From: Dehalococcoidia bacterium | GTDB lineage: Bacteria; Chloroflexota; Dehalococcoidia; Bin125 | Direction: 5' to 3' | DNA length: 64,000 bases | NCBI GenBank assembly: GCA_965207695.1 | Contig: CBDBNA010000012.1 | Coordinates: forward strand, 20,191 to 84,190 | In this document: positions 1-64,000 of the stretch, piece after piece | How positions within the stretch are numbered: the stretch's first letter is position 1 | How the letters are laid out: every line of letters begins with the position of its first letter | Translations under genes and position numbers: made by a program | Notes under the pieces: model-generated | What the model saw: the letters and a program-made list of their open reading frames with translations, nothing else | Databases searched by the model: none | What the model was told of the DNA's origin: nothing

Positions 1-494
1 AGGATGTTCAGGTCGCCGGCAGCGAGGATTCGGTGCTTTCGCTCGCGGCCGATGAAGCGCGAGAGGTCGGAGATGAGATGGTGCGCTGAGGCGTCGGCGA
101 AGATCCAGTCGCCGCCAGCGGAGGTATGGGGGCCCTCCCAGATCGCGTACAGGGATACCACGACGAAGGGCTCGCCCTCCTGTGGCTTCACATGAGCGGC
201 GGCCAGCGATCCGGGCCGGCTGACGGCGAGCTCATTCCAGGCCGCTTCGACCAGGGGCTCCGCCTCGATCCAATCCACTTCGATGCGATCCGAGAGTTGC
301 ACCACCGCCGACCGCCAGGGAGCGTTGGAGTCCTGCCCAGGGATGCGCCAGGGCGCGGCGTCGGTGGTGATGCGCTCGGCGATGTCGGACGGCGGTTTGC
401 CGGCCTCCTGCAGGAGGGCGACGTCCGCATCCATCTCCAACAGCGAACGCCAAGGCGCGTGCCTGTGAGCGATGTTCCAGGAGATGATCTTCAC
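1..494 (-). CDS. endonuclease/exonuclease/phosphatase (EEP) family protein, C-terminus cut by window edge
   Basis: Manual minus-strand translation of a frame absent from the ORF track (no stop inside window): ..VKIISWNIAHRHAPWRSLLEMDADVALLQEAGKPPSD..GGDWIFADASAHHLISDLSRFIGRERKHRILAAGDLNI. The ISWNI..LLQE and GDLN motifs are typical of EEP-fold hydrolases. Probable GTG start near 494; an in-frame stop lies at 588-590. Confidence 0.5.
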   Translation of the reverse strand, partial: MKIISWNIAHRHAPWRSLLEMDADVALLQEAGKPPSDIAERITTDAAPWRIPGQDSNAPWRSAVVQLSDRIEVDWIEAEPLVEAAWNELAVSRPGSLAAAHVKPQEGEPFVVVSLYAIWEGPHTSAGGDWIFADASAHHLISDLSRFIGRERKHRILAAGDLNI

Positions 495-692
495 TGGGGT
501 TGAGCCGGCCTCCTCGCCGGCGGAGCGGTCCGGGGCTGCGGGCACTGCGGGCTTCCCTTCGCTGCGAGCGGCTGGTTCCACGCGAGTCTAGGCGGCTCGA
601 CGGAGGCCACCGGCCGCTGTCCGATGGGCTAGCCTGACCCTCGAACCCCCTCTCCATCTCGACGATGGCGAGGGGGACCAGAGGAGCAGGCG

Positions 693-3590
693 ATGCCGCT
701 GCCGGTCCTCCGCCGCGCGCTCGTCGTGGGCGTCGCGCTGCTGGCGCTGGCCGCAGGGATGTGGGCATCGCACGGGACTGCGTCGGCGCAGGCGCCGGCG
801 GCCAGCACGATCACGACGGAGCTCCAACCCGGTTGGAATCTCGTGGGCTGGATGGGCTCCGACACCACCACCCGGGCGCTCTTCGACGCCCTGCCGGAGT
901 TGAACCTCATCGTCGCCTGGGACGATGAGGCGCAGCGGCACCGCTGGGCGTGGCGCCCGGCGGTCGGGTCGCGGGGGCTGCGGGGCGTCAGCCGGGGCCA
1001 AGGGCTGGCCCTGCACATCGGGGGCGAGGCCGCCGTCGAGTGGACGCGCCCGGTGGCGGAGGGCGTCGTGCTGCTCCCGCTGCGTGCGGGAAACAACCTC
1101 GTGACCTGGGGCGGACCCGACGGAACGCCGATCGAGGAGGCGCTCGACTGGCTGGGCGACGCCGTCATGAGCACGTCGCGGTGGAACGCGGGCATGCGGG
1201 AGAGCGAGCGCTACCGCCCCGGTGCATCCACCGCCGCCAACACGCTGCGCACGCTGAATCACGGCGACGCGTTGTGGGTGCGGCTATCGGAGGATGCGAG
1301 TTGGTGGCAGTCGGGCACGGCGGGCACGGAGTTCGTTTTCGAGGAACCGCTGCATCCGGAGACAGAGGCGGCGCTGCGTGCGGAAGTCGCCAGCGTGCTG
1401 GCGTTCTACTACGAGAGTTATGGGCTGGAGCCGGTCGATCTCTCGGTAGCTACTTATCCACGCCTCGACTTCAGCGCCAGTGCGTGGGCAGGGGAGATCA
1501 ACATCAGCAAGCGGAGGTACAGCAACCCACTGCCGGATTTCGCCATCCCACACGAGTACTTCCATGTCTTGCAATTCGAGTGGGCGAAGCTCTCGCCGAA
1601 CCAATTCGAGACGCCGAACTGGCTGATCGAAGGCACGGCCACGTACATGGAGGGTCTGTACTACGAGCAACGACTTGGCGAGACGGGGGCCGATGTGCGC
1701 GCGGATTGGTGGCGGCGCACGATCGGGCGCGGCGTAGGATCCCTACCGCTGGACCACTGGGTCTACGACCACGGGCAACAGGGAGATCAGCGAATCACCG
1801 CAGGGTACTTCGTGGGCGCGTTGGCGACGGACTGGCTGGTCAGGCGAGCGGCGGCATTGTCCGCGGGGACGCGCTTCGATCCGCTGGAGCCGCCGGAAGT
1901 GGTTACCCGGCCGGACTATAACGCCCACTTCGAGTTCTTCCGCCTGCTGCCGATGTCGGGAACCTGGGAGGAGGCGTTCGAGGCGGCCTTCGGCATCGGG
2001 GTCGAAGACTTCTACGAGGTGTTCGAGGAGTATCGGATCGCGCTGGGCGCGCAGTACCTGCCGCACTTGGCCGACGACCGCGATGAGCCGAAGCTCGTGC
2101 TACTGGGCGAGATTCCGTCCGACGTCCAGACCCGCCTCCGCGACCAGTTCGACACAGCCCAGGAACTCTTCGGCGACAGGTTCAGGAGCGGGCCGGTGGA
2201 CTACACGGTCTACGTTGCAGCCAACGACCGGTCGGCGGAGCCCACGTACCAGCACGTCTTCGGGTCCGCGTCCTTCTGGTTGGGGGAAGACATCTCCCCC
2301 ATCGCACAATGCAGCAGGAGCACTACAGGATTCACCTTATTCGTGGTCCTGGCGAACTGCCCAGCGGAGCCGATCGGAGACCTACTCGGGGAGTATCACT
2401 TCGAGGAGGTTCTGGAGCGGGTCGCGCCGACGGATGTGCTCACGCCGTTGCTGCCGGGATACAACTCTCCCGGTCCCTACTGGTTGCGGCTGGCAACGCG
2501 CGGCTACGCCGAGCATGCGTATCGGGAAGTGCTGGGAATCGAGACACTCGATGAAGCTCGCCGCACGCAAGCGGAGATCGCGGCCCGGACGGCGGCGTCG
2601 CTGCGCAGCGTCACGGCATATCCACCCGTGCCGGAGGCTCCGGACGAGGCGACTGCCGCCCTCAGTTTCCTGGCAGGCGACTGGTTGGTGACGCGGGCCG
2701 GGGAACCGGCGATCTTCGAGTACTACCGGCTGCTGGGGTCCAACGACAGTTGGCAGGCGGCGTTCGAGCGCGCGTTCGGGATCACGATCGACGACTTCTA
2801 CGAGGAGTTCGCGGCGTACCGGGCCGTGGCGGCGCCGGCGCGGCCGCCCGAGGAGCGCGACGCGCCAGAACTCGTGCTGCTGAGTGAGATCCCCGCCTGG
2901 GACGCAGCCAGAGTGCGTGCGTACTTCGAGGCCACGCAGGCGTTCTTCGGCGATCGTCTTGGTGGCGAGCCGGTCGACTACGCGGTGTACGTCGTGGCCA
3001 GCGGCCCCGAGGCGGCAGCGCACCAGGACATCATTGATGTGATCCCGCCCGGGGCGTGCTTTTTTGCACAGCGTCCCTGGACCACGGCGGTCATAGTGCT
3101 ACGACGCTGCATCCTATCCCCCGTGGACATCCTGGGACAGTTCCACTTCGCCAGCGTGCTGCGGCAGTTGACGCCTCCGGGCGCCTGGGAGTACTGGCCC
3201 TCCGATTACAAGCTGCAGGGGTCCTACTGGCTTGACGTCGGGCTGCGTCGATACGCCGATCGCGCCTTCCTCGATTCGCTGGAGCTTGAGGATCTCGACC
3301 GGAGTCGCCGCCGATCGGCGAATTTCGCGATCTGGGCGGAGGGCACGCTGTACGACCTTGAGCCCTACCGGGATTCGGGTCGGTCTCCTGATCACGAGAC
3401 CGAGGCGCTGAGCTTCCTGGCGGCCGACTGGCTGGTGGCGCGAGCCGGGGAGCGGGCGATCTTCGACTACTACCGCTTGCGCCAGTCCGCCGCCAACTGG
3501 CAGGACGCCTTCGAGGGCGCCTTCGGCATCACCATCGACGACTTCTACGCGGCGTTCGCGGAGTACCGCGCCGCCGGCTTCGAGCGCTGA
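693..3590 (+). CDS. secreted repeat protein (signal peptide, three ~280-aa internal repeats, one HExxH motif)
   Basis: 965-aa ORF. The N-terminal hydrophobic signal (LVVGVALLALAAGMWASHGTASA) suggests secretion. A ~280-aa module is repeated three times, ending in FEYYRLL..WQAAFE.AFGI.IDDFYE.F..YRA. The first module contains IPHEYFHVLQFEW, a possible Zn-metallopeptidase HExxH. Codon usage is consistent with the rest of the window. Confidence 0.6.
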   Translation: MPLPVLRRALVVGVALLALAAGMWASHGTASAQAPAASTITTELQPGWNLVGWMGSDTTTRALFDALPELNLIVAWDDEAQRHRWAWRPAVGSRGLRGVSRGQGLALHIGGEAAVEWTRPVAEGVVLLPLRAGNNLVTWGGPDGTPIEEALDWLGDAVMSTSRWNAGMRESERYRPGASTAANTLRTLNHGDALWVRLSEDASWWQSGTAGTEFVFEEPLHPETEAALRAEVASVLAFYYESYGLEPVDLSVATYPRLDFSASAWAGEINISKRRYSNPLPDFAIPHEYFHVLQFEWAKLSPNQFETPNWLIEGTATYMEGLYYEQRLGETGADVRADWWRRTIGRGVGSLPLDHWVYDHGQQGDQRITAGYFVGALATDWLVRRAAALSAGTRFDPLEPPEVVTRPDYNAHFEFFRLLPMSGTWEEAFEAAFGIGVEDFYEVFEEYRIALGAQYLPHLADDRDEPKLVLLGEIPSDVQTRLRDQFDTAQELFGDRFRSGPVDYTVYVAANDRSAEPTYQHVFGSASFWLGEDISPIAQCSRSTTGFTLFVVLANCPAEPIGDLLGEYHFEEVLERVAPTDVLTPLLPGYNSPGPYWLRLATRGYAEHAYREVLGIETLDEARRTQAEIAARTAASLRSVTAYPPVPEAPDEATAALSFLAGDWLVTRAGEPAIFEYYRLLGSNDSWQAAFERAFGITIDDFYEEFAAYRAVAAPARPPEERDAPELVLLSEIPAWDAARVRAYFEATQAFFGDRLGGEPVDYAVYVVASGPEAAAHQDIIDVIPPGACFFAQRPWTTAVIVLRRCILSPVDILGQFHFASVLRQLTPPGAWEYWPSDYKLQGSYWLDVGLRRYADRAFLDSLELEDLDRSRRRSANFAIWAEGTLYDLEPYRDSGRSPDHETEALSFLAADWLVARAGERAIFDYYRLRQSAANWQDAFEGAFGITIDDFYAAFAEYRAAGFER

Positions 3591-3605
3591 CCGGGGCGCG
3601 ACACC

Positions 3606-4286
3606 ATGCCCACCGACGCGCCACCGGGCGGCTGGCCCGACGAGTCGCCGTTCGTAGCGGCGCACTTCCGCTGCGACGACGAGCGGGACGACGCCCTCTT
3701 CTACCAGGAACCCCGCCTGGTGACGCACATCGACGACGCGGCGATCGCGGCGCTGCGGGCGCACTACGCGCGCATCTTCCCGGCCCGCGCGGCGGTGGTC
3801 GACCTGATGAGCAGCCACGTGTCGCACTTCCCGGCCGGCTTCGCGCCGTCGCGGGCGGCCGGGCTGGGGATGAACGCCGAGGAACTCGCGGCGAACCCGG
3901 CGCTGACGGAGTGGGTCGTGCACGACCTGAACACCGATCCGGCGCTGCCCTACGACAGCGCGGGCTTCGACGTGGTCACGATCGCGGTGAGCGTGCAGTA
4001 CCTGCGGCAGCCCGTCGCGGTCTTCCGCGAGATCGGCCGGGTGCTGAAGCCGGGCGGCATCTGCAGCGTCGCGTTCTCGAACCGCTGCTTCCCGCCGAAG
4101 GTGGTCGCGCTCTGGTCGGCGACGGGCGACAGGGGGCACGCGCAGGTCGTGACCGCGTACTTCCACTACGCGGGCGGGTTCGGCGAGGCGGAGACGCTGG
4201 ACCTGTCGCCCGATCCACGGCGCAGCGACCCCCTCTACGTCGTGCAGGCGCGACGGCTGGGCGGGGAGCGCGTCAGCGGCCCGTGA
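3606..4286 (+). CDS. class I SAM-dependent methyltransferase-like protein (type-11 domain, divergent motif I)
   Basis: 226 aa. The region FDVVTIAVSVQYLRQPVAVFREIGRVLKPGGICSVAF matches methyltransferase motif post-I/II/III. Motif I is atypical (VVDLMSS instead of a GxGxG stretch). Confidence 0.5.
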   Translation: MPTDAPPGGWPDESPFVAAHFRCDDERDDALFYQEPRLVTHIDDAAIAALRAHYARIFPARAAVVDLMSSHVSHFPAGFAPSRAAGLGMNAEELAANPALTEWVVHDLNTDPALPYDSAGFDVVTIAVSVQYLRQPVAVFREIGRVLKPGGICSVAFSNRCFPPKVVALWSATGDRGHAQVVTAYFHYAGGFGEAETLDLSPDPRRSDPLYVVQARRLGGERVSGP

Positions 4287-5034
4287 ACTCGGGGTTGCGC
4301 TTCTCCAGTCGGGCGGCCATCCCCTCGCGGGCGTCGTGGCTGTCGCGCGCGGCAGCGGCGAGCCGGTCGACGTCCTCGTGGGGGATGGCGTCGCGGTAGG
4401 CCATGCCGCGCGTGACGAGCGCTTTCATCGCGCGCATCGACAGCGGCGCGTTGGCGGCCAGCCGGTCGATGACGGCGTCGGCGGCCGCGTCGAAGTCGTC
4501 CGGCTCGGCGACGCGCGCGATGACGCCCAGGTCGTACATGCGCTGGGCGGGGATCGGGTCGCCCAAGAGCAGCAACTCCTTGACCAGAACCGGCCCGCCG
4601 ACCTCGAGCAGCTTCTTGGCGAGGTACCAGGTGGGGGCGAGCCCGATCTGCGCGAGCGACATCCAGAACGATGCTTGGGTCGAGGCGACGACGATGTCGC
4701 AGTGGAGCGCCAGTTCGTTGCCGCCGGCGATCGCCGGCCCCTGGACGACGCCCACGACCGGCAGCGGATAGGCCTCGATCGCTTGCAGGGCCTTCTCGAG
4801 GGAGCTGTCGTTGTTCGGGGCGCCCTCGCCGAGGCGCTCCCGCAGGTCGATCCCGGCGCAGAAGACGGGTCCGGCCGCCCGCAGCGCGACGACTCGCGCC
4901 TCGGGCGCGGGCGTCTCCGAGAACGCCGCCAGCAACTCGCGCAGCATCTCGGAGTTGAGGGCGTTGCGCTTGTCGGGCCGGTTGAGCGTGACCGTGCGGA
5001 CGGCGCCGGCGTCGGCGATCTCCAGGACTCCCAT
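4273..5034 (-). CDS. enoyl-CoA hydratase/isomerase (crotonase) family protein
   Basis: 253 aa. The oxyanion-hole region VFCAGIDL and crotonase-fold pattern (TLNRPDKRNALN..ELLAAF) are present. ATG confirmed at 5032-5034. Confidence 0.85.
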   Translation of the reverse strand: MGVLEIADAGAVRTVTLNRPDKRNALNSEMLRELLAAFSETPAPEARVVALRAAGPVFCAGIDLRERLGEGAPNNDSSLEKALQAIEAYPLPVVGVVQGPAIAGGNELALHCDIVVASTQASFWMSLAQIGLAPTWYLAKKLLEVGGPVLVKELLLLGDPIPAQRMYDLGVIARVAEPDDFDAAADAVIDRLAANAPLSMRAMKALVTRGMAYRDAIPHEDVDRLAAAARDSHDAREGMAARLEKRNPEFTGR

Positions 5035-5059
5035 GGCGGACCTCCGTTCCCGTGCGATG

Positions 5060-6187
5060 CTAGCCGAGCGATTCGTAGACGGCGCGGAGAAGGTCGCCGC
5101 TGCGGGTATCGCCGAGCGCGCCGGTGATCATCCGGTTCATCACGTAGGCGATGGAGACCCGCGCGTCGAGGTCGATGACGACGATGGAGCCGCCCCAGCC
5201 GCCCCAGCGGAAGTGGCGCGGGTTGGGCGGCGCGACCGTGTCCTCGATGTAGGTGGCGAAGCCGAGGCCGAACGTGACGTGCTTGCCCAGCACGACGTCG
5301 ACGCCGTCGGTCTGGACCTCCCGCACCCGCTCGACCGTCTCGGGGGACATGAGGCGCACGCCGTCGACGGCGCCGCCGCAGGCCAGCGCCGAGTGGACGC
5401 GGGCGATGGAGTGCGCGTTGCCCGTCCCGCCGGCGGCCGGGATCTCGGCGGCGCGCCAGTCTCGGGTGCGGGTCACGGTGGCGTCCAGGGGGCAACTCGC
5501 CATGGTGCGCGCGGCGATGGAGTTGGGGTCGAGCTCCTCCACGGCGGGATCCGGGGCCGGCGGGATCAACTCGGCGACGCGGCCGTCGTGCGCGGCGTCG
5601 AGGCCGATGTGGAAGTCGGCGCCGAGCGGCTCGGCCACCTCGCGGCGGAAGAACTCGCCCATCGACACGCCGGTGATGCGCTCGAGGATCTCCCCCTGCA
5701 GTTGCCCCTGCGTGATCGCGTGGTAGCCGGAGGCCGTCCCCGGCTCCCACCACGGAGCCTGCCGGGCCAGCGACGCGGCTACGCCGCGGCGGTCGTAGAG
5801 GTCTTCGAGGCGGATCGGCGGGTCGAAGCCGGAGAGGCCGGCGCTGTGGCTCATCACATGCCTGACAAGCACGCCCTGCTTGCCGTTCTGGGCGAACTCC
5901 GGCCAGTAGTCGGCGACCGGCGCGTCGAAGTCGAGCTGGCCGCGGTCGGCGAGCATGAGCATGCAGACGGCGGCCATCGTCTTGGTGGAGGACCAGACGT
6001 TGGCGATCGTGTCCCGCTGCCAGGGCGCGCCGTCGGGGCCGGCCTCCCCCGCCCAGAGGTCGACGACGGGCGCACCGTCGACGGTCACGGCCACGCTGGC
6101 GCCGGCCTCCAGCCCGTCGAGGAAGTTCTGCTCGAAGCGGTCGCGCACGGGGCGGAATGCGTCGGCGTAGGTTCCGTGGATCTCCAT
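5060..6187 (-). CDS. beta-lactamase-fold serine hydrolase (class C beta-lactamase/esterase family)
   Basis: The ORF runs 5060..6316 but the likely start is the internal Met (MEIHGTYADAFRPV..). An S-x-x-K motif (WSSTKT) and family-typical length are present. Confidence 0.75.
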   Translation of the reverse strand: MEIHGTYADAFRPVRDRFEQNFLDGLEAGASVAVTVDGAPVVDLWAGEAGPDGAPWQRDTIANVWSSTKTMAAVCMLMLADRGQLDFDAPVADYWPEFAQNGKQGVLVRHVMSHSAGLSGFDPPIRLEDLYDRRGVAASLARQAPWWEPGTASGYHAITQGQLQGEILERITGVSMGEFFRREVAEPLGADFHIGLDAAHDGRVAELIPPAPDPAVEELDPNSIAARTMASCPLDATVTRTRDWRAAEIPAAGGTGNAHSIARVHSALACGGAVDGVRLMSPETVERVREVQTDGVDVVLGKHVTFGLGFATYIEDTVAPPNPRHFRWGGWGGSIVVIDLDARVSIAYVMNRMITGALGDTRSGDLLRAVYESLG

Positions 6188-6254
6188 CGCCTGCCTCGCT
6201 CTCGGGTTGGCGGCGCCCCGGCGGTGCCGCTCCGGGAGGCTAGCAGGCGCGACG

Positions 6255-7124
6255 CTACTCCCCCGCCGCGACGGCGTCTTTGTACTGCCGCACGGCGTCG
6301 ATGTGGTCGCCGACATCGCGGAGGCCGGCGTTCATCGTGGCGACCGAGATCTCCGTCGCGCCGATCTCCCGCCAGCGCTGGATGTGGGCCCGCCAGAGGT
6401 CGGGGTTGCCGCCGCGGAACTGCGACTGCGGGCCGATGCCGAAGTCGTCCGGGGAGCGTCCCGCCTCGCGCAGGTAGCCGCGGATGCGATCGGCCTGCGC
6501 GGCGGCCTCCGGCGTGGGCGGAGAGACGGGGAACCAGCCGTCGCCGATGCGGGCGGCGCGTTTGAGCTGGGGCTCGGCGCTGCCGCCGAACCAGACGGGG
6601 ATGGGCCGGCGCGGGCGCGGGTCGATGCCGGCCTTGGCGACGGTGTGGAACTCGCCCTGGAAGTCGACGACGGGATCGCTCCAGAGGCGCCGCATCAGGT
6701 CCACCTGCTCCTCCTGACGCCGCCCGCGGTTGCGGAAGTTCTGGTCGAGCGCCTCGTACTCGACGTAGTTCCAGCCGCTGCCGATGCCGAGCCGGAAACG
6801 GTCGCCGGAGAGGACCGCGAGCTGCGCCGCCTGCTTGGCAACGAGCGCCGTCTGCCGCTGCGGCAGGACCAGCACGCAGGTCGCGAGTTCGAGCGAGGTG
6901 GTCACGGCGGCCAGATAGGCGATGGTGACGAAGACCTCGTGGAAGGGGTGGTCGATGGTGTAGGGGCCATCCCAGCCGCCGGGACGATCGGGATCGGCGC
7001 CGAGGACGTGGTCGTAGAGGAGGAGTTGGGAGAAGCCCAGCGCCTCGACCGCCTGCGCGAAGTCGCGCAGCGCCGCCGGGTCCGGTCCGATCTCCGTGGT
7101 GGGCAGGACGGCGCCGATGCGCAT
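6255..7124 (-). CDS. LLM-class F420-dependent (luciferase-like) oxidoreductase
   Basis: The track ORF 6255..7346 contains MRIGAVLPT at aa 75, which is the likely true start. Luciferase-like TIM-barrel signature: LGFSQLLLYDHV..LVLPQRQTALVAKQAAQL..IGSGW. Confidence 0.85.
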   Translation of the reverse strand: MRIGAVLPTTEIGPDPAALRDFAQAVEALGFSQLLLYDHVLGADPDRPGGWDGPYTIDHPFHEVFVTIAYLAAVTTSLELATCVLVLPQRQTALVAKQAAQLAVLSGDRFRLGIGSGWNYVEYEALDQNFRNRGRRQEEQVDLMRRLWSDPVVDFQGEFHTVAKAGIDPRPRRPIPVWFGGSAEPQLKRAARIGDGWFPVSPPTPEAAAQADRIRGYLREAGRSPDDFGIGPQSQFRGGNPDLWRAHIQRWREIGATEISVATMNAGLRDVGDHIDAVRQYKDAVAAGE

Positions 7125-7311
7125 GGCTGCATCCCTTCGTCGAAGTCCGCGCGTGTGGGCAGGGTAGCGCCAAGTCTCGCCCGTACCGCTCGGGGGTATG
7201 CAAGGGGGCCGGACGCCGCTACGATCCTCCGCAATCGCCCGCAGGCCCGCAGAGGGAAACAATTCGGCGCCGGCCGGGGACAGCCGGGCGGGCGCAACGA
7301 CGGAGGCTGGA

Positions 7312-8100
7312 GTGACCACGACCCAGGCGACCTTCAGCGAATGCACGGTCTCCGTGGCCGGCCTCTCGATGCACGTGATGCAGGGCGGCGACGGGCCCAG
7401 CGCGGTCTGGCTGCACCACTCGACGGGGCCGCTGGGCTGGCTACCGTTGCACGAACGGCTGGCGGAGCGCCTGCACGTGAGCGCGCCCGACCTGCCCGGC
7501 TACGGCCGCTCGGAGCGGCCCGTCTGGGCGCGGCATCCGCGCGACATCGCGGTGCTGCTGGGCCGGGCCATCGCGAAGCTGGACTTGGAGCCCACGCTGC
7601 TGATCGGGCACGGCTTCGGCGGTTGGGTGGCGGCGGAACTGGCGACGATGAACCCCTCGGCGCTGCGCGGCCTCGTTCTCGTGGGCGCCGCCGGCCTCAA
7701 GCCGGACGAGGGCGAGATCATCGACCATATCTTCTTCACGTTCAGCGACTACGTGAAGGAGGGCTTCCACGCCGCCGCCGCCTTCGAAGCGTTCTTCGGC
7801 GCCGACGGGTCCAAGGAGCACAAGGAGCTCTGGGACTTCAGCCGCGAGATGACCAGCCGCCTCACCTGGAAGCCCTGGATGTTCAACCGCCAGCTGGCGC
7901 CGCTGCTGCCCGAGGTGGACGTGCCAACGCTGCTGGTCTGGGGAGCGGAGGACCGCGTCGTGCCCCTAGACTGCGGTCGGCAGTACGCGGCCGCGATGCC
8001 CAACGCCCGGCTGGAGATCGTGCCGGGCGCCGGCCACCTGGTCGAGTTGGAAGCGCCGGATGCGCTGGCGGCGCTGATCACGGAATTCGCGGGCGCGTAG
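7312..8100 (+). CDS. alpha/beta hydrolase fold protein
   Basis: ORF 7198..8100 with a probable GTG start at about 7312 (VTTTQATFSECTVSVAGLSMHV..). Contains HGFGGW (nucleophile elbow G-x-S/H-x-G variant) and the DLPGYGRSERP lid region. Confidence 0.7.
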   Translation: MTTTQATFSECTVSVAGLSMHVMQGGDGPSAVWLHHSTGPLGWLPLHERLAERLHVSAPDLPGYGRSERPVWARHPRDIAVLLGRAIAKLDLEPTLLIGHGFGGWVAAELATMNPSALRGLVLVGAAGLKPDEGEIIDHIFFTFSDYVKEGFHAAAAFEAFFGADGSKEHKELWDFSREMTSRLTWKPWMFNRQLAPLLPEVDVPTLLVWGAEDRVVPLDCGRQYAAAMPNARLEIVPGAGHLVELEAPDALAALITEFAGA

Positions 8101-8124
8101 CCCGCGAGCGAGAGGTCCCACGCA

Positions 8125-9468
8125 ATGTTCATTGGCTACTTCACCGAGCGCCCGTATCAGGATCCGCGCACGGGCTGGTTTGGCTCGACCGGCCGGGAGA
8201 TCACCGACCTGGCCATGTCGAACGGCGACTACGACCCCAAGCTGGGCGCCGACCTGTACAACCGCTACCTCGACGAGAAGATCTACGCCGAGGAGATGGG
8301 CTTCGACGGGCTGATGCTCAACGAGCATCACAGCACGCCGTTCTGCATGGGCGGCGTGATGAACGTCGAGGCGGCGATCCTGGCGCGGATCACCAAGCGG
8401 GCGAAGATCGTGCTGCTGGGCAACGTGCTGCCGATCTGGGACGACCCCCTGTGGCTGGCCGAGGAGCTGGCGGAGATCGACATGATCTCACGGGGCCGGC
8501 TGGTGACTGGCTGGGTGCGCGGCACGGGCCGGGAGAGCGTGGCACACAACGCCCAGTCGCCCTACAACTGGGAACGCTTCCAGGAGGCGCACGACTTCAT
8601 CGTCAAGGCCTGGACGACGCCCGGTCCCTGGCGCTGGGAGGGCGAGCACTACCAGTTCCGCTACGTGAACCCCTGGGCGCGGCCCTACCAGGATCCGCAC
8701 CCGCCGATCTGGATCCCGGGCATCCTCTCGCGGAACACCGTCGATTGGGCGGCGAAGCATCGCTACCCGTACATCATGCTGGCGACGGACCTGGAGCCCA
8801 CCAAGAAGTCGTTCGAGTACTACGACGAGCAGGCGCGGGAGCGCGGCTACGAGGCCGGCACGCAGCACCACGGCTACCTGTTCAAGGTGCACGTGGACGA
8901 GACCGACGAACTCGCCGACGAGGTGGGCCGCAAGTACGTCCAGGGGCCCAGCAACCCCTTCCTGGAGGGCAACCAGGGCACGGTGCTCAGCAACCTGCAG
9001 AACCTGCCGGGCCTGACCTCCCGCACGCAGGTGCTGCCCACGAGCGCCAGCTTCGCCGCCCTCCAGTCGCGCGGCCGGGCCGACGACCACGTCAAGCAGG
9101 GCGGCGGGACCGCCACGCAGGCCGAACTGGACAAGAAGGACCTCGGCGACCCGTTCGGCGCCTACCAGTCGCAGAAGGAGCGCTACACGATCATCACCGG
9201 TACGCCCAAGACCGTGATCCCCAAGGTGCGGCACGTGCTGGAGACGCTGCGGCCGGGCTCGATCTTCTTCTGGGACGGCGACGGCGCGATGACGCACGAG
9301 GACTCCATGCGCTCGCTGCGGCTGATGGGCGAAGAGGTCATCCCCGCCGTGCGCGAGATGGGCAAGGAGCTGGACCTGCCGGGCCCGTTCGAGATGGACC
9401 CGTACACGCTGGCTCCGGTGGAGGAGAAGACGGAGGCGGAGACCGTCGTGGCGCCCGCCGGCGACTAG
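8125..9468 (+). CDS. LLM-class flavin-dependent oxidoreductase (large ~447-aa subtype)
   Basis: 447 aa with a luciferase-like monooxygenase fold (GFDGLMLNEHHSTPF..VLLGNVLP..HPPIWIPG). Confidence 0.8.
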   Translation: MFIGYFTERPYQDPRTGWFGSTGREITDLAMSNGDYDPKLGADLYNRYLDEKIYAEEMGFDGLMLNEHHSTPFCMGGVMNVEAAILARITKRAKIVLLGNVLPIWDDPLWLAEELAEIDMISRGRLVTGWVRGTGRESVAHNAQSPYNWERFQEAHDFIVKAWTTPGPWRWEGEHYQFRYVNPWARPYQDPHPPIWIPGILSRNTVDWAAKHRYPYIMLATDLEPTKKSFEYYDEQARERGYEAGTQHHGYLFKVHVDETDELADEVGRKYVQGPSNPFLEGNQGTVLSNLQNLPGLTSRTQVLPTSASFAALQSRGRADDHVKQGGGTATQAELDKKDLGDPFGAYQSQKERYTIITGTPKTVIPKVRHVLETLRPGSIFFWDGDGAMTHEDSMRSLRLMGEEVIPAVREMGKELDLPGPFEMDPYTLAPVEEKTEAETVVAPAGD

Positions 9469-9528
9469 CCTCGGGGACGCTCGGTCGCCGGCGGTACGCG
9501 ACGGCAGCCCCTGCCCGCGAGGCGCCCC

Positions 9529-11217
9529 ATGCCCAGCGACGCCCCATCCGACGAGTCCGACGCGCCCGACCCCTGGGACGTGATCGTCGTGGGGGGCGGG
9601 CCGGGTGGCGCCGCGGCGGCCACGCTGCTGGCGCGGCAGGGATGGCGGGTGCTCTGCTGCGAGCGCGAGCGCTTCCCCCGGCCGCACGTGGGCGAATCGC
9701 TGCTGCCGGCGTCGCTGCCGATCCTCGACGCGCTCGGCGTGCTGGAGGCGGTCGAGCGTGAGGGCTTCGTCGAAAAGCCCGGCGCGACGATGGTCTGGGG
9801 CCGCGACACGGCCCCGTGGTCGTGGTATTTCCGCGAGACGAATCGGACACACTCGCACTCGTACCAGGTCTGGCGCCCCCGCTTCGATCAACTGCTGCTC
9901 GACAACGCGCGCGCCGCCGGCGTCGAGGTGCGGGAGGGCTGCCGCGTCGCGGAAGTGCTCTTCGACGGCGAGCGGGCGATCGGCGTCCGCATCGCCGGAG
10001 AAGCAGCCGGCAGCGCGGAGGAGCGGGCGCGCTTCGTCGTGGACGCCAGCGGGCAGGCGGGGTTGATCGCCCGCGCGCGGTCGTTGCGCCGCTACGACGA
10101 CGCCTTCCGCAACCTGGCCGTCTACGCCTACCACGAGGGCGCCGCCCACCTGCCGCCCCCCGACGCGGGCAACATCTTCATCGAGTCCACGCGCGACGGC
10201 TGGTGCTGGACGATCCCGCTGGGCGGCGGGCGCAACAGCGTGGGCGCCGTCGTCGACAGCGCGCGGGGGCAGCGCGGCATCGCCGAGTTGGGGACGGAGG
10301 GCTTCTACGAGGCGCAACTGGCCCTGGCCCCGCGCACGACGGCGCTGCTGGCCGGGGCGAGGCGCGTCGACGGGCCGCACGTCGCGCGCGACTGGTCGTA
10401 CGTCGCCGGGCGGCTGACCGGGGAGGCCCACGTGCTCGTGGGCGACGCCGCCTGCTTCGTCGATCCGCTGTTCTCGTCGGGCGTGCACCTGGCGCTGTCG
10501 TCGGCGGTGCTCGCGGCGGCCTACGTGACGACCTCGCTGCGCCGCCCCGAGATGGGCGCGGCCGCCGCGGCCGTCTATGCCGAGCTCTACCTCCAGCAGT
10601 ACGGGCACTTCCGGGAGCTGGCGCGCCTGTTCTACGCCAGCAACCGCTCCGTCGAGTCGTACTTCTGGGAGGCGCGCCGCATCGTGGGTGACGATGCGAG
10701 CACGCCCCGCGAGGCCTTCGTGCGGGCGGTGGCCGGGCAGCCCCCGCAGGGCTACGAGCGGGTCGTGCTGGAGCGCGGCGACGCCCCGGCCGACTTCGCC
10801 GGCGACGTGCACGCGCTGGAGTCGGAGCGGGCGGCGCGCCGCCGCGCCTGGGACGCGGCGCTGTCGGGCGGGCATCCGCCGGCGGCGCTGCTGGCGGCGA
10901 TCGCCCGGCCGACGGCCGGCGTGCGAGTGGAACGCAAGCCGGTGCTGGAGGGCGGCGAGTTCCTCTGGGGCGACGTGCTGGTCAGCGGCAGCCGCCCGGA
11001 AGGAACCCCGATCAGCCCCCTGGTCGCCCGGCTGCTGGCGGCGCTGGACGGACGGCGCAGCGTGGCCGGGGCGCTGGAGGACGTCGTTGCGGAGTTCCCC
11101 GCCGATCGGGCCGGACGGATGGGCGCGCCGCTGCTCACGACGCTGGGCATCCTCTACGTCGACGGCGTGATCGACGGGCTCGACGCGGCGCTCGGAGTCT
11201 CGTGCGAGGGTAACTGA
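9529..11217 (+). CDS. flavin-dependent halogenase-like FAD-binding protein (tryptophan-halogenase family)
   Basis: 562 aa. Contains an N-terminal GxGxxG (VVGGGPGGAAAA), HVGESLLP (the G-x-G-E-x-x-x-P halogenase motif) and GWCWTIPL, matching the W-x-W-x-I-P signature that distinguishes halogenases from FAD monooxygenases. Confidence 0.7.
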   Translation: MPSDAPSDESDAPDPWDVIVVGGGPGGAAAATLLARQGWRVLCCERERFPRPHVGESLLPASLPILDALGVLEAVEREGFVEKPGATMVWGRDTAPWSWYFRETNRTHSHSYQVWRPRFDQLLLDNARAAGVEVREGCRVAEVLFDGERAIGVRIAGEAAGSAEERARFVVDASGQAGLIARARSLRRYDDAFRNLAVYAYHEGAAHLPPPDAGNIFIESTRDGWCWTIPLGGGRNSVGAVVDSARGQRGIAELGTEGFYEAQLALAPRTTALLAGARRVDGPHVARDWSYVAGRLTGEAHVLVGDAACFVDPLFSSGVHLALSSAVLAAAYVTTSLRRPEMGAAAAAVYAELYLQQYGHFRELARLFYASNRSVESYFWEARRIVGDDASTPREAFVRAVAGQPPQGYERVVLERGDAPADFAGDVHALESERAARRRAWDAALSGGHPPAALLAAIARPTAGVRVERKPVLEGGEFLWGDVLVSGSRPEGTPISPLVARLLAALDGRRSVAGALEDVVAEFPADRAGRMGAPLLTTLGILYVDGVIDGLDAALGVSCEGN

Positions 11218-11280
11218 GACTGCTAGACTGCGGCCCCCGCGGGTCGACCGTGCGCGCGGGTCAGTTGAGGGAGCAGATCC

Positions 11281-12360
11281 ATGCGAGCCGCCGTCTACAA
11301 CGGACCACACGAGGAGCAGGTCTTCGAGGAACTCGATATCGCGGATCCGATTGGGTACGAGGTGCTCGTGCGCACGGCGGCCGCCGGGGTCTGCCACTCC
11401 GACCTGAAATTCGTCGATGGGCTCATGCCGCTGGAGGCTCCGGCGGTCCTGGGGCACGAGTCGGCGGGCGTCGTGGAGGCGGTGGGGCCGAACGTGACCG
11501 AAGTCGCGCCGGGCGATCACGTCATCGCTTGCCTGTCGGTCTTCTGCGGGCGCTGCGACCGCTGTCTGACCGGCGAGACGTACCTCTGCATGAAGCCACC
11601 GTCGCGCTCGCCCGAGGAGCCGCCGCGACTCTCGCTGAACGGGGAGCCGGTGGCGCAGTTCGTGAACGTCGGCGGGTTCGCGGAGCAGATGCTTCTGCAC
11701 GAGAGTGGGGTCGTGCGGATCGACACGGACGTGCCGTTCGACGCGGCGGCGCTGATCGGCTGCGGCGTGACGACGGGGATGGGCGCAGCCCTGAACACGG
11801 CCCGCGTCTCGCCCGGCTCGACGGTCGCGGTATACGGCGCGGGCGGCGTCGGCCTCTCGGCGATGCAGGGGGCGCGCATCGCGGGGGCGCGGATGATCAT
11901 CGCCGTGGACGTCGAGGAGCACAAGCTGCGCACGGCGCGCGATCTGGGCGCCACGCACGGCATCGACGCCTCGGCGGGGGATCCGGTGGAGCAGATCCGC
12001 GATCTGACGGGCGGCCAGGGCGTGGACTACTCGTTCGAGGCGATCGGGCTCAAGCGCACGCTGCAGCAGGCCTGCGACTCGATCCGCAACGGCGGCATGA
12101 CGACCGCGATCGGGGGGATCGAGCTCGACCAGAAACTCGAGATCTCGGCCGAGTGGTTGTTCCAGCGGACGCTGGTGGGCTCCGCGCTGGGCTCGAACCA
12201 CTTCAAGACCGACACGCCGAAGTACATCGAGTTCTACCGGCAGGGGCGGTTGAAGCTGGACGAGATGGTGACCAGGCGCGGCCGGCTCGAGGATCTGAAC
12301 GACGCGCTCGAGTCGATCCGGCAGCGGGAGGTCGCACGGACCGTCCTCATGTTCGACTGA
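11281..12360 (+). CDS. Zn-dependent alcohol dehydrogenase (MDR family), paralog 1
   Basis: 359 aa with GVCHSDLKF (catalytic Zn), a C-x-x-C-x-x-C-x7-C structural Zn motif (CGRCDRCLTGETYLC) and GAGGVGL (NAD binding). Confidence 0.9.
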   Translation: MRAAVYNGPHEEQVFEELDIADPIGYEVLVRTAAAGVCHSDLKFVDGLMPLEAPAVLGHESAGVVEAVGPNVTEVAPGDHVIACLSVFCGRCDRCLTGETYLCMKPPSRSPEEPPRLSLNGEPVAQFVNVGGFAEQMLLHESGVVRIDTDVPFDAAALIGCGVTTGMGAALNTARVSPGSTVAVYGAGGVGLSAMQGARIAGARMIIAVDVEEHKLRTARDLGATHGIDASAGDPVEQIRDLTGGQGVDYSFEAIGLKRTLQQACDSIRNGGMTTAIGGIELDQKLEISAEWLFQRTLVGSALGSNHFKTDTPKYIEFYRQGRLKLDEMVTRRGRLEDLNDALESIRQREVARTVLMFD

Positions 12361-12461
12361 CGCCGCCCGAGCCTGAAGTCTCGCGCGGGGGCAATTGAGA
12401 CTGCTAGACTGCGGCCCCCGCGGGCCGACCGCGCGCGCGGGCCAGCCGAGGGAGCAGAGCA

Positions 12462-13541
12462 ATGCGAGCCGCCGTCTACCACGCACCACACGAGGAGCAG
12501 GTCTTCCAAGAGGTCGACGTCGCGGAGCCGATTGGGCGCGAGGTGCTCGTGCGCACCGTGGCCAGCGGCGTCTGCCACTCCGACCTGCACTTCGTCGATG
12601 GACTCTGGCCCATCGAGGGTCCGGCGATCCTGGGACACGAGTCGGCCGGCATCGTTGAGGCCGTGGGGCCGCACGTGACCGAGGTCGAGCCGGGCGATCA
12701 CGTCATCGCCTGTCTGTCGGTCTTCTGCGGCCGCTGCGACCGCTGTCTGACCGGCGAGACGTACATCTGCGAGAGCCGCCCGACGCGATCGCCCGAGGAG
12801 CCGCCGCGCCTCTCGCTGGACGGCAAGCCGGTGGCGCAGTTCGCGGAGGTCGGCGGCTACGCGGAGCAGATGCTCCTGCACGAAAGCGGCGTGGTGCCGA
12901 TCGACAAGGACGTGCCGTTCGACATCGCGGCGCTGATCGGCTGCGGCGTGACGACGGGGGTGGGCGCGGCCCTCAACACGGCCCGCGTGAAGCCGGGCTC
13001 GACGGTCGCCGTGTACGGCGCGGGCGGCGTGGGCCTCTCGGTGATCCAGGGCGCGCGCATCGCGGGGGCGCGGATGATCATCGCCGTGGACGTCGAGGAG
13101 CACAAGCTGCGTACGGCGCGCGACCTGGGCGCCACGCACAGCGTCGACGCCACGGCGGGCGACCCGGTCGAGCAGATCCGCGATCTGACGGGCGGTGGGG
13201 GCGTGGACTTCTCGTTCGAGGCGATCGGGCTCAAGCGCACGGTCGAGCAGGCCTTCCAGTCGATCCGTAACGGCGGCATGACGACGTCGATCGGGATGGT
13301 CCCGCTGGGCGAGAAGCTCGAGATTCCCGCCGAGTGGATCTACCAGCGGACGCTGGTGGGCTCCGCGCTGGGCTCGAACCACTTCAAGGTCGACATGCCG
13401 AACTACATCGAGTTCTACCGCCAGGGCCGGCTGAAGCTGGACGAGATGGTGACCAAGCGCGGCCGGTTGGAGGACCTGAACGACGCCTTCGAGTCGATCC
13501 GGCAGCGCGAGGTCTCGCGAACCGTCCTGATGTTCGACTGA
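12462..13541 (+). CDS. Zn-dependent alcohol dehydrogenase (MDR family), paralog 2 (tandem duplicate)
   Basis: 359 aa, about 85% identical to the upstream paralog, with the same motifs. The ~60-nt leader is also duplicated. Confidence 0.9.
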   Translation: MRAAVYHAPHEEQVFQEVDVAEPIGREVLVRTVASGVCHSDLHFVDGLWPIEGPAILGHESAGIVEAVGPHVTEVEPGDHVIACLSVFCGRCDRCLTGETYICESRPTRSPEEPPRLSLDGKPVAQFAEVGGYAEQMLLHESGVVPIDKDVPFDIAALIGCGVTTGVGAALNTARVKPGSTVAVYGAGGVGLSVIQGARIAGARMIIAVDVEEHKLRTARDLGATHSVDATAGDPVEQIRDLTGGGGVDFSFEAIGLKRTVEQAFQSIRNGGMTTSIGMVPLGEKLEIPAEWIYQRTLVGSALGSNHFKVDMPNYIEFYRQGRLKLDEMVTKRGRLEDLNDAFESIRQREVSRTVLMFD

Positions 13542-13589
13542 CGCGCCGTGGTGCGGCTGCGGTCCGCGTAGCGTCGTGACGCCCGGCGG

Positions 13590-14060
13590 CTAGCGCTCCG
13601 TCACCTCCGCCGAGCACGTGACGTCGATCGCGTCCTTGACGCTCTCGTGCGCCGGGCAGGCCGCCGGGTGCACGCGCAGCGCCCGATCGAACGCCTCACG
13701 CTGCCCGGCCGGGATGGACGCGTGGTAGGTCACGTGGATCTTCGTGATGCGGATGGTGTCGTTGCCCGTCCCCTCGATGGTTCCCTCGACGTCGGCGGTG
13801 TAGCTGGACCGGTCGAACTCGACCTTGCGGGCGCTCAGCGCACGCGCGAGCGTGCCGTACATTCAACCGCCCACCGCCGCCACGATGTGGTCCAGCGTCG
13901 CGGCGATGGGCGGGCCCTCTCCGACGCCGTAGTACTCGCGCAGGGCGCCCTGCACGCCGTAGGGCACCGGCTCCGGCACCTCGCCCAGGTAGGCGTGCCG
14001 CAGGCCGCCCTGGAACTCCAGGCGGGTCTTGCTGATGTAGGTGAAGCCGTCGTCCGGCAT
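13590..14060 (-). CDS. OsmC/Ohr-family peroxiredoxin with in-frame TGA at the catalytic Cys position (candidate selenoprotein; alternatively pseudogene)
   Basis: Track ORFs 13863..14060 and 13590..13862 are in the same frame, separated only by TGA (13863-13865, minus strand). The joined product ..PYGVQGALREYYGVGEGPPIAATLDHIVAAVGG[TGA]MYGTLARAL.. ..RVHPAACPAHESVKDAIDV aligns with E. coli OsmC (..[34 protein letters not shown].. ..KAKAGCPVSQVLKAEITL). The TGA sits exactly where the peroxidatic Cys belongs and the second Cys-Pro is intact. Confidence 0.6.
13832..13852 (-). other. candidate bacterial SECIS-like hairpin downstream of the in-frame UGA
   Basis: The mRNA reads UGA-AUGUACGGCA-CGCUCGCG[CGUG]CGC(U)GAGCG: an 8-bp GC stem with one bulged U and an apical loop CGUG. 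The loop lies 19-22 nt after UGA, within the 16-37 nt window described for bSECIS elements. Confidence 0.35.
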
Positions 14061-14094
14061 GGCACGCTCCCTTCCCGGGAATCCGACCCGCAGG

Positions 14095-14478
14095 CTAGCG
14101 CAGCGGCGCCACGCGGCGGCTGCGGAAGCGCCACTCTTCGCCGACGCTGACCAGGTCGTCCTCGTAGGCGAGCAGCCAGATGTCGGTGCGCCCCTCGACC
14201 GGCACCTGGAAGCTGAGGAAGCAGCGGTGGCGGACGCCGTCGGCCGTGCGCTCGAAGAGGTGGTTGTCGGTGAAGTGCATCGCGCCGGGGAACTGCTCGG
14301 CGAGTTGATCGCAGAAGGCCACGAGCGCGTCGCGCCCCTCGGCGTGGCCGGCGGGGCCGTCGAAGACGCCGTCGGCCGTGAAGGTGTCGGCCCAGGCCTC
14401 CGAGGCGCCGGTATCGATCGCGTAGTTGTAGCGGGCGCAGAGATCGAGGATGGCGAGGCGGTCGTCGGTCGAGATCAT
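14095..14478 (-). CDS. SnoaL-like / NTF2-like domain protein
   Basis: The probable start is the internal Met (MISTDDRLAILDLCARYNYAIDTG..). The pattern DRLAI.DL..RY..A.D, typical of SnoaL-like polyketide cyclase / DUF4440 folds, is present. Confidence 0.6.
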   Translation of the reverse strand: MISTDDRLAILDLCARYNYAIDTGASEAWADTFTADGVFDGPAGHAEGRDALVAFCDQLAEQFPGAMHFTDNHLFERTADGVRHRCFLSFQVPVEGRTDIWLLAYEDDLVSVGEEWRFRSRRVAPLR

Positions 14479-14518
14479 GGGTCGCTGCGCTCTCCCGGCC
14501 GCGGTGCGGCTCCGCCGG

Positions 14519-15607
14519 CTACTCAAGCGTCTCGATGTGCTCCCGCCGCAGGCGCTCCCAGTCGATCTCGTAGCCGAGGCCGGGCTCGGTGGGGGCGTGC
14601 ACGACGCCGCCGGTCATGTCGATCTCCTCGGCGAGGCCGTACTGCATGTCGCCGGTGCAGGGGAAGAACTCGAAGAACTCGCAGTTGGGGACGGCCATCG
14701 TGACGTGCAGGTTGGCGACGTTGTTGAGCGAGTTGCCGCCGTGGTGGATCTCGCACTTCATGTTGAAGCCCTCGGCCAGGTGGCAGAGCCGTACCGTGGG
14801 CGTGATGCCGCCGGTCACCGCGACGTCGCCGCGCAGGTAGTCGGTGGCCTGTTGCGTGATCCACTGCGCCATACCGTAGAACCGGCCGGGCGCGTTCTCC
14901 GTCGACATGATGGGGATGTCTAGCTTCTGGTGCAGCTTGACGTAGTTGTAGACGTCCTCCGCGACGAGTGGATCCTCGTACCAGTAGAAGCCCAGATCCT
15001 CGATGGCGCGGCCGACGCGCAGCGCGTCCTCGTACTGGTAGGACCACATGGAGTCGAGCATCAGGATCATGTCGTCGCCGACGGCCTCCCGCACGGCGGC
15101 GCAGATCTCGACGTCGGCGCGGGGCTCGGTGTGGGGGTGGATCTTGTGGGCGATCCAGCCGGCGTCGCGGAAGCGCAGCGCCTCCTCCTGGTACTCCTCG
15201 GGGGTCTCCCAGTAGGCCGTGCTGGAGTAGGCGGGCACCGACTCCTTGCAGGTCCCCAGCAGCCGGTGGATGGGCTGGCCGGCGATCTTGCCGTTGATGT
15301 CCCACAGGCAGATATCGATGGCGCCCATGACGGACGTGTGCAGCGAGTAGCTCATCTTCCAGAGGTCGCGCCAGATCGCGCCGATGTCCTGGGGGTCGCG
15401 GCCCATGACCGTGGGCTTGGCGTAGGCGATCAGGCTGCGGGCGTGGTACTGGGGCCGGCTGAGGAACGCGTGACCGCTGATCCCCTCGTCGGTTGAGACG
15501 GTGACCACGCCGAGTTGGTCGTTCCCTCCGAAGCGTCTGCCGGCCCCGACCTGCCAAGCATCGACCGGCCAGTTCACGACCTGCACGGTGACGTTCGTGA
15601 TCCGCAC
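14519..15607 (-). CDS. mandelate racemase/muconate lactonizing enzyme (enolase superfamily) protein
   Basis: 362 aa with an MR/MLE N-terminal capping domain and a TIM barrel carrying metal ligands (..ICLWDINGK.., ..MLDSMWSY.., ..YWYEDP..). Confidence 0.8.
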   Translation of the reverse strand: MRITNVTVQVVNWPVDAWQVGAGRRFGGNDQLGVVTVSTDEGISGHAFLSRPQYHARSLIAYAKPTVMGRDPQDIGAIWRDLWKMSYSLHTSVMGAIDICLWDINGKIAGQPIHRLLGTCKESVPAYSSTAYWETPEEYQEEALRFRDAGWIAHKIHPHTEPRADVEICAAVREAVGDDMILMLDSMWSYQYEDALRVGRAIEDLGFYWYEDPLVAEDVYNYVKLHQKLDIPIMSTENAPGRFYGMAQWITQQATDYLRGDVAVTGGITPTVRLCHLAEGFNMKCEIHHGGNSLNNVANLHVTMAVPNCEFFEFFPCTGDMQYGLAEEIDMTGGVVHAPTEPGLGYEIDWERLRREHIETLE

Positions 15608-15799
15608 GGCATCCTCCAGTGCGCCGGCCGCGATGGCGGCGCGCTCGCCGGGCGCGACTTGGGATGCGCGCCCGGCCGGCGAAGTCTAGCCCAGGATGAT
15701 GGGGGCGGCCCCTGTCGGCCCCCACCGCACCGCCGCCTGGTGTTTGCGGCCCGTCCCCGGTGGCGCGCAGACTGCCGCCGCCAATCGAAGGGGAGAGCC

Positions 15800-16888
15800 A
15801 TGCGCACCAAGTCCGCGATCTTCTACGCCGCGCACGAGCCGATCCGGGTGGAGGAGGTGGAACTCGACCCGCCGCAGCACCGCGAGCTGCTGGTCCGCGT
15901 CGCGGCGACGGGCGCCTGCCACAGCGACTACCACGCCGTGGACGGCCACCTCACGATGTCCACGTCGTTCGTGATGGGACACGAGGGAGCCGGAGTCGTG
16001 GAAGGGCTCGGCCCCGGCGTGAGCGGGTTCGAGCCCGGCGACCATGTGGTGTTCGCGATCCGGCCGATGTGCGGCTGGTGCGAGTACTGCAGCAGCGGTC
16101 GCCCCAACCTCTGCAACGGCATCACCGCGCCACCGGGGCGGCGGATGGACGGCAAGACCCGCTTCCACACGCTCGACGGCGACCCAGTGCTGCACGGGGC
16201 GGCGACCTTCTCGCAGTACACGGTGGTCCCGGAGTGGGAACTCGTCAAAGTGACGGACGCGGTACCCATCGAGCGGCTGGCGTCGCTCGGCTGCGCGGTG
16301 ACCACGGGGGTCGGAGCGGTGGTGCGAACCGCCCAGGTCCACGCGGGGGCGACGGTGGCGGTCTGGGGCTGCGGCGGCGTGGGGCTCAACGTGGTGCAGG
16401 GGGCGGCGATCGCCGGGGCGAGCCGCATCATCGCGATCGACCTGGCGCCGCGCAAGCTGGAATTCGCGACCCAGTTCGGCGCGACGGACACGATTAACGC
16501 CTCGGACGTCGACCCCGTGGAGGCGGTGCGCGATCTGACCGGCGGCGGCGTGGAGTACGCCTTCGAGGTGATCGGCAAGGCGCCGACCGTCCGCCAGGCG
16601 TTCGAGGCGACACGGCCGGGGGGCACGGCCTGCGCGGTGGGCGTGCCGCCGACGGGCAGCGAAGTGTCGATCCCGATGGAGCCGCTCTTCCTCGACCGGC
16701 GTCTGATCGGATCCTCGTCCGGCAGCGCCAGCCCGCGGGTCGATTTCCCCTGGTTCATCGAGCTGTACCAGCAGGGACGGCTGAAGCTGGACGAGTTGTA
16801 CTCGCGCTTCCGGCCGCTCGACGAGATCAACGAGGCCTTCGAGGACATGCTCTCGGGCGAGGTCGCGCGGAGTATCATCCTGCCGTAA
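15800..16888 (+). CDS. Zn-dependent alcohol dehydrogenase (MDR family), paralog 3
   Basis: Track ORF 15515..16888; the likely start is Met96 (MRTKSAIFYAAHEP..), preceded by the gaagggga RBS. Contains GACHSDYHA, CGWCEYCSSGRPNLC and GCGGVGL. Confidence 0.85.
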   Translation: MRTKSAIFYAAHEPIRVEEVELDPPQHRELLVRVAATGACHSDYHAVDGHLTMSTSFVMGHEGAGVVEGLGPGVSGFEPGDHVVFAIRPMCGWCEYCSSGRPNLCNGITAPPGRRMDGKTRFHTLDGDPVLHGAATFSQYTVVPEWELVKVTDAVPIERLASLGCAVTTGVGAVVRTAQVHAGATVAVWGCGGVGLNVVQGAAIAGASRIIAIDLAPRKLEFATQFGATDTINASDVDPVEAVRDLTGGGVEYAFEVIGKAPTVRQAFEATRPGGTACAVGVPPTGSEVSIPMEPLFLDRRLIGSSSGSASPRVDFPWFIELYQQGRLKLDELYSRFRPLDEINEAFEDMLSGEVARSIILP

Positions 16889-17149
16889 GGACGGCGCGTG
16901 AGGTTCGTGCGCGAGCTGCGTCGCCGCTGGCGCGGGAACGACGCCGCGCCGCCGCCTCGCAGCGACTACCTCTGGAATCCCGCCGACCCGCGCAGCTTCC
17001 AGGCGCTGCGCGAGTCCGGCGGCGCCGTGGCCGCGGGGCCCCGCCCGCGGGCGCAGCGGGCGGTCGCGCGGGACGACGGCGCGTCGGAGCGGCTCGATCC
17101 GCTGGAGCGGGTTCCGGGACTGGGCATTCGGCGCGTGCTGCGGCGCCGC

Positions 17150-18196
17150 ATGGTGCTGGGCGTGGCCGCCGCGTGCGGGGTGGTCGCGGCGGCGCTGACC
17201 GTGGTGTCCGTCGTCGCTCCCGAGGGGGCGCCCGCCGGCGTCGCTGCCCCGCCGGCCCAGGCGGATGCCGGCACGGCGTCGCAGGAGCAAACGGCCGCCG
17301 CCGCCCCGGCCGACGGAACGACCGCGCCGCCGGCCGTCACGACCGCCGAGGCCGAGGCGCAGTACCTGCAGGCCGTGCACGACGTCTCGTGGAAGGTGCG
17401 CGGTCAGCTGGAGTCGATCTTCGAGGAGGGACTTCGGTACCCCGGCCGCGGCAGCTGGCACTGGGCCAGGCGGGACGACCGCGTTTTCGCGCGGCCGCTG
17501 GCGCACAGCGGCGTCGCGCTGCAGTACGGGCTCGACGCGCTCGCGGCGATCACGCCGCCGGACCGCTTCGCGGCCGATCACGCCGTCCTGCAGGGCTACT
17601 ACGCAGCGGCCATCGATCGCAGCCGGATCGGCCCGCGAACCGGGGAGGGGCGGGACCGACATGCCTTCCTGCTGGCCGGGGTCGATCTGCAGCGCCTGGA
17701 GCGCATCAGCGCGGCCCGGCTGAGCGAGGCGGCCTGCCAGACGTTCGTGGGACCGCTGCCGTTCTGCTGGCAGCCGGCGACCATCCCGGGCGGCGCCTAC
17801 GGCGCATCGGTCAACGCGGCGATCCGGGAGCTCGCGGCGCCGCGGCTGCCGGGCGACGAGCCGCCGCCGCTGCCGCACCTGACCCCCGAGGAGGACCGCG
17901 CCCTGGCCGAGGCCCGGCTCGCGGCGCGCTCCGCCGATCTGCGCCGCGCCCGGACGACGCTGCGCGTGCTGCAACCGCCGCCGGAGTTCCAGGCCGAGCA
18001 CGCGGCCCTGCTGGAGACGCTGGCGCTGCTCGCCGGCCGGATGGAGATCGAGCGGAACCAGCACGGTGCGCACATCGTGGCCACGGAGTGGGCCGCGCGG
18101 GAGGGCATCTGCCTGGTGGAGCGGACGTTCTCGCCGGCGTTCCGCGCGATCGCGCCGTTGCAACTGCTGGCGCCGGAGCGTCCTTGCCGCCGCTGA
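17150..18196 (+). CDS. hypothetical membrane-anchored protein
   Basis: ORF 16898..18196. A single predicted TM helix (MVLGVAAACGVVAAALTVVSVVA) is followed by an Ala/Pro-rich linker and a ~300-aa domain without recognisable motifs. The start is uncertain (16898-17150). Confidence 0.4.
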   Translation: MVLGVAAACGVVAAALTVVSVVAPEGAPAGVAAPPAQADAGTASQEQTAAAAPADGTTAPPAVTTAEAEAQYLQAVHDVSWKVRGQLESIFEEGLRYPGRGSWHWARRDDRVFARPLAHSGVALQYGLDALAAITPPDRFAADHAVLQGYYAAAIDRSRIGPRTGEGRDRHAFLLAGVDLQRLERISAARLSEAACQTFVGPLPFCWQPATIPGGAYGASVNAAIRELAAPRLPGDEPPPLPHLTPEEDRALAEARLAARSADLRRARTTLRVLQPPPEFQAEHAALLETLALLAGRMEIERNQHGAHIVATEWAAREGICLVERTFSPAFRAIAPLQLLAPERPCRR

Positions 18197-18269
18197 CAGC
18201 CGTCGTCGGCCGGCGCGGAGAGATAGGCTGGGAGCACTCCCCGGCGCACCGGGCCGGGCGGGGGTGCGC

Positions 18270-19085
18270 ATGGGACGATCAATCGCGGACCTGGGAGCGC
18301 CGATCGGCAGCGGCCGCACGGCGGAGATCTATGCCTGGGAGCCGGGGCGGGCGCTCAAGCTGTTCCGTCCCGACCACGCGCACGACGTGGAGGAGGAGCA
18401 CGCCGCGACGCGGCTGGCCGGAGAACGCGGCGCGCCGGCCCCGGAAGTCTTCGGCATCGAGGAGGTCGAGGGGCGGCCGGGGGTCGTGATGGAGCGGGTC
18501 GAGGGGGAGTCGATGCTGACGCTGATGGTGCGCAAGCCCTGGCGGACGCGCGGGTACTCACGCCTGCTGGCGGAGATGCAGTGGGATCTGCACCAGTTGC
18601 GTGCGACGGGGCTGCGCGACCAGAAGCGCGAGCTGCGGCACGACATCGAACGCGGCGCCGCGCTGAGCGATGCCGATCGGGCGGGCGTGCTCGACCTGCT
18701 GGACCGCCTGCCCGCGGGCGACCGCCTCTGCCACTGGGACTTCCACCCCGACAACATCATCATCACCAAGCGCGGTCCGGTGATCATCGACTGGATCCAG
18801 GCGCAGGCGGGCAACCCGGTGGCGGACTTCGGCCGCACGACGGTGCTGTTCGCCGCGGGAACGATGCCCGACCACGTGCGCGCGTGGAAGCGCGCGCTGC
18901 TGGAGCGAGGTCGCCGATACTGCACCGAGGTCTACGCGGACCGCTACCGGCAACTGGCCCGGCCGGACCCACAGGAGCGGCGCGACTGGCGCACCGTGGT
19001 CTGCGCGGCGCGTCTCCGCGAGGTCGGCAATCCGGAACACGATCGGTTGCTGGCGCTCGTGCGGGAGCAGATGGGGACCGGCTGA
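18270..19085 (+). CDS. phosphotransferase enzyme family (APH/CotS-like kinase) protein
   Basis: The start is the internal Met (MGRSIADLGAPIGSGRTAEIYAW..). The Brenner motif region LCHWDFHPDNIIIT and IDW are typical of the aminoglycoside/choline-kinase-like phosphotransferase fold. Confidence 0.7.
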   Translation: MGRSIADLGAPIGSGRTAEIYAWEPGRALKLFRPDHAHDVEEEHAATRLAGERGAPAPEVFGIEEVEGRPGVVMERVEGESMLTLMVRKPWRTRGYSRLLAEMQWDLHQLRATGLRDQKRELRHDIERGAALSDADRAGVLDLLDRLPAGDRLCHWDFHPDNIIITKRGPVIIDWIQAQAGNPVADFGRTTVLFAAGTMPDHVRAWKRALLERGRRYCTEVYADRYRQLARPDPQERRDWRTVVCAARLREVGNPEHDRLLALVREQMGTG

Positions 19086-19126
19086 ACGACGGGGGGCGAC
19101 GCTCCCCGGGAGATGGACGAGCATTG

Positions 19127-19966
19127 ATGACGCTACACACCGACGCCTACGCCGATCTCGGCCGGGACCTGCGGTTCTTCCCCCTGGGGGTCGACGATCC
19201 CCGGACCCTCTCGCGGGAGCAGATCGCGCACTACAACGACAAGGGCTACGTCTACCCGATCGACATCTTCTCCGCTGGGGAGATCGCGGAGATCCGGCGT
19301 TACTTCGACGGCCTGCTCGAGTCGGCGCTCGCGGCGGGCTGGAACAGCTACGAGATGACGAACTGGCACAAGCACTGCCGGGGCGTGTGGGACATCGTGA
19401 CGGAGAGCCGGATCCTGGACTGCATCGAGGATCTGCTGGGCGAGACGGTGATCCTGCGGCACAGCCACTTCTTCGCCAAGCTGCCGGGGGACGGCAAGCG
19501 GGTCAGCTGGCACCAGGACGCGTCGTACTGGCCGCTGTCGCCGAGCAAGGTCGTCTCGGCCTGGCTGGCGATCGACGACGTCGATGTCGAGAACGGGGCG
19601 ATGCACGTGATCCCCGGCTCGCACCGCGACGCGCAGATCGCGTTCGCCGACAGCGCGCCCGAGGAGCACAACGTGCTCGACCAGACCGTCCCCGATCCGC
19701 AGGCGCACGGCGACCCGCCGGTGGCGCTGGAGTTGCGGGCCGGGCAGATCTCGCTGCACAGCGACTGGATCCTGCACGGCTCCGAGCCCAACGAGTCGAA
19801 CCGGCGGCGCTGTGGCCTGGCGATGCGCTTCCTCTCGTCGGACGTGCGGGCGTCGCTGGGCTGGAACCAGCACTCGATCGTGTGCCGCGGCGTGGAACCG
19901 AGCGGCCACTGGGCGAACCACCCGCGGCCGGAGGCCGACAGCGTTCCCGTGAAGGACGCCGAGTAG
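19127..19966 (+). CDS. phytanoyl-CoA dioxygenase (PhyH) family Fe(II)/2-oxoglutarate dioxygenase
   Basis: The start is the internal Met (MTLHTDAYADLGRDLRFF..). The WHQDASYWP (HxD) and HSDWILHGSEPN (distal His) motifs of the PhyH family are present. Confidence 0.8.
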   Translation: MTLHTDAYADLGRDLRFFPLGVDDPRTLSREQIAHYNDKGYVYPIDIFSAGEIAEIRRYFDGLLESALAAGWNSYEMTNWHKHCRGVWDIVTESRILDCIEDLLGETVILRHSHFFAKLPGDGKRVSWHQDASYWPLSPSKVVSAWLAIDDVDVENGAMHVIPGSHRDAQIAFADSAPEEHNVLDQTVPDPQAHGDPPVALELRAGQISLHSDWILHGSEPNESNRRRCGLAMRFLSSDVRASLGWNQHSIVCRGVEPSGHWANHPRPEADSVPVKDAE

Positions 19967-19974
19967 CAGGCTCC

Positions 19975-21756
19975 CTACGACAGCGGCGTCCAGACGAACG
20001 TGTCGGGGTGGAACTGGCTCCAGGCGAACCAGAACGCCTGATGGCTGGCGATGGGCGTGCCGTCCGCCAATTCCGCTCGGAGCCCGCCCGCGTCGATCCT
20101 GACGCGGATGCCGGCCAGCATCACGTCGGCGCCGTCCTCAAGCGCGGCGCGCGCCTGCGCGACGGGGAACGCGACGTGCTGGCCGTCGGGCGTCTCGATG
20201 CCGAGCACCTGCTCCTGCACCGGCAGCCTGATGTCGACCCCGCCGACCGGGAAGATGGGGCCGTCGTCGTCGCGGCCGCCCAGCGGGTCGAACGGATAGA
20301 AGCGCCCGAGTCCGCCGTCGGGCGCGACGATGGTGGTGTGCGGGTAGGCGGCCTTCCACTCTCCCCAGGTGCTCGTCACCACCGTGAGCATCTCCAGGAC
20401 GTAGTTCTCGTCCTGCAGCGGGCCCGAGACGGCGATGCCCTTGAACGTGTCGAAGACGGACATGGTGTTGTAGTCGAACATCACCTTGTTCGAGCGGGAA
20501 AGCAGGCCCGACGTGCGCAGCTCGATGTTGCGGAAGCCGGGCGGCGGCTGGTCGGTGAAGTAGGCCTGGGCCGAGCCGCACAGCGTGCAGTAGGGCATGC
20601 CGATGCGCCGGCCGCCGACGGTGTCGTTCACCATCTCGTGCACTTCCATGATGTTCTTGGGGTAGGCGCGGGCCTCGCCGTTGACGACGACGCCGAAGAC
20701 CAGCCGCTCGTCGGGGTACCAGTCCCCGCCCGCCGCGTCGGTGACGGCGGGGTCGTTGATCGCGGGGATGCACCCCCGGATGCAGGGCCAGTCGACCTGG
20801 TGGGGCTGGCGGTCGTCCATGAAGACGCCGCCCCAGCTCAGCAGGCGCCAATCGATGTCGGCGTCGGCGTCGCTGAAGAAGGGGATCCAGTCCGGCTCGA
20901 TGAACTCGAAGTAGAGGCGCTTCCAGCGGACGTAGTCGGGCGGGGCGGGCAGATCCCAGGCGATCAGCCAGTTGGTGACGAGGGGCCAGGCGAAGCCGCG
21001 GGGCACCTCGGTGCCCGTCAGCCGCTCGAACGCCAGGACCGCCGTGTCGGAGGCCTCGCCGACCTGAAGGAACCGCAGCAGATCGGAGAGCAGCCAGGCG
21101 ACGCGCGCGTCGCCGTACCCGCCCACGCGGGCGAGCGCGTCCAGATCGACGCCGTCGATGTCGAAGACGCGGTCGAGGTCGGCCGCGATCCGGGGATCGA
21201 GCGGGCCGTCCGGCACCGCGGGCGCCGGTGGCACGATGGACCCGTCGGCGAGGAGGGCAGCGGAGGTGGGGGGATCGTCGGCGGGGGAGGGCTCATCGGC
21301 GACGGCGGGCTCGTCCTCGGCGGCGTCCTCGGTCGCGTCGGCGGCGGTGGGTGCCTCGTCGGCGGCGTCCTCGGTCGCTTCGGCCGCGGCGGGTTCCTCG
21401 TCGGCAGGGTCTTCGGTCGCTTCGGCGGCGGCGGGTTCCTCGTCGGCGGCGTCTTCGGTCGCTTCGGCCGCAGCGGGTTCCTCGTCGGCGGCCTCATCGG
21501 CCGGGGCGGCCTGGGCTTCCGTAGTGTCTTCGACCGCCTCGGCGGCGGGCTCGTCCTCGGCCGGCTCATCGGCGGGGGCGACCTGGGCTTCCGCAGTGTC
21601 CTCGACCGCCTCGGCCGCGGCGGGTTCGTCGGCGGCGGGCGCGGGGGGGTCGGCCGGATCCGGGCTCGGGTCATCCGATCCGCACGCGGCGGCGATCAGG
21701 GCGAACAGCGCGATCGGCAGCAGCAGCGCCGCGAGTCTGGTGCGAGAGAAGGTCAC
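19975..21756 (-). CDS. DUF3179-domain lipoprotein with long acidic low-complexity linker
   Basis: 593 aa. A signal peptide plus lipobox (LIAAACGS) is followed by a ~130-aa D/E/A/P-rich region with EEPAAAEATEDAAD repeated three times. The C-terminal DUF3179-like core contains ARAYP..MVNDTVGG..PYCTLCGSA..LLSRSNKVMFD. Confidence 0.75.
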   Translation of the reverse strand: MTFSRTRLAALLLPIALFALIAAACGSDDPSPDPADPPAPAADEPAAAEAVEDTAEAQVAPADEPAEDEPAAEAVEDTTEAQAAPADEAADEEPAAAEATEDAADEEPAAAEATEDPADEEPAAAEATEDAADEAPTAADATEDAAEDEPAVADEPSPADDPPTSAALLADGSIVPPAPAVPDGPLDPRIAADLDRVFDIDGVDLDALARVGGYGDARVAWLLSDLLRFLQVGEASDTAVLAFERLTGTEVPRGFAWPLVTNWLIAWDLPAPPDYVRWKRLYFEFIEPDWIPFFSDADADIDWRLLSWGGVFMDDRQPHQVDWPCIRGCIPAINDPAVTDAAGGDWYPDERLVFGVVVNGEARAYPKNIMEVHEMVNDTVGGRRIGMPYCTLCGSAQAYFTDQPPPGFRNIELRTSGLLSRSNKVMFDYNTMSVFDTFKGIAVSGPLQDENYVLEMLTVVTSTWGEWKAAYPHTTIVAPDGGLGRFYPFDPLGGRDDDGPIFPVGGVDIRLPVQEQVLGIETPDGQHVAFPVAQARAALEDGADVMLAGIRVRIDAGGLRAELADGTPIASHQAFWFAWSQFHPDTFVWTPLS

Positions 21757-21882
21757 GGCTCGGCTCCATCAACGCCCGGCACGATGGGGACGGGTCCCCC
21801 GCGCACAGGCTACCGCGCGACAGGCACGCGACACCCTAGACTCCCGCAAAGCCAGGATCGAAAACCATGCGGGGAGGGAACC

Positions 21883-23046
21883 ATGTCCGCACGCTTCGAT
21901 TTCCAAACGACGGTTGCGTACGATACGGCCGGCTTGCAGTTTCAGGTTTCGCTCGGCGGGGCGGAGGGGGGTGGAGGAGCGGAGTTCGCGCTCAGCGCGG
22001 ACGACCTGGCCAGCGGGGAGCGGCTGTCGTTCGACCACGAGGTCTGCGCGGCCCTGCACGACTTCACGCGCGGCTACACCCGCTGGCTCGCCACGCGCGG
22101 CATCACCGCGACGCGCGGGGAGGACGCGATCACGGGGACCGCGCGCGAAGGTCTCTCAGCCGCGCAACTGCTCCAGGTCGCGCACGCGGCCATCGACATG
22201 ATCGACCAGAAGTTCAGCGAGTACCGGGAGAGCGTGCTGGGGCCGCCGCGCTATTCCGACATCGTCTTCGAGAAGCGCGACGGCGTCGCCTGGCTGATGC
22301 TCAACCGGCCCGAGACGTTCAACGCCAAGCGCGGCGTCACGATGGACGAGATGGCCGACGCGCTGCTGGACGCCGCCGGCGACAACGACATCCGCGCCGT
22401 CGTGCTGTCCGGGGCGGGGCCGAACGGCTTCTGCACCGGCAACGACCAGAGCTACGACCCCAGCGAGGAATACGCGGCCTACGCGGGCACGGCCGGCGTG
22501 ACCTACAGCCAGGTGCTGCGCCAGATGCCGCAGCCCGTCATCGCGGCCGTCGACGGCTACGCGATCGGGTCGGGCAACATCATGGCCTACGAGAGCGACT
22601 TCACCATCGCCACGACGCGCTCCCGCTTCGGGCAGACGGGGCCGCGGGTGGGCAGCCCGGCGGCCGGCCACGGCGTCGCGATGCTCGCGGCGCGGGTGGG
22701 GCAGAAGCGCGCGCGGGAGATCTGGATGCTGTGCCAGCAGTACAGCGGCCAGGAGGCCCTGGAGATGGGCTTGGCGAACAGCGTCGTCGAGCCGGATCAA
22801 CTGTGGGCCGAGGTCGACCGCTACGTCGCGGCGATCAAGAACGTCAGCCCGGTGATCCTGCAGATGCAGAAGATCTCCTTCAACCAGCACGACGACTTCG
22901 TCAAGCCCGAGCGCAGCCCGGTCGCCGAGCACATCCCGGACTTCCTGGCGTCGGACGAGTGCCGCGAACGGCGCACGGCGTTCCTCGAACGGCGTCCGCT
23001 CGACCCGGCGAAGAACATGCCCTACGTGGACATCCCGATCCGCTGA
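21883..23046 (+). CDS. enoyl-CoA hydratase/isomerase (crotonase) family protein with ~90-aa N-terminal extension
   Basis: ATG at 21883 is preceded by ggggaggga. The crotonase core reads AWLMLNRPETFNA..FCTGNDQ..AAVDGYAIGSGN..EALEMGLAN. The gene is embedded in a spurious 1219-aa track ORF. Confidence 0.8.
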   Translation: MSARFDFQTTVAYDTAGLQFQVSLGGAEGGGGAEFALSADDLASGERLSFDHEVCAALHDFTRGYTRWLATRGITATRGEDAITGTAREGLSAAQLLQVAHAAIDMIDQKFSEYRESVLGPPRYSDIVFEKRDGVAWLMLNRPETFNAKRGVTMDEMADALLDAAGDNDIRAVVLSGAGPNGFCTGNDQSYDPSEEYAAYAGTAGVTYSQVLRQMPQPVIAAVDGYAIGSGNIMAYESDFTIATTRSRFGQTGPRVGSPAAGHGVAMLAARVGQKRAREIWMLCQQYSGQEALEMGLANSVVEPDQLWAEVDRYVAAIKNVSPVILQMQKISFNQHDDFVKPERSPVAEHIPDFLASDECRERRTAFLERRPLDPAKNMPYVDIPIR

Positions 23047-23068
23047 TCGGGCGGCTGCGGCCCGTCGA

Positions 23069-23779
23069 TCAGACGAAGCGGGTGGGCAGTCCCTGGCTGA
23101 CGCGCAGTTCGAAGGTGTGTGCGGTGGCGGGCTGGGTCGCCAGGAACACCGCGGCGTCGGCGATGTCCTCGGCCTGGATGAGGGACTCGGGGTCCTCGTC
23201 GGGGAAGTCCTCGTGGCGCATGCGGGAGACGGTGGCATCGGGCAGGATGACGTGCGTGCGGATGCCGCGGTGCAGGTACTCCTGGATGCAGACCTTCGTC
23301 AGGCCCATCACGCCGTGCTTCGAGGCGGTGTAGGCGGAGCGGTTGACTCCCCCTCCCACCACGCCGGCGCCGGAGCTGATGTTGATGATGCAGCCGCCGC
23401 CCTGCTCGAGCATCGGCGGGACCGCGTACTTGGTGCAGAGGAACACGCCGCGCAGGTTGACGTTGATCACGTGGTCCCAGTCCTCGGTGGGCAGCTCGTG
23501 CAGGGGCAGGCGGGTGACCGCGCCGGCGTTGTTGATCAGGATGTCGATGCGGCCGTAGGCGGCCAGCGCGCCGTCGATGAGGGCGCGGATGTCGGCCTCG
23601 TCGCTCACGTCGCAGCGGATGGCCGTGCCGCCGACCTCGGCGGCCACCGCCTCGATCTCATCGACCGAGCGGGCCGAGCAGACGACCTTGGCGCCCTCCT
23701 TCGCGTAGGCGATGGCGATCGCCCGGCCGATGCCGCGTCCGGCGCCGGTGACGACCGCGACTTTGCCGTCGAGTTGCAT
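23069..23779 (-). CDS. SDR-family oxidoreductase
   Basis: 237 aa with TGAGRGIGRA (NAD(P) binding), NNAG, and a Y-x-x-x-K catalytic region (YTASKHG). Confidence 0.85.
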   Translation of the reverse strand: MQLDGKVAVVTGAGRGIGRAIAIAYAKEGAKVVCSARSVDEIEAVAAEVGGTAIRCDVSDEADIRALIDGALAAYGRIDILINNAGAVTRLPLHELPTEDWDHVINVNLRGVFLCTKYAVPPMLEQGGGCIINISSGAGVVGGGVNRSAYTASKHGVMGLTKVCIQEYLHRGIRTHVILPDATVSRMRHEDFPDEDPESLIQAEDIADAAVFLATQPATAHTFELRVSQGLPTRFV

Positions 23780-23926
23780 GGGGGGTCTCCTATTCGTTCG
23801 GCTGAGGCCGGGTGGGTCCGGCGCCGCCCCAACGGTAGCCACGAACCGGGCCGGCGTCAGCCCGACGGCGGCCGGGCTGGGATGGGCGGGGGATCGATCG
23901 GTACCCTGCCGGGACGGAGCCGCGCC

Positions 23927-25168
23927 ATGACGACACTCGACACACACGCCGACACGATCATCCCGTCCCCGGACGACGCCCCGGCGTCGGCGCTGACGGG
24001 GGTGCGGGTGCTCGACTTCACGCGCGCCCAGCAGGGCCCGTTCGCGACGCTGCTGCTGGCCGACATGGGGGCGGAGGTGATCAAGGTCGAGCCGCCCGGC
24101 GGCGAGATGGGCCGCGCCAGCGGACTCAATCCCGAGGGCTTCTCCTCGTATTTCGAGGGGCACAACCGGGGCAAGCGCAGCATCACGCTCGACCTCAAGC
24201 GGCCGGGGGCGGTCGACGTCGTGCGCCGGCTGGTCCCGACCTGCGACGTGGTCGTGGAGAACTTCCGGCCGGGCGTGATGGAGCGGCTGGGCATCGGCTA
24301 CGAGGACTGCCGGCGGCTGCGGGCCGACATCATCTTCGCCTCGGCGTCGGCCTGGGGGCGGGACGGCCCCTGGGCGGCGCGCGGGGGCTACGACCACGTC
24401 GCGCAGGCGCTGAGCGGCGTGATGTACGAGCAGGGCGAGGGCCCCGGCGGCGAACCGCAGGCGCTGATCGGCGGCTTCGCCGACCAGGTCGGGGCGATGC
24501 TGCTGGCCTTCGGCATCGCGTCGGCGCTGTACGTGCGCCAGCGCGACGGGGTCGGCCAGCACATCGACGGTTCGCTGATCGGCGGCATGGTGGCGATGCA
24601 GTCGAAGCAGATCATGGAGTTCCTGCGCAGCGGCGTGCAGCGCGGCTTCCAGCGGCGCCGGGCGGCGACGTACACCAACTACGCCTGCGCCGACGGCCGC
24701 CACGTGGCCATCGCCGCGAACGCGCAGGACATGTGGGAGCGCCTCTGCGACGCCCTCGACGCGCCGCAGCTCAAGAGCGACGCGCGCTTCGCCGACCCCT
24801 TCGGGCGGGATCGCAACAAGGACGCGCTGGTCGAGGCGCTCGACGCGATCTTCCGCACGCGGCCGCTGGCCGACTGGCTGGAGCCCCTGGAGCGGCACGA
24901 CGTGCCGCACGCGCCGGTCCTCGACTACGCCGGCATGAGCGCCCACCCGCAGTACTGGGCGAACGGGTACCTGCAGGAGATCGAGACGCCGCACCTGGGG
25001 CCGATGCGGGTGCCCGGGCCGCCCATCCGCATGAGCGCGACGCCGCCGCGCGTGCAGGGCAGCGGCCCCATCCTGGGCTTCCACACCGAGGAGATCCTGC
25101 AGTCCGTCGGGTACGGCTGGGACGAGATCGAGGCGCTGAAGGACAGCGGCGCGATCCGCACGGCATGA
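23927..25168 (+). CDS. CoA-transferase family III (CaiB/BaiF/Frc-like) protein
   Basis: 413 aa. The N-terminal GVRVLDFTRAQQGPFATLLLADMGAEVIKVEPPGG and the active-site Asp region GGYDHVAQALSG are present. Confidence 0.85.
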   Translation: MTTLDTHADTIIPSPDDAPASALTGVRVLDFTRAQQGPFATLLLADMGAEVIKVEPPGGEMGRASGLNPEGFSSYFEGHNRGKRSITLDLKRPGAVDVVRRLVPTCDVVVENFRPGVMERLGIGYEDCRRLRADIIFASASAWGRDGPWAARGGYDHVAQALSGVMYEQGEGPGGEPQALIGGFADQVGAMLLAFGIASALYVRQRDGVGQHIDGSLIGGMVAMQSKQIMEFLRSGVQRGFQRRRAATYTNYACADGRHVAIAANAQDMWERLCDALDAPQLKSDARFADPFGRDRNKDALVEALDAIFRTRPLADWLEPLERHDVPHAPVLDYAGMSAHPQYWANGYLQEIETPHLGPMRVPGPPIRMSATPPRVQGSGPILGFHTEEILQSVGYGWDEIEALKDSGAIRTA

Positions 25169-26070
25169 CGACCGGCGAGCCCCGGCAGCACTTCTTCGAG
25201 TCGCAGCGGCTGCGGCTGGCCTACTGGGGGTGGGGGGACCCGGCGCGTCCGCCCTGCATCTGCCTGCACGGCGGCGTCGATCACGCCCGCAGCTGGGACC
25301 GCATGGCGGAGGCGCTCAGCGACGACTACTACGTCGTCGCGCCCGACCTGCGCGGCCACGGCGACTCGCAGTGGGCCATCGGCGGGGAGTACAGCACCTC
25401 CCAGAACGTCGTCGACCTGATGGCGCTGATCGACCGGCTGGGCGGGCCGGTGCGGGTGCTGGCGCACTCGTTCGGCGGGCACGTGACGTTCATGGCGGCG
25501 GGCGCCTTCCCGGAGCGTTTCCACAGCATCGTCGCGATCGAGGGGCGGCTGGCCGGCTGGACGCAACGGCGGCCCTTCTCGCCCGACCTGCTGCGCCAGG
25601 CCGTCGTGACGCGGCGCGGCCTGGAGACCCGCACGCCGCGCGTCTACCCGTCGATCGAGGCCGCCCGCAAGCGCCTCTCCCAGCAGAACCCGCGCCTCGG
25701 CCCGGCGCTGGCGCGGCACATCGCCGAGCACGCGGTGCGGCCCGTCGAGTCGGACACGGGGGAGGCCGGGTACGTGTGGAAGTTCGACAACTGGGCGCGG
25801 CCCGGCGTGCGCAACGAGGAGGTCAGCCTCGACGAGGCCAAGGCCTTCTTCGCCCGGATCGACCGGCCGGTGCTGTACGTCGTTGGGGGGGAGTCGGGGG
25901 CGAAGCAGAACATGCAGTCGGCCGTCGAGCACTTCCCGAACGCGCGGGCGCTGGTCGTGCCGGGGGCGGGCCACTGGGTCCACCACGACGCGCCGGAGCT
26001 GGTGATCGAGGCCGCGCGGGAGTTCTTCGCGGGGGACGGGGGCCCCTCGCGGCGGTCAACCGGAGGGTAA
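25165..26070 (+). CDS. alpha/beta hydrolase fold protein
   Basis: 301 aa. The ATG overlaps the stop of the upstream CoA-transferase (ATGA). Contains HSFGG (nucleophile elbow) and the HGGVDHARSWD region. Confidence 0.75.
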   Translation: MTTGEPRQHFFESQRLRLAYWGWGDPARPPCICLHGGVDHARSWDRMAEALSDDYYVVAPDLRGHGDSQWAIGGEYSTSQNVVDLMALIDRLGGPVRVLAHSFGGHVTFMAAGAFPERFHSIVAIEGRLAGWTQRRPFSPDLLRQAVVTRRGLETRTPRVYPSIEAARKRLSQQNPRLGPALARHIAEHAVRPVESDTGEAGYVWKFDNWARPGVRNEEVSLDEAKAFFARIDRPVLYVVGGESGAKQNMQSAVEHFPNARALVVPGAGHWVHHDAPELVIEAAREFFAGDGGPSRRSTGG

Positions 26071-26317
26071 CGGGAGCCAACCGGGGGGTCAGGGGAGGGG
26101 CCGGGAGGCGGCCACTTGCACGAATTTGCAGGAATTTGCAGGAAAACGGCCGATTCGAGGGGGGGTGGCCCCGGATTCGGCTGGCCGCTGCGCGGATCGC
26201 CTTCCCTGCGGCACACGCGAGACGCGGTCTGTGATCGCATGATAGCGGAGTCCGGGCGCGATGTCGAGGCGGCCGGTGCGTCGCGTCCGTCGTCCGGGGC
26301 CGGACCGATCGGCGCTC

Positions 26318-26671
26318 TCAGCTCGCGCGCGCCGCCTGCGGCGCCGGGACCTTCACCTCCACCTCCACCCACTCGAACCGGGTCGAGAGCGTGGGGATGT
26401 CGTCGCCATACTCAACCATGTCCTGCTCGTCGTACTCGGCAAGGGCTTCGCTGTGATAGGCGATGGCCTCTTCGATGGACATCTTCGGTTCGGGGAGCGG
26501 TTCGCCCTGCTCCAGCAGGTCCTCGATGTGGAAGGTGAGCGCCTCCCGGATCATCGCCTGCATCTCGTCCCAGGTCTTGCCGGTGCTGACGCAGCCCGGC
26601 ACGTCGGGGGCGTAGGCCCCGTAGTTGTTGGGGGTCTGCTCGATGACGACGGCGTAGGTCAGCTTCATCAT
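26318..26671 (-). CDS. hicB: HicB-family antitoxin (UPF0150/HicB-like fold)
   Basis: 117 aa. The N-terminal YAVVIEQTPNNYGAYAPDVPGCVSTGKTWDEMQAMIREAL is typical of HicB_lk_antitox. It overlaps upstream hicA by 4 nt. Confidence 0.75.
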   Translation of the reverse strand: MMKLTYAVVIEQTPNNYGAYAPDVPGCVSTGKTWDEMQAMIREALTFHIEDLLEQGEPLPEPKMSIEEAIAYHSEALAEYDEQDMVEYGDDIPTLSTRFEWVEVEVKVPAPQAARAS

Positions 26672-26868
26672 TCCCTCCCGCGCAGGCCTGCCTGCCTCAT
26701 GATACCGACCCAGGTCCCCTTCGGCAGGTCTTCCCCCGGGTGACCCGGTATGGATACGGTGCCTCGCTTCTCGGGATGGTGGAACTGCCGGTGGCTGCCA
26801 CGCATCCGCACCTGGTACCAGCCGTCCCGCTCGACCAGGCGAATCGCGTTCCTAACCTTCCGTTGCAC
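26668..26868 (-). CDS. hicA: HicA-family mRNA interferase toxin
   Basis: 66 aa. The sequence DGWYQVRMRGSHRQFHHPEKRGTVSIPGHPGEDLPKGTWVGIMRQAGL matches the HicA/YcfA consensus (GSH..F.HP....VP.H...DL..GT...IL.QAGL). Confidence 0.8.
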   Translation of the reverse strand: MQRKVRNAIRLVERDGWYQVRMRGSHRQFHHPEKRGTVSIPGHPGEDLPKGTWVGIMRQAGLRGRE

Positions 26869-27029
26869 GGCCCAACTCCGACAACAGCGTGTCCATGCGC
26901 GCCGCCGGTTCGGCGTCGGGGGAGATGGCCGTCATGGGAGCGATGGTAGCGCGATCCGCTCCTGCCAGTTCCCCCTCCCCGGTTGAACGATGGGGAGGGG
27001 GGCTACGGGGTGTGCGGGTTCAGGGGAGG

Positions 27030-27325
27030 ACCGCAAGGGGTGCGGGAGGGGGGCCGCAGGGGGTGCAGTAGGGGGCCGCAAGGGGGCCGCAAGGGGGCCG
27101 CAAGGGGTGCAGTAGGGGGCCGCAAGGGGTGCAGTAGGGGGCCGCAAGGGGTGCAGTAGGGGGCCGCAAGGGGTGCGGGAGGGGGCCGCAAGGAGTGCGG
27201 GAGTGGGACGCAAGGGGTGCAGTAGGGGGCCGCAAGGAGTGCGGGAGGGGGCCGCAAGGGGTGCGGGAGGGGGCCGCAAGGAGTGCGGGAGGGGGACGCA
27301 AGGGGTGCAGTAGGGGGCCGCTAGG
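27030..27325. repeat. tandem direct-repeat array, about 13 copies of a 22-bp unit (gggggccgcaaggggtgcagta / ..gcgggag), including two 11-bp half units
   Basis: Read directly from the sequence. The copies are contiguous and near-identical, with no spacers, so this is not a CRISPR array. The 22-bp period does not keep a reading frame. Confidence 0.85.
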
Positions 27326-27500
27326 GGTGCCCCTGACCTCACCCCCTGTCCCCCTCTCCACCTGGACGGTGGAGAGGGGGAACGCGAAAGCGGGCGCCTG
27401 GGCGGTTTTTCTTCCGGTCCCCCCTCTCCATTGCTCGGCAATGGAGAGGGTTCTGATCCCCTCTCCCGTGGGGAGAGGGTTAGGGTGAGGGGCAACGCCC
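27326..27500. repeat. cluster of three palindromic hairpin elements (REP-like family, locus A)
   Basis: Three inverted repeats: ccccctctccacc-tggac-ggtggagaggggg; ccctctccattg-ctcgg-caatggagaggg; cccctctccc-gtg-gggagagggg. They are flanked by ggtgagggg / cctcacccc motifs. The same hairpin types recur at 30130-30350, 42130-42180 and 43590-43800. Confidence 0.8.
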
Positions 27501-27507
27501 GCCCGCC

Positions 27508-27530
27508 CCACCGCCCGCGCGCGGAATTTT
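27508..27530 (+). terminator. possible intrinsic terminator-like structure (palindrome ccgcgcgcgg followed by aattttttt)
   Basis: A self-complementary GC decamer is immediately followed by a T7 run, which is rare in this ~70% GC sequence. The function is unclear because it lies upstream of the ABC substrate-binding-protein gene. Confidence 0.25.
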
Positions 27531-27729
27531 TTTGCGCGACGCCCTCTCCCCTCCCTCACAGCGAGGGGGGGACCGTCCTCCCCATCACACCATTACGTCA
27601 ACTGTGGAAACTTTACATCCAAAAACCTTGACCGCCCCCCCCCCCCTAGACGTCATAATGTCTCCGCTCTCGAATCACGACCCCATCCCTGGGGGATGGG
27701 GCGGTCACATCCACGGAAAGGATGACGCC

Positions 27730-30126
27730 ATGAGCAACTATTGGGAGACCCTGCGACAGCGAAAGATCTCGCGCCGCACGATGTTGGGAGCCAGCGCCAA
27801 AGCCGGCGTAGGCGCGGCCGGCCTAGCCTTGGTCGGCTGCGGCGACGACGACGATGCGGCCGACGCCGGGACCGCGGCCGCCGAACGCGCCGCCGCGGCC
27901 GCGGAAGAGGCCGCCGCCGCGGCCGTCGCCGCGGGCGAAGCGCGCGCCGCCGAGACCGAGGCCGCCGCCGACGCGGCCGCCGAAGCCGCAGCGGCAGCCT
28001 CCGAGGCCTCCGCCGCCGCTTCACAGGCCGCCGACGCCGCCGATGCGGCCGCCGCCCTGGCCGCCGAGGCGGCCGAGTCGGAGGACGCCGCCAACGCGGC
28101 CGCCGCCGCCGAGGCCGCCGCCCAGGCCGCCGCTGACGCCGCGGCCGCCGCGTCCGCCGCGGGTGACGAGGCTGCCGCGGCCGTCGCCGCCGCCGCCTCG
28201 GAGGCCGCAGAGGCCGCCGCCCAGGCCGCCCGTGACGCGGCCGCCGCGGTCGAGGCCGGCACGGCCACGGCCGAGGCCGCCCAGGCCGCCATCGACGAAG
28301 CCGCCGCGGCCGCTGCTGCCGCCGCGGAAGCCGCCGGGGAGGCGTCCGCCGCCGCCGGCGAGGCCGCCGCCACCGCCCAGGAGACCGCCGAAGCCGCGGC
28401 CGAAACCGCCGCCGCCGCCGTCGCGGCGGCGCAAGAGGCCGCCGACGCGGCCCAGGAGGCCGCCGAGAGCGCGGCCATGGCGGCGGACGAAGAGGACGAG
28501 CCGGCCGCGGCGGGCGGGCCGGTGTACGGCGGCAAGATCGTCAGCTTTGCCGCCCTCGACATCGACCAGGGCTGGAACCCTCACCGCGCCACCTCGGGCG
28601 CGGACTCCTTGTTCCACTTGACGTACTTCTACGACCGTGTGTTGGGGTACACCGACGACGGCTCAGCGAAAGCGGAGCTGGCCGAGAGCTGGGAGACCCC
28701 GGACGACGTCACCTACCTCTTCAACTTCGCGCCCGGGCGCGCCGTGTTCCAGGACGGCGCGCCGGTGGACGCCAACGCGATGCAGGCGAATATGGAGTTT
28801 CTGCAGACCGACGAGGAAGCCTCCCTCAACAGCATCACCAATTCGGGCCTCGCCAACGCGGCATCCTTCGAAGCGGTGGACGACGTCACCTGGCGGTTGG
28901 TCAACAGCGTGCCGGCCGGGCCCACTCTCGCGTCCTTCTTCACCCCGACACAATCGAGCAACTTGATCTCACCGAGTTCCCTCGAAACCGCCCATGAACA
29001 TCCCGCCGGCGCCGGGCCGGCGCGCCTCGTGGAGCACGTCACTGGGGAGTACTGGCTCGCGGAGAAGTGGGACGGCTACTGGGATAACGACAACGTCTTC
29101 GCCGACCAGTTCGAGGTCCGGATCATTCTCGACGGGAACAACGCCTGGGCCCAGTTCCTTGATGGGGAGATCAGCTGGAAGACCCCCCCCGATGCAATGA
29201 CAGCGGATCTGGCGGCGGAGTTGGAGGCCGACGGGTTCAAGGTGGCCACGGGGATCTCGCAGCAGTGGCAGGCACAGTATTTCCAACTCAATCCGGCGGC
29301 CGAGGGCAAGAACATGTTCCGCGACCCCCGCCTGCGGTGGGCGATCGGCCTCAGCGTGGACCGGAACGTCGTCAACGATCTGTCCGAGGACGGCCTGGGC
29401 AAGCCCTCCGTGTGCAACACCAGTACGGAGAGCTGGGCCATCCGGGAGGGCGCGAACTACTACGACCCGCCCGACCTGGCGAAAGCCGCCCAGCTGCGGG
29501 ACGCCGCGGGCTTCGGGGACGACAACCCCGTCACCGGCGACGCCCTCTCCTACAACAAGCCGTATCAGCTGCGTACGGCGATTCCGGTGTTCAACCAGCT
29601 GCGCGAAGCCGGCTGGGAGGGCTTGACGTTCGTTGAAGGCTCTGAGTCGGCGATCCTGGAGCGGCTGTTCGGGCCAGGGGACTGGGTCACCTCCACCCTC
29701 ACCTGGAATTCGCCGTTCGACCCCGCCGCGACGATGAACCCGACAGTTACGCTTCTCCTCACAAACTGGTTCTACGGCTCGCCCGCAGACGGCGCGGGGA
29801 CCGGACGCGCCAGCCTGGCGGAAAACCCGAACGACCAGGTGCTGCAGGACATCGCGGAGACCCATGAGTACACCCTCGCGGCCTCGCGACGCGGCAGCCA
29901 AGCGGATCGCATCGAGCCCTACGACAAGGCGTTCGCCAGCTTCGCCGACGGCAACTCCTGGTCCGACCCCGACATCCAAGGACACCGCTGGACATACCAC
30001 TGGATCCAGCAGGGGGCGGGCGCGGCCGCCCAGTCGAATCTCGAAGGGTTCAGGATGAGACCCGTCGATGGCTGGGCGTGCGGGCCGACCGGGCACGGCT
30101 TCAAGGGCCTGTGGTGGAGCACCTAG
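27730..30126 (+). CDS. ABC transporter substrate-binding lipoprotein, family 5 (peptide/nickel/opine type), with ~240-aa Ala/Glu-rich linker
   Basis: 798 aa. A Tat-like signal plus lipobox (RRTMLGASAKAGVGAAGLALVGCG) is followed by ~240 aa of A/E/D low complexity. The SBP_bac_5-like domain reads GGKIVSFAALDIDQGWNPHRA..LTYFYDRVLGY... Confidence 0.8.
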   Translation: MSNYWETLRQRKISRRTMLGASAKAGVGAAGLALVGCGDDDDAADAGTAAAERAAAAAEEAAAAAVAAGEARAAETEAAADAAAEAAAAASEASAAASQAADAADAAAALAAEAAESEDAANAAAAAEAAAQAAADAAAAASAAGDEAAAAVAAAASEAAEAAAQAARDAAAAVEAGTATAEAAQAAIDEAAAAAAAAAEAAGEASAAAGEAAATAQETAEAAAETAAAAVAAAQEAADAAQEAAESAAMAADEEDEPAAAGGPVYGGKIVSFAALDIDQGWNPHRATSGADSLFHLTYFYDRVLGYTDDGSAKAELAESWETPDDVTYLFNFAPGRAVFQDGAPVDANAMQANMEFLQTDEEASLNSITNSGLANAASFEAVDDVTWRLVNSVPAGPTLASFFTPTQSSNLISPSSLETAHEHPAGAGPARLVEHVTGEYWLAEKWDGYWDNDNVFADQFEVRIILDGNNAWAQFLDGEISWKTPPDAMTADLAAELEADGFKVATGISQQWQAQYFQLNPAAEGKNMFRDPRLRWAIGLSVDRNVVNDLSEDGLGKPSVCNTSTESWAIREGANYYDPPDLAKAAQLRDAAGFGDDNPVTGDALSYNKPYQLRTAIPVFNQLREAGWEGLTFVEGSESAILERLFGPGDWVTSTLTWNSPFDPAATMNPTVTLLLTNWFYGSPADGAGTGRASLAENPNDQVLQDIAETHEYTLAASRRGSQADRIEPYDKAFASFADGNSWSDPDIQGHRWTYHWIQQGAGAAAQSNLEGFRMRPVDGWACGPTGHGFKGLWWST

Positions 30127-30129
30127 CTT

Positions 30130-30350
30130 CGCCCTGACCTCACCCCCTGTCCCCCTCTCCACCCGAACGGTGGAGAGGGGGCTCCGGTCCCCTCTCCCCC
30201 GAGGGGAGAGGGGATCAGATCTCCTCATCCATTACCCGGCAATGGAGAGGGGGCTAGGGGGTGAGGTTCTGGCGGTCGCTAGAGGGTGAGGGGCAGCGAC
30301 CGCCCGTGTCCCCCTCACCCTAACCCTCTCCCCCGAGGGGAGAGGGGATC
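30130..30350. repeat. cluster of palindromic hairpin elements (REP-like family, locus B) between the substrate-binding-protein and permease genes
   Basis: Contains ccccctctccacc-cgaac-ggtggagaggggg, cccctctccccc-gag-gggagagggg (two copies) and ...cggcaatggagaggggg, with flanking ggtgagggg / cctcacccc motifs. Confidence 0.8.
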
Positions 30351-30379
30351 GGAGGCCCCCGCGGCTGTGAGGACGTTCG

Positions 30380-31348
30380 ATGGCGCGCTACATCGCCACA
30401 CGGCTGGTCTCCTCGCTGATCATCCTGTGGATCATCAGCGTGCTTGTCTTCCTGCTCATGACCCTGCTGCCCGGCGATCCCACATTGACGGGCGCCGGGC
30501 TGGAGGCGAGCCCCGAGCAGCGCGAGCTCTTCCGCGACAAGCTGGGCCTGAACGATCCGCTGCCGCAGCGCTACGGTGACTGGTTGTTCCACGCGTTGCA
30601 GGGCGATCTCGGGGTGAGCACCGCCCAGGGCGCCCAGAGCGTCTCGGTCAGCAGCGTCTTCGCGCGGCGCATCCCCGCGACGATGGAGTTGGGCATCTTG
30701 AGCCTCCTCGTCGTGGTGACCGTGGCGGTGCCGATCGGCGTCCTGGCGGCGCTGAAGCCCGGCTCCAAGCGGGAAGTGGCGGCCAGCACGGCCATGATCG
30801 TGGGCAACTCGATCCCGGAGTTCCTCACCGGCATCGTGCTGATCCTCGTGATCGCGCTGCGCTTCGACCTCCTGCCGGTCGGGGGCTACGTCGCCTTCAT
30901 CGACGATCCGATCGAGAACCTGAAGCGCATGGCGATGCCGGTGCTGGCCATCTCGCTCACCGCGACGACGCTGCTGATGCGCCAGACCCGCTCGGCCATG
31001 ATCAACGTGCTCAGCGATGACTACATCCGCACCGCCCGCGCCAAGGGGCTGCGCGAGCGCGCCGTCGTCGTCCGCCACGGCCTGCGCAACGCCCTGATCC
31101 CGGTGATCACGGTCTTTGGCTTCCAGGCCGGGCTGATCTTCAGCGGCGCGGTGATCACGGAGCAAGTCTTCAACATCCCGGGCATCGGCCGGCTGTTCGT
31201 CGAGAGCGTCGTCATCGAGCAGGACTACAACATGATCCAGAACATCGTCATGTTCTTCGCGATCGCCACCCTGGTCGTGAATCTCCTGGTCGACGTCTCC
31301 TACACGCTGATCGATCCGCGCATCCGGACGGGCGGGACGGGCGCATGA
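30380..31348 (+). CDS. ABC transporter permease (DppB/OppB-type)
   Basis: 322 aa. The N-terminal MARYIATRLVSSLIILWIISVLVFLLMTLLPGDP is typical of OppB/DppB, and the EAA-like loop ..SDDYIRTARAKGL.. is present. Confidence 0.9.
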   Translation: MARYIATRLVSSLIILWIISVLVFLLMTLLPGDPTLTGAGLEASPEQRELFRDKLGLNDPLPQRYGDWLFHALQGDLGVSTAQGAQSVSVSSVFARRIPATMELGILSLLVVVTVAVPIGVLAALKPGSKREVAASTAMIVGNSIPEFLTGIVLILVIALRFDLLPVGGYVAFIDDPIENLKRMAMPVLAISLTATTLLMRQTRSAMINVLSDDYIRTARAKGLRERAVVVRHGLRNALIPVITVFGFQAGLIFSGAVITEQVFNIPGIGRLFVESVVIEQDYNMIQNIVMFFAIATLVVNLLVDVSYTLIDPRIRTGGTGA

Positions 31349-32280
31349 GCGGCGACCAGACGCCCGCCGGATCGGCCGTCCCGCCCGCGCTGGCGCGCGC
31401 GGGACTGCGCGAGCGCCATTGGTACCGCGAAGCGCGCGCGATCGGGCGCGTCTACGCGCGCAACCGCCCGGCCGTCTTCGGCGCGGTGCTCCTGCTCGGC
31501 TTCGGGCTCGTGGCCGGCTTGGCCCCCCTGGTCGCCCCCGCGGACCCGTTCCAGACCGCAACAACGCGCGAGGGCGTCTTCAACCCGCCCACATGGGATC
31601 ACCTCGCCGGCACGGATGCCGTGGGCCGCGACGTACTCAGCCGCACGATCTTCGGCGCCCGCATCGCCTGGCAGGTCGTGCTGGTGGCGACCGGCGTCGC
31701 GGTGGGCCTTGGCGTGCCGCTGGGGCTGCTGGCGGGCTACGTGGGCGGCAAGCTCGACGAACTGGTGATCATGCGCTTCGTCGACGCCGTCATGATGCTG
31801 CCGGGCCTCGTCCTGATCCTCGCCCTCACGGGCGCCGTCGGGCCCAGCATCACCAACACGATGATCATCATCGGGATCGTCTGGTCGCCCGGCTACGCGC
31901 GCCTGACGCGGGGCGTGGTGCTGCAGATCAGGCAGGAGGTCTTTGTCGACGCCGCCCGCGCGGTCGGCGCGACCCCGGCCCGGATCATGGCGCGCCACCT
32001 GCTGCCCAACGTCGTGGCGCCCATCATGGTGCTGGCCTCGCTCTCGGCCGCCGGCATCATCCTCGTCGAGGCGGGGCTCAGCTTCATCGGCGCGGGCGTG
32101 CAGGAGCCCGCGCCCGCCTGGGGGCGGATGGCCGCCGACGCGAACAAGACCATCCTGACGCGCAGCGCCTGGCCGCTCGCCGGGCCGGCGATCGCCATCG
32201 TCCTGATGGTGATGTCCTTCAACTTCGTCGGCGACGGCGTCCGCGACGCCTTCGACCCGCGCCTGCGGAACATCCGCTGA
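31345..32280 (+). CDS. ABC transporter permease (DppC/OppC-type)
   Basis: 311 aa. The ATGA overlap with the upstream permease suggests translational coupling. An OppC-like N-terminal region and the ..VDAARAVGATPARIMARHLLPN.. EAA motif are present. Confidence 0.9.
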   Translation: MSGDQTPAGSAVPPALARAGLRERHWYREARAIGRVYARNRPAVFGAVLLLGFGLVAGLAPLVAPADPFQTATTREGVFNPPTWDHLAGTDAVGRDVLSRTIFGARIAWQVVLVATGVAVGLGVPLGLLAGYVGGKLDELVIMRFVDAVMMLPGLVLILALTGAVGPSITNTMIIIGIVWSPGYARLTRGVVLQIRQEVFVDAARAVGATPARIMARHLLPNVVAPIMVLASLSAAGIILVEAGLSFIGAGVQEPAPAWGRMAADANKTILTRSAWPLAGPAIAIVLMVMSFNFVGDGVRDAFDPRLRNIR

Positions 32281-32342
32281 GGGAACGTGCTATCCCCGTC
32301 CCGACCCGTGAGGACGGGCCAAGACCGAGAGGAGACCCGGCA

Positions 32343-33539
32343 ATGACGACGACCGCGGCGACTCGCACTTGGGAGCCGCTGAGCGACGTGCGCAAGCGCC
32401 TGCGCGTCAAGTGGTACCGCTCGCCGATCGACAAGCCGACGCTCTGGGAGCTGATGGAGCGCAGCGACCGCAAGGGTCTCACCCATGCCTTGGGCCACCT
32501 GGGGCTGCTCGTGGCGCTGGGGGCGCTGACGGCGGTGGCGTTCGAGCAGGGCTGGTGGGCGGTGTTCGGCGTCGCGCTGTGGTTCTACGGGGCCGTGATC
32601 GCCTTCCTCCACGCCGCGACGCACGAATTGGCGCACGGCACCGTGTTCCGGACGCCAGCGCTCAACCGCTTCTTCATGCGGCTGTTCAGCGTCGTCGGGT
32701 GGTGGAACTACAACGAATACCGCATGAGCCACACGTACCACCACCGCTACACTCTGTTCCCCGCCGGGGACCGTGAGGTTCTCCTGCCGATGGAGGCGTC
32801 GCTGCACCCGCTGCTCCTGCTGGAGATGTGCACCGTCAACGTGCGGGGCATGTTCCGGATGCTGCGCTCGGTCGTGCTGATGGCGCTGGGACGCTTCGAC
32901 ATGCAGACGGTCAGCTCATACAGCGGCGTGCACACGACGCAGTGGACGTCGGCGCTCTCGGAGGTGCATCCCGAGACGTACCGGGCCGCCGTGCGCTTTG
33001 CGCGCTTCCTGCTGCTCTTCCACGGCGGGGTGATCGTGCTGTCGATCGTGCTCCAGCTCTGGTGGCTCATGATCCTGCTCAGCGGCGGCTTCTTCGTGGC
33101 CAACGCATGGCTGTACGCCGTCGCGAAGACGCAGCACGCCGGCCTGCGCGACAACGTGCCGGATTACCGGCTCTGCGTGCGATCGATCAAGCTCGACCCG
33201 CTGTCCTCGTTCCTGTACTGGCACATGGAGCACCACATCGAGCACCACATGTTCGCGGGCGTGCCCTGCTACAACCTCAAGCAGCTGGGTCGCGAGGTGG
33301 CGACGGATTATCCGGCGCCGCGCTCGCTGCTCGGCGCATGGCGCGAGATGCGCGCCGCCTGGAAGCGCCAACAGACCCATCCCGGCTACCAGTTCGACAC
33401 GCCGCTGCCGGCCACGGCCCGCCCGGCGATGACCAGCGAGGCGGCGGTCGTTGGCCTGCCCGCCCCGCCCGAGGGCACGGCCGACATGGCCGCGTCGATC
33501 GGGGCGCTCGACCCGGAGGAGGACCGGGTCCGCGTCTGA
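32343..33539 (+). CDS. membrane fatty-acid desaturase family protein (di-iron, three His boxes)
   Basis: 398 aa with three His boxes (HELAHG, HTYHHRY, HHIEHHMF) and four or more predicted TM helices. It sits 62 nt downstream of the permease on the same strand. Confidence 0.8.
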   Translation: MTTTAATRTWEPLSDVRKRLRVKWYRSPIDKPTLWELMERSDRKGLTHALGHLGLLVALGALTAVAFEQGWWAVFGVALWFYGAVIAFLHAATHELAHGTVFRTPALNRFFMRLFSVVGWWNYNEYRMSHTYHHRYTLFPAGDREVLLPMEASLHPLLLLEMCTVNVRGMFRMLRSVVLMALGRFDMQTVSSYSGVHTTQWTSALSEVHPETYRAAVRFARFLLLFHGGVIVLSIVLQLWWLMILLSGGFFVANAWLYAVAKTQHAGLRDNVPDYRLCVRSIKLDPLSSFLYWHMEHHIEHHMFAGVPCYNLKQLGREVATDYPAPRSLLGAWREMRAAWKRQQTHPGYQFDTPLPATARPAMTSEAAVVGLPAPPEGTADMAASIGALDPEEDRVRV

Positions 33540-33546
33540 CGGGACG

Positions 33547-34437
33547 CTACTCGAACGGGTCGGTGCCGGTGCGGATGAGGGCCTCACCGCGTTCCGGGTG
33601 CTCGTTCTCGTCCTCCCAGGGGTAGAAGCGCGGCGGCAGGATGCGCTCGATCTCCGGGTACTTGGCGCGGATCTCGGGCGAGAAGTCGTCGGCCGTCCAC
33701 TCGTGGATCGGGCGCATGTGGCGGCGCATGTAGTTGAGCACCAGCGTCACGCGCAGCCCGATCTCCTCGCGCGGCATCGCGCCGTGCCAGGTGCCGCCGT
33801 GCCAGATGGCCATCGAACCGGCCTTCGCGTTGAGCGAGATCGTCTTGAAGGGCGTCGTTTCGAGGTCGCGCTCGTGGGGCAGGGTGGCGCGGCCGTAGCG
33901 GTGACTGCCGGGCACGAAGACGGTGGGGCCGTCGTCGGCGCCGGTGTAGTCGGTGCAGAGCCAGGAGAGATTCGCGGTGTGGGCGATGTGGCCGCCGCCG
34001 GGCGGGATGCCGTGGGCGTCGCTGTGCAGGTTGAGCGGCGCGCGGTTGCGCGGCTTGATGATCCAGTTCGTCGACGAGAGGACGCAGCTGCTGCCGAGCA
34101 GCCAGCGGGCCATCGCCAGCGTGCAGGGGTTGGTCACGGCCTCGACGAAGACCTCGTCCTCCTTGAGCAGGTTCCAGATGCGCTGGTTGAGCGTGCTGAA
34201 CCGCATCGTGCAGGTGTCGGGGTCGCCGATCTCGAGGTTGTTGCGCCGCTCGCAGGCGCGCAGGATGGCGCTCTTCAGCCGATCGACGAAGCCCGGCGCC
34301 GAGCGCATCTTCTCCGGCGGGACGATCGTCACGCCGTAGGCCGTCAGTTCCAGCGCGTACTGGACGAGGCCGTACTTCTCCAATTCCAGCATCACGCTGT
34401 CGGTGGCCGGGGCCGTCCCGAGTTCTGCAATCGTCAT
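33547..34437 (-). CDS. phytanoyl-CoA dioxygenase (PhyH) family protein
   Basis: 296 aa with LHSDAHG (HxD), FVPGSH and WHGAMP (distal His region). Confidence 0.75.
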   Translation of the reverse strand: MTIAELGTAPATDSVMLELEKYGLVQYALELTAYGVTIVPPEKMRSAPGFVDRLKSAILRACERRNNLEIGDPDTCTMRFSTLNQRIWNLLKEDEVFVEAVTNPCTLAMARWLLGSSCVLSSTNWIIKPRNRAPLNLHSDAHGIPPGGGHIAHTANLSWLCTDYTGADDGPTVFVPGSHRYGRATLPHERDLETTPFKTISLNAKAGSMAIWHGGTWHGAMPREEIGLRVTLVLNYMRRHMRPIHEWTADDFSPEIRAKYPEIERILPPRFYPWEDENEHPERGEALIRTGTDPFE

Positions 34438-34487
34438 CGCTGCCTCCTTGACTCGCGGCGAAGTATACGGCAGGGCGCCGCGACCGA

Positions 34488-35971
34488 TCAGGGATCGGGC
34501 GGCTGGGCGCGCCCGCGCGCCAGCGCCGGCGGGATCGCCACGACCGCGACGATGCCCGCGACCAGGAAGGCCAGGCGGATCCCGCTGATCAGGGCGTCGG
34601 GCGCGACGATCGGGTCGTCGAGGCCGAGGGGCGTGCGCTCCAGGGCGTAGCGCGCGGCCTGGGAGGTGAACAGCGCCCCGGCGACGGCGATGCCGATGGC
34701 GTTGCCCATCGTGCGCGCCGTCGTCTGGGCGGCCGAGGCGGTGCCCGCGCGCTCGGGGCCGACGCTGGCCATGATCACCATCGTGTTGGGCGTCAGGAAG
34801 ATGGCCGCGCCCGCACCCGCGACGATCATGCGCAGCACGACGCCCGCGACCGACGTCTCGGAGTTCATCGTCGCCAGGGAGAGCAGCCCGGCGGCCACGA
34901 CGACGAGTCCGGCGACGGCGACGCGCCGCGGCCCGACGCGGTCGGCCAGCCGCCCCGACAGCGGCGATCCGACCAGCATCGCCAGGGGGAAACCGACGGT
35001 GATCGCGCCGGCTTCGAGCGTGCTGAAGCCGCGCGCGTCGATCAGGTAGAAGGGCATCAGCGTGAACGACCCGGTCAGGCCGAAGAACTGCAGCACGGCC
35101 GAGAGGATGCCGCCGCTGAACGGCACCCGCCGGAAGAGGTCCAGGTCGACGACGGGGCTGCGGGAGCGGCGTTCAATCCGGATGAACAGGACGACGAGCA
35201 CGGCCGTCGCGGCGAACAGGCCGACGATGGCCGGGCTGCCCCATCCCCACGCCTGACCCCGATTGACCGCCAGCACCGCCGCGCTCAGCAGGAAGAACAG
35301 CGCGAACGAGCCGGCAGGTCGAGGCCGGTGGGGCGTTCGTCGGCGGGGGTGTCGCGCAGCAGGGCGATCACCAGCAGCGATCCGATGACGCCCAGCGGGA
35401 TGCGCGTCCAGAAGATGGCCCGCCAGTCGAGGATCTCGATGAGCACGCCGCCGAGCACCGGGCCGATGGAGACCCCGATGCCCACGGTGCCGATCATGAT
35501 GCCCAGCGCCTGCCCCCGCTGCGAGGCGGGGAAGCTGTCGGTGACGATGGCGGCGCCGTTGGCGATCACCATCGAGGCGGCGATGGCCTGCACGGTGCGG
35601 CCGCCCAGCAGCTCCGGCAGCGACCCCGCGATCGCGGAGAGCCCCGTCGCGGCGGTGAAGCAGGCGAAGCCCACGACGTAGAGCCGCTTGCGCCCGTAGA
35701 GGTCGCCCAGGCGGCCCATGACCAGCCCCAGGCCGGTGCTGACGAGGATGAAGATCAGGCTGACCCAGAGCACCTCGTCGCGGGCGACGCCGAATTCGTC
35801 GGCGAGGGTCGGCAGAGCGATGTTGATGATCGAGGTGTCGAGCGTGCCCAGGAAGATGCCCAGGCAGACGAGGCCCAGCGCCAGCCAGCGATAGGGCACG
35901 CCGAGCACGTCCGGTCCCTGGACCCGCGCGTCTTCGGCTCGAGGGCGTCCGGTCATCTGGTCCCGGTTCAC
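34488..35971 (-). pseudogene. MFS transporter (DHA2/EmrB-like, 14-TMS type), frameshifted paralog
   Basis: The N-terminal 228 aa (track ORF 35285..35971) and the C-terminal ~320 aa (within track ORF 34488..36038) are in different frames. Comparison with the intact downstream paralog shows one C missing in a run (gagccggcagg here versus gagcccggcagg in the paralog, near position 35311). Confidence 0.6.
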
Positions 35972-36068
35972 GTGTGGCGGGCGGCGGAGCGGCCCGCGGC
36001 CGACGCCGATCGTCGCCCCGTCGCGCCCTACGTACCATCCCGCGCCGTCCCGGCCGGGCCGCCGCCGA

Positions 36069-37538
36069 TCAGGGGTCGGGCGGCCGGGCGCGCCCGCGCG
36101 CGAGCGCGGCGGGGATGGCGAGGACCGTGACCAGGCCCGCGACGAGGAGGGCCAGCTGGATGCCGCTGACCAGGGCGTCGGGCGCGACGATCGGGTCGTC
36201 GAGGCCGAGGGGCGTGCGCTCCAGGGCGTAGCGGGCGGCCTGGGAGGTGAAGAGCGCCCCTCCGACGGCGATGCCGATGGCGTTGCCCATCGTGCGCGCC
36301 GTGTGCTGGGCGGCCGCGGCCGTGCCGACGCGGTCGCGCCCCACGCTCTGCATGATCAGTACCGTGTTGGGCGCGAAGAAGATGGCCGTGCCCGTCCCCA
36401 TGATCGCCATGCGCAGCACGATGCCCGCGACCGGCGTCGTGGCGCTGAGCGTCGCCAGGGACAGCAACCCAGCGGCCACGACGACGAGTCCGGCGACGGC
36501 GACCTGCCGGGGACCGACACGCTCCGCCAGGCGCCCGGACAGCGGTGACACGATCAGCATCGCCAGGGGGTAGCCGACCATCACCGCGCCGGCCTCGAGC
36601 GTGCTGAAGCCGCGCGCGTCGACCAGGTAGAAGGGGATGATGGTGATCGCGCCGGTGAGGCCGAAGAACTGCAGCCCCACGGAGAGGATGCCGCCGCTGA
36701 ATGGCACCCGCCGGAAGAGCCCGAGGTCGACGACGGGGCTGCGGGAGCGGCGCTCGATGCGGATGAACAGGACGATCAGCCCGGCGGTCGCGGCGAACAG
36801 CCCGACGATCGCCGGGCTGCCCCAGCCCCAGGCGGCGCCGCGATTGACCGCCAGCACCAACGCGCCCAGCAGGAAGAAGAGGGTGAACGAGCCCGGCAGG
36901 TCGAAGCCGGTGGGACGCTGGTGGGCGGGCGTGTCGCGCAGGAGGGCGAGGACCAGCAGCGATCCGATGACGCCCAGCGGGATGCGCGTCCAAAAGATGG
37001 CCCGCCAGTCGAGGATGTCGATCAGGACGCCGCCGAGCACCGGCCCGATCGCCACCCCCACGCCCACCATGCTGATCATGATGCCCAAGGCCCGCCCCCG
37101 CCGCGCGGCGGGGAAGGTGTCGGTGACGATGGCGGCGCCGTTGGCGATCACCGTCGCGACGGCGACCGCCTGCGCCATGCGGGCGGCGAGCAACTCGGGC
37201 AGCGACCCGGCGATGGCGGAGAGGCCGGTCGCGATGGTGAAACAGGCGAAGCCCACGACGTAGAGGCGCTTGCGGCCGTAGAGGTCGCCCAGGCGGCCCA
37301 TGATCGGGCTCAGGCCGGTGCCGACGAGGATGTAGATCAGGCTGACCCAGAGCACCTCGTCCCGCGCGACGCCGAACTCCTGCGCCAGCGTGGGCAGCGC
37401 GATGGTGATGATCGACGTGTCGATGTTGGCGAGGAGGACGCCCAGGCAGACCAGGCTCAGCGCCAGCCAGGGATAGGGGACGCCGAGCACGTCCGGTCCC
37501 CGAACCCGTGCGTCTTCGCCTCCTGGGCGTCCGGTCAT
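36069..37538 (-). CDS. MFS transporter, DHA2 (EmrB/QacA-like) drug:H+ antiporter family
   Basis: 489 aa with 14 predicted TM segments. Motif A GRLGDLYGRKR and the D-rich conserved region LDTSIITIALPTLAQEF are present. Confidence 0.85.
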   Translation of the reverse strand: MTGRPGGEDARVRGPDVLGVPYPWLALSLVCLGVLLANIDTSIITIALPTLAQEFGVARDEVLWVSLIYILVGTGLSPIMGRLGDLYGRKRLYVVGFACFTIATGLSAIAGSLPELLAARMAQAVAVATVIANGAAIVTDTFPAARRGRALGIMISMVGVGVAIGPVLGGVLIDILDWRAIFWTRIPLGVIGSLLVLALLRDTPAHQRPTGFDLPGSFTLFFLLGALVLAVNRGAAWGWGSPAIVGLFAATAGLIVLFIRIERRSRSPVVDLGLFRRVPFSGGILSVGLQFFGLTGAITIIPFYLVDARGFSTLEAGAVMVGYPLAMLIVSPLSGRLAERVGPRQVAVAGLVVVAAGLLSLATLSATTPVAGIVLRMAIMGTGTAIFFAPNTVLIMQSVGRDRVGTAAAAQHTARTMGNAIGIAVGGALFTSQAARYALERTPLGLDDPIVAPDALVSGIQLALLVAGLVTVLAIPAALARGRARPPDP

Positions 37539-37700
37539 CTGATCCTGGTTCCGCGCGTGCGGGCCTGCGTCGCGGCCCGCGGCCGACGCCGATCGTCGCG
37601 CCGCCGGGCCCTACGTACCATCCCGCGCCGTCCCGGCGTCGCGCCCCGGGCCGTCTAGACTGTCGGCGGCCGGACGGGCCACAGCGCGAGGGGCGGGATC

Positions 37701-38495
37701 ATGGACCTGGGACTGCGCGGCAAGGTCGCCATCGTGACGGGCGGCAGCGACGGCATCGGCAAGGCGGCGGCGGCGGCGCTGAGCGAGGAGGGGGCGCGGG
37801 TCGCGATCTGCGCCCGGCGGCCCGGCTTCCTCGAGGCGGCGGCGGCGGACATCCGCGCGGCCTCCGGCGGCGAGGTGCTCGCCATCCCCTGCGACGTGAC
37901 GGACGAGGCCCAGGTGCAGTCGATGGTGGCGCGGGTCGTCGCGGAGTGGGGCCGGCTCGACATCCTGGTCAACAACGCGGGCACGTCGGCGGCGGGCAAG
38001 TTCGAGGACGTCAGCAACGAGGTCTGGGTTGGCGACCTGCAACTCAAGCTCTACGGCGCGATCTATTGCAGCCGGGCGGCGCTGCCGCATCTCAAGGCGG
38101 CCGAGGACGGCGGCCGCATCATCAACATCACGACGCACGGCGGCAAGGCGCCGGCGGGCGGGTCGCTGCCGACGTCGGCGGCGCGGGCGGCCGGCCTGGC
38201 CCTGACCAAGGCCATGTCGCGCGACTACGCCCGCGACGGGGTGCTGGTCAACACGGTCTGCATCGGCCTGATCAAGAGCGGCCAGATCCACGCCCGCTTC
38301 GAGCGCATGCGCGAGGACGACCCTTCGCTCACGGCCGAGGGCTACTACGAGCGCCTGGGCTCCGCGATCCCGATCGGCCGGGTGGGCGAGGCGCGCGAGG
38401 CCGGGGACGTGATCTGCTTCCTGGCCTCGGCGCGCGCCAGCTACCTCACCGGCACGTCGGTCAACATCGACGGCGGCGCGTCGCCGGTGGTCTGA
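37701..38495 (+). CDS. SDR-family oxidoreductase
   Basis: 264 aa with TGGSDGIGKA and NNAG. The position of the catalytic Tyr/Lys region is plausible. Confidence 0.85.
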   Translation: MDLGLRGKVAIVTGGSDGIGKAAAAALSEEGARVAICARRPGFLEAAAADIRAASGGEVLAIPCDVTDEAQVQSMVARVVAEWGRLDILVNNAGTSAAGKFEDVSNEVWVGDLQLKLYGAIYCSRAALPHLKAAEDGGRIINITTHGGKAPAGGSLPTSAARAAGLALTKAMSRDYARDGVLVNTVCIGLIKSGQIHARFERMREDDPSLTAEGYYERLGSAIPIGRVGEAREAGDVICFLASARASYLTGTSVNIDGGASPVV

Positions 38496-38511
38496 GCGGC
38501 GCGCCCGGCCG

Positions 38512-39387
38512 TCAGCCCTCGCCGAAGAACTCCAGCAGCGCGGCGGCGGTCTCGTCGGGGGCCTCCTCGGGCAGGAAGTGGCCGCAGGGGATGGCGGCGC
38601 CGCGCAGGTCCGTCGCCCAGCGCCCCCAGACCTCCATCATGCCCTCCCGGCGATCGCCCCGCCGGTCGCCCCAGAGCGCCAGCATTGGGCAGGTGATGCG
38701 ATGGCTCGCGGCCCGATCGGCCGCGTCCAGGTCGCAGTCGATCGTCGCGCCGGCGCGGTAGTCGTCGCAGGTGGCGCGGACCGTCTCGGGGTCGCCGAAG
38801 CTGCGCTCGTAGTCGGCCAGCGCCTCGGGCGCGAAGGCGTCCGAGCCGCTCCAGCGCGCCAGCATGTCGTGCAGGAACGCCAGCGGATCGCCGCCGATCA
38901 GCCGCTCGGGCAGCGGCGCGGGCTGCGCGAGCAGGAACCAGTGGAAGCTGCCCAGCGCGCCCCGCCGGTCGAGGCGCTCGAACTGTTCGAGCGTGGGCAT
39001 GATGTCGAGCGTCGCCAGACGGCGCACGCGGTCCGGGTGGTCCAGAGCCAGCCGGTAGGCGACGCGGCCGCCCCGGTCGTGCCCGGCGAGGTGGAAGCTC
39101 TCGTGCCCGAGGGCGGCCATCAGCTCGACGATGTCGCGGGCCATGGCGCGCTTGGCGTAGTTGGCGGAGCCCTCGCCGCCGGGCGGCTTCGAGCTGCGTC
39201 CGTAGCCGCGCAGGTCCGGCGCGACGACGGTGAACGCCTCCGCCATCTTTGGCGCGACGCGGTGCCACATCGCGTGCGTCTGGGGATAGCCGTGCAGCAG
39301 CGCCAGCGGCGGGCCGTCGCCGCCGACGACCGCGTGGATCTCCGCCCCACCGGTCGCGATGCGGCGCTCCGTGAAGCCCTCGAACAT
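38512..39387 (-). CDS. alpha/beta hydrolase of the haloacetate (fluoroacetate) dehalogenase / epoxide-hydrolase-like subfamily
   Basis: The start is the internal Met (MFEGFTERRIATGGAEIH..), preceded by a ggagg RBS. The N-terminal region HGYPQTHAMWHRVAP..DLRGYGRSSKP, the nucleophile-containing HLAGHDRGGRVAYRLALDHPDRV (Asp nucleophile) and the C-terminal GHFLPEE closely parallel fluoroacetate dehalogenase sequences as I remember them. Confidence 0.65.
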   Translation of the reverse strand: MFEGFTERRIATGGAEIHAVVGGDGPPLALLHGYPQTHAMWHRVAPKMAEAFTVVAPDLRGYGRSSKPPGGEGSANYAKRAMARDIVELMAALGHESFHLAGHDRGGRVAYRLALDHPDRVRRLATLDIMPTLEQFERLDRRGALGSFHWFLLAQPAPLPERLIGGDPLAFLHDMLARWSGSDAFAPEALADYERSFGDPETVRATCDDYRAGATIDCDLDAADRAASHRITCPMLALWGDRRGDRREGMMEVWGRWATDLRGAAIPCGHFLPEEAPDETAAALLEFFGEG

Positions 39388-39577
39388 ATTCCACCTCCCC
39401 GGTCCCGTGCAGAGGCCCCGTGCAGAGGCCCCGTGCAGAGGCCGCATGCAGAGGCAGAGCGTAGCGCCCCGCGCCGCCGGGGGGTGAGACTGACGTCGCG
39501 CCGCAGGCCGTAGACACCCGCCGCGGTCGGTGGGAGCCTGCACCGGGACAGGGCTGATGGCGAACGGAGAGCGAGCG

Positions 39578-40849
39578 ATGACCGACCCGACCGGCGGCGC
39601 GCTGGACGGCATTCGCCTCCTCGACCTGAGCACGCAGCCGGGGCAGTATGCGGGGCGGCTGCTCGCCGACCTGGGGGCCGACACGATCAAGGTCGAGCCG
39701 CCCGGCGGCGACGCGATGCGCCTCGTGGGTCCCTTCGAGGGCGACGCCGTCGGCCCCGAGTCGAGCCTGACCTGGCGCTACTTCAACGCCAACAAGCGCT
39801 CGGTAACCTGCAACCTCGACCTGCCCGGCGGCCGGCGCCTGCTGCGGGAACTCGCGCGCGACGCCGACGTGGTGCTCGAGTCGTACGGGCCGGGCTACAT
39901 GGAGTCGCGCGGCGTGGGCTTCGATGCCCTGCGCGCGGTGCGGCCCGGCCTCGTCTACGTCTCGATCAGCGGCTTCGGGCGGGAGGGGCCGCACGCCGGC
40001 TGGCAGGCGACGGAACTCATCGCGCAGGCGGCCTCGGGCGTGCTGACGCTGTCGGGCGACCCGGCGAGCGCGCCGCAGATGCTGGGCGCGAACCAGGCCT
40101 GCATCACGGCGTCGCTGTCGGCCGCGCAGGGCGCGCTGCTCGCCGTCTTCCACAAGGAGCGGACGGGCGAGGGCCAGCTCGTCGAGGTCTCGATGCAGGA
40201 GGCGCTGTCGATCGCACAGGAGACCGCGATGCAGCAGTGGGACTTCCAGCGCACGTCGCGGGAGCGCCAGGGCGAGATCCCCACGCTGCCCGGCCTGGGC
40301 ACCTACGCGACGCGCGACGGCTACGTCTTCTCGATGGTGGGCGGGCCGGCGGGGGCGTCGTGGTCGGAACTGGTCGATTGGCTGATCGAGGAGGGCGCGG
40401 GGGGAGAGCTGGTCGCCGGGCACGAGGCGGCGTTCCGCGCCTTGAACATGGAGACGGCCGTCCAGGCCCTGCGCAACCCCGCCAAGGCGGCGGAGTTCGG
40501 CGCGCTGATGCCGATCGCGCGGGAGACGCTGGCGGCGTTCTTCGCGACGCGGACCAGCCGCGAGATCTATGAGGAGGGCCAGCGGCGGCGCCTGCTGATC
40601 GGGATGGTTTCGACGCCGAAGGAGCTGATGGAGAGCCCGCAGCTCCGCGCCCGCGATTGGCGGCTGCCCGTCGGGGAGGACGGCGCGGCGGCCGACTTGC
40701 CCGGCCCGCCCTACCGGCTGAGCGCCACCCCGGCGACGGTGCGCCGCGCCGCCCCGGCGATCGGCGAGCACAACCGCGAGGTGTGGCTGGAGGAAGTGGG
40801 CATCGCGCCCGAAGAATTCGAGGCGCTGATGGCGGAGGGGGCGATATGA
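39578..40849 (+). CDS. CoA-transferase family III protein
   Basis: The track ORF starts at 39530; 39557 and 39578 are alternative starts. Contains GIRLLDLSTQPGQYAGRLLADLGADTIKVEPPGG and an active-site region with Glu in place of Asp (ATELIAQAASG). Confidence 0.8.
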   Translation: MTDPTGGALDGIRLLDLSTQPGQYAGRLLADLGADTIKVEPPGGDAMRLVGPFEGDAVGPESSLTWRYFNANKRSVTCNLDLPGGRRLLRELARDADVVLESYGPGYMESRGVGFDALRAVRPGLVYVSISGFGREGPHAGWQATELIAQAASGVLTLSGDPASAPQMLGANQACITASLSAAQGALLAVFHKERTGEGQLVEVSMQEALSIAQETAMQQWDFQRTSRERQGEIPTLPGLGTYATRDGYVFSMVGGPAGASWSELVDWLIEEGAGGELVAGHEAAFRALNMETAVQALRNPAKAAEFGALMPIARETLAAFFATRTSREIYEEGQRRRLLIGMVSTPKELMESPQLRARDWRLPVGEDGAAADLPGPPYRLSATPATVRRAAPAIGEHNREVWLEEVGIAPEEFEALMAEGAI

Positions 40850-42129
40850 CGTCGCAGGGGGGCGGCAAGCGGCCGCTCGACGGCATCCGCGTGGCCGACT
40901 TCTCCTGGTTCGGCGCGGGCCCGATCGTGGGCCGCACGCTGGCCGACTTCGGGGCCGAGGTGGTGCGCATCGAGAGCGAGTACAAGATCGACGCGCTGCG
41001 GCTGACGCAGCCCGTCCCGCCCGACCGGCCCGCGACCTACAACACGGGCGGCTTCTTCAACAACTTCAACGCGGGCAAGCACTCGTTCCTGCTCAACATG
41101 AACGCCGAGGGAGCACGGGCCGTCGCCTACCGCCTGGTGGAGCGCTCCGACGTGTTCCTGACCAACCACACGCCACGGGTCGTCGCGAAGTGGGGGGTGG
41201 ATTACGAGTCGCTGCGGGCGGTCAACCCGCGCATCATCGCCGCCTACCAGCCGATGCAGGGCTCGACGGGGCCGCACAAGGACTTCATCGGCTTCGGGGC
41301 GGTGCTGACGCCGGTCAGCGGGCTCAGCCATCTGAGCGGCGACCCGGCCCGGCCGCCGATCGGCGTGGGCACGAACTACCCCGACTTCACGCTGAACCCG
41401 GGCCACACGATGACGGCGATCCTGGCCGCGCTGCGCCACCGTGAGCGGACCGGCGCCGGCCAGATGGTGGAGCTGGCGCAGATCGAGTCGGTGGCGGCGA
41501 CGCTGGGGCCGGCGCTGCTCGACTACACGGTGAACGGCCGCGTGGCGGCGCGCACCGGCAATCGCTCGCGGGGGATGGCGCCGCACGGCGTGTTCCGCTG
41601 CCGCGACCAGGCGCGGTCGCACCCGGCGGCGGTGGGGCAGGATCCGGACGTGCGCGAGCGCTGGATCGCGATCGCGGTGCGGGACGACGACGAGTGGGCG
41701 GCGCTCTGCGCGGCGGCTCCGGGGTCGGCCTTCGCCGGCGACGCGCGCTTCGCGACCTTCGCCGGGCGCAAGCGACACGAGGACGCGCTGGAGTCGGCGA
41801 TCGCGGGCTGGACGGCGGGGGAGGAGGCGGCGTCGCTGCAGGAGCGGCTGCAAGGCGCCGGCGTGCCGGCGCACCTCGTGCAGGACGCCGAGGACATGCT
41901 GGACCACGACGCGCACCTGCGCGCGCGGGGCTACTACCGGCGCCTGGAGCATCCCGAGACGGGGCTCTCGGCCTACGACGGCCCGGTCGTCGGGCTGGGC
42001 GAGACGCCGGGCGACCTGCGCTGGGCCGCGCCCCTCTTCGGCGAGCACACCTACGAGGTCGCCACGCGCATCCTCGGCTACTCCGACGACGAGGTCTCGG
42101 AGTTGGTCGCGGCGGGCGTCCTGGCGTAG
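40846..42129 (+). CDS. CoA-transferase family III protein
   Basis: 427 aa, with an ATGA overlap with the upstream CoA-transferase. Contains GIRVADFSWFGAGPIVGRTLADFGAEVVRIES and a KDFIGFGAV active-site region. Confidence 0.8.
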   Translation: MTSQGGGKRPLDGIRVADFSWFGAGPIVGRTLADFGAEVVRIESEYKIDALRLTQPVPPDRPATYNTGGFFNNFNAGKHSFLLNMNAEGARAVAYRLVERSDVFLTNHTPRVVAKWGVDYESLRAVNPRIIAAYQPMQGSTGPHKDFIGFGAVLTPVSGLSHLSGDPARPPIGVGTNYPDFTLNPGHTMTAILAALRHRERTGAGQMVELAQIESVAATLGPALLDYTVNGRVAARTGNRSRGMAPHGVFRCRDQARSHPAAVGQDPDVRERWIAIAVRDDDEWAALCAAAPGSAFAGDARFATFAGRKRHEDALESAIAGWTAGEEAASLQERLQGAGVPAHLVQDAEDMLDHDAHLRARGYYRRLEHPETGLSAYDGPVVGLGETPGDLRWAAPLFGEHTYEVATRILGYSDDEVSELVAAGVLA

Positions 42130-42180
42130 GGGGCGCGGCTCTGATCCCCTCTCCCTGGGGAGAGGGTGAGGGTGAGGGGG
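42130..42180. repeat. palindromic hairpin element (REP-like family, locus C)
   Basis: gatcccctctccc-tgg-ggagagggtgagggtgaggggg: the same core and ggtgagggg flank as the other loci. Confidence 0.7.
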
Positions 42181-42183
42181 ACG

Positions 42184-43572
42184 TCACCGTGCGATCGGCG
42201 GCACTTGATAGCCGCCGCTGCACTCGGCGATCCGCGCCGCCAGCCGGATCGTTCGCCGATCCGCGCCGTAGGGGCCCACCACCTGCATCCCGGTTGGCAG
42301 GCCCGAAGCGCCCAGCCCGATCGGCGGCACGGTGGACGGCAGGTAGGCCAAGCCCGTCAACACGGTCCAGCCCGCGATATCGAGAAAGGGGCGTGTCTCC
42401 CCATTGCAGATCACGGTTCGCGTGGCGACGTCGCCCTCGTGATCGTGCGGGAAGGGCGGCACGAAGGCGACGGGCATCAGGATCGCGTCGAAGCGCGCGA
42501 AAAACTCCGCCCAGCGGGATCGGAGCGCCGCGCGGGCGACGTTGAGGTCCAGCCACTCGCGGTGGCTGGGCCCGTCCGCCGTGTCCGGGCGGGAGTGCGA
42601 CATGGCCGCGTCGCCGATCAGCCTGCCGCCCAGGTCGAACGCTTCGCCCGGGTCGAGATCGGGCCGCGCCTCGTGATCGACCTGGACGCCCGACGCCTCC
42701 AACGCGGCGACGGCCGCCCGCGTCACCTCAAGGATCTCGGCATCGATCGAGCAGAACGGATCGTCCAGCCAGGCCGCCACGCGAAGGGTCTGCAGGTCGT
42801 CCGGCGGCGGCGGCAACTCGGCCGTCCAGGGCGGCTCGCGGCGCCGGAGAATTTCGAGCAGCAAGTCCAGGTCCTCGGCCGACCGGGCGATCGGCCCGAA
42901 GACGTTCACGTCGGCTTCGGTCGTGCCGCCCTGCGGGTGATCCAGGTAGCCGCGGGTCGGGATGACGCCGAAGCTCGGCTTGTGTCCGAAGACCCCGCAG
43001 AACGCGGACGGGAGCCGGATCGACCCCCCGATGTCCGTCCCAACTTCGAACGACGTCAGGCCGGCGGCCACCGCGGCGGCGGCCCCGCCGGACGACCCGC
43101 CTGGCACGCGATCGCTGTTCCAGGGGTTGACCGTCGTCCCGAAGATCTCGTTGAACGTCTGGCCATCCCCCGACCAGCGCGGCACGTTCGTCTTGCCGAA
43201 GATGATCGCGCCCGCCTCGCGCAGCGCCCGCACGACGGGGGCGTCGCGCGCGGGGACATTGTCCCGCAGTTCGACCGCCCCGCCCGTCGACCGCATCCCG
43301 GCCGTCTCGATCGCGTCCTTGATCGTCACGGGCAGGCCGTGCAGCGGGCCCAGGTCGTCGCCCCGCGCGACGGCGGCGTCCGCTTCCCGCGCCGCCGCCC
43401 ATGCGCCCTCGAGGTCCAGGGTCACGACCGCGTTCAGGCCCGGATTAATCCGCGCGATCCGCTCCGCGTAGCGCTCGAGCAGATCCGCGCTGCGCAACTG
43501 CCCGGCGCGGATCGCGGCGGCCTGGCGCGTCGCCGGCCACAGGGCGGGGTCGTCCGGCATGAGTTCCCTCAC
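42184..43572 (-). CDS. amidase (amidase-signature family, GatA-like)
   Basis: 462 aa. The amidase-signature stretch GGSSGGAAAAVAAGLTSFEVGTDIGGSIRLPSAFCG contains the Ser-cisSer-Lys triad. Confidence 0.85.
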   Translation of the reverse strand: MRELMPDDPALWPATRQAAAIRAGQLRSADLLERYAERIARINPGLNAVVTLDLEGAWAAAREADAAVARGDDLGPLHGLPVTIKDAIETAGMRSTGGAVELRDNVPARDAPVVRALREAGAIIFGKTNVPRWSGDGQTFNEIFGTTVNPWNSDRVPGGSSGGAAAAVAAGLTSFEVGTDIGGSIRLPSAFCGVFGHKPSFGVIPTRGYLDHPQGGTTEADVNVFGPIARSAEDLDLLLEILRRREPPWTAELPPPPDDLQTLRVAAWLDDPFCSIDAEILEVTRAAVAALEASGVQVDHEARPDLDPGEAFDLGGRLIGDAAMSHSRPDTADGPSHREWLDLNVARAALRSRWAEFFARFDAILMPVAFVPPFPHDHEGDVATRTVICNGETRPFLDIAGWTVLTGLAYLPSTVPPIGLGASGLPTGMQVVGPYGADRRTIRLAARIAECSGGYQVPPIAR

Positions 43573-43589
43573 TTCACCTGCTGAATGGC

Positions 43590-43800
43590 TTCGCGGGCAG
43601 CGTAGCCGCTGCCCCCCTCTGCGTCCCGAACCTCACCCCCTAACCCCCTCTCCATTGCCGAGCAATGGAGAGGGGGGACTCCGATCCCCTCTCCCTGGGG
43701 AGAGGGTTAGGGTGAGGGGGAACCAGCGCCCGCGCCCACGTTCCCCCTCTCCATCGTTCAGATGGAGAGGGGGACAGGGGGTGAGGTCCCGGCGACCGTC
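43590..43800. repeat. cluster of palindromic hairpin elements (REP-like family, locus D)
   Basis: Contains ccctctccattg-ccgag-caatggagagggg; cccctctccc-tgg-ggagaggg; ccctctccatc-gttcag-atggagaggg, plus ggtgagggg / cctcacccc flanks. Confidence 0.8.
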
Positions 43801-45517
43801 ACGCCGTGGGCAGGGCGTCGTACATATCGTGCACGTCGGCGCCGTGGAAGCGGGCGCGCCGGTTGGTGGGCGGCACGGCCTCCTCGTAGAAGAAGGCGGG
43901 CAGTTCGTCGTCGCCGGCCGCGAAGCCGGCCCGACGGTTGAAGTCGCGCTCCTGCCGCAGCGCGCGCTGGCCCAGGCGCTCGAAGAAGCCGGTGTCGAGA
44001 GTGGTGCCGTGCGCGGCGTTGATCGCGTCGGTCAGAAACTCGATGTTGGCGTAGGTGACGCTGCCGCCGAAGACGCACAGCCCCAGCGAATCGACGGCCG
44101 CCACGCGCGTCTGGTGGGCGAGGCTCTGCTCGAGGATCTCGTCGAGCGACATCTCCGTGGTCACGAGGCGGGGCAGGTTGCCGGTCGTGTGGTCGGCGCC
44201 CTGGGCGGTCGCCATCATGGCGACGCCCGTCGCCTCGACGACGCGCGGGTCGTAGGCGCTGATCGCCTGGCGCTTGATCACGGGCACGCGGTGCACGCCC
44301 AGCTGCTCGCCGACGCGGGCCGTGCCCTGCGCCAGGAAGCGGCCCCGCTCGCTGCCCCGCTCGATCTCGTCCATGCAGGCGGTCATGAAGGCCTTGTCGC
44401 CGAACTCCGCCTCGCCGGCCTCCATGAGCACGGCGAGCGTCGCGCCGGTCTCGATCGTGTCGACGCCGAGCTCGTTGGCCAGGGCGTTCATGTCGGCCAG
44501 GTCGTCGGGGTTGCTGAGCCCGCAGTTCGAGCCCAGCAGCGCGAGGGTCTCGTACTCCACGGGCGAGACGACCTCGTTGCCGTCGGCGTCGTTGTAGACG
44601 TTGCTGCACTGGATGAGGCAGCCGGGCATGCAGGCGTGCGACTGGTCGCCGCCGCGCTCGGCGATGAGCGGCGCGATGAACTCGGCGCCCATGCGGAAGG
44701 TCTCGCCGGCCTCGGTGTCGGACAGGCGGCCGGCGCTGAAGTTGTGCACCGGCAGGCCGCCCAGGTAGTTCTGCACGTCGGCCATCGCCATCGTGCCCAG
44801 CGGCTTGTAGGTCGTCTGGATCACCTCGTCGTTCTGCACCTTCTGGGCGTAGCCGCGCACCGACTGGCGCACCTTGGGCGCGTCGCTGAACGGCGGCATG
44901 CGGTCGAGGTCGACGACGACCGCCTTGACGCGCTTCGACCCCATCACGGCGCCGACGCCGCCGCGGGCGGCGAGGCGCGAGGGGCGGCCGTCCTTGTCGC
45001 TGATGGCGATCCCGGCGATCAGCCCCTGGTACTCGCCGACGGGCCCGCAGAGCGCGAAGGCGACCTTCTTGCCGTAGTGCGCGAAGAGCCGTGCCGCGGC
45101 CTCGGAGTTGCGCAGGCCGAGGTAGGGGGAGGCGTCGTCGAACTCGATGCCGCCGTCGCGGGTGAGGTGGACGACGGTCCAGTCGTCGGACGCGCCCAGC
45201 AGCGTGAAGCCCGCGATCTTGAGCTGGCCCATTCCGTATCCCAGCGTGCCGCCGCCGTTGGCTTCCTTGACGCCGCCGGTGAGCGGGCTCTTGCAGCCCA
45301 CGCTCGTGCGGTTGGCGTTCGAGAAGCTCGTGCCGGCGAAGGGGCCGGCGGAGAAGATCAGCGGGTTGCCGGGGCCCAGCGGGTCGACGCGGGCGGCGTC
45401 GCGCTCCAGCAGCGTCTTCGCGATCAGGTAGCGCCCGCAGTAGACGATGTCCTCGCCGTGCAGTTCGCGCGTCGCGACCGTCCGGTCGCCGAGGTCGATG
45501 TCGTGGAATAGCCGCAC
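43799..45517 (-). CDS. aldehyde:ferredoxin oxidoreductase (AOR) family, tungsten/molybdopterin enzyme
   Basis: The track ORF extends to 45748, but the plausible start is the GTG at about 45517 (VRLFHDIDLGDRTVATRELHGE..). AOR N-terminal domain and cofactor-binding regions are present (..CMPGCLIQCS.. Fe-S Cys cluster; ..GLCVFG..), giving a ~572-aa protein. Confidence 0.75.
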   Translation of the reverse strand: MRLFHDIDLGDRTVATRELHGEDIVYCGRYLIAKTLLERDAARVDPLGPGNPLIFSAGPFAGTSFSNANRTSVGCKSPLTGGVKEANGGGTLGYGMGQLKIAGFTLLGASDDWTVVHLTRDGGIEFDDASPYLGLRNSEAAARLFAHYGKKVAFALCGPVGEYQGLIAGIAISDKDGRPSRLAARGGVGAVMGSKRVKAVVVDLDRMPPFSDAPKVRQSVRGYAQKVQNDEVIQTTYKPLGTMAMADVQNYLGGLPVHNFSAGRLSDTEAGETFRMGAEFIAPLIAERGGDQSHACMPGCLIQCSNVYNDADGNEVVSPVEYETLALLGSNCGLSNPDDLADMNALANELGVDTIETGATLAVLMEAGEAEFGDKAFMTACMDEIERGSERGRFLAQGTARVGEQLGVHRVPVIKRQAISAYDPRVVEATGVAMMATAQGADHTTGNLPRLVTTEMSLDEILEQSLAHQTRVAAVDSLGLCVFGGSVTYANIEFLTDAINAAHGTTLDTGFFERLGQRALRQERDFNRRAGFAAGDDELPAFFYEEAVPPTNRRARFHGADVHDMYDALPTA

Positions 45518-45628
45518 CGTGCGCCCCCGTTCCGGCGGCCCGGCGCCCGTCCGGCGGGCGGATCGCGCCGCGCCGCCCAGTCTAGCGAGCGGGCGGCAGC
45601 CGCGGCGCGGCTGGGCTACCGTGGCGTC

Positions 45629-45916
45629 GTGGCGGCCGACGCGATCAACGTGCGAGTGACGCTCTTCGGGACGCTGCGCGGCTTCGCCCCCGAGGGGGCC
45701 GGCGGCGCGATGGACCTGCGCCTGCCCCCGGGCGCGACGATCGCGCAACTGCGCGAGGCCATCGGACTGCCGGCGACGACGGAGATCACGGTCGGCGTGA
45801 ACGGCGCGCAGACCGACGAGACGGCGTCGCTGCGGGACGGCGACCAGGTGATGCTGTTCAACGCGTTGTCCGGAGGGGCTGTCGGTCGGGGCAAATCCCG
45901 CAGCCGCGTGCGATGA
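45629..45916 (+). CDS. MoaD/ThiS-like ubiquitin-fold sulfur-carrier protein with 12-aa extension after the Gly-Gly
   Basis: 95 aa, reading ..VRVTLFGTLRGFAPEG..IAQLREAIGLPA..EITVGVNGAQTDETASLRDGDQVMLFNALSGG followed by AVGRGKSRSRVR. It is divergent from the AOR gene across a ~110-bp intergenic region. Confidence 0.5.
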   Translation: MAADAINVRVTLFGTLRGFAPEGAGGAMDLRLPPGATIAQLREAIGLPATTEITVGVNGAQTDETASLRDGDQVMLFNALSGGAVGRGKSRSRVR

Positions 45917-45990
45917 TTGGGGCCGGCCTGTGTGGCCGTCCGATCGGCAGCAAAAAAAAAATTCTTCGCGAAGGGGGCGGTGGCACAGCC

Positions 45991-46959
45991 ATGATCGATG
46001 AGCAGACGGCGACGACGGTCGCGGGGCTGACGGTGCGGGCGCTGCCCGGCGCGCGCTTCGGGGCGGAGATCACGGGGCTCGACCCCCTGCGGATCGGTGA
46101 GGAGCAGCGGGCCGTCATCTGGGACGCCTACGCCCGGCGGCACGGGCTGCTCTGCTTCTCCTTCGACCGGCTGCTGGAGGCGGACGAGTTGCACGCCCTG
46201 ACGGCCGTGTTCGGAACAAATGAGTTCGCGCCGGGGATGATCAACGGGATCGGCAAGGGCACGCCGAAGGGCGAGGAGCATCTGACCGTCGAGGAGCAGG
46301 TCGCGGCGCTGCGGGCGCGCGGCGAGGATCCCTACCTGGCGTTCATCGGCAACCTGACGCCGGGGACGCTGGAGGCGAAGCCGGTCGACGGCCGCTTCTA
46401 CGGGGAGTGGGAGTGGCACTCGGACATGTCGTACATCGCGGTGCCGCCGACGTTCAGCCTGCTCCACGGCCGCGTCATCCCCGACGAGGGCGGCGACACG
46501 GGCTTCTGCAGCCAGGTGATGGCGGCGCGGGAACTGCCGGACGAGCTGCGCCGGCGGGCCGGGGCGTTGTGGGCGAAGCACGACTCGACCTACGGCAGCA
46601 GCGGCGTGATGCGGGAGGGCATGGACGCCCCGGCGTCGCCGGTGGAGGCGCTGGGCCACGCGCACCCCATCCTGCGCCGCGTGCCCAGCACAGGCGAGGA
46701 GGCGCTGTTCCTCGGCCGGCGCACGAACGGCTACATCGTCGGCCTGCCGCTGGAGGAGAGCGAGCGGCTGCTCGACGAGCTGTGGGCGCACGCGACGCAG
46801 GAGCGCTTCTGCTACCGCCACCGCTGGCGCGCCGGGCAGGTGGTCGTGTGGGACAACCGGATGCTGATGCACATGCGCCACCCGCTCGCGAACGATGACG
46901 TCCGCTTTATGTGGCGGACGCAGACCAAGGGCGAGCCCGTGGTCCCGGCCGGCGGATGA
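45991..46959 (+). CDS. TauD/TfdA-family Fe(II)/2-oxoglutarate dioxygenase
   Basis: 322 aa; ATG at 45991 follows a gaaggggg RBS. Contains WHSDMSY (HxD), a distal His (HMRHP) and a C-terminal R for 2OG binding. Confidence 0.8.
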   Translation: MIDEQTATTVAGLTVRALPGARFGAEITGLDPLRIGEEQRAVIWDAYARRHGLLCFSFDRLLEADELHALTAVFGTNEFAPGMINGIGKGTPKGEEHLTVEEQVAALRARGEDPYLAFIGNLTPGTLEAKPVDGRFYGEWEWHSDMSYIAVPPTFSLLHGRVIPDEGGDTGFCSQVMAARELPDELRRRAGALWAKHDSTYGSSGVMREGMDAPASPVEALGHAHPILRRVPSTGEEALFLGRRTNGYIVGLPLEESERLLDELWAHATQERFCYRHRWRAGQVVVWDNRMLMHMRHPLANDDVRFMWRTQTKGEPVVPAGG

Positions 46960-49400
46960 CGTCCGCGGGCATGCTCGCCGCGTACCGCGTGCTGGACCTT
47001 TCGGACGAGACGGGGCAGTCCTGCGGGAAGATCCTGGCCGACCTGGGCGCGGACGTGATCAAGGTCGAGCCGCCCGGCGGCGACCCGGCGCGGCGCCGGC
47101 CGCCCTTCGTGGGCGACGAGCCGGGGCCCGATCGCGGGCTGTACTGGCTGGCCTGCAACGCGAACAAGCGCAGCGTCGCGGCCGACCTGGAGACGGAGGC
47201 GGGCCGGGCCCGGTTCCGCCGGCTCGTCGCGACGGCGGACGTGGTCGTCGAGTCGTTCGCGCCGGGGCGGATGGCGGGTTGGGGGCTCGATTTCCCGAGT
47301 CTGGCGGCGATCAACTCCCGACTGGTGCTGGTCTCGATCAGCCCGTTCGGGCAGCGGGGGCCGCATCGCGACTACCGGGGGCCGGACATCGTGACCTGGG
47401 CGATGAGCGGCCTCATGTCGATCTGCGGCGAGCCGTCCGGTCCGCCCGCGCAGATCAGCGACAACGCCCAGTCCTCCTTCGCGGCCGGGGGCGACGCGGC
47501 CGTGGGGGCGCTGCTGGCGCTGCTGCAACGGCGGCGCCGCAGCGGCCGCGGTCAGCACGTCGACGTGTCGACCCAGGAGTCGGTGATCCGCAGCAGCTTC
47601 CAGGTGGCGGCCAGTTGGGACATGGAGAGGCGCAACCTGCCCCGGGCGTATCGGCCGTCGCAGACGCCGATGTCCTGGACCTGGCGCTGCCGCGACGGCT
47701 ACGTGGTCTGGCTGCAGGCCGTCGGCCCGTACTCCACCACGCGGGCGGCGGGCTTCTTCGCCTGGCTGCGCGACGAAGGGGAGGGGGCCGACCTCCTCGC
47801 CCTCGACTGGGAGGCGATGGTCCCGTGGCAGGAGCCGCCGGCGGACTGGTCGGCGGTGGTCGCCGCGACGGCGGCCGTCTTCGCCAAGTACACCAAGGCC
47901 GAGTTGTACGCAGCCGCGATGACGTACGGGTTCTCGCTGTTCCCCGTGGACACCGCGGCCGACACGATGGCCAACGCGCAGTTGGAAGCGCGCGACTTCT
48001 GGCGCGACGTGGCGCATCCGGCGCTGGACCGCGCGATCCGGCTGCCGGGCCCCTTCGCCCGCGCGACGCGCACGCCGCCGCGGGCGCCCCGTCCGGCGCC
48101 GCGGCTGGGCGAGCACACGGCGGAGATCCTGGCCGAACTGCCGCCGGAGCCGGAGCGCGCGCCGGACGCCCCGGTCGGCGTAGCGACGTCCCGCGTCCCG
48201 ATGCCGCTGGCTGGGGTCAAGGTGCTCGACCTGAGTTGGTTCATGGTGGGCCCGATGACGACCAAGGTGCTGGCCGACTACGGGGCCGACGTCGTGCACG
48301 TCGAGAGCAGCGTGCGCATCGACGGGCAGCGCACGTCGGGGCCGTTCCGCGACGGCGTGCGGGACCCGGAGCTCTGCGCCGACTACGCGCAGGTGCGCAC
48401 CAACCAGCGCTCGATCGCGCTCGACATCGCCCAGCCCGGGGGGCGCGACGTCGCGCTGCGGATGGCGGATTGGGCGGACGTGGTCGTGAACAACTTCTCG
48501 GGCGGCGCGATGGATCGGATGGGGCTGGGCTACGAAGCGCTCCGCGCGCGCAACCCGTCGATCATCTACCTCGGTTGCAGCGGCCAGGGGGCGACGGGGC
48601 CGCAGCGCCACAGCAAGGGCGGCGGCGGCCACTACGCGGCGCTGGCCGGCTTCAACCACCTGACCGGCCGTCCCGGCGACCCGCCCGGCTACCTGAGCGC
48701 GTACACCGACTTCATCGCGCCGCGCTTCAACGTGGCGCTGCTCCTGGCGGCGCTCGACCACCGCGACCGCACCGGGCTGGGACAGAGCTTCGACGTGTCC
48801 CAGTACGAGGCCTCGATGCACTGGCTCGGGCCGTCGTTGCTCGACTACAGCGTCAACGGGCGCGTCGCGGGGCGGCAGGGCAACCGGCAGCCCGGCGCCG
48901 CGCCGCACGGGGCCTATCGCAGCCGCGACGACCGCTGGTGCGTCATCGCGGTGCGGGACGAGGCGGAGTGGCGGGCGTTCCGCGCGGCGATCGGCGATCC
49001 GGCCTGGGCGCGGGAGGAGCGCTTCGCCACGCACGCGGGCCGGAAGTCGCAGGAGGACGCGCTGGACGTACTGGTGGAGGCATGGACGCGCGAGCGCACG
49101 CCGGAGGCGGTGATGACGACGCTGCAAGGCGCCGGCGTGGCGGCGGGCGTCGTGCAGCGGGGCGAGGATCTGCTGGAGCACGACCCGCAACTGCGGCATC
49201 GCGGCTTCTGGCAGCCCCTCGATCACCCGACGATCGGGAGGTACCACGCGCCGCGGCACGCCTTCCGGCTGCCCGACGCCCCCTGCGCGCTGCGCCGCAG
49301 CCGGCTGATCGGCGAGGACACGGCGGAGGTCCTGCGCGACGTGCTGGGGCTGTCGGAGGCGGAGATCGCCGATCTGGCGGCCGACGGCCTCCTGCAGTGA
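46956..49400 (+). CDS. fused tandem CoA-transferase family III protein (two complete CaiB-like domains in one 814-aa polypeptide)
   Basis: The ATG overlaps the TauD stop (ATGA). Domain 1 reads YRVLDLSDETGQSCGKILADLGADVIKVEPPGG..GPDIVTWAMSGL (Asp present). Domain 2 reads GVKVLDLSWFMVGPMTTKVLADYGADVVHVES..GGGGHYAALAGF, with His where the catalytic Asp is expected. Confidence 0.8.
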   Translation: MTSAGMLAAYRVLDLSDETGQSCGKILADLGADVIKVEPPGGDPARRRPPFVGDEPGPDRGLYWLACNANKRSVAADLETEAGRARFRRLVATADVVVESFAPGRMAGWGLDFPSLAAINSRLVLVSISPFGQRGPHRDYRGPDIVTWAMSGLMSICGEPSGPPAQISDNAQSSFAAGGDAAVGALLALLQRRRRSGRGQHVDVSTQESVIRSSFQVAASWDMERRNLPRAYRPSQTPMSWTWRCRDGYVVWLQAVGPYSTTRAAGFFAWLRDEGEGADLLALDWEAMVPWQEPPADWSAVVAATAAVFAKYTKAELYAAAMTYGFSLFPVDTAADTMANAQLEARDFWRDVAHPALDRAIRLPGPFARATRTPPRAPRPAPRLGEHTAEILAELPPEPERAPDAPVGVATSRVPMPLAGVKVLDLSWFMVGPMTTKVLADYGADVVHVESSVRIDGQRTSGPFRDGVRDPELCADYAQVRTNQRSIALDIAQPGGRDVALRMADWADVVVNNFSGGAMDRMGLGYEALRARNPSIIYLGCSGQGATGPQRHSKGGGGHYAALAGFNHLTGRPGDPPGYLSAYTDFIAPRFNVALLLAALDHRDRTGLGQSFDVSQYEASMHWLGPSLLDYSVNGRVAGRQGNRQPGAAPHGAYRSRDDRWCVIAVRDEAEWRAFRAAIGDPAWAREERFATHAGRKSQEDALDVLVEAWTRERTPEAVMTTLQGAGVAAGVVQRGEDLLEHDPQLRHRGFWQPLDHPTIGRYHAPRHAFRLPDAPCALRRSRLIGEDTAEVLRDVLGLSEAEIADLAADGLLQ

Positions 49401-50791
49401 CACCGGCGCGGTGGGCGCGGGCGCTGCCCGTCCTGCTGGGCGTCGTCCTGGCCGCTTGCGCGAGCGGCAACACACCCCTGGACCCCGACGCCGCCGATCT
49501 TCGCAACCTGATCTTCTGGGACTCGCTGAGCGGCGAAGGCTTCCTGACCGCCCCTGAGCCCCTACTGCGCAGCCTCGACGAACTCGCCGTGTCCGCGCAT
49601 CCGGGGGCAGACAAGTACCTCGTCGACCTGGCGAATGTGCCGACGCCCTACGCCACCCGCATCGTCGACCACCTGCGGACGCGCTTCGGGCGGCCCGGCG
49701 CCGACCGGCTGTCGCAGTTCCCGGAACTCGCGCTGCCGCCCCCCGACGACCGGGAAACCGCGGCCTACCTGGAGTTCAAGCGGCAGCTCTTCGGCTCGAT
49801 CGACCCCGCGTTCGCGCTCTTCCTCAGCGAGCGCTGGCCGCGCACGATCGACGCGCGGGAGGTGCGCTACGGCGGCGTCGGCGTCGACGTCATCCCGCCG
49901 CTGGAGTTCCCCGCCTACGTGACGGCGCACGAGGCCGCGGCCTGGCTGCGGGCCGACGACGAGGTCGTCGGCGTCTCGATCAACGGCGACGCGCGGGCCT
50001 TCCCGGTGCGGATCATCGCCTGGCACGAGATGGTCAACGACACCATCGGCGGCGTGCCGGTGTCGCTGGCCTACTGCACGCTGTGCGGCAGCGCCATCGC
50101 CTACGACGGCCGCCTGCGCGGGGAGGTCTACCGCTTCGGGACGAGCGGGCTGCTTTATCGGTCGAACAAGCTGATGTACGACCGCACCACGCGGACGCTG
50201 TGGAATCAGTTCACCGGCGAGCCGGCCTGGGGCGAACTGGCCGGGCAGGGGCTGCGCCTGCGGCCGATCGCCTCGACGTACACGACCTGGGCCGCCTGGC
50301 TGGCCGCGAACCCGGCGACCTCGGTGCTCGACATCGAGACGGGCTACCCGTACGGCTACGCGCCCGGCGCGGCCTACGCGGAGTACAACGCCAGCGACGA
50401 GTTGATCTTCGCCGTGCCGATGGACGACGGGCGCTTGGCCCCGCGCGACGAGGTGTTCGTCGTGCGGACGGCAGACGGGGTGAGCGCGTACGCCATCGCC
50501 GACCTGGGCTCGTCGGCGGTGGTGAACGACCGCGTCGGCGACCTGCCGATCGTCGTGGTGGCCACGGCCGACGGCATGGGCGCGCGCGCCTTCGAGCGGG
50601 GCGGGCGGTCGTTCAGCGCGGCGGGCCAGGTCGGGGCGCTGGTGGATGAGTCGGGCGGGCGCTGGACGGTCGCGGAGGACGCGCTGACGGGGCCCGCTGG
50701 GGAAACGCTGCCGCGGGTCAACGGCAGCAACGCCTTCTGGTTCGCGGTCGCGAACTTCGTGGGCGAGAGCCGCCTGTACGGCCCGGACTAG
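49397..50791 (+). CDS. DUF3179-domain lipoprotein (paralog 2)
   Basis: GTG start overlaps the upstream stop (GTGA). A signal peptide plus lipobox (LLGVVLAACASG) precedes the DUF3179 core ARAFP..MVNDTIGGVP..AYCTLCGSA..LLYRSNKLMYD, which aligns with the gene at 19975..21756. Confidence 0.75.
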   Translation: MTPARWARALPVLLGVVLAACASGNTPLDPDAADLRNLIFWDSLSGEGFLTAPEPLLRSLDELAVSAHPGADKYLVDLANVPTPYATRIVDHLRTRFGRPGADRLSQFPELALPPPDDRETAAYLEFKRQLFGSIDPAFALFLSERWPRTIDAREVRYGGVGVDVIPPLEFPAYVTAHEAAAWLRADDEVVGVSINGDARAFPVRIIAWHEMVNDTIGGVPVSLAYCTLCGSAIAYDGRLRGEVYRFGTSGLLYRSNKLMYDRTTRTLWNQFTGEPAWGELAGQGLRLRPIASTYTTWAAWLAANPATSVLDIETGYPYGYAPGAAYAEYNASDELIFAVPMDDGRLAPRDEVFVVRTADGVSAYAIADLGSSAVVNDRVGDLPIVVVATADGMGARAFERGGRSFSAAGQVGALVDESGGRWTVAEDALTGPAGETLPRVNGSNAFWFAVANFVGESRLYGPD

Positions 50792-51036
50792 GGCTTGCCG
50801 GCATTCACGTCGTTCTCCTGCAGCTGCTCCAGGAGGGTTTCTGCTGCTTCACGAGACATTCCCATGCTGCGCAGCACCGCCACCGCGACCGAATGCTCTA
50901 GCGTCTTCCGGCGGGGCATCCGCACCCGCTCCGTACCCCCGACACGCCGGTAGAACTCACTGTGTCTGGTTTGCCCCTTGAACGAATACCCGGCTTCTCG
51001 CAGGTAGCCCACCAAGAGGCGCCGCGGGACCTTCAC
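50788..51036 (-). CDS. HicA/YcfA-like toxin (second copy)
   Basis: The track ORF extends to 51123, but the likely start is a GTG (VKVPRRLLVGYLREAGYSFKGQTRHSEFYRRVGGTERVRMPRRKTLEHSVAVAVLRSMGMSREAAE), which parallels the YcfA consensus L.k.Gf...r.kGSH..y.hp.g...tvP.H.gkel..g.l..ilk..Gl. Confidence 0.55.
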   Translation of the reverse strand: MKVPRRLLVGYLREAGYSFKGQTRHSEFYRRVGGTERVRMPRRKTLEHSVAVAVLRSMGMSREAAETLLEQLQENDVNAGKP

Positions 51037-51341
51037 GCCGGGATCGGCTCCATCTTCACCGGGAAGTCGAACGTCAGCTTCTCGTTCTCCGCGAACGCCA
51101 GGTCTTCCTCCTCGATCTTCCAACCGCGAGCAGCGAGGAACGCCTCCAGATCCCCCTCAGCGCAGAGGTCACTGAACAGAAAATCTGTGGCTTCATCGGC
51201 ACAGCGCTGGAAGGCACGGAACGTCTTGCCGTCGGCGTTGAGTCCCAGGTCGCGGCAGACACCGACCCAGAGCCCAGCCTCCTTGTCTTCCACGACCTCC
51301 CAAACCACTTCCGCCTGAATGCGAACAACGCGGTCAGGCAT
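51033..51341 (-). CDS. HicB-like antitoxin (UPF0150 N-terminal domain), second copy
   Basis: 102 aa. The region ..EVVEDKEAGLWVGVCRDLGLNADGKTFRAFQRCADEATDFLFSDL matches the HicB_lk_antitox pattern (edGgw.a.c.el.g....G.T.eEa......a.....e). It lies upstream of and overlaps the hicA-like gene. Confidence 0.55.
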   Translation of the reverse strand: MPDRVVRIQAEVVWEVVEDKEAGLWVGVCRDLGLNADGKTFRAFQRCADEATDFLFSDLCAEGDLEAFLAARGWKIEEEDLAFAENEKLTFDFPVKMEPIPA

Positions 51342-51940
51342 CGACGCCCTCGTCCCAGTAGTTGTGCATGGTCCGTCCTGTCACTCCCTGTGGCTGATGA
51401 CGCAGCCGTGCGCTGTATAGGGCACTAGAATAGACCTCGCAACCAAACAGCAGCCTACTATCTGCATCACTTTCAACGCACCGCCCCGTCTGCATGTGAG
51501 CACCCTAGGGCGGATCGGGCGGCTCCGGGTCGGGGGGACTCGCGCCCGCCTCCAGCTCGATGACCGGGCCGGGGGGTGCGGCGTCGCGCTCCGCCGGTCC
51601 ATCCCCCTCGCGTGCGACGACCATCCAGGCGTCGGGGTCGCCGGACTTGGCGGGGGCGGAGCGCCGCAACTGCAGCCGGCCGACCTTGGGCCCGCGCCGC
51701 CGGGCGCCCCGCTCGTAGAGGTCGATCGTGATGTCGTCGATGGACACGAAATCGCGCACGCGGCGCAGCGCGTCGGCGAGTGCGGCGGGCAGCCGGACGG
51801 CGCGACGGCGCAGCCGCCGCAGGCGGCGCGATCGTCCCGCGTCGGCGCTGGTGGGTCCGAGCACGCCGTCCACCGTAGCCGCCGGGCGAACGCCCTCGCA
51901 AACGGGGTAGCATGGCGGCGCACCTGGACGGAGTCACGCC

Positions 51941-53131
51941 ATGCCGGCCCTCGATGGAATGCGGATCCTCGACATGACGCAGTACGAGGCGGGCACCTCG
52001 TGCACGCAGGCGCTGGCCTGGATGGGGGCCGACGTCGTCAAGGTCGAACCGCCCGGCGGCGGCGACCCGGGACGGGGCGCGATGCGCGGCGCGCGCAACT
52101 CGCCCTACTTCCTGAACTGGAACAGCAACAAGCGCAGCATCGTGATCGACCTGCGCCAGCCCAGCGGCCGGCAGTTGCTGCTCGACATGGCGCCGCACTA
52201 CGACGTCTTCGTCGAGAACTACGGCCCGGGCGTCGTGGAGAAGCTGGGCATCGGCTACGACGCGATGCAGGCCGCGCACCCGGGCATCATCTACGCACGC
52301 GTCAAGGGATTCGGGGTGAGCGGCCCCTACGCCGGCTACAAGTGCTACGACATGGTGGCGCAGGCGGCGGCGGGCGCGTTCTCCGTCACCGGCGAGCCCG
52401 AGGGCCCGCCCACCATGCCCGGCCCCACCATCGGCGACTCCGGCACCGGCGTGCAGCTGGCGCTGGGCGTGCTGGGGGCGTACGTCCAGCAGCAGCGCAC
52501 CGGCGAGGGCCAACTGATCGAGATCTCCATGCAGGAGGCGGCGACCTACTACATGCGCTCTCGGATCGCGGGCGGCTCGCAGTGGGGGGAGGCGGTCGCG
52601 CCGCGCAACGGCAACGGGCACGGGCCGCTGGTGAACCTCTATGCCTGCCGACCCTTCGGGCCGAACGACTACGCCTACGTGATCGCCACGACGCCCCGCA
52701 TGTGGCGGACGCTGTGCGACGTTTTGGGCCGTCCGGAGCTGGCGGACGACCCCCGCTACGAGAACGCCGCCGGCCGCGAGGAGCACGGCGACGATCTGGC
52801 GGCGCTGATCGGGGAGTGGACGAAGCAGCGCACGAAGTGGGAGGTCATGCAGACCCTGGGGGAGGCCGGGATCCCCTGCAGCGCGGTCTTCGACACGGTC
52901 GACCTCTTCCACGACGAGCATCTCTTGAGCCGGGGCTTCGTGCACGAGATGGAGCACCCCGACCACGGCCGCGTGCGGCTGTTAGGCTGGGCGCCGCGGC
53001 TGTCCAAGAGCGACGTCCCGCTGCGTCGCGCGCCGCTGCTGGGCGAACATTCCGACGAAGTCCTGGCGGCGGACTTGGCGCTGAGCGCCGCGGAGATCGC
53101 GGAGTTGCGCGCGGCCGGCGCCCTCGGCTGA
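51941..53131 (+). CDS. CoA-transferase family III protein (formyl-CoA transferase/CaiB-like)
   Basis: 396 aa with GMRILDMTQYEAGTSCTQALAWMGADVVKVEPPGGGD and an active-site region YKCYDMVAQAAAGA. Confidence 0.85.
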   Translation: MPALDGMRILDMTQYEAGTSCTQALAWMGADVVKVEPPGGGDPGRGAMRGARNSPYFLNWNSNKRSIVIDLRQPSGRQLLLDMAPHYDVFVENYGPGVVEKLGIGYDAMQAAHPGIIYARVKGFGVSGPYAGYKCYDMVAQAAAGAFSVTGEPEGPPTMPGPTIGDSGTGVQLALGVLGAYVQQQRTGEGQLIEISMQEAATYYMRSRIAGGSQWGEAVAPRNGNGHGPLVNLYACRPFGPNDYAYVIATTPRMWRTLCDVLGRPELADDPRYENAAGREEHGDDLAALIGEWTKQRTKWEVMQTLGEAGIPCSAVFDTVDLFHDEHLLSRGFVHEMEHPDHGRVRLLGWAPRLSKSDVPLRRAPLLGEHSDEVLAADLALSAAEIAELRAAGALG

Positions 53132-53168
53132 CCGCGCACGAACACGCAGCGAGCACACAGGAGGAGCC

Positions 53169-53999
53169 ATGACCGGGACAGTCAACCCCAACGGCCTGCT
53201 GGCCGGGAAGGTCGCGATCGTGACGGGCGCGTCGCGCGGGATCGGCGAGGCGATCGCCTACCGCTACGCGCAGGAGGGGGCGAAGGTGGTCGTCTCCGCG
53301 CGCACCGTCGACGACGGCGACCATCCGCTGCCGGGCAGCATCAACAGCGTCGTGCAGCGGATCCGGGACGCGGGCGGCGCGGCCCACGCCGTGCGCTGCG
53401 ACCTCTCGCAGGGCGCCGACCGCGAGGCCCTGGTCGCGGCGGCCGTCGCGGAATACGGGCCGGTCGACATCCTGGTCAACAACGCCGCCGTCACGTTCTT
53501 CATCCCCACGGCCGAGTTCCCCGAGAAGCGCTACAAGCTGATGGAGGAGGTGCAGGTCTACGGGCCGCTGCACCTGACGCAGCTGGTGCTGGACAGCATG
53601 CGCGAGCGCAAGACCGGCTGGATCGTCAACGTGTCGTCGCACGCGGCGCTGCACCCGGAACTCGACAGCGGCCCCAGCGGGGGGACGGTTTACGGGATGT
53701 GCAAGGCGGCGTTGGAGCGCTACAGCACCGGTCTCGCGGCCGAGGTCTTCGCCGACGGCGTCAGCATCAGCGCGATCTCGCCGGGGCTGGTCGCGACGCC
53801 GGGCGTGCTGTTCCACAAGCTGATCAGCGACGACAACCGGGAGCGCGTGACCCCCGTCGAGCACATGGCCGAGGCCTGCCTGCGGCTGGCCTACGGTCCC
53901 GCCTCGGAGGTCTCCGGCCGCATCGCCTACGCCGACGAGATGATCGCCGAGTTCGGCCTGGAGCCGGCCGAACTGCTGGTGCCGCCGGTCGAGGTGTAG
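53169..53999 (+). CDS. SDR-family oxidoreductase
   Basis: 276 aa with TGASRGIGEAIA and NNAAV. The catalytic Tyr/Lys lie in ..VYGMCKAALE... Confidence 0.85.
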   Translation: MTGTVNPNGLLAGKVAIVTGASRGIGEAIAYRYAQEGAKVVVSARTVDDGDHPLPGSINSVVQRIRDAGGAAHAVRCDLSQGADREALVAAAVAEYGPVDILVNNAAVTFFIPTAEFPEKRYKLMEEVQVYGPLHLTQLVLDSMRERKTGWIVNVSSHAALHPELDSGPSGGTVYGMCKAALERYSTGLAAEVFADGVSISAISPGLVATPGVLFHKLISDDNRERVTPVEHMAEACLRLAYGPASEVSGRIAYADEMIAEFGLEPAELLVPPVEV

Positions 54000-54033
54000 C
54001 GTCGGCCGGCGGAGATCGACCGCCAACGGCCAC

Positions 54034-55173
54034 CTATGACACGAGGTGGGCTCGCAGCACGTCCTCGTCGAACTCGACGCCCAGGCCGGGGCCGCTCGGC
54101 GGGATGATGACGCCGTTCTCGACCACGAGCGGCTGCTTGAAGATCGTTTTGTGCAGCGGCCCCTGGTTCGCTTCCTGGATCAGGAAGTTGGGGGAGCAGG
54201 TGTCGATCTGGATGGCGGCGGCGGCGGCGACCGGCCCGCAGTACATGTGCGGCGCGATCATCGCGTAGTGCGCCTCGGCCATGCCGGCGATCTTCTTGGC
54301 CTCGGTGATGCCGCCGCACTGCCCGACGTCGAGTTGGATGATCTGCGCCGCCTGCTTCTCCAGCACGCGGGCGAACTCGTACTTCGTCACCAGCCGCTCC
54401 CCCGTCGCGATGGGGATGCTGGTGTGCGCGGCGACGCGCGCCATCTCCTCGATGTTCTCCGGCATCACGGGCTCCTCGAACCAGAAAGGGTGGTACGGCT
54501 CCAGGTACTGCGCGACGCGGATGGCGCTGTAGGTGGGCATCTGGCCGTGCGTCCCGATGCCGACCTCCAGCCGGTTGCCCACCGCCCTGCGGATGCTCTC
54601 GAAGATCTTGCCCGCGCGCTCGATCTCCCAGAGCGGGATGTCGCGGATGGGGTGCAGCGGCATGAAGGGGTCGATCTTGCAGGCCGAGTTGCCCTCGGCG
54701 AGGAGTTGGGCGGCCACGTCGCCGGCCTTCTCCGGGTGCTCCGTGAGGTCGCCGCCGGGCATGTAGGCGTAGGCGCGCAACTCCTCGTGGTACTTCCCGC
54801 CGAGCAGGTTGTAGATGGGCTGGTTGGCGGCCTTGCCGGCGATGTCCCACAGCGCCATGTCGATGGCGCTGATCACGGGCGTCGCGTAGAGGCTGGGGTG
54901 GCGCAGGTCGTGGCGCGTCCCGTACATGCGGTCCCAGATGCGCTCGATGTTGAGCGGGTTCTCGCCGATGACGAACTGGCCCACGAACTCCTCGATCAGG
55001 CTGACCTGCGACTTGAGGTCGCCGAGGTGCTCGGAGTAGGAGCTGCCGGCGATGCGCTCGCCGATGCCGGTGATGCCCTCGTCGGTCTGCAGCTCGAGGA
55101 AGAGGAAGTAGCGGCCGCCGATGTACGGCTCCTCCGCCTCGACGACCATCGTCCTGAGCCCGGTGACCTTCAT
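54034..55173 (-). CDS. mandelate racemase/muconate lactonizing enzyme family (enolase superfamily; galactonate-dehydratase-like)
   Basis: 379 aa with an N-terminal capping domain (MKVTGLRTMVVEAEEPYIGGRYFLFLELQTDEGITGIGE) and barrel metal ligands (..AIDMALWDIAGK.., ..IQLDVGQCGGITE..). Confidence 0.8.
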   Translation of the reverse strand: MKVTGLRTMVVEAEEPYIGGRYFLFLELQTDEGITGIGERIAGSSYSEHLGDLKSQVSLIEEFVGQFVIGENPLNIERIWDRMYGTRHDLRHPSLYATPVISAIDMALWDIAGKAANQPIYNLLGGKYHEELRAYAYMPGGDLTEHPEKAGDVAAQLLAEGNSACKIDPFMPLHPIRDIPLWEIERAGKIFESIRRAVGNRLEVGIGTHGQMPTYSAIRVAQYLEPYHPFWFEEPVMPENIEEMARVAAHTSIPIATGERLVTKYEFARVLEKQAAQIIQLDVGQCGGITEAKKIAGMAEAHYAMIAPHMYCGPVAAAAAIQIDTCSPNFLIQEANQGPLHKTIFKQPLVVENGVIIPPSGPGLGVEFDEDVLRAHLVS

Positions 55174-55222
55174 CCGCTGCTCCCGTCTCCGCCGGGCAGC
55201 CCTGCGTCCCGTGGGTCCGCCG

Positions 55223-56152
55223 CTAATCCGATCCCAGCTCCGCCCGCAGGCGGTCGTGCAGCGCGCCCAGCGCCTCGAGCATCGCGTCGGCGCTGCGCGC
55301 GCCGGCCAGGAAGACGCCGGTGGCGTTGATCGCGACCGCGTCGAAGCCGGCGCTCTTGGCCGCCAGCGCGACCGCCACGACGTCGTCGGGGCGGCGGTAG
55401 AAGTCCCGCCCGCCGGGGTCGTCGCTGCGCGGCGGGGGGCTGAGTTGCGCCTGGAAGCCCAGGCTCGACGGGTCGCGGCCGGCGGCCGCGGCGTGCTCCT
55501 TCACCTGCTCGATGAAGCCCGCCAGGACACCGCTGTCGCCCATGCCGGCGCTGGCGAGCCAGCCGTCGCCCACCGTGCCCGCCCGCCGCAGCGCCGCCGG
55601 GGAGGCGCCGCCGACCCAGATCGGGATCGCGGCGCCCTGCGGCGGCTTCGGCTCCATCGCCATCGCGCGGGCCTGGAAGAACTCGCCGTCGAAGTCGACC
55701 GAGGCGTCGCCCCACCAGGCGCGCATGAAGGCGATCGCCTCGTCCATCATGCGGCCGCGCTGGTGGAAAGGCATGCCCAGGGCGTCGTACTCCGATTCCT
55801 GCCAGCCCACGCCGACGCCCAGCCGCAGGCGCCCGCCCGACAGCGTGTCGAGCGTGCTGACCTGCTTGGCGACCAGGGTGGGGTGGCGCTGCGGCAGCAC
55901 CAGCACCTCCGTGCCGAGCCCGATGGTGCTCGTCGCGGCGGCCGCGTAGGCCAGCAGCATGAGCGCCTCGAGGAGGGGCATGTTCGCGGGGTAGGGCTGC
56001 GGCGCGCGGCCCTCGATGGGGTGTCCCATCGCGACGTGGTCGAAGATCTCGAATTGGTCGTAGCCGATGGCTTCGATGCCCGCCACCAAGCGCGAGATCG
56101 CCTCCGGTCCCTCGCGGTGGACAACGCTGGGGAATTCCGCTGCCAGTTTCAT
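55223..56152 (-). CDS. LLM-class F420-dependent (luciferase-like) oxidoreductase
   Basis: 309 aa with GYDQFEIFDHV..LVLPQRHPTLVAKQVSTLDTLSGGRLRLGVGVGW, a family signature shared with 6255..7124 and 61297..62328. Confidence 0.85.
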   Translation of the reverse strand: MKLAAEFPSVVHREGPEAISRLVAGIEAIGYDQFEIFDHVAMGHPIEGRAPQPYPANMPLLEALMLLAYAAAATSTIGLGTEVLVLPQRHPTLVAKQVSTLDTLSGGRLRLGVGVGWQESEYDALGMPFHQRGRMMDEAIAFMRAWWGDASVDFDGEFFQARAMAMEPKPPQGAAIPIWVGGASPAALRRAGTVGDGWLASAGMGDSGVLAGFIEQVKEHAAAAGRDPSSLGFQAQLSPPPRSDDPGGRDFYRRPDDVVAVALAAKSAGFDAVAINATGVFLAGARSADAMLEALGALHDRLRAELGSD

Positions 56153-56314
56153 CGTCGTGCTCCCTTCACCGATCGCGTCGTCGGGAGTCTAGGGGAAGGG
56201 GCCGGATCGGACCCGGCCGGACCTCTGCGGCCGCCCCGTCTCGTTGTCGGGGCGGTCGCCGCCGGAGTAAAATGAGGCCCGTAACGGGATGCTTTGAGAG
56301 GCAGGGACTGAGAG

Positions 56315-56590
56315 ATGACAGCGCCCACGCGCCGGCCGCGCGAGGAGACGGCCCGCCTCGGAGATGAAATCTACGAGCGGGACATCAGGCCGCAGGTCGA
56401 AGACGAGCACGATGGGGAGTACGTCGCCATCGACGTGGATAGCCGGGACTGGGCGGTCTCCGACGACCTTCTGGCCGCGGCGAAGCGCCTCCGGGAGATG
56501 CGCCCGGAGGCGGTCGACGTCTGGACCGTGCGGGTTGGGTACCGCGCGACAGCCAGCATTGGGGGCGGATCCCCGCGGAGAACCCGGTGA
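56315..56590 (+). CDS. small DUF5678-like protein (partner of retropepsin-like protease)
   Basis: 91 aa, reading ..LGDEIYERDIRPQVEDEHDGEYVAIDVDSRDWAVSDDLLAAAKRLREMRPEAVDVWTVRVG. This pattern matches small proteins that, in my recollection, sit upstream of bacterial clan-AA aspartic proteases. It overlaps the next gene by 4 nt (GTGA). Confidence 0.45.
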   Translation: MTAPTRRPREETARLGDEIYERDIRPQVEDEHDGEYVAIDVDSRDWAVSDDLLAAAKRLREMRPEAVDVWTVRVGYRATASIGGGSPRRTR

Positions 56591-56958
56591 TCACAGGTAG
56601 CGTGAACGCCAACTATGAAGCCGTCATAACCGTCCCGGTGCGTGGCCCGGAAGGCCAGACCCGGCAAGTGGAGGCCGTGGTAGACACAGGTTTCAACCGC
56701 TTTCTCATCTTGCCTCCAGCACTGGTGACGGAGTTGGGGCTTCCCTTCGTGACCAGTAGTCCAGTGATCCTGGCCGACGGCAGCGAGGAGTCCTTCGACG
56801 TTCACGATGTGTCGGTGATATGGGACGGTCAGCCCAGAGATGTCTACGCCTACGTAGCCGACGCCACGCCCCTCGTGGGCATGTCCCTGCTCGACATGCA
56901 TGACCTGAGCATCCAGGTGCGGGACGGCGGACGCGTCGTCATCCAGCCGATGGCATGA
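56587..56958 (+). CDS. retropepsin-like (clan AA) aspartic protease
   Basis: 123 aa. VVDTGFNRFLILP contains the D-T/S-G catalytic motif, and the ~120-aa size fits a single pepsin-like half domain that dimerises. Confidence 0.6.
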   Translation: MITGSVNANYEAVITVPVRGPEGQTRQVEAVVDTGFNRFLILPPALVTELGLPFVTSSPVILADGSEESFDVHDVSVIWDGQPRDVYAYVADATPLVGMSLLDMHDLSIQVRDGGRVVIQPMA

Positions 56959-56989
56959 ACCGGGCCGGGCACAGGGACGGGGACGTCGC

Positions 56990-58311
56990 TTGGACGTGCA
57001 GCGGCAGGATGGCCGCGGACCGGACCAGCACGCACGCACGGTCCTGATCGCCGACGACCTCACCGGCGCGCTGGACTGCGCCGCCGCCTTCGCGGGCCGG
57101 GGCGTGTCGTCGTTCGTGTCGGTGGGCCGCGACATCGCCGGGCCGCCGCGGGCGGGCGTCGTGTCGGTGAACCTCGACACGCGCCGGCTGCCCGCACGCG
57201 AGGCGGCGGCCGTGGTCGCGCGCACGGTCGCCGGCGCGCGCAGCGCCGACCGGCTCCGGTACGTCAAGATCGATTCGACGTTGCGCGGGCACCCGGGCGC
57301 CGAGATCGGCGCGGCGGCAGAGGCGTCGGGAGCCGCGCTGGTCGTCGTCACCCCCGCCTTCCCCGCGACGGGGCGGACGGTGGAAGAGGGCCGCCTCTTG
57401 GTGCACGGCGTCCCGCTGGCGGAGACCGAGGTCGGCCGGGACCCCCTGAGCCCCGTCGCGACCAGCCTCGTGTCCGAGGTCCTGCGGCGGGACTGCCGGC
57501 TGCCGCTGCGCACCTGCCCCCTGGACGACATCCGCTCCCGGCGCCTGCGGGACACGCTCGCCGCCGTGATGGGGCCGGCCGGGGCGCAAGGGCCCTCGCT
57601 GCTGGTGTGCGATGCGACCACCGACGCCGACCTCGACAGGCTGGTCGCGGGCGCGCTGCAGTGCGAGCGCCCGGCCGCCCCGATCCTGTTCGCCGGATCG
57701 GCCGGCCTGGCATCGGCCCTGGCGCGGGCGACGTCGCGCGGCGACGCCCCTGCCGCCGGGACGCCGACGGCCGCGCCGCCGGTTCTCCTGGTCAGCGCGA
57801 GTCAGCGCGCGCTGGCCGGCCGCCAGATCGCGCAGCTCGCCGAGCGGCGCCTGGCCGAGGTCCACGCGCTGCGCTTCCGCATCGACGGGAGCGGGCGGCC
57901 GATCCGCGCGCACTTCGATCGGCAGGCTGCCTCCGAGGCGCTCGCGGCGCGCCGCGGCGTCGCACTGCAGACCGATACGGAGGGCGGCGCCCCATCGCCG
58001 GCGGAAACCCGGACCACCGCCGACGCGATCACCCAAGAACTCGCGGCGATCGTCGCCGGGCTCGCTGCCGAGCACCCGATCGGCGGCCTGGTTCTGGTGG
58101 GCGGAGACACGGCCCGCGCGGTCCTGTCGGCGATCGAGGCCGCTGGTATCGTGCTCGCGGGCGAAGTCGAGCCGGGGACGCCGGTGGGCGCGATCGCCGG
58201 GGGGCCGCTCGACGGCGTCACCATCGCGACCAAGGCCGGCGCGTTCGGCGACGACGGCACGCTCGTGCGACTGTTCCACCGGCTCAATCCGCACCCGGAA
58301 GGCACGCCTGC

Positions 58312-58315
<4 letters not shown>
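56990..58315 (+). CDS. four-carbon acid-sugar kinase family protein (DUF1537/DUF4392; OtnK/DtnK-like)
   Basis: 441 aa. The N-terminal VLIADDLTGALD motif and the C-terminal nucleotide-binding half (LVLVGGDTARAVL..ATKAGAFG) are present. Confidence 0.75.
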
Positions 58316-59325
<1,010 letters not shown>

Positions 59326-59338
59326 GCGGCGAGCGGCG

Positions 59339-59971
59339 CTACTTCGGCGCAGCCGTCGTGCGCAGGTAGGGCCGGTGGGTCGTGAAGCCGGCCGGGAACA
59401 GCTCCTTCGCCTCGTCATCGGGGACGGTCGGCAGGATCACGACGTCCTCGCCCTGCTGCCAGTCGGCCGGCGTCGCCACCTTGCGGTAGGTGGTGAGCTG
59501 CAGGGAGTCGATGACGCGCAGGATCTCCGCGAAGTTGCGGCCCGCCGAGGGCGGGTAGGTCAGCGTCAGCCGCAGCTTCTTGCCCGGATCGACGATGAAG
59601 ACCGAGCGCACGGGCGTCTTGTCGTCCGAGTTGGGGTGGATCATGTCGTACATCTCGGCCACGCTGCGGTCGCCGTCGGCGATGATCGGGAAGTTCACCG
59701 TCGTGTTCTGGGTGTCGTTGATGTCCTTCACCCACTCGCTGTGGCTCTCGATCGGGTCGACGCTCAGCCCCACGACCTTCACGTTGCGCTTCTCGAACTC
59801 CGGCTTCAGCTTCGCGACGGCCCCCAGCTCCGTCGTGCAGACGGGCGTGAAGTCGGCCGGGTGCGAGAAGAGGACGCCCCAACTCTCGCCCAGGAAGTCG
59901 TGGAAGCTGATCGATCCCTCCGTGGTCTGGGCCTGGAAGTCGGGCACGGTGTCGCCAAGTCGCAGTGTCAT
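59339..59971 (-). CDS. peroxiredoxin (1-Cys Prx6-type)
   Basis: The start is the internal Met (MTLRLGDTVPDFQAQTTEGSISFHDF..). The Prx active site HPADFTPVCTTE is present and there is no resolving Cys in the C-terminal region. Confidence 0.85.
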   Translation of the reverse strand: MTLRLGDTVPDFQAQTTEGSISFHDFLGESWGVLFSHPADFTPVCTTELGAVAKLKPEFEKRNVKVVGLSVDPIESHSEWVKDINDTQNTTVNFPIIADGDRSVAEMYDMIHPNSDDKTPVRSVFIVDPGKKLRLTLTYPPSAGRNFAEILRVIDSLQLTTYRKVATPADWQQGEDVVILPTVPDDEAKELFPAGFTTHRPYLRTTAAPK

Positions 59972-60111
59972 GATGCTCTCCTCATCGCCGACGCCGGTCG
60001 CGCGCCGGATGCTGCGGGTCTTATGGTGCGATACTGGCAAACGGACGGCCGTTTGCCAACCGTTTGCCCTCCGCGCTGGGAGGCGGAGATAACAGGGAGA
60101 GGATCGCCGAC

Positions 60112-61284
60112 ATGCCACACCCCGTCGCCGCGCTGGACCGCCTCGGCACCGAGACCGCCTTCGAGGTGCTGGCGCGCGCGCAGCAACTCAGCGCCCAGGG
60201 CCGCGACATCATCAACCTGGGCATCGGCCAGCCCGACTTCCGCACGCCGGCGCACATCGTCGAGGCGGCGAAGCAGGCGCTCGACGACGGCCACCACGGC
60301 TACACGCCCGCCGCCGGCCTGCCGGCCCTGCGCGAGGCGGTGGCGCAGGACCTGACGTCGCGGCACGAGGCCGAGGTCGACCCCGGGTCGGTGCTGATCA
60401 CGCCGGGAGCGAAGCCGATCATGTACTTCGCGATCCTGCTGTTCGGCGAGCCGGGGGCGGAGATCATGTACCCGAACCCCGGCTTCCCGATCTACGAGTC
60501 GGTGATCGCCTACTCCGGCGCGACGCCGGTCCCCATCGAGTTGCACGAGAGCGCGGGCTTCTCCTTCGACGCCGAGCAGGTGCTGGCCAGCGTGACGGAC
60601 CGCACGCGGCTGTTGATCCTCAACAGCCCGGCCAACCCCACCGGCGGCGTGGTGCCGGCGGAGCAGATCGAGAGGCTGCTCGACGGGCTGGCCGCCTTCC
60701 CCGACGTGACGATCCTCAGCGACGAGATCTACAGCCGCATCCTCTACGGCGAGCGCACGCACGTGAGCCTGCTGCGCTATCCCGAGATCCGCGACCGCCT
60801 GATCGTGATCGACGGCTGGAGCAAGACCTACGCCATGACCGGCTGGCGGCTGGGCTACGGCATCTGGCCGGCGAACCTGTTCCCGCACGCCGAGCGGCTG
60901 GCGGTGAACTCCTACTCCTGCCCCAGCGCCGTCGCGCAGCACGCGGGGCTGGCGGCGCTGCAGGGCCCGCAGGACGCCGTCGGGGAGATGCGGCAGGCCT
61001 TCGACGAGCGGCGCCGGATCATCGTGGCCGGGCTCAATTCGCTGCCGGGCATCCGCTGCGCCGACCCGGGCGGCGCGTTCTACGTCTTCCCCAACATCGA
61101 GGGGACGGGCATGGACGCGGGCGCCCTGCAGCGGCGGCTGATGGAGGAGGCGGGCGTCGCCGTCGTGGCGGGGACGAGCTTCGGGCGGCTGGGCGAGGGC
61201 TACCTGCGCTTCTCCTACGCCAACAGCGCCGAGAACATCCGCGCCGCCATCGAGCGCATCCGGAGCCTGCTGGGCGCGGAGTAG
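60112..61284 (+). CDS. PLP-dependent aminotransferase, class I (aspartate/aromatic aminotransferase family)
   Basis: 390 aa with NLGIGQPDF, a Schiff-base Lys in DGWSKTYAMTGWRLGY, and NSPANPTG. Confidence 0.85.
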   Translation: MPHPVAALDRLGTETAFEVLARAQQLSAQGRDIINLGIGQPDFRTPAHIVEAAKQALDDGHHGYTPAAGLPALREAVAQDLTSRHEAEVDPGSVLITPGAKPIMYFAILLFGEPGAEIMYPNPGFPIYESVIAYSGATPVPIELHESAGFSFDAEQVLASVTDRTRLLILNSPANPTGGVVPAEQIERLLDGLAAFPDVTILSDEIYSRILYGERTHVSLLRYPEIRDRLIVIDGWSKTYAMTGWRLGYGIWPANLFPHAERLAVNSYSCPSAVAQHAGLAALQGPQDAVGEMRQAFDERRRIIVAGLNSLPGIRCADPGGAFYVFPNIEGTGMDAGALQRRLMEEAGVAVVAGTSFGRLGEGYLRFSYANSAENIRAAIERIRSLLGAE

Positions 61285-61296
61285 GCGCCGGCGCCC

Positions 61297-62328
61297 TCAG
61301 GCCGTCGCGCCCGGCTCGACCGCGTGCAGGGCGGGCAGCAGTTCGTCGGAGATCAGGCGCATGCTGTCGAGCGCCGTCTCGGCGGGCATCCCGGCCCAGT
61401 GGGTGCGCAGCACGAGGTGATCGACGCCGAACTCCTCCCAGTAGGGACGCAACTGCTCGAAGCATTCCTCCGGTGAGCCCAGTACGAAGCGATCACGCAG
61501 CAGGTCGGCGAACTCCTGGTCGAAGGTCTCGTCCTGGGGCATGGCCTCGTCCTGGCCCCAGCGCGCGTAGTCGGCGTACTTGCCGCGCAGGAAAGGCCCG
61601 GCCTGCTCCAGCGCGGCGGCGCGATCTTGGGCGCAGAAGACCTCCTTGATGGCGGGAAGCTCGCGCGGGGGCGGCTTGCCGCGACGGGCCAATTCGTCGC
61701 GATAGATGGCCAGCTGGCGGCGGATCGTCTCGACCGTCGAATGGGGGTTGATGAACCAGGCGTCGCCGAGGCGCGCGGCGCGCCGGATCGCCGGGTCGTT
61801 GTTGGCGGCGATCCAGATCGGTGGCCGCGGCCGCTGCACGGGCCGGATGTTCATGCGCACGCCGTCGAGCCGGCAGGTCTCGCCGTCGTGGCTGACGGAA
61901 TCCTCCGTCCACAGCCGCTGCACGAGCGCCAGGTACTCCTCGAAGCGCGCGGCGCGGACGCCCCGCGGCACGTCGAAGGCGTCGAACTCGACGTCGCGGT
62001 AGCCCAGACCGACGCCGAAGATCAGCCTGCCTCCCGAGATCACGTCGAGCGTGGCGACCGTTTCGGCGACGTAGACCGGGTTGTGCAGGTTGAGCAGCAG
62101 GACGCCGAGGCCTACGCGCATGTCGCCCGCCTCCGGCATCAGCCGGGCGAGGAACGGGACCAGCTGCAGCTGCTGGTTGTCGCCCTCGTTGAGGTAGTGC
62201 TGGCCCGAGAACAGCGAGTCCCAGCCGCGGTCGCGGGCGAGCCGCGCCATCGCGATCTGCTCGTCCAGCGCCGCGACCATGTCGACGTCGAGGCGCTGCT
62301 GATTGGTGAGGAAGAGTCCGACCTTCAT
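61297..62328 (-). CDS. LLM-class F420-dependent (luciferase-like) oxidoreductase
   Basis: The start is the internal Met (MKVGLFLTNQQ..). Contains WDSLFSGQHY..LLLNLHNPVYVAETVATLDVISGGRLIFGVGLGY. Confidence 0.85.
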   Translation of the reverse strand: MKVGLFLTNQQRLDVDMVAALDEQIAMARLARDRGWDSLFSGQHYLNEGDNQQLQLVPFLARLMPEAGDMRVGLGVLLLNLHNPVYVAETVATLDVISGGRLIFGVGLGYRDVEFDAFDVPRGVRAARFEEYLALVQRLWTEDSVSHDGETCRLDGVRMNIRPVQRPRPPIWIAANNDPAIRRAARLGDAWFINPHSTVETIRRQLAIYRDELARRGKPPPRELPAIKEVFCAQDRAAALEQAGPFLRGKYADYARWGQDEAMPQDETFDQEFADLLRDRFVLGSPEECFEQLRPYWEEFGVDHLVLRTHWAGMPAETALDSMRLISDELLPALHAVEPGATA

Positions 62329-62356
62329 CGCCCGCACTCCAGGGCGGCCGCCGCGG

Positions 62357-63760
62357 CTAGACGCGCCGGCCGTGGATGGTCGCCGTGCCGAGGCCGGTCG
62401 CCTCGGCCAACTCCAGGGTGACCTCGTCGCCATCGAAGCGAAGCGACACCTGCCATCGATTGATGCTGCCGATCTCGTCCCAGTCGAGGGAGAAGACATC
62501 CCCGGTCTGCCAGCCGCCGCGGCAGGCGGCGCGGAGGCCGATCCGGCCGGCGGCGGTGTAGCGCGGCACGTTGTCGAGGCCGATGCGCAACTCCCACGCG
62601 CCCTGGCCGGAGATCCGCAGGCGGGCCTCGTCCTCCCCGGCCTGCGCCAGCGAGAGGGCGCGCAGGCCGAAGTCGTTGGCGTCGAGGCGGTACTCCCGGC
62701 CTTCGACATCGTGGGCGAGGGCGGGGATTGGACCGGGCGGGCGAGGATCGTCGCGGGGCCGCCGGGCCGCCTCCGCCGCCGCGTGCAGCCGCTCGACGCC
62801 GGCCGGGTTGGGAGGGAGGGGACCGTCGGCGTGCAGCGCAGGGCGCAGATGCGCGTCGACCAACTCGTCGCGGACGGCCCACTGCTCCGACGCGAGGCCG
62901 GCCGTCAGCACGACGACGGCGTCGAGCGCCGGCGCCACGATGATCTGCTGGCCGCCGCGGCCGATGGCGGCGTAGACCTCGGGCGATTCCAACCACCAGC
63001 CGTAGCCGTAGCCGTAGCGCCCGGGCGGGGTCGCGTGCTTGCGCGTCGCGGCGCCAACCCACTCGGGCGAGACGACCTGCCGGCCGTTCCAGCGGCCGCG
63101 CTGCAGGAAGAGCGCGCCGATCTTGGCCATGTCGTGGGGCGTGAGGTGCAGATCGCCCCAGCCGGTCGTGACGCCCTGGGGGCTCGGCGGCCACACCACT
63201 TCCTCAATGCCGAGCGGCCCGAAAAGGGTCTCGCGCGCGAAGTCGAGCGCCGTGCGCCCGGTCGCCTCCTGGAGGATGACGGAGAGCAGGTACGTCGCCG
63301 GGCTGCAGTACTCGAAGCGGGCGCCCGGATCCTCGACCATCGGCAGGTCGAGCACGAACTGCGCCCAGTCGTCGCTGCGGCGCATCTCCTGCAGCGTGAT
63401 CTCGCCGGGGTCCTGGTAGCAGGCGAGGCCGGTGGACATGCTGAGCAGGTGGGCGAGCGTCAGGCCGCGCTTGCGCTCATCCACGTTCGCGACGGGGCGG
63501 CCGGGCAGGAGGTCGAGTACGGGCTGATCGACGCCCGCGATATGCCCCCGGTCGATGGCGATGCCGACCAGGGTCGAGGTCACGCTCTTCGTACAGGAGG
63601 CGAGGTCGTGCAGGCCGCCGGCGAAGGGGTGGAAGGTCACGTCGGCGGCGACGCGGCCGTGCCGCAGCACGAGCAGGCTGTGGATCGGCAGCCCGATCTC
63701 CACGACGCGCCGGCACAGCGTCGCCAGTTGACCCGAGTCCACGCCGATCGTCTCCGGCAC
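62357..63760 (-). CDS. beta-lactamase-fold serine hydrolase with C-terminal extra domain
   Basis: 467 aa. An S-x-x-K motif (ASCTKSVTS), a YSP-type second motif (YCSPATY) and WGDLH are followed by a ~150-aa C-terminal beta-rich domain. Confidence 0.75.
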   Translation of the reverse strand: MPETIGVDSGQLATLCRRVVEIGLPIHSLLVLRHGRVAADVTFHPFAGGLHDLASCTKSVTSTLVGIAIDRGHIAGVDQPVLDLLPGRPVANVDERKRGLTLAHLLSMSTGLACYQDPGEITLQEMRRSDDWAQFVLDLPMVEDPGARFEYCSPATYLLSVILQEATGRTALDFARETLFGPLGIEEVVWPPSPQGVTTGWGDLHLTPHDMAKIGALFLQRGRWNGRQVVSPEWVGAATRKHATPPGRYGYGYGWWLESPEVYAAIGRGGQQIIVAPALDAVVVLTAGLASEQWAVRDELVDAHLRPALHADGPLPPNPAGVERLHAAAEAARRPRDDPRPPGPIPALAHDVEGREYRLDANDFGLRALSLAQAGEDEARLRISGQGAWELRIGLDNVPRYTAAGRIGLRAACRGGWQTGDVFSLDWDEIGSINRWQVSLRFDGDEVTLELAEATGLGTATIHGRRV

Positions 63761-64000
63761 GGCGGCCGGCCAGGGACGGTCGGTGGGTAGGTCGGAAGGG
63801 ATGGTCAGGGCGTCGCTCCCCTCGATTCGCGGCCGGGGCGGGGCAGCCCGATACTAGGTCAGCGGGCGGCTGCGCGGGCCGCGTCCGGGCCGGCCGGCGA
63901 TCCGCACTCCGGAAGGAGGTCCCCGTGACGCGCGTGCAACGGCTGCTCGACCGGCCGATCATCGGACCGGACCTCGACCCGAGCATCGGCCGCAACATCC

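Follow-up and report, generated by a model that had tools for sequence, protein, structure and literature searches.

To our knowledge, nearly all flavin-dependent halogenases (FDHs) known so far serve as tailoring enzymes within gene clusters of the antibiotic type. Among the enzymes closest to the gene described here, viz., CndH (the chondrochloren halogenase, PDB 3E1T), FasV (PDB 8ZOP) and CmlS (the chloramphenicol 'alkyl halidase' of Streptomyces venezuelae, PDB 3I3L), CmlS has been assigned a non-aromatic, enolizable substrate (PMC8407142). The same review, from which we took the motif definitions of active FDHs, describes the F-x-x-P-x-x-S-x-G motif as occurring in all active members and notes that these enzymes can use any unlinked flavin reductase (PMC8407142). 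That marine Dehalococcoidia carry flavin halogenase genes was noted in a gene survey of 2025, which did not assign them a context or function, and we found no characterization in the literature of either this halogenase subfamily or the operon in which it lies, which combines it with a hydrolase-fold protein and a luciferase-like monooxygenase (LLM).

The window, i.e., the whole 64-kb stretch of Dehalococcoidia DNA that was analyzed, has a GC content of 71% and contains a single copy of the halogenase gene. The gene and its immediate neighbors are as follows:

7198..8100, + strand: α/β-hydrolase-fold protein, first gene of the operon (domain and fold matches)
8125..9468, + strand: LLM of 447 aa, operon partner 60 nt upstream of the halogenase gene (Bac_luciferase, E = 1e-32)
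9529..11217, + strand: predicted flavin-dependent halogenase of the CmlS/CndH type, 562 aa (PF04820, E = 6e-38)
11281..12360, + strand: Zn-dependent alcohol dehydrogenase 1, lineage-specific (domain matches, locus comparison)
12462..13541, + strand: Zn-dependent alcohol dehydrogenase 2, a tandem paralog of the former, lineage-specific (domain matches, locus comparison)

The open reading frame at 9529..11217 yields an uninterrupted translation of 562 aa, has a GC3 of 0.94, as in the real genes of this GC-rich window, and carries a GAGG about 7 nt 5' of its ATG. The protein scores 131.2 bits against the Pfam Trp_halogenase model (PF04820), well above the gathering threshold of 21 bits, and recovers CndH (294 bits, E = 2e-86, about 41% identity over the catalytic domain), FasV (270 bits, E = 3e-79, about 39% identity over the catalytic domain) and CmlS (265 bits, E = 2e-77) with values that, together with that of the Pfam match, place its similarity to halogenases far beyond chance. 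Judged from its sequence, this is a real and intact gene of the FDH superfamily, of the CmlS/CndH type. The next matches among solved proteins are RadH, ChlB4, PltA, Mpy16, and Bmp2, and all non-halogenating flavin monooxygenases score at or below 73 bits, which argues against the clustering with non-halogenating FAD monooxygenases that the original prediction had named as grounds for abandoning it. A confident AF2 model (pLDDT 86.4, pTM 0.87) likewise retrieves CmlS as the best Foldseek match (E = 2e-37 over 558 columns), followed by FasV and CndH. These comparisons point to a new orthologous subfamily, with CndH, FasV, and CmlS as its nearest characterized relatives. The name 'tryptophan 7-halogenase', which NCBI automatically gives to homologs, is unsupported, PrnA being matched at just 22 bits and solely in the N-terminal region.

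The domain matches agree with the order of neighbors given in the original prediction, i.e., an LLM upstream and two Zn-dependent alcohol dehydrogenases downstream. The implied picture of an orphan halogenase among unrelated genes fails on comparison of related loci: the halogenase closes a conserved operon whose core genes run in the order hydrolase-fold protein, LLM, halogenase. Of the 77 related loci, 57 have an LLM ortholog (65-80% identical) immediately upstream in the same orientation, with scores of 600-735 bits as against at most 97 bits for paralogs, and at 41 of 69 loci the LLM is in turn preceded by a hydrolase-fold ortholog; searches started from the LLM also recover the halogenase downstream. 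The three genes are common in genomes of uncultured marine Dehalococcoidia (SAR202-like, Tepidiformaceae), where the operon maintains 55-80% identity across many SAR202-like genomes, and are found again in MAGs of Gammaproteobacteria, Hyphomicrobiales, and Tectomicrobia and on a contig from a marine metagenome, the protein of which carries the NCBI label Planctomyces. In one of the gammaproteobacterial MAGs (L081) and a Logan contig of unassigned taxon (L083) they are separated by gaps of just 2-26 nt. The halogenase homologs that we found all come from metagenomes or MAGs. A promoter and terminator scan of positions 6900-13800 was uninformative. An adjacent LLM is absent from 20 of the 77 loci, and L089 has a halogenase with no LLM within 16 kb; we count the 20 loci against the explanation preferred below.

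CndH, to which the protein is closest, belongs to the carrier-protein-dependent ('variant B') enzymes (PMC8407142), and PKS clusters are known in sponge-associated Chloroflexota (PMC6306507), both of which would be in keeping with a variant B halogenase whose remaining pathway genes lie elsewhere and whose present neighbors are coincidental. We hold this to be highly improbable. The scanned ORFs of the 64-kb window yielded no NRPS, PKS, or carrier protein, nor did the recurrent neighbor genes of 80 related loci, coincidence cannot explain LLM and hydrolase-fold neighbors that are conserved across phyla, and the 55-60% identity of the halogenase across many Dehalococcoidia species fits a vertically retained, housekeeping-like operon rather than a sporadic tailoring enzyme of a biosynthetic gene cluster. 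On synteny, then, an origin in a hidden cluster of this kind is largely refuted.

The two Zn-dependent alcohol dehydrogenases are a lineage-specific addition to the three core genes: one lies directly 3' of the halogenase only in its closest relatives (loci L001-L003, with halogenases 90-96% identical to this one). The original prediction had used them as landmarks for the halogenase. Comparable variable accessory genes at related loci include, in addition to these dehydrogenases, a class III aminotransferase, an aldehyde-oxidase-like Mo enzyme, MOSC, and a cyclase/amidohydrolase. The earlier statement that the gene has neither a partner reductase nor a biosynthetic cluster is half right: the scanned ORFs of the window gave neither a flavin reductase nor an NRPS, PKS, or carrier protein, but the LLM is a conserved partner. 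A flavin reductase was also not obvious among the recurrent neighbor genes inspected at the 80 related loci.

Regarding the partners themselves, the closest solved structure to the LLM is a LuxA-type alkanal monooxygenase. The orthologs of the hydrolase-fold protein are 258-270 aa long, and its true start is therefore probably 3' of position 7198. Its nucleophile elbow reads G-H-G-F-G-G, with the Ser replaced by Gly, a state shared by 30 of the 44 orthologs examined, the remaining 14 having Ser. We considered and rejected a haloalkane dehalogenase or a meta-cleavage hydrolase, since the matches are generic and the nucleophile position holds Gly instead of Asp or Ser. The loss of the Ser nucleophile in most lineages also means that a simple pathway of halogenation, oxidation, and hydrolysis is not secure.

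Within the halogenase, the following motifs and domains can be delineated:

9592..9609, + strand: GGGPGG, residues 22-27, the GxGxxG dinucleotide (FAD)-binding motif (translation)
9685..9708, + strand: HVGESLLP, residues 53-60, with Glu56 as the equivalent of CmlS Glu44 (alignment to 3i3l)
9775..9777, + strand: Lys83, the putative catalytic lysine (chloramine formation or HOCl positioning; role by alignment to CndH and CmlS)
10198..10221, + strand: GWCWTIPL, residues 224-231, the WxWxIP motif (translation)
10387..10401, + strand: RDWSY, residues 287-291, with Asp288 as the equivalent of CmlS Asp277 (alignment to 3i3l)
10441..10494, + strand: GDAACFVDPLFSSGVHLA, residues 305-322, which holds the F-x-x-P-x-x-S-x-G motif (translation, alignment)
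10924..11175, + strand: C-terminal winged-helix domain, residues 466-549, three β-strands followed by α-helices (AF2, Foldseek)

The GxGxxG, HVGESLLP, and GWCWTIPL motifs on which the original prediction was built are thus all located in the translation. Judged over 95 homologs of 55-96% identity, the invariant positions comprise G22, G24, P25, and G27 in the first motif; H53, G55, E56, S57, L58, L59, and P60 in the second; Lys83; G224, W225, W227, I229, P230, and L231 in the WxWxIP motif; D288, W289, S290, and Y291; and F310, D312, P313, L314, F315, S316, and G318 in FVDPLFSSG (residues 310-318), which fits F-x-x-P-x-x-S-x-G. In the alignment to 3i3l at HVGESLLP, residue numbers equal the native CmlS number plus 12. 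Lys83, which lies in the segment EKPGATMVW (residues 82-90), aligns in the HMMER alignments with CndH Lys76 ('IKRGGTFRWG'), CmlS Lys71 ('VKKPSATFLWG'), and the corresponding Lys of FasV, and is also present in a 41%-identical gammaproteobacterial version; the catalytic lysine (K79 equivalent) whose absence had been singled out as fatal to the prediction is, by alignment, in place. A comparison with Glu346 of PrnA/RebH is inapplicable to a protein that falls outside the tryptophan-halogenase type, and the glutamate to compare is instead the invariant Glu56. By these alignments, the protein has every sequence determinant of active FDHs, each of them invariant in the 95 homologs.

The tryptophan dihydroxylase QhpG also retains the WxW pair, and the WxW motif alone is therefore no proof of halogenation. 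Indeed, QhpG combines this pair with a CmlS-like fold and yet can hydroxylate, and its model narrowly misses the present protein (220.5 bits, with the cutoff at 240), a proximity that, like the lack of a flavin reductase noted above, we count against our preferred explanation. We accordingly weighed a non-halogenating flavin monooxygenase that keeps the motifs while its flavin hydroperoxide hydroxylates a small molecule, in series with the LLM, as a part of oxidative catabolism. The setting is congenial to such a role: the window is catabolic rather than biosynthetic in style, with CoA-transferases, LLMs, enolase-superfamily enzymes, alcohol dehydrogenases, and esterases, and the proteobacterial versions of the three genes adjoin acyl-CoA ligases, an acyl-CoA dehydrogenase, and a fumarase-like gene. 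Nevertheless, Lys83, Glu56, and both the WxWxIP and F-x-x-P-x-x-S-x-G motifs are not just invariant in the 95 homologs but also kept in the 41%-identical clade, a degree of conservation that is difficult to account for unless halide chemistry is involved, and the bit scores are four times nearer the proven halogenases than QhpG (294 vs 73). Hence, we regard hydroxylation of this type as rather unlikely.

The C-terminal extension reported in the original prediction is real and folded (AF2 pLDDT 92.6 over residues 445-562), and, by its model and fold matches, it is a winged-helix domain of the kind found in CmlS and QhpG. A Foldseek search with the isolated domain retrieved the winged-helix domain of QhpG as the best match (E = 6.6e-3, 32% identity over 78 columns), followed by the C-terminus of CmlS (E = 0.017, probability 0.95) and, weakly, the leader-peptide-bound RRE protein TbiB1 (E = 0.47, TMt 0.65). 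No Pfam model matches this region even at E-values up to 1, and a profile of the domain run against 1.84 billion representatives recovered only this halogenase family and its fragments, which means that at the sequence level other architectures do not have this domain. A RiPP halogenase with a fused RRE was considered and set aside, given the lack of a Pfam match, the weakness of the RRE fold match, and the lack of a conserved small ORF nearby; neither a PqqD-like RRE domain nor an adjacent precursor peptide gene was found at the locus.

The same domain raises a further alternative, in which the protein is a maturase comparable to LodB, GoxB, or QhpG that docks through its winged-helix domain and halogenates or hydroxylates a residue of the LLM or the hydrolase-fold protein; this would give rise to a protein-derived cofactor or a modified active site, as in the pairs LodA/LodB, GoxA/GoxB, and QhpC/QhpG. 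Next to CmlS in the NCBIfam matches of the halogenase come QhpG, LodB, and GoxB, each of which modifies a Trp of a protein encoded by an adjacent gene, and a profile match of the C-terminal domain to QhpG residues 355-385 agrees with the structural match. In addition, the order of the LLM followed by the flavoprotein, and their tight adjacency, resemble lodA-lodB, the LLM is unusually conserved (75-84% identity across phyla), and the hydrolase-fold partner often lacks its nucleophile. Against this, the same winged-helix domain occurs in CmlS, which has been assigned a small-molecule substrate, and the catalytic domain is far nearer CndH, FasV, and CmlS than QhpG. The retrieval of an RRE protein is weak, there is no conserved peptide gene nearby, and, as noted above, 20 of the 77 loci have the halogenase with no LLM adjacent to it and L089 has it with none within 16 kb. 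Moreover, the LLM offers no obvious target site, its sole poorly conserved part being a variable surface insertion. On balance, a maturase appears quite improbable.

We lean modestly toward the protein being a catalytically competent two-component FDH of CmlS architecture that, together with the LLM, acts on a small free molecule outside NRPS/PKS metabolism. Extrapolating from the halogenase family, its FADH2 would be supplied by a flavin reductase encoded elsewhere and would react with O2 to form a flavin C4a-hydroperoxide. Attack on this hydroperoxide by halide bound at the FVDPLFSSG site would generate HOX, while the wall formed by the WxWxIP motif (Trp225, Trp227) would hold the substrate off the flavin. 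HOX would then move along a tunnel to Lys83, which, assisted by Glu56, would pass the electrophilic halogen to an electron-rich carbon, such as that of an enol/enolate or a phenol-like ring. The winged-helix domain might close the substrate pocket as a C-terminal lid.

The substrate of such a halogenase is probably small, non-tethered, and enolizable or electron-rich. Tethered or peptide substrates are unlikely because the scan of the window ORFs turned up neither a carrier protein nor an NRPS or PKS, and no conserved small ORF was found beside the operon. The variable accessory genes, together with the affinity of the LLM to alkanal monooxygenases, hint weakly at aldehyde- or amine-derived carbonyl compounds that might, by way of the enol, undergo the kind of α-halogenation proposed for CmlS. 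This substrate inference draws on variable accessory genes only. From our reading of the alignment, the position of CmlS Tyr350, the proposed enolate stabilizer, is occupied by Phe361, which we count against the preferred explanation.

SAR202-like Dehalococcoidia dominate the dark ocean and sponge microbiomes, where they are thought to oxidize recalcitrant dissolved organic matter, and SAR202 genomes encode many unexplained flavin-monooxygenase paralogs. At the present locus, a halogenase that has every catalytic determinant is fixed with an LLM in a small operon, which provides one of these paralogs with a fixed partner, making the pair tractable for heterologous expression. If the enzyme does halogenate, the operon would be an abundant candidate for marine organohalogen formation or for 'cryptic' halogenation in catabolism; were it a maturase instead, no such enzyme with halogenase motifs would have been known before, and the first would come from one of the most abundant bacterial lineages of the deep ocean.

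Among the known systems, PrnA and RebH share with the protein the Pfam domain PF04820, the GxGxxG and WxWxIP motifs, and the Lys/HOCl-tunnel chemistry, but the 22-bit match to PrnA covers only the N-terminal FAD motif (query residues 17-73), and the protein lacks their tryptophan-binding module, with no equivalent of Glu346 expected. QhpG (peptidyl-tryptophan dihydroxylase, PDB 7CTQ) has the same CmlS-like fold and winged-helix domain, and the genes for QhpG and LodB/GoxB adjoin that of a functional partner, as does the halogenase gene. However, these proteins hydroxylate instead of halogenating, the qhp, lodA, and goxA genes are absent here, the score against the QhpG model (NCBIfam NF049967) lies below its cutoff, and 7CTQ matches the catalytic domain at only 73 bits. 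CndH and FasV show the highest sequence similarity and motifs of the same type, but neither is paired with an LLM; CndH has been assigned a carrier-tethered tyrosine analog as its substrate in a PKS/NRPS cluster, whereas no carrier protein was found at this locus, and FasV (412 aa) is devoid of the winged-helix domain. CmlS differs in sitting in the chloramphenicol cluster, in place of which we find the LLM/hydrolase-fold operon, and in its full-length identity of only about 29%; with 308 bits against the cutoff of 900 for the CmlS equivalog model (NCBIfam NF033113), and a match confined to profile positions 4-393 of 570, the protein is not a CmlS ortholog. Even so, CmlS has the same three-part architecture with a C-terminal winged-helix domain, and its Glu44, Lys71, and Asp277 correspond to the invariant Glu56, Lys83, and Asp288, the last of which aligns with the aspartate that carries the covalent FAD of CmlS (an 8α-flavin ester).

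The halogenase-like gene is the third of a three-gene operon:

7198-8100 (+), α/β-hydrolase-fold gene
8125-9468 (+), luciferase-like monooxygenase (LLM) gene
9529-11217 (+), halogenase gene, 562 aa

It was confirmed as a genuine gene: in a window of 69-75% GC, its unbroken reading frame has a GC3 of 0.94, as in the genuine genes of the window, and a GAGG 5' of the ATG. The product matches the Pfam Trp_halogenase model (E = 6e-38), and the gene is the only one of this type in the window. The motifs named in the original prediction are all present, viz., GGGPGG (residues 22-27), HVGESLLP (53-60), and GWCWTIPL (224-231), alongside RDWSY (287-291) and FVDPLFSSG (310-318).

In sequence comparisons with the PDB, the best matches are CndH (3E1T; E = 2e-86, 294 bits), FasV (8ZOP; E = 3e-79, 270 bits), and CmlS (3I3L; E = 2e-77, 265 bits), followed by RadH, ChlB4, PltA, Mpy16, and Bmp2 (125-164 bits), QhpG (73 bits), CtcP (61 bits), PltM (38 bits), and PrnA (22 bits, over residues 17-73 only). 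By this ranking, the protein belongs with CndH, CmlS, and FasV among the phenolic and alkyl halogenases rather than with the tryptophan halogenases. The catalytic Lys, which the original prediction had left to a proper alignment, has its counterpart in Lys83 (FVEKPGATMVW), aligned to the corresponding Lys in both CndH (IKRGGTFRWG) and CmlS (VKKPSATFLWG). By alignment offsets, Glu44, Lys71, and Asp277 of CmlS correspond to Glu56, Lys83, and Asp288; following the structural papers on CmlS and CndH, we take these positions to be the assisting Glu, the catalytic Lys, and the flavin-linked Asp. All three are invariant among 95 aligned homologs (55-96% identity) and are also present in a gammaproteobacterial clade at 41% identity. 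The protein carries the sequence determinants of an active flavin-dependent halogenase (FDH), and sequence tests of membership place it in that superfamily, with an architecture shared with CmlS. General FDH motif definitions, the covalent flavin of CmlS, and an enolate/Tyr proposal for the latter have been described (PMC8407142). Automated annotation labels homologs, e.g., 'tryptophan 7-halogenase', 'FAD-dependent oxidoreductase', or 'flavin-dependent dehydrogenase', and those with a source name all come from MAGs or metagenomes.

The C-terminal extension noted earlier proved to be a predicted folded domain. In an AlphaFold2 model built from the 95-sequence alignment (pLDDT 86.4, pTM 0.87), a disordered linker (residues 403-420) precedes a region (466-549) of three β-strands followed by helices. 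Foldseek searches of the PDB with this model recover CmlS as the top match (E = 2e-37) over 558 columns, i.e., the full length including the C-terminal domain. Modeled in isolation (pLDDT 92.6), the domain best matches the winged-helix (WH) domain of QhpG (E = 6.6e-3, 32% identity over 78 columns), then the C-terminus of CmlS (E = 0.017); the match to TbiB1, a leader-peptide-binding RRE protein, is weak (E = 0.47, TMt 0.65). The domain's sequence profile reaches QhpG residues 355-385 ('VRVERRPVL...') with E = 0.07. Against 1.84 billion representatives, the profile found no match beyond the halogenase's own family, and Pfam has no model for the domain. These matches identify the modeled extension as a CmlS/QhpG-type WH domain, giving the protein a predicted CmlS-like fold with a WH lid. 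QhpG introduces a caution, as it hydroxylates peptidyl Trp despite its WH domain and WxW pair; a non-halogenating hydroxylase is, nevertheless, unlikely, with CndH scoring 294 bits vs 73 for QhpG, which also speaks against the clustering with non-halogenating FAD monooxygenases considered in the original prediction.

Searching a single genome for each GTDB species, we obtained at least 536 stretches that encode relatives. The best 80, which we examined, are nearly all from Dehalococcoidia, Chloroflexota, SAR202, and Tepidiformaceae MAGs, many from sponges or the open ocean, with one Entotheonella and one Hyphomicrobiales MAG; the nearest relatives of the window are Dehalococcoidia/Chloroflexota MAGs (L001-L003, 90-96%). 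When all ORFs of these loci were clustered and compared with the window's neighbors, 57 of the 77 loci with enough upstream DNA proved to carry an LLM ortholog (65-80% identity, 600-735 bits) 5' of the halogenase gene and in its orientation, the other LLM paralogs reaching at most 97 bits, except for one ortholog 6.7 kb upstream in locus L020. An ortholog of the hydrolase-fold gene precedes the LLM in 41/69 loci. The operonic link of the halogenase with both genes is thus conserved, and the gene is no orphan. Starting from LLM homologs, the trio was recovered with 2-26 nt gaps in a gammaproteobacterial MAG (L081) and a Logan contig (L083), amid a divergent class-I fumarase-like gene, acyl-CoA ligases, acyl-CoA dehydrogenase, MFS transporter, and carboxylesterase. 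It recurs with fumarase-like and ligase genes around the halogenase homolog P0429 (contig L088), and also in Dehalococcoidia contigs. In both the Planctomyces- and Tectomicrobia-labeled loci, the LLM lies directly upstream of the halogenase homolog, preceded in the former by the hydrolase-fold gene. In L081, L083, and L088, the fumarase-like gene and a ligase of the ACAS_N type flank the trio; the transporter of L081 and L083 is MFS_2, and L081 has GST genes. On a low-coverage contig (L091, 9910-12767), an rve-type transposase insertion interrupts the halogenase gene.

Members of the LLM family share 75-84% identity across the MAGs of Chloroflexota and proteobacteria. The closest solved relatives of the LLM are LuxA-type alkanal monooxygenases (residues 54-272 only, E = 2e-20), and it reaches no NCBIfam cutoff. 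The barrel shows 84-87% column-wise conservation over 61 orthologs and holds a variable low-complexity insertion at residues 281-345 (window 8965-9159; mean column conservation 0.45 vs 0.84-0.87 elsewhere). The hydrolase-fold protein shows no more than a generic resemblance to C-C hydrolases, esterases, and perhydrolases. Its nucleophile elbow (LLIGHGFGGW) has Gly for the nucleophile Ser, making a classical serine hydrolase unlikely in the window; the same replacement occurs in 30/44 operon orthologs, proteobacterial ones included, with G-x-S-x-G in 14/44, and the catalytic His is kept in those inspected. The ATG at 7198 probably over-extends its N-terminus, since orthologs are 258-270 aa.

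Downstream genes differ between clades. Two Zn-ADHs directly follow the halogenase only in the window's closest relatives; one Dehalococcoidia clade continues the trio on the same strand with MOSC, GNAT, and class III aminotransferase genes, and another has a kynurenine-formamidase-like cyclase (extensions in L020, L032, L040, L043, L044, L052, L056, L061, L062, and L090). An aldehyde-oxidase-like Mo enzyme is encoded upstream in eight loci. Together, these accessory genes suggest aldehyde/amine chemistry. The window is rich in SAR202-style catabolic paralogs: five family III CoA-transferases, an expansion typical of SAR202-like genomes, three LLMs, two enolase-superfamily enzymes, three Zn-ADHs, SDRs, esterases, an amidase, TauD, PhyH, an AOR, and a peptide ABC transporter. 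Features outside the operon include:

693-3590 (+), 965-aa ORF, only a faint NCBIfam similarity to HExxH metalloproteases (E = 8e-5), nothing in Pfam
19975-21756 (-), DUF3179 protein
23117-25168, family III CoA-transferase
39530-40849, family III CoA-transferase
40657-42129, family III CoA-transferase
43799-45748 (-), tungsten-type aldehyde:ferredoxin oxidoreductase (AFOR_N/AFOR_C), beside a TauD-family dioxygenase and amidase
46911-49400, family III CoA-transferase
about 49800-50791 (+), second DUF3179 protein
51941-53131, family III CoA-transferase

One of the CoA-transferases is double-length (829 aa). As called, the genes at 39530-40849 and 40657-42129 share ~190 nt, which leaves both starts uncertain. 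The second DUF3179 lies within a long ORF (46895-50791) that runs over a CoA-transferase gene in a different frame, which makes the DUF3179 start putative. The AFOR adds to the aldehyde-metabolism theme, without a link to the operon.

None of the ORFs scanned across the 64-kb window encodes a flavin reductase, an NRPS, a PKS, or a carrier protein, in line with the original prediction, which saw no obvious reductase or biosynthetic cluster. No conserved small ORF or peptide gene was found alongside the operon, and by genomic context the halogenase qualifies neither as a variant B nor as a RiPP halogenase. A LodB/QhpG-like maturase acting on a neighboring protein, which the QhpG match of the WH domain might recall, is improbable, and a variant B enzyme whose BGC lies far away is very improbable; a small share of the probability goes to no particular reading. 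With moderate confidence, we favor FDH-type halogenation of a free small molecule alongside the LLM. FADH2 from an unlinked reductase and O2 would form the C4a-hydroperoxide, as in established FDH chemistry, and halide attack on it would yield HOX, with the WxWxIP wall blocking direct oxygenation (PMC8407142). HOX would then travel to Lys83, assisted by Glu56, and Lys83 would halogenate an electron-rich carbon. The context weakly suggests a substrate common to the halogenase and the LLM, possibly an enolizable aldehyde or ketone made by the ADH, aminotransferase, or Mo-oxidase that the variable genes encode, which might be halogenated via its enol by analogy to the CmlS proposal.

No study of this subfamily or operon was found in the literature searched; a 2025 preprint mentions flavin halogenase and hydrolytic dehalogenase genes in marine Dehalococcoidia, and nothing further. 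What is new is a canonical-looking FDH fixed with an LLM in a non-BGC operon of abundant uncultured bacteria, a real finding of greater interest than an orphan halogenase, with a putative function. CmlS has an architecture in common with the window halogenase, yet the latter scores 308 bits on the NCBIfam CmlS model (cutoff 900) and 220.5 bits on the QhpG model (cutoff 240), and, with both below cutoff, is an ortholog of neither. QhpG itself has CmlS as its closest structure, possesses its own WH domain, and retains the WxW pair, while acting on peptidyl Trp.

Follow-up and report, generated by a model that had tools for sequence, protein, structure and literature searches.

A selenoprotein family named 'OsmC-like protein' has been listed since 2005, when Zhang, Fomenko and Gladyshev included it in their work on the Sargasso Sea and placed it in COG1765 (PMC1088965). 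The family also appears in the GOS list of 2008 (PMC2398784) and in the table of a 2026 review with the example MCS5647933.1 (PMC13188914); both class it under the Pfam entry PF02566, and its motif is UxxT. Besides, NCBIfam holds a selenoprotein model within the OsmC superfamily, NF041052 (OsmC_like_Se, 'OsmC-related (seleno)protein'). Therefore, the statement in the earlier note on this DNA that selenocysteine (Sec) forms of OsmC had been reported rarely if at all has to be withdrawn. The Cys-based proteins most relevant for comparison are OsmC of E. coli (PDB 1QWI/1NYE) and Ohr, both of which are thiol-dependent hydroperoxide reductases.

Our analysis covers a stretch of 64 kb (the window) and centres on its minus strand between 14060 and 13590. 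With a probability of about 0.9, judged from sequence comparisons, we read this region as one intact OsmC-type gene that carries Sec in place of the catalytic Cys. The predicted selenoprotein gene (13590-14060, minus strand) comprises 156 sense codons, with Sec as codon 66, plus a terminal TAG, and would encode a protein of the OsmC superfamily. We regard it as complete on the basis of its reading frame, the Pfam match of the joined product, the matching architecture of 85 loci and the fold of a Cys homologue. The earlier note had favoured the same substitution over a mutation, a sequencing error or a pseudogene, and its proposal is now supported by an invariant TGA, purifying selection, Cys-containing homologues and a conserved hairpin.

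An OsmC-type gene with an in-frame TGA

The gene is made up of an ORF of 65 codons and an ORF of 90 codons, which share the same frame on the minus strand and are separated only by the TGA at 13865-13863, the predicted Sec codon 66. In this respect, our frame analysis confirms what had previously been read from the letters. With the TGA as a sense codon, the read-through product has 156 residues. The 65-codon ORF opens with an ATG at 14060-14058, and 6 nt upstream of it lies a Shine-Dalgarno (SD) region, GGGAAGGGAG (14067-14076, minus strand), which was read directly and has the core GGGAG at 14071-14067. Comparable SD sequences are present ahead of the start codons in the other loci that we inspected. 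The 90-codon ORF has as its first codon the ATG right after the TGA and is closed by the TAG at 13592-13590. Apart from the TGA, there are no disruptions in the gene. The GC content is about 71% in the window and 70% in the region of the hairpin sequence described below.

For the joined product, Pfam returns OsmC (PF02566) with 45.3 bits against a gathering threshold of 27.5 (E=1.3e-11, residues 57-149), so that the earlier assignment of the 156-residue product to OsmC stands. A single-sequence search of the PDB gave no match, and the family profile was required for this comparison. The profile aligns the TGA column (U66) with Cys59 (AAHAAC) of E. coli OsmC (1QWI), which we take to be the peroxidatic Cys, and Cys135 with Cys125, the resolving Cys. 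Both the U66 and the Cys135 column are invariant in the family alignment. Cys135 is encoded by the TGC at 13656-13658 (minus strand) and belongs to an invariant C-P-A-H motif. This is in line with two further observations of the earlier note, which had placed the stop at the peroxidatic position and had described the second Cys-Pro as intact.

The structural comparison was carried out with the Cys homologue P0001, for which the AlphaFold model reaches a pLDDT of 86.2 and a pTM of 0.82. A Foldseek search of the PDB with this model yielded six significant matches (E<=0.001), all of them OsmC/Ohr structures, and nearly all of the 50 matches listed belong to OsmC/Ohr as well (best match 1QWI, E=2e-4). 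The TM-scores against OsmC/Ohr structures are only about 0.5, presumably because the model is a monomer, while the chains it is compared with come from the intertwined dimer of OsmC. The model points to an OsmC fold for this family.

Five independent public assemblies (L001-L005), among them the NCBI Chloroflexi MAG GCA_009837595.1, encode a 90-residue product identical to that of the window, and the split into 65 and 90 codons is the same in all of them. Therefore, the TGA is not a sequencing error. One of the five, L001, shows synonymous differences near the TGA. Among the five there are also contigs whose record names (ENGE20, ROBB21) suggest sponge-microbiome datasets.

Further relatives were obtained from a scan of one genome per species, in which 236 species genomes matched and from which 85 loci were fetched. 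Counted by record title, the best 80 loci comprise 55 from Chloroflexota (mostly Dehalococcoidia) and 18 from Methylomirabilota/Rokubacteria, together with a few labelled Bacillota or other phyla. The TGA is found at this codon in 85/85 fetched loci, flanked by the conserved ...TLDHIVAAVGG and MYGT..., and a start codon is present in each of them 57-65 codons 5' of the TGA. The internal stop is TGA without exception (83/83 distinct genes), whereas the terminal stops of these genes are mixed (TAG 41, TGA 28, TAA 14). In consequence, these genomes use TGA as an ordinary stop codon, and the internal TGA is specific to its site. The pairwise differences per site at codon positions 1/2/3 amount to 0.14/0.12/0.51 just upstream of the TGA and to 0.23/0.23/0.42 downstream of it, a pattern which indicates that both halves are under purifying selection and evolve as coding sequence. 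When 5.8 billion proteins were searched, nearly all matches proved to be fragments of some 90 residues whose first residue is the Met behind the TGA, which is the look of a systematically truncated selenoprotein.

A comparison with orthologous genes had already been suggested in the earlier note, which expected Cys codons together with a conserved hairpin to speak for Sec. Besides the uniform TGA of the fetched loci, this comparison revealed one close homologue, P0001 (L088), on a metagenome contig of 598 nt, which has TGT (Cys) at the site and retains the hairpin. An exhaustive profile search found 629 relatives, with a break at profile positions 64 and 66 in many of the matches. We fetched 33 full-length homologues that are more distant, and about 30 of them have Cys in the column, in the context TLD(H/Y)...C(M/L)xGT. 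The "W" variants in JGI records represent the TGA translated under a different genetic code, and the "R" variant L089, with CGA at the codon and additional frameshifts, is a damaged or poorly assembled copy.

These data also bear on the assumption of a window-specific pseudogene, a TGC-to-TGA mutation or a sequencing error. Only a single base separates the TGA from TGC or TGT, and the TGT of P0001 fits such an event. However, the same TGA is shared by five independent assemblies and by all 85 loci, which represent at least two phyla, the gene has no further disruptions, third-position bias is seen in both halves, and the damaged copy L089 looks different with its CGA and frameshifts. We rejected this explanation as refuted by the comparative data and leave it a practically negligible chance.

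The hairpin downstream of the TGA

The published bSECIS criteria call for an apical loop of 3-9 nt, a stem of at least 4 bp, a G in the first two loop positions, a distance of 16-37 nt from the UGA and a minimum free energy of <=-7.5 kcal/mol (PMC13188914). When every codon of these genes is considered, 97.6% of the true sites pass these criteria vs 31% of the other codons, and only 4.6% of the background codons reach the median energy of the true sites. In a scan with 30-nt segments (coordinate 0 is the A of the AUG, and 3 has to be added to count from the U of the UGA), the most stable segment of the gene lies directly 3' of the UGA, with a mean of -14.6 kcal/mol vs about -7 elsewhere, and it is the gene-wide minimum in 45/83 genes. 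The GC-rich hairpin of the family is located 25-31 nt downstream of the UGA and centred 28-31 nt from the U in 57 of the 68 distinct sequences. Its stems mostly have 7-9 bp, and the predicted apical loops mostly start with G. Compared with synonymous recodings, the observed energies are more stable, at a mean z of -1.43, with control segments between -0.47 and +0.09, and the choice of codons contributes about 4 kcal/mol over these recodings. Taken together, a SECIS-compatible hairpin is conserved and position-specific across the family.

With all 80 distinct segments downstream of the UGA, RNAalifold did not arrive at one common fold, because the register of the stem shifts by 2-3 nt between clades and (GC)n runs permit alternative pairings; structures slid by 2 nt pair well too. 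Therefore, we analysed the clades separately and made use of position-independent tests. In the Rokubacteria-type clade, 99.1% of the cells are paired vs 22-60% in slid controls. The pair 27-35 of this clade shows a compensatory swap, with C-G in 22 and G-C in 8 sequences, which couples a synonymous change of an Ala codon with an Ala/Gly replacement three codons later.

For the window itself, the hairpin noticed earlier does exist: the fold of minimum free energy contains it together with three outer pairs (13828-13857, minus strand; -13.6 kcal/mol) and consists of 8 bp, one bulged U at 13837 and the loop CGUG at 13841-13844. This loop occupies RNA nt 22-25 counted from the U of the UGA, begins 18 nt after the UGA and has its G at the second position. 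However, this is not the register conserved in the family, which is centred on nt 28-31, and the hairpin is no better than chance in comparison with dinucleotide shuffles (z=-0.16); against synonymous recodings, the hairpin of the window reaches z=-0.43. The hairpin in the family register (13827-13847, minus strand; RNA nt 19-39 from the U of the UGA) has the loop GCUGA at 13835-13839 and one C.C mismatch. It amounts to -9.3 kcal/mol in the window vs -15.5 in the 97%-identical L001, where a G-C pair takes the place of the mismatch. The mismatch arises because a synonymous GCC replaces the GCG found in L001 and L006, both 97% identical to the window. The earlier note had also proposed to run a bacterial SECIS predictor on this region. 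Evaluated by the published criteria, the window passes with the loop GCUGA, a spacing of 23 and -10.7 kcal/mol including flanks, but this is a weak result, as a SECIS-like hairpin that is equally good follows about 16% of the other codons in these genes. The hairpin of the window is among the weakest of the family and, taken on its own, is indistinguishable from chance; the signal comes from the comparison.

The junction itself could also be explained by a split gene, with the UGA as a true stop, the adjacent AUG as a start, and two polypeptides of 65 and 90 residues that arise by termination-reinitiation and assemble without any Sec. In every locus an AUG follows directly after the UGA, and these two ORFs are exactly what gene callers predict throughout. 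Yet the break falls exactly on the column of the catalytic Cys, so that the product would lack its active-site residue, and the internal stop never varies from TGA, while the terminal stops of the same genes do. Within the last 20 nt ahead of the junction, neither GGAG nor GAGG nor AGGA occurs in 79 of 80 sequences, whereas the real starts that we inspected have a clear SD sequence. The Met has a counterpart in the uninterrupted Cys homologues, which have Met or Leu after the Cys, so that it is explained structurally. Finally, the most stable hairpin would fall 15-35 nt into the second ORF, in an initiation region that should be unstructured. We consider a split gene extremely improbable. The same low estimate is given to a dual role of the invariant UGA-AUG, by which Sec read-through would take place with selenium and termination-reinitiation would produce two assembling fragments under selenium limitation. 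If this were true, the gene would have a built-in Sec-less fallback and the family would be a natural switch between a split and an unsplit protein.

According to the preferred reading as a selenoprotein gene, the UGA at codon 66 would be recoded as Sec. A SelB-type elongation factor with Sec-tRNA(Sec) would bind the GC-rich stem-loop of the mRNA (bacterial SECIS) a few codons 3' of the UGA, and Sec would be inserted in place of termination. Sec66 would then occupy the peroxidatic Cys position of OsmC/Ohr, with the resolving Cys135 of the C-P-A-H motif kept. The most likely role of this OsmC-like protein, as far as it can be deduced from the sequence, is the reduction of hydroperoxides, which would most likely proceed via a selenenic acid, followed by a Se-S bond with Cys135 and re-reduction by a thiol donor.

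Selenocysteine trait and genomic context

The earlier note had seen no selA, selB, selD or tRNA-Sec gene in the window. Our searches agree with this: ARAGORN found no tRNA genes, including tRNA-Sec, in the 64-kb window and no tRNA-Sec in 60 loci, an Rfam search of the window found no family, and tblastn with SelA, SelB and SelD of E. coli gave no match, neither in the window nor in the flanks of the loci. This leaves room for a read-through of the UGA with another residue and without selenium. The residue would be Cys in the case of a tRNA(Cys) that resembles tRNA-Sec, and Trp or Gly in the case of a suppressor or a near-cognate tRNA. For some uncultured bacteria, unusual tRNAs with a Cys reading of UGA have reportedly been proposed. 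However, TGA serves as the terminal stop in 28 of the 83 genes, which excludes a general reassignment, and the site is accompanied by the conserved SECIS-type hairpin. Besides, recognised selenoprotein families with in-frame TGA are encoded on contigs of the relatives, and the lineages are documented as rich in selenoproteins, with SelA and SelB in sponge symbionts (PMC13326102, PMC13188914, PMC5649159). We regard an insertion of another residue as very unlikely.

The selenoprotein genes on the relatives' contigs belong to several families. In L010, which is part of the window's clade, a gene for a UGSC family (seleno)protein with in-frame TGA lies directly upstream (NF041046, 114.8 bits, E=3e-33). 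In seven loci, genes for Prx-like proteins with the motif W-U-P-[YF]-C and an in-frame TGA share the contig with the OsmC gene, and a PrdB-like selenoprotein B gene (L028) and a ResA-like UxxC gene (L076), both with in-frame TGA, are likewise found on the same contig. This fits well with published genome data: Dehalococcoidia MAGs with 46-49 selenoprotein genes are among the richest bacteria (PMC13326102), 63 selenoprotein genes are predicted for a MAG of the Methylomirabilota (PMC13188914), and SelA and SelB co-occur in most bins of sponge symbionts (PMC5649159). Several independent lines of indirect evidence therefore agree in pointing to a Sec trait in these lineages. A second TGA-interrupted gene was also looked for in the window and yielded no convincing candidate; a match at 3588-3590 has the appearance of an ordinary stop, behind which the neighbouring gene happens to lie in the same frame.

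Upstream of the OsmC gene and on the same strand, a gene for a SnoaL-like protein (14095-14526, minus strand) ends 34 nt from the OsmC start. This assignment is based on the ORF and on the Pfam match SnoaL_4 for the identical arrangement in L002 and L003, and the SnoaL-like gene is probably co-transcribed with the OsmC gene. Its start is overlapped by a gene of the enolase superfamily (MR_MLE; 14519-15607, minus strand), which was likewise assigned from the ORF and from the Pfam matches MR_MLE_N/C in L001-L003. Downstream, on the other strand, there are two paralogues of Zn-dependent alcohol dehydrogenases and a flavin monooxygenase. We take this neighbourhood to resemble the catabolic gene repertoire described for SAR202-type Chloroflexota. 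Neighbour clustering revealed no partner gene that is conserved family-wide, and synteny is only clade-specific.

Relation to known OsmC-type proteins

Current annotation does not recognise these genes. NCBI and JGI list the halves as "hypothetical protein" and "OsmC family protein" (NCBI MXY79677.1), and JGI sometimes translates the TGA as Trp. NF041052 is the best NCBIfam match of the joined protein (residues 56-151), but its score of 24.6 bits stays far below the cut-off of 95, and because of this low score the NCBI pipeline calls two fragments and no selenoprotein. The Cys relatives score 16-27 bits with this model. The joined protein also remains below the cut-offs of the Cys-based models TIGR03562 (OsmC; 24.4 bits vs 85.8) and TIGR03561 (Ohr; 12.9 vs 88.85), and the Cys relatives are below every OsmC-type NCBIfam cut-off as well. 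With a dedicated model, hundreds of records would be put right and the selenoproteome counts for Dehalococcoidia and Methylomirabilota would rise. In this context, the distribution of the two residues, with Sec fixed in the clade and Cys only in distant relatives and one singleton, suggests that selenium brings a real catalytic benefit to the OsmC site.

In comparison with OsmC of E. coli and Ohr, the fold and the two redox positions match, whereas the identity is only about 17-19% and Sec would take the place of the peroxidatic Cys. The resemblance to the published 'OsmC-like protein' selenoproteins lies in the Pfam family PF02566, in the in-frame UGA at the N-terminal redox Cys and in a SECIS just downstream of it, and the published family also comes from marine and environmental bacteria. 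On the other hand, judged by the published description only, the two differ in their motif, which is U-M-Y-G-T here (UxxxT, with Thr at +4) and UxxT there (Thr at +3). In addition, about 55 residues at the N-terminus (F-x-Y-I-S...Y-G-V-Q-G-x-L) are conserved in the family described here and lie outside the matched Pfam part. A new kind of system is not at hand, as OsmC-like selenoproteins have been listed before and Sec in place of Cys at a redox site, with a SECIS downstream, follows the textbook pattern. The gene is therefore best filed as an unrecognised subfamily of the Sec-for-Cys OsmC kind rather than as a member of NF041052.

TGA-containing genes beside the OsmC-Sec gene

Besides the OsmC-Sec gene itself, which encodes an OsmC-superfamily protein with a predicted selenocysteine, the flanks of its homologous loci contain several further genes with an in-frame TGA. 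In L010, a locus from the window's own clade, a UGSC family (seleno)protein gene (L010:3381-3920, + strand; NCBIfam NF041046, 114.8 bits, E=3e-33) carries its TGA within the motif D-U-G-S-C and precedes the OsmC-Sec gene, which begins at 4001, by 80 nt. Based on this arrangement, L010 is predicted to hold a tandem pair of selenoprotein genes, UGSC and OsmC-Sec.

An additional group comprises AhpC/TSA-type (Prx/BCP-like) genes, each of which neighbours OsmC-Sec on its contig (L019:2852-3898, L032:501-1157 and L073:1265-2260, together with partial copies in L035, L055, L060 and L083). Here, the TGA takes the U position of W-U-P-[YF]-C (UxxC), and the proteins of L019 and L073 are also extended by about 200 residues at the C-terminus. 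Two other TGA-containing genes in the flanks encode i) a PrdB-like homologue of reductase selenoprotein B with the motif V-P-V-U-P-L-C on a Clostridia contig (L028:719-1531) and ii) a ResA/TlpA-like thioredoxin-fold protein with F-W-T-Y-G-U-I-N-C on a Methylomirabilia contig (L076:1551-2075).

The OsmC-Sec gene and its surroundings in the window

Immediately 3' of the main SECIS-like stem-loop, the OsmC-Sec transcript has a second, small hairpin, GGUCG-AGUU-CGACC (13811-13824, - strand; RNA nt 42-55 counted from the U of the UGA), which codes for K-V-E-F-D and recurs in many Dehalococcoidia-type sequences. Downstream of the gene and convergent with it are two tandem paralogues for Zn-dependent alcohol dehydrogenases of 359 residues each (11281-12360 and 12462-13541, both + strand), as well as a flavin-monooxygenase/halogenase-like gene of 562 residues (9529-11217), all three with Pfam families taken from matching loci.

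Since the window also contains a Cys-type peroxiredoxin gene with the motif ...FTPVCTTELG... (59339-60118, - strand), which we take to be 1-Cys/Prx6-like, the genome is predicted to encode a non-selenium peroxidase as well. The peroxiredoxin gene adjoins an aminotransferase gene (60064-61284, + strand), whose N-terminal sequence appears to resemble that of the gene upstream of OsmC-Sec in 26 Dehalococcoidia-type loci; the counterpart is directly upstream in those loci, and the distance in the window is 46 kb.

Gene-call variants, frameshifted and fused copies

In JGI gene calls (L090:428-952, L091:353-877; proteins P0002, P0021, P0022), the Sec TGA is rendered as Trp, and in P0002 the genuine TGA stop is also read through (...ADESV*RMAYID), so that an alternative genetic code was evidently used in gene calling on these short contigs. 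The copy at L089:5900-6700, on a 134-kb contig, has CGA (Arg) in place of the Sec codon plus several frameshifts; either the assembly is error-prone or the copy is a true pseudogene.

Finally, in a single ORF at L092:4001-4519 (protein P0079), a glycine-cleavage H protein (lipoyl carrier, PF01597) is fused to this OsmC-like protein's C-terminal half, with the Sec region absent. This ORF could be a rearrangement. The fusion is possibly of interest because Ohr/OsmC enzymes use lipoylated proteins as reductant.

Follow-up and report, generated by a model that had tools for sequence, protein, structure and literature searches.

A two-domain family III CoA-transferase gene in a Dehalococcoidia bacterium, resembling fused BbsEF-type subunits with a predicted single active site in the C-terminal half

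The 64-kb stretch of Dehalococcoidia DNA analyzed here (64,000 nucleotides, hereafter the window) contains a complete gene for a two-domain family III (Frc/CaiB/BaiF) CoA-transferase at positions 46956..49400 of the + strand, encoding 814 amino acids followed by a TGA stop. The open reading frame is unbroken from either a GTG at 46911 or an ATG at 46956 to position 49400, with the 814 residues counted from the ATG, and the closest homologues (814 and 818 aa, with 94% and 88% identity) align from residue 1. Together with the other full-length homologues of 800-850 aa, this bears out the original prediction of a single continuous ORF with no internal stop. An exact-sequence look-up with the 814-aa protein returned no matching record. 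Pfam CoA_transf_3 (PF02515) gave two matches that sum to 602.6 bits (cut-off 23.3), which places the protein in the PF02515 superfamily and supports the proposed tandem of two family III domains in one polypeptide. The AlphaFold2 model reached a pLDDT of 94 and a pTM of 0.95. Domain 1 (residues 1-396, 46956..48143, + strand) is similar to chain A of the heteromeric transferase BbsEF and is the predicted non-catalytic half, while domain 2 (residues 414-814, 48195..49397, + strand) is similar to BbsEF chain B and is the predicted catalytic half; the two share 27% identity. They are joined by a Pro-rich and poorly conserved linker of about 25 residues, ELPPEPERAPDAPVGVATSRVPMPL (residues 394-418, 48135..48209, + strand), which is the sole part of the model with low confidence (block pLDDT 55) and which varies from 18 to 55 aa among fusions. 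Domains with these boundaries and a low-pLDDT linker between them give the protein the layout of the two-domain class of family III enzymes.

Upstream on the same strand lies a gene for a TauD/TfdA-family Fe(II)/2-oxoglutarate dioxygenase (45913..46959; Pfam TauD, 162 bits), whose stop overlaps the transferase start as ATGA (46956-46959). Its translation probably begins at the ATG at 45991, which has an A-rich stretch and the Shine-Dalgarno-like site GAAGGGGG on its 5' side. Two genes upstream of the transferase is a ThiS-family gene (45629-45916, + strand), whose product has GG at residues 82-83 and then a further 12 residues as a cap; the gene adjoins an AFOR gene, and this ThiS-AFOR pairing recurs elsewhere without the transferase. 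Downstream, the transferase stop overlaps the GTG start of a DUF3179 gene (49397..50791, + strand; Pfam DUF3179, 262 bits) as GTGA (49397-49400), and the product, a predicted lipoprotein, begins with a signal peptide and a LAAC lipobox. The overlap with a downstream DUF3179 lipoprotein gene was confirmed, and a DUF3179 gene is also found 3' of the 88%-identical orthologue. The proposed coupling to TauD is seen in the window but is not conserved, as the same orthologue has an enoyl-CoA hydratase gene upstream and no TauD. With an amidase and other CoA-transferases also among the neighbours, the surroundings indicate no more than acyl-CoA catabolism in general, in a Chloroflexota genome rich in paralogues; they vary among orthologues, and no conserved operon for substrate inference was found. 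NCBIfam equivalog scores were all far under their cut-offs (e.g. 368 vs 750), and hence no substrate can be assigned.

The best PDB sequence matches of both halves were chains of the same enzyme, the succinyl-CoA:(R)-benzylsuccinate CoA-transferase BbsEF (PDB: 9fn0, 9fol and 9fun, released December 2025). Domain 1 matched 9fn0_A (E=7.8e-62) and, in Foldseek, chains A/C with a TM of 0.88 and 35% identity, whereas domain 2 matched 9fn0_B (E=8.8e-74) and chains B/D with a TM of 0.95, an rmsd of 1.5 and 37% identity. As in BbsEF, two distinct subunit types are thus present, of which one carries the Asp of the nucleophile column. The description of family III enzymes as obligate homodimers is too strong in view of BbsEF, a solved heteromer.

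Active sites of family III enzymes are located at the subunit interface, with the catalytic Asp in the last Rossmann helix (PMC9813914). The nucleophile column comprises Frc Asp169, Mct Asp165, Rv3272 Asp175 and BbsEF Asp178, and PDB titles name Frc Asp169 mutants, CaiB D169A, Rv3272 D175A and a BbsEF 'D178-CoA adduct' (9fol), the last residue being placed in chain B by residue count and this entry title. In domain 2 the column is occupied by Asp585 (AYTD585FIAP; codon at 48708..48710, + strand), which aligns with the Asp of the MTD/FAD motifs in 10uh, 4ed9 and SUGCT and with YTD178 of 9fn0_B. The residue opens a long helix (583-606) in the AlphaFold2 model, just as Asp165 of Mct is described at the start of a helix; domain 2 therefore has an Asp starting the last Rossmann-fold helix and domain 1 does not. 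Asp585 was kept in 114 of 115 fusions, and all but one of the domain-2-type sequences, fused or split (80 loci), have Asp in this column. Its position in the C-terminal domain is also that of the catalytic Asp of the two-domain class (cf. D430 of PtmU4). By analogy with these enzymes, Asp585 is predicted to be the nucleophile, with acyl-aspartyl anhydride and aspartyl-CoA thioester intermediates. Domain 2, which had been described as lacking the catalytic Asp, retains it at a different register, an outcome named beforehand as grounds for refutation.

At the same column, domain 1 has Ser173-Ser174 (codons at 47472..47477, + strand). Using phmmer, the FAD Asp of 4ed9 paired with S173 and the MTD Asp of SUGCT and 10uh with S174, and hhalign paired D585 with S174. 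Position 173 is S/A and position 174 is Y/F/H among the fusions, and a D/E within residues 172-176 occurs in just 1 of 115, which suggests that domain 1 is inactive at the nucleophile column. Acidic and His residues are found nearby, namely D/H at 169, H/D/N at 170 and, in 100 of 115 fusions, D/E at 180; with these, domain 1 could conceivably have a catalytic residue at another position or serve a second function. Conservation of the domain is no lower than that of the catalytic half, with about 35 invariant positions against about 25 in domain 2.

The likely product of the gene is a two-domain family III CoA-transferase in which BbsEF-type subunits are fused and a single active site lies in the C-terminal half. 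A flexible linker of about 25 residues would connect two different subunits of this type, and the halves would pack as one rigid body, like the subunits of a family III dimer. The whole-chain pTM of 0.95 and the TM values of 0.88-0.95 of the halves to the BbsEF subunits are consistent with a ring-through-ring dimer; the interlocked packing and the geometry around D585 are inferred. One of the two interface cavities would be catalytic and the other not. On the model of Frc and Mct, attack of Asp585 on the donor acyl-CoA thioester would give an acyl-aspartyl anhydride, which would be converted to a beta-aspartyl-CoA thioester before CoA passes to the acceptor carboxylate. Domain 1 would most likely have a structural role, closing off the single active site and giving it its shape. 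The proposal of an intramolecular pseudo-heterodimer in which one site is catalytic stands in general terms, but its polarity is reversed, with D585 in domain 2 and Ser173/Ser174 in domain 1.

A bifunctional enzyme similar to DddD, in which CoA transfer is followed by a second step (lyase or elimination) on the bound acyl-CoA, is an unlikely but not negligible alternative. The extra chemistry would come from the N-terminal pocket, conserved though lacking a nucleophile, or from the cavity that both halves share. This reading would fit the high conservation of domain 1 with its Q172 motif and the H/D pair at 169-170, and the adjacent TauD-family dioxygenase would suit sulfonate or betaine-type substrates. 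Landry et al. reported SAR202 CaiB/BaiF paralogues with DddD as their best Swiss-Prot match and suggested new lyase functions for them. However, the Pfam-annotated neighbours include no BCCT transporter, LysR regulator or DddB/C-like gene, TauD is not conserved beside orthologues, BbsEF, a plain transferase, is the best match in both structure and sequence, and DddD is an outgroup to the other two-domain proteins (Dong et al., PMC6006322). The Q172 motif, the H/D pair at 169-170, the acidic residue at 180 and D144 may be features of domain 1 beyond a mere scaffold. That enzymes of this Chloroflexota clade couple CoA transfer to a second reaction (elimination, lyase or isomerase chemistry) in the manner of DddD seems only marginally less improbable than that reading as a whole; an unknown carboxylic acid from dissolved organic matter could be the substrate of such a reaction.

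Given the capped ThiS-family gene two genes upstream on the same strand, with its GG at 82-83, there is a small chance of PtmU4-like sulfur chemistry, in which an acyl-CoA and sulfur from a ThiS-type thiocarboxylate would yield a thiocarboxylic acid. More than 90% of thioacid cassettes carry an acyl-CoA synthetase (PMC6006322), but there is none within two genes and no AMP-binding enzyme among the annotated ORFs of the window, and we dropped the idea of a thioacid cassette for lack of the synthetase. Nor were ThiF/MoeZ and JAMM genes seen, the ThiS gene sits with AFOR in a pairing that recurs without the transferase, and the 88%-identical orthologue has no ThiS gene nearby. In PtmU4 itself the N-terminal domain is shorter, and the C-terminal one starts at about residue 290. 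Taken together, a thioacid-forming enzyme is very improbable here.

Equally improbable is the reading, proposed originally, that domain 1 is catalytic through Asp144 and domain 2 is dead through a His in its place. Both quoted motifs exist, RGPD144IVTWAMSGL in domain 1 (Asp144 codon at 47385..47387, + strand) and G555GGGH559YAALAGF in domain 2. The proposed Asp-to-His replacement is out of register by two, since the counterpart of Asp144 is Gly557 (48624..48626, + strand) and His559 lies two residues on. Asp144 is kept in 109 of 115 fusions, Gly557 is Gly in every one of the 115, and the asymmetry of D144 and Gly is found in all fused and split pairs, which speaks in favour of this reading. 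Yet Asp144 aligns with Frc Glu140 in KVY139E140NVAQ, beside the carboxylate-binding Tyr (Mct Tyr136 binds the substrate carboxylate; PMC9813914), within a G-Y-D/E motif. Frc Asp169, in GAALGD169S, lies 29 residues after Glu140 (counted in the alignment), and Asp144 is therefore not the nucleophile. The residue opposite Gly557 is the Asp of GYD in 10uh, 4ed9 and SUGCT, and in 9fn0_B it is the final Gly of GYG; G-[FYW]-G is common to all domain-2-type sequences. Against Asp144 there are further the Asp of domain 2 and the Ser-Ser of domain 1 at the nucleophile column, the CoA adduct on D178 in what is by count the domain-2-like chain, and the C-terminal position of the catalytic Asp in PtmU4.

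The survey of relatives covered over 115 independent clusters (90% identity) and the full set of the 150 best clusters (50% identity). The clusters were mostly about 800-850 aa long, aligned over nearly the whole query and came from many samples and phyla, so that fusions of similar length are numerous. Split adjacent pairs with the same gene order, often with overlapping stop and start codons, were frequent among relatives and occur elsewhere in the window as well. In a neighbour-joining tree of relatives from many phyla, fused and split forms were interleaved, and switching between the two has apparently taken place repeatedly. The pairing of E-type and F-type subunits seen in BbsEF was found in Chloroflexota, Binatia, Entotheonella, Actinomycetota and Proteobacteria. 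Among the matches listed in a tblastn search of plasmids, one from an Aromatoleum aromaticum EbN1 plasmid was a split pair, and all annotations were generic 'CoA transferase' with none labelled DddD. A literature search found nothing linking Rv1866 with CoA transferase. Although split pairs with this gene order are frequent, it is scarcely credible that an artefact of sequencing or assembly (a lost stop or frameshift) joined two genes, given the mostly fused length of the clusters at both identity levels, closest homologues of 814 and 818 aa and a GC by codon position that is uniform over the whole ORF.

The gene reveals no new kind of enzyme, and the value of the analysis is mainly corrective. 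The observation that led to it was partly confirmed and the interpretation partly supported. For family III CoA-transferases that are heteromeric or two-domain, an x-T/S-D motif where the last Rossmann helix begins identifies the catalytic half, and the earlier G-x-D motif marks the other half; choosing the wrong Asp inverts the annotation of active and pseudo domains. The survey may aid the annotation of the many CaiB/BaiF paralogues in SAR202-like bacteria.

Fusions of this design are known already and occur commonly, and the protein is an ordinary addition to a known class, contrary to the earlier statement that no such fusion had been characterized. Two members, DddD and PtmU4, have been characterized and have the catalytic Asp in the C-terminal domain (PMC6006322), and the class counted 2,401 homologues in 2017, with generic annotation (Dong et al. 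2018, PMC6006322). Compared by description only, DddD doubles as a DMSP lyase, and PtmU4, whose N-terminal domain is shortened, is a sulfur transferase; the gene context here gives no support for either activity. Both of these characterized enzymes go beyond plain CoA transfer, DddD by its lyase activity and PtmU4 by sulfur transfer.

The likeness to BbsEF is found in the details of both halves. In BbsEF the nucleophile is present in one subunit type only, where YTD178 of chain B corresponds to D585, while the other type has the G-x-D motif and lacks an Asp in the nucleophile column. The G-G-G557 of the 814-aa protein corresponds to G-Y-G in chain B, and the tetraglycine loop of the Frc type is absent from both. 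The two systems differ in that BbsEF consists of separate polypeptides from adjacent genes and the present protein is one chain from a single ORF, with an identity of just 35-37%. The hosts differ too, an anaerobic toluene degrader in one case and a high-GC Chloroflexota bacterium in the other, and no thiolase, BbsG-type dehydrogenase or glycyl-radical gene of a bbs/bss context was found among the neighbours. On account of the separate chains, the low identity, the lack of bbs/bss genes and the different host, the protein is not a functional orthologue of BbsEF. Frc, YfdW, CaiB, SUGCT and Mct have the same fold and Pfam family, and domain 2 shares their nucleophile position; unlike the 814-aa protein, they are homodimers with two equivalent active sites. 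In these canonical enzymes the Tyr-Asp/Glu pair (Y139-E140 in Frc) and the nucleophile are in the same subunit, whereas in the 814-aa protein the two features are split, with D144 in domain 1 and D585 in domain 2.

The fusion gene (46956-49400, +) lies in one uninterrupted ORF that could start with GTG at 46911 or ATG at 46956 and terminates with TGA at 49398-49400. Its nearest homologues, of 814 aa (94% identity) and 818 aa (88% identity), align from residue 1, and ATG 46956 was therefore taken as the start, giving a protein of 814 aa. Two separate stretches of this protein matched Pfam CoA_transf_3, with a summed score of 602.6 bits. Its start codon and the stop of the TauD-family gene upstream share an ATGA overlap, and its own stop shares GTGA with the GTG start codon of the DUF3179 gene downstream. 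The DUF3179 product carries a signal peptide and an LAAC lipobox at its N-terminus. As both motifs quoted by the original prediction were also found in the protein, its physical observation of a continuous two-domain ORF, coupled to a TauD gene and a DUF3179 lipoprotein gene, was correct.

The proposed active site had to be reversed. Asp144 of domain 1 had been regarded as catalytic and His559 as its counterpart in a domain 2 devoid of the catalytic Asp. In profile and pairwise alignments, D144 pairs with G557, which is invariant in 115 fusions, and H559 is located two residues downstream. The motif opposite in O. formigenes Frc is KVY139-E140-NVAQ, while Asp169, the catalytic residue according to PDB titles, follows 29 residues on in GAALGD169S (numbering obtained by aligning the window's own Frc-like protein with Frc and confirmed by counting). 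These alignments indicate that the D144/G557 column, that of Frc E140, is not the nucleophile column of family III enzymes. At the nucleophile column domain 2 reads AYTD585F. The residue paired with D585 in 10uh (a Frc-like enzyme from Brucella), 4ed9 and human SUGCT is the Asp of an MTD or FAD motif; D585 itself is kept in 114 of the 115 fusions and sits at the start of a long helix (583-606) in the AlphaFold2 model. Domain 1 has Ser173 or Ser174 there, as judged from three pairwise alignments and a profile-profile alignment; across the fusion family, position 173 is S or A and position 174 is Y, F or H, with D or E occurring within 172-176 in a single sequence out of 115. D585 in domain 2 and Ser173/Ser174 in domain 1 thus point to domain 2 as the catalytic half and to a domain 1 without nucleophile. 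The expectation of one active site stood, but on the C-terminal domain, which retains its Asp at a different register, an outcome that the original prediction had itself named as refuting it.

Among solved structures, both halves come closest to succinyl-CoA:(R)-benzylsuccinate CoA-transferase, BbsEF, each to a different one of its two chains. Domain 1 resembles chain A (E=7.8e-62, TM 0.88, 35% identity) and domain 2 resembles chains B/D (E=8.8e-74, TM 0.95, rmsd 1.5 Å, 37% identity). PDB entry 9fol is titled 'D178-CoA adduct'; based on residue count and this title, D178 was placed in YTD178 of chain B as the counterpart of D585, whereas chain A has Ala at 178 and no Asp in the aligned nucleophile column. 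At the G557 column, chain B has G-Y-G and domain 2 G-G-G, in contrast to G-Y-D in canonical enzymes. Since domain 1 matches chain A and domain 2 chain B, the fusion appears to be a single-chain version of the E-type/F-type heteromer. AlphaFold2 with an alignment of 98 sequences gave pLDDT 94 and pTM 0.95, with uncertainty only in the linker block near residues 400-410, which speaks for the two halves being packed in a fixed arrangement; by homology they would truly interlock.

The fused form is common. The database search for fusions of similar length returned more than 115 clusters at 90% identity (full-length, 790-860 aa), and the best 150 clusters at 50% identity were mostly of ~800-850 aa and aligned over nearly the whole query. 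At least 596 genomic stretches encode relatives (596 among the 600 matches listed), and hosts among the matches listed include Dehalococcoidia, SAR202 and Tepidiformaceae within Chloroflexota, as well as Binatia, Entotheonella, Acidimicrobiia, Mycolicibacterium, Bradyrhizobium, Desulfobacteraceae and others. In many of the 80 relatives' loci analysed, the two halves are split into adjacent genes, the domain-1 type coming immediately before the domain-2 type. Throughout these 80 loci, fused or split, the domain-1 type has S, T or P followed by D or E at the 144 column, and the domain-2 type has G-F/Y/W-G at that position and carries the nucleophile Asp in every sequence except that of locus L065 (7400-8632), where Gly replaces it (AYSGAV); this pair could be fully inactive, or the change a sequencing error. 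Fused and split forms interleave in a neighbour-joining tree of domain-2 sequences (without bootstrap support), also within the query's own clade, which suggests repeated fusion or fission. The window itself holds both versions, as a split pair at 39530-40849 and 40657-42129 (both +; true start of the second gene probably near 40870) accompanies the fusion. The first gene is of the domain-1 type, its 144 column occupied by Glu (WQATELIAQA); the second is of the domain-2 type and combines G-F-G with NYPDF as nucleophile motif.

Several loci depart from this pattern. The catalytic-type domain comes first in fusion L078 (5947-8658) and split pair L074 (5974-8479), so domain order is not fixed. 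In three fusions of 842-884 aa (L019, L023, L028), the split pair L022 (gene 981-2237) and the 858-aa fusion L039, the N-terminal type, too, has Asp or Glu at the nucleophile column (TFAD/TFAE/QAD), so that both halves are acidic there; these relatives may have two active sites and may reflect a less specialised state. Two paralogous two-domain transferase genes adjoin in L031 (5932-8373 and 8434-10842) and lie within 6 kb in L086 (1-1265 and 6001-8439), hence the fused gene has been duplicated locally. A split pair on the Aromatoleum aromaticum EbN1 plasmid (NC_006824.1, 66354-68761), annotated 'CoA transferase (x2)', shares 37% identity with the query over 93% of its length and possibly corresponds to the locus of succinyl-CoA:phthalate CoA-transferase.

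No NCBIfam equivalog model was reached by the fusion (best score 368 bits, cut-off 750). Its gene context is not conserved among orthologues: the locus of the 88%-identical orthologue (L081) keeps DUF3179 and the downstream genes, while upstream TauD is replaced by genes for enoyl-CoA hydratase and acyl-CoA dehydrogenase, and the neighbours of more distant orthologues are carboxyltransferases, enolase-superfamily genes, flavin monooxygenase, or aldehyde:ferredoxin oxidoreductase (AFOR) and ThiS. The window is a paralogue-rich catabolic region with five CoA_transf_3 genes and several luciferase-like monooxygenases, enolases and Zn-dependent dehydrogenases. The most likely role of the fusion is ATP-independent activation of some carboxylic acid through CoA transfer; additional DddD-like or PtmU4-like chemistry is conceivable, with no support from the gene context.

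Downstream, 51941-53131 (+) encodes a single-domain Frc-like CoA-transferase in which Y-D and a nucleophile motif, G-D-S, are both present. In the PDB it matched O. formigenes Frc best (246 bits), but it fell below the NCBIfam formyl-CoA transferase cut-offs (347 vs 504); the gene and those after it are syntenic with L081. Two DUF3179 genes were found in the window (19975-21756, -; 49397-50791, +), one directly 3' of a CoA_transf_3 gene and the other ~1.4 kb from one (23117-25168, +); a DUF3179 gene also comes after the fusion in L081, and the association may be recurrent. Upstream, a small ThiS-family protein (45629-45916, +) has a C-terminus capped by the 12 residues that come after its GG motif (residues 82-83). 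Its gene lies between TauD and a divergent AFOR gene (43799-45748, -), and AFOR-ThiS-MoaD adjacency was found again in L086. The TauD ORF, annotated from 45913, probably starts at the internal ATG 45991 (Met27), just 5' of which an A10 run and a Shine-Dalgarno-like GAAGGGGG suggest a promoter or ribosome-binding region rather than translational coupling at the ThiS-TauD junction. At 50788-51341 (-), where GC is lower (~68-70%), two short ORFs (111 and 102 aa) overlap each other and had no Pfam match; by sequence they resemble a toxin-antitoxin pair of the HicA/HicB type, and a HicB-like antitoxin that does match Pfam is encoded at 26318-26671 (-).

The two-domain fused architecture is already described in the literature, and the view that such fusions are uncharacterised does not hold. 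Dong et al. (PMC6006322) credit Todd et al. 2007 with the tandem domains and poorly conserved linker, name DddD as the sole two-domain member characterised before, count 2,401 two-domain homologues, and locate the conserved catalytic Asp of PtmU4, D430, in its C-terminal domain, mutants being 125-400-fold less active. In Endozoicomonas DddD, two CaiB domains span 1-416 and 439-821 (Tandon et al. 2020, PMC7174347), and CaiB/BaiF is greatly expanded in SAR202, some paralogues having DddD as best hit (Landry et al. 2017). Judged by sequence, the 814-aa protein is a new representative of these known two-domain (fused E/F-type) family III CoA-transferases, with a single predicted active site in its C-terminal domain.
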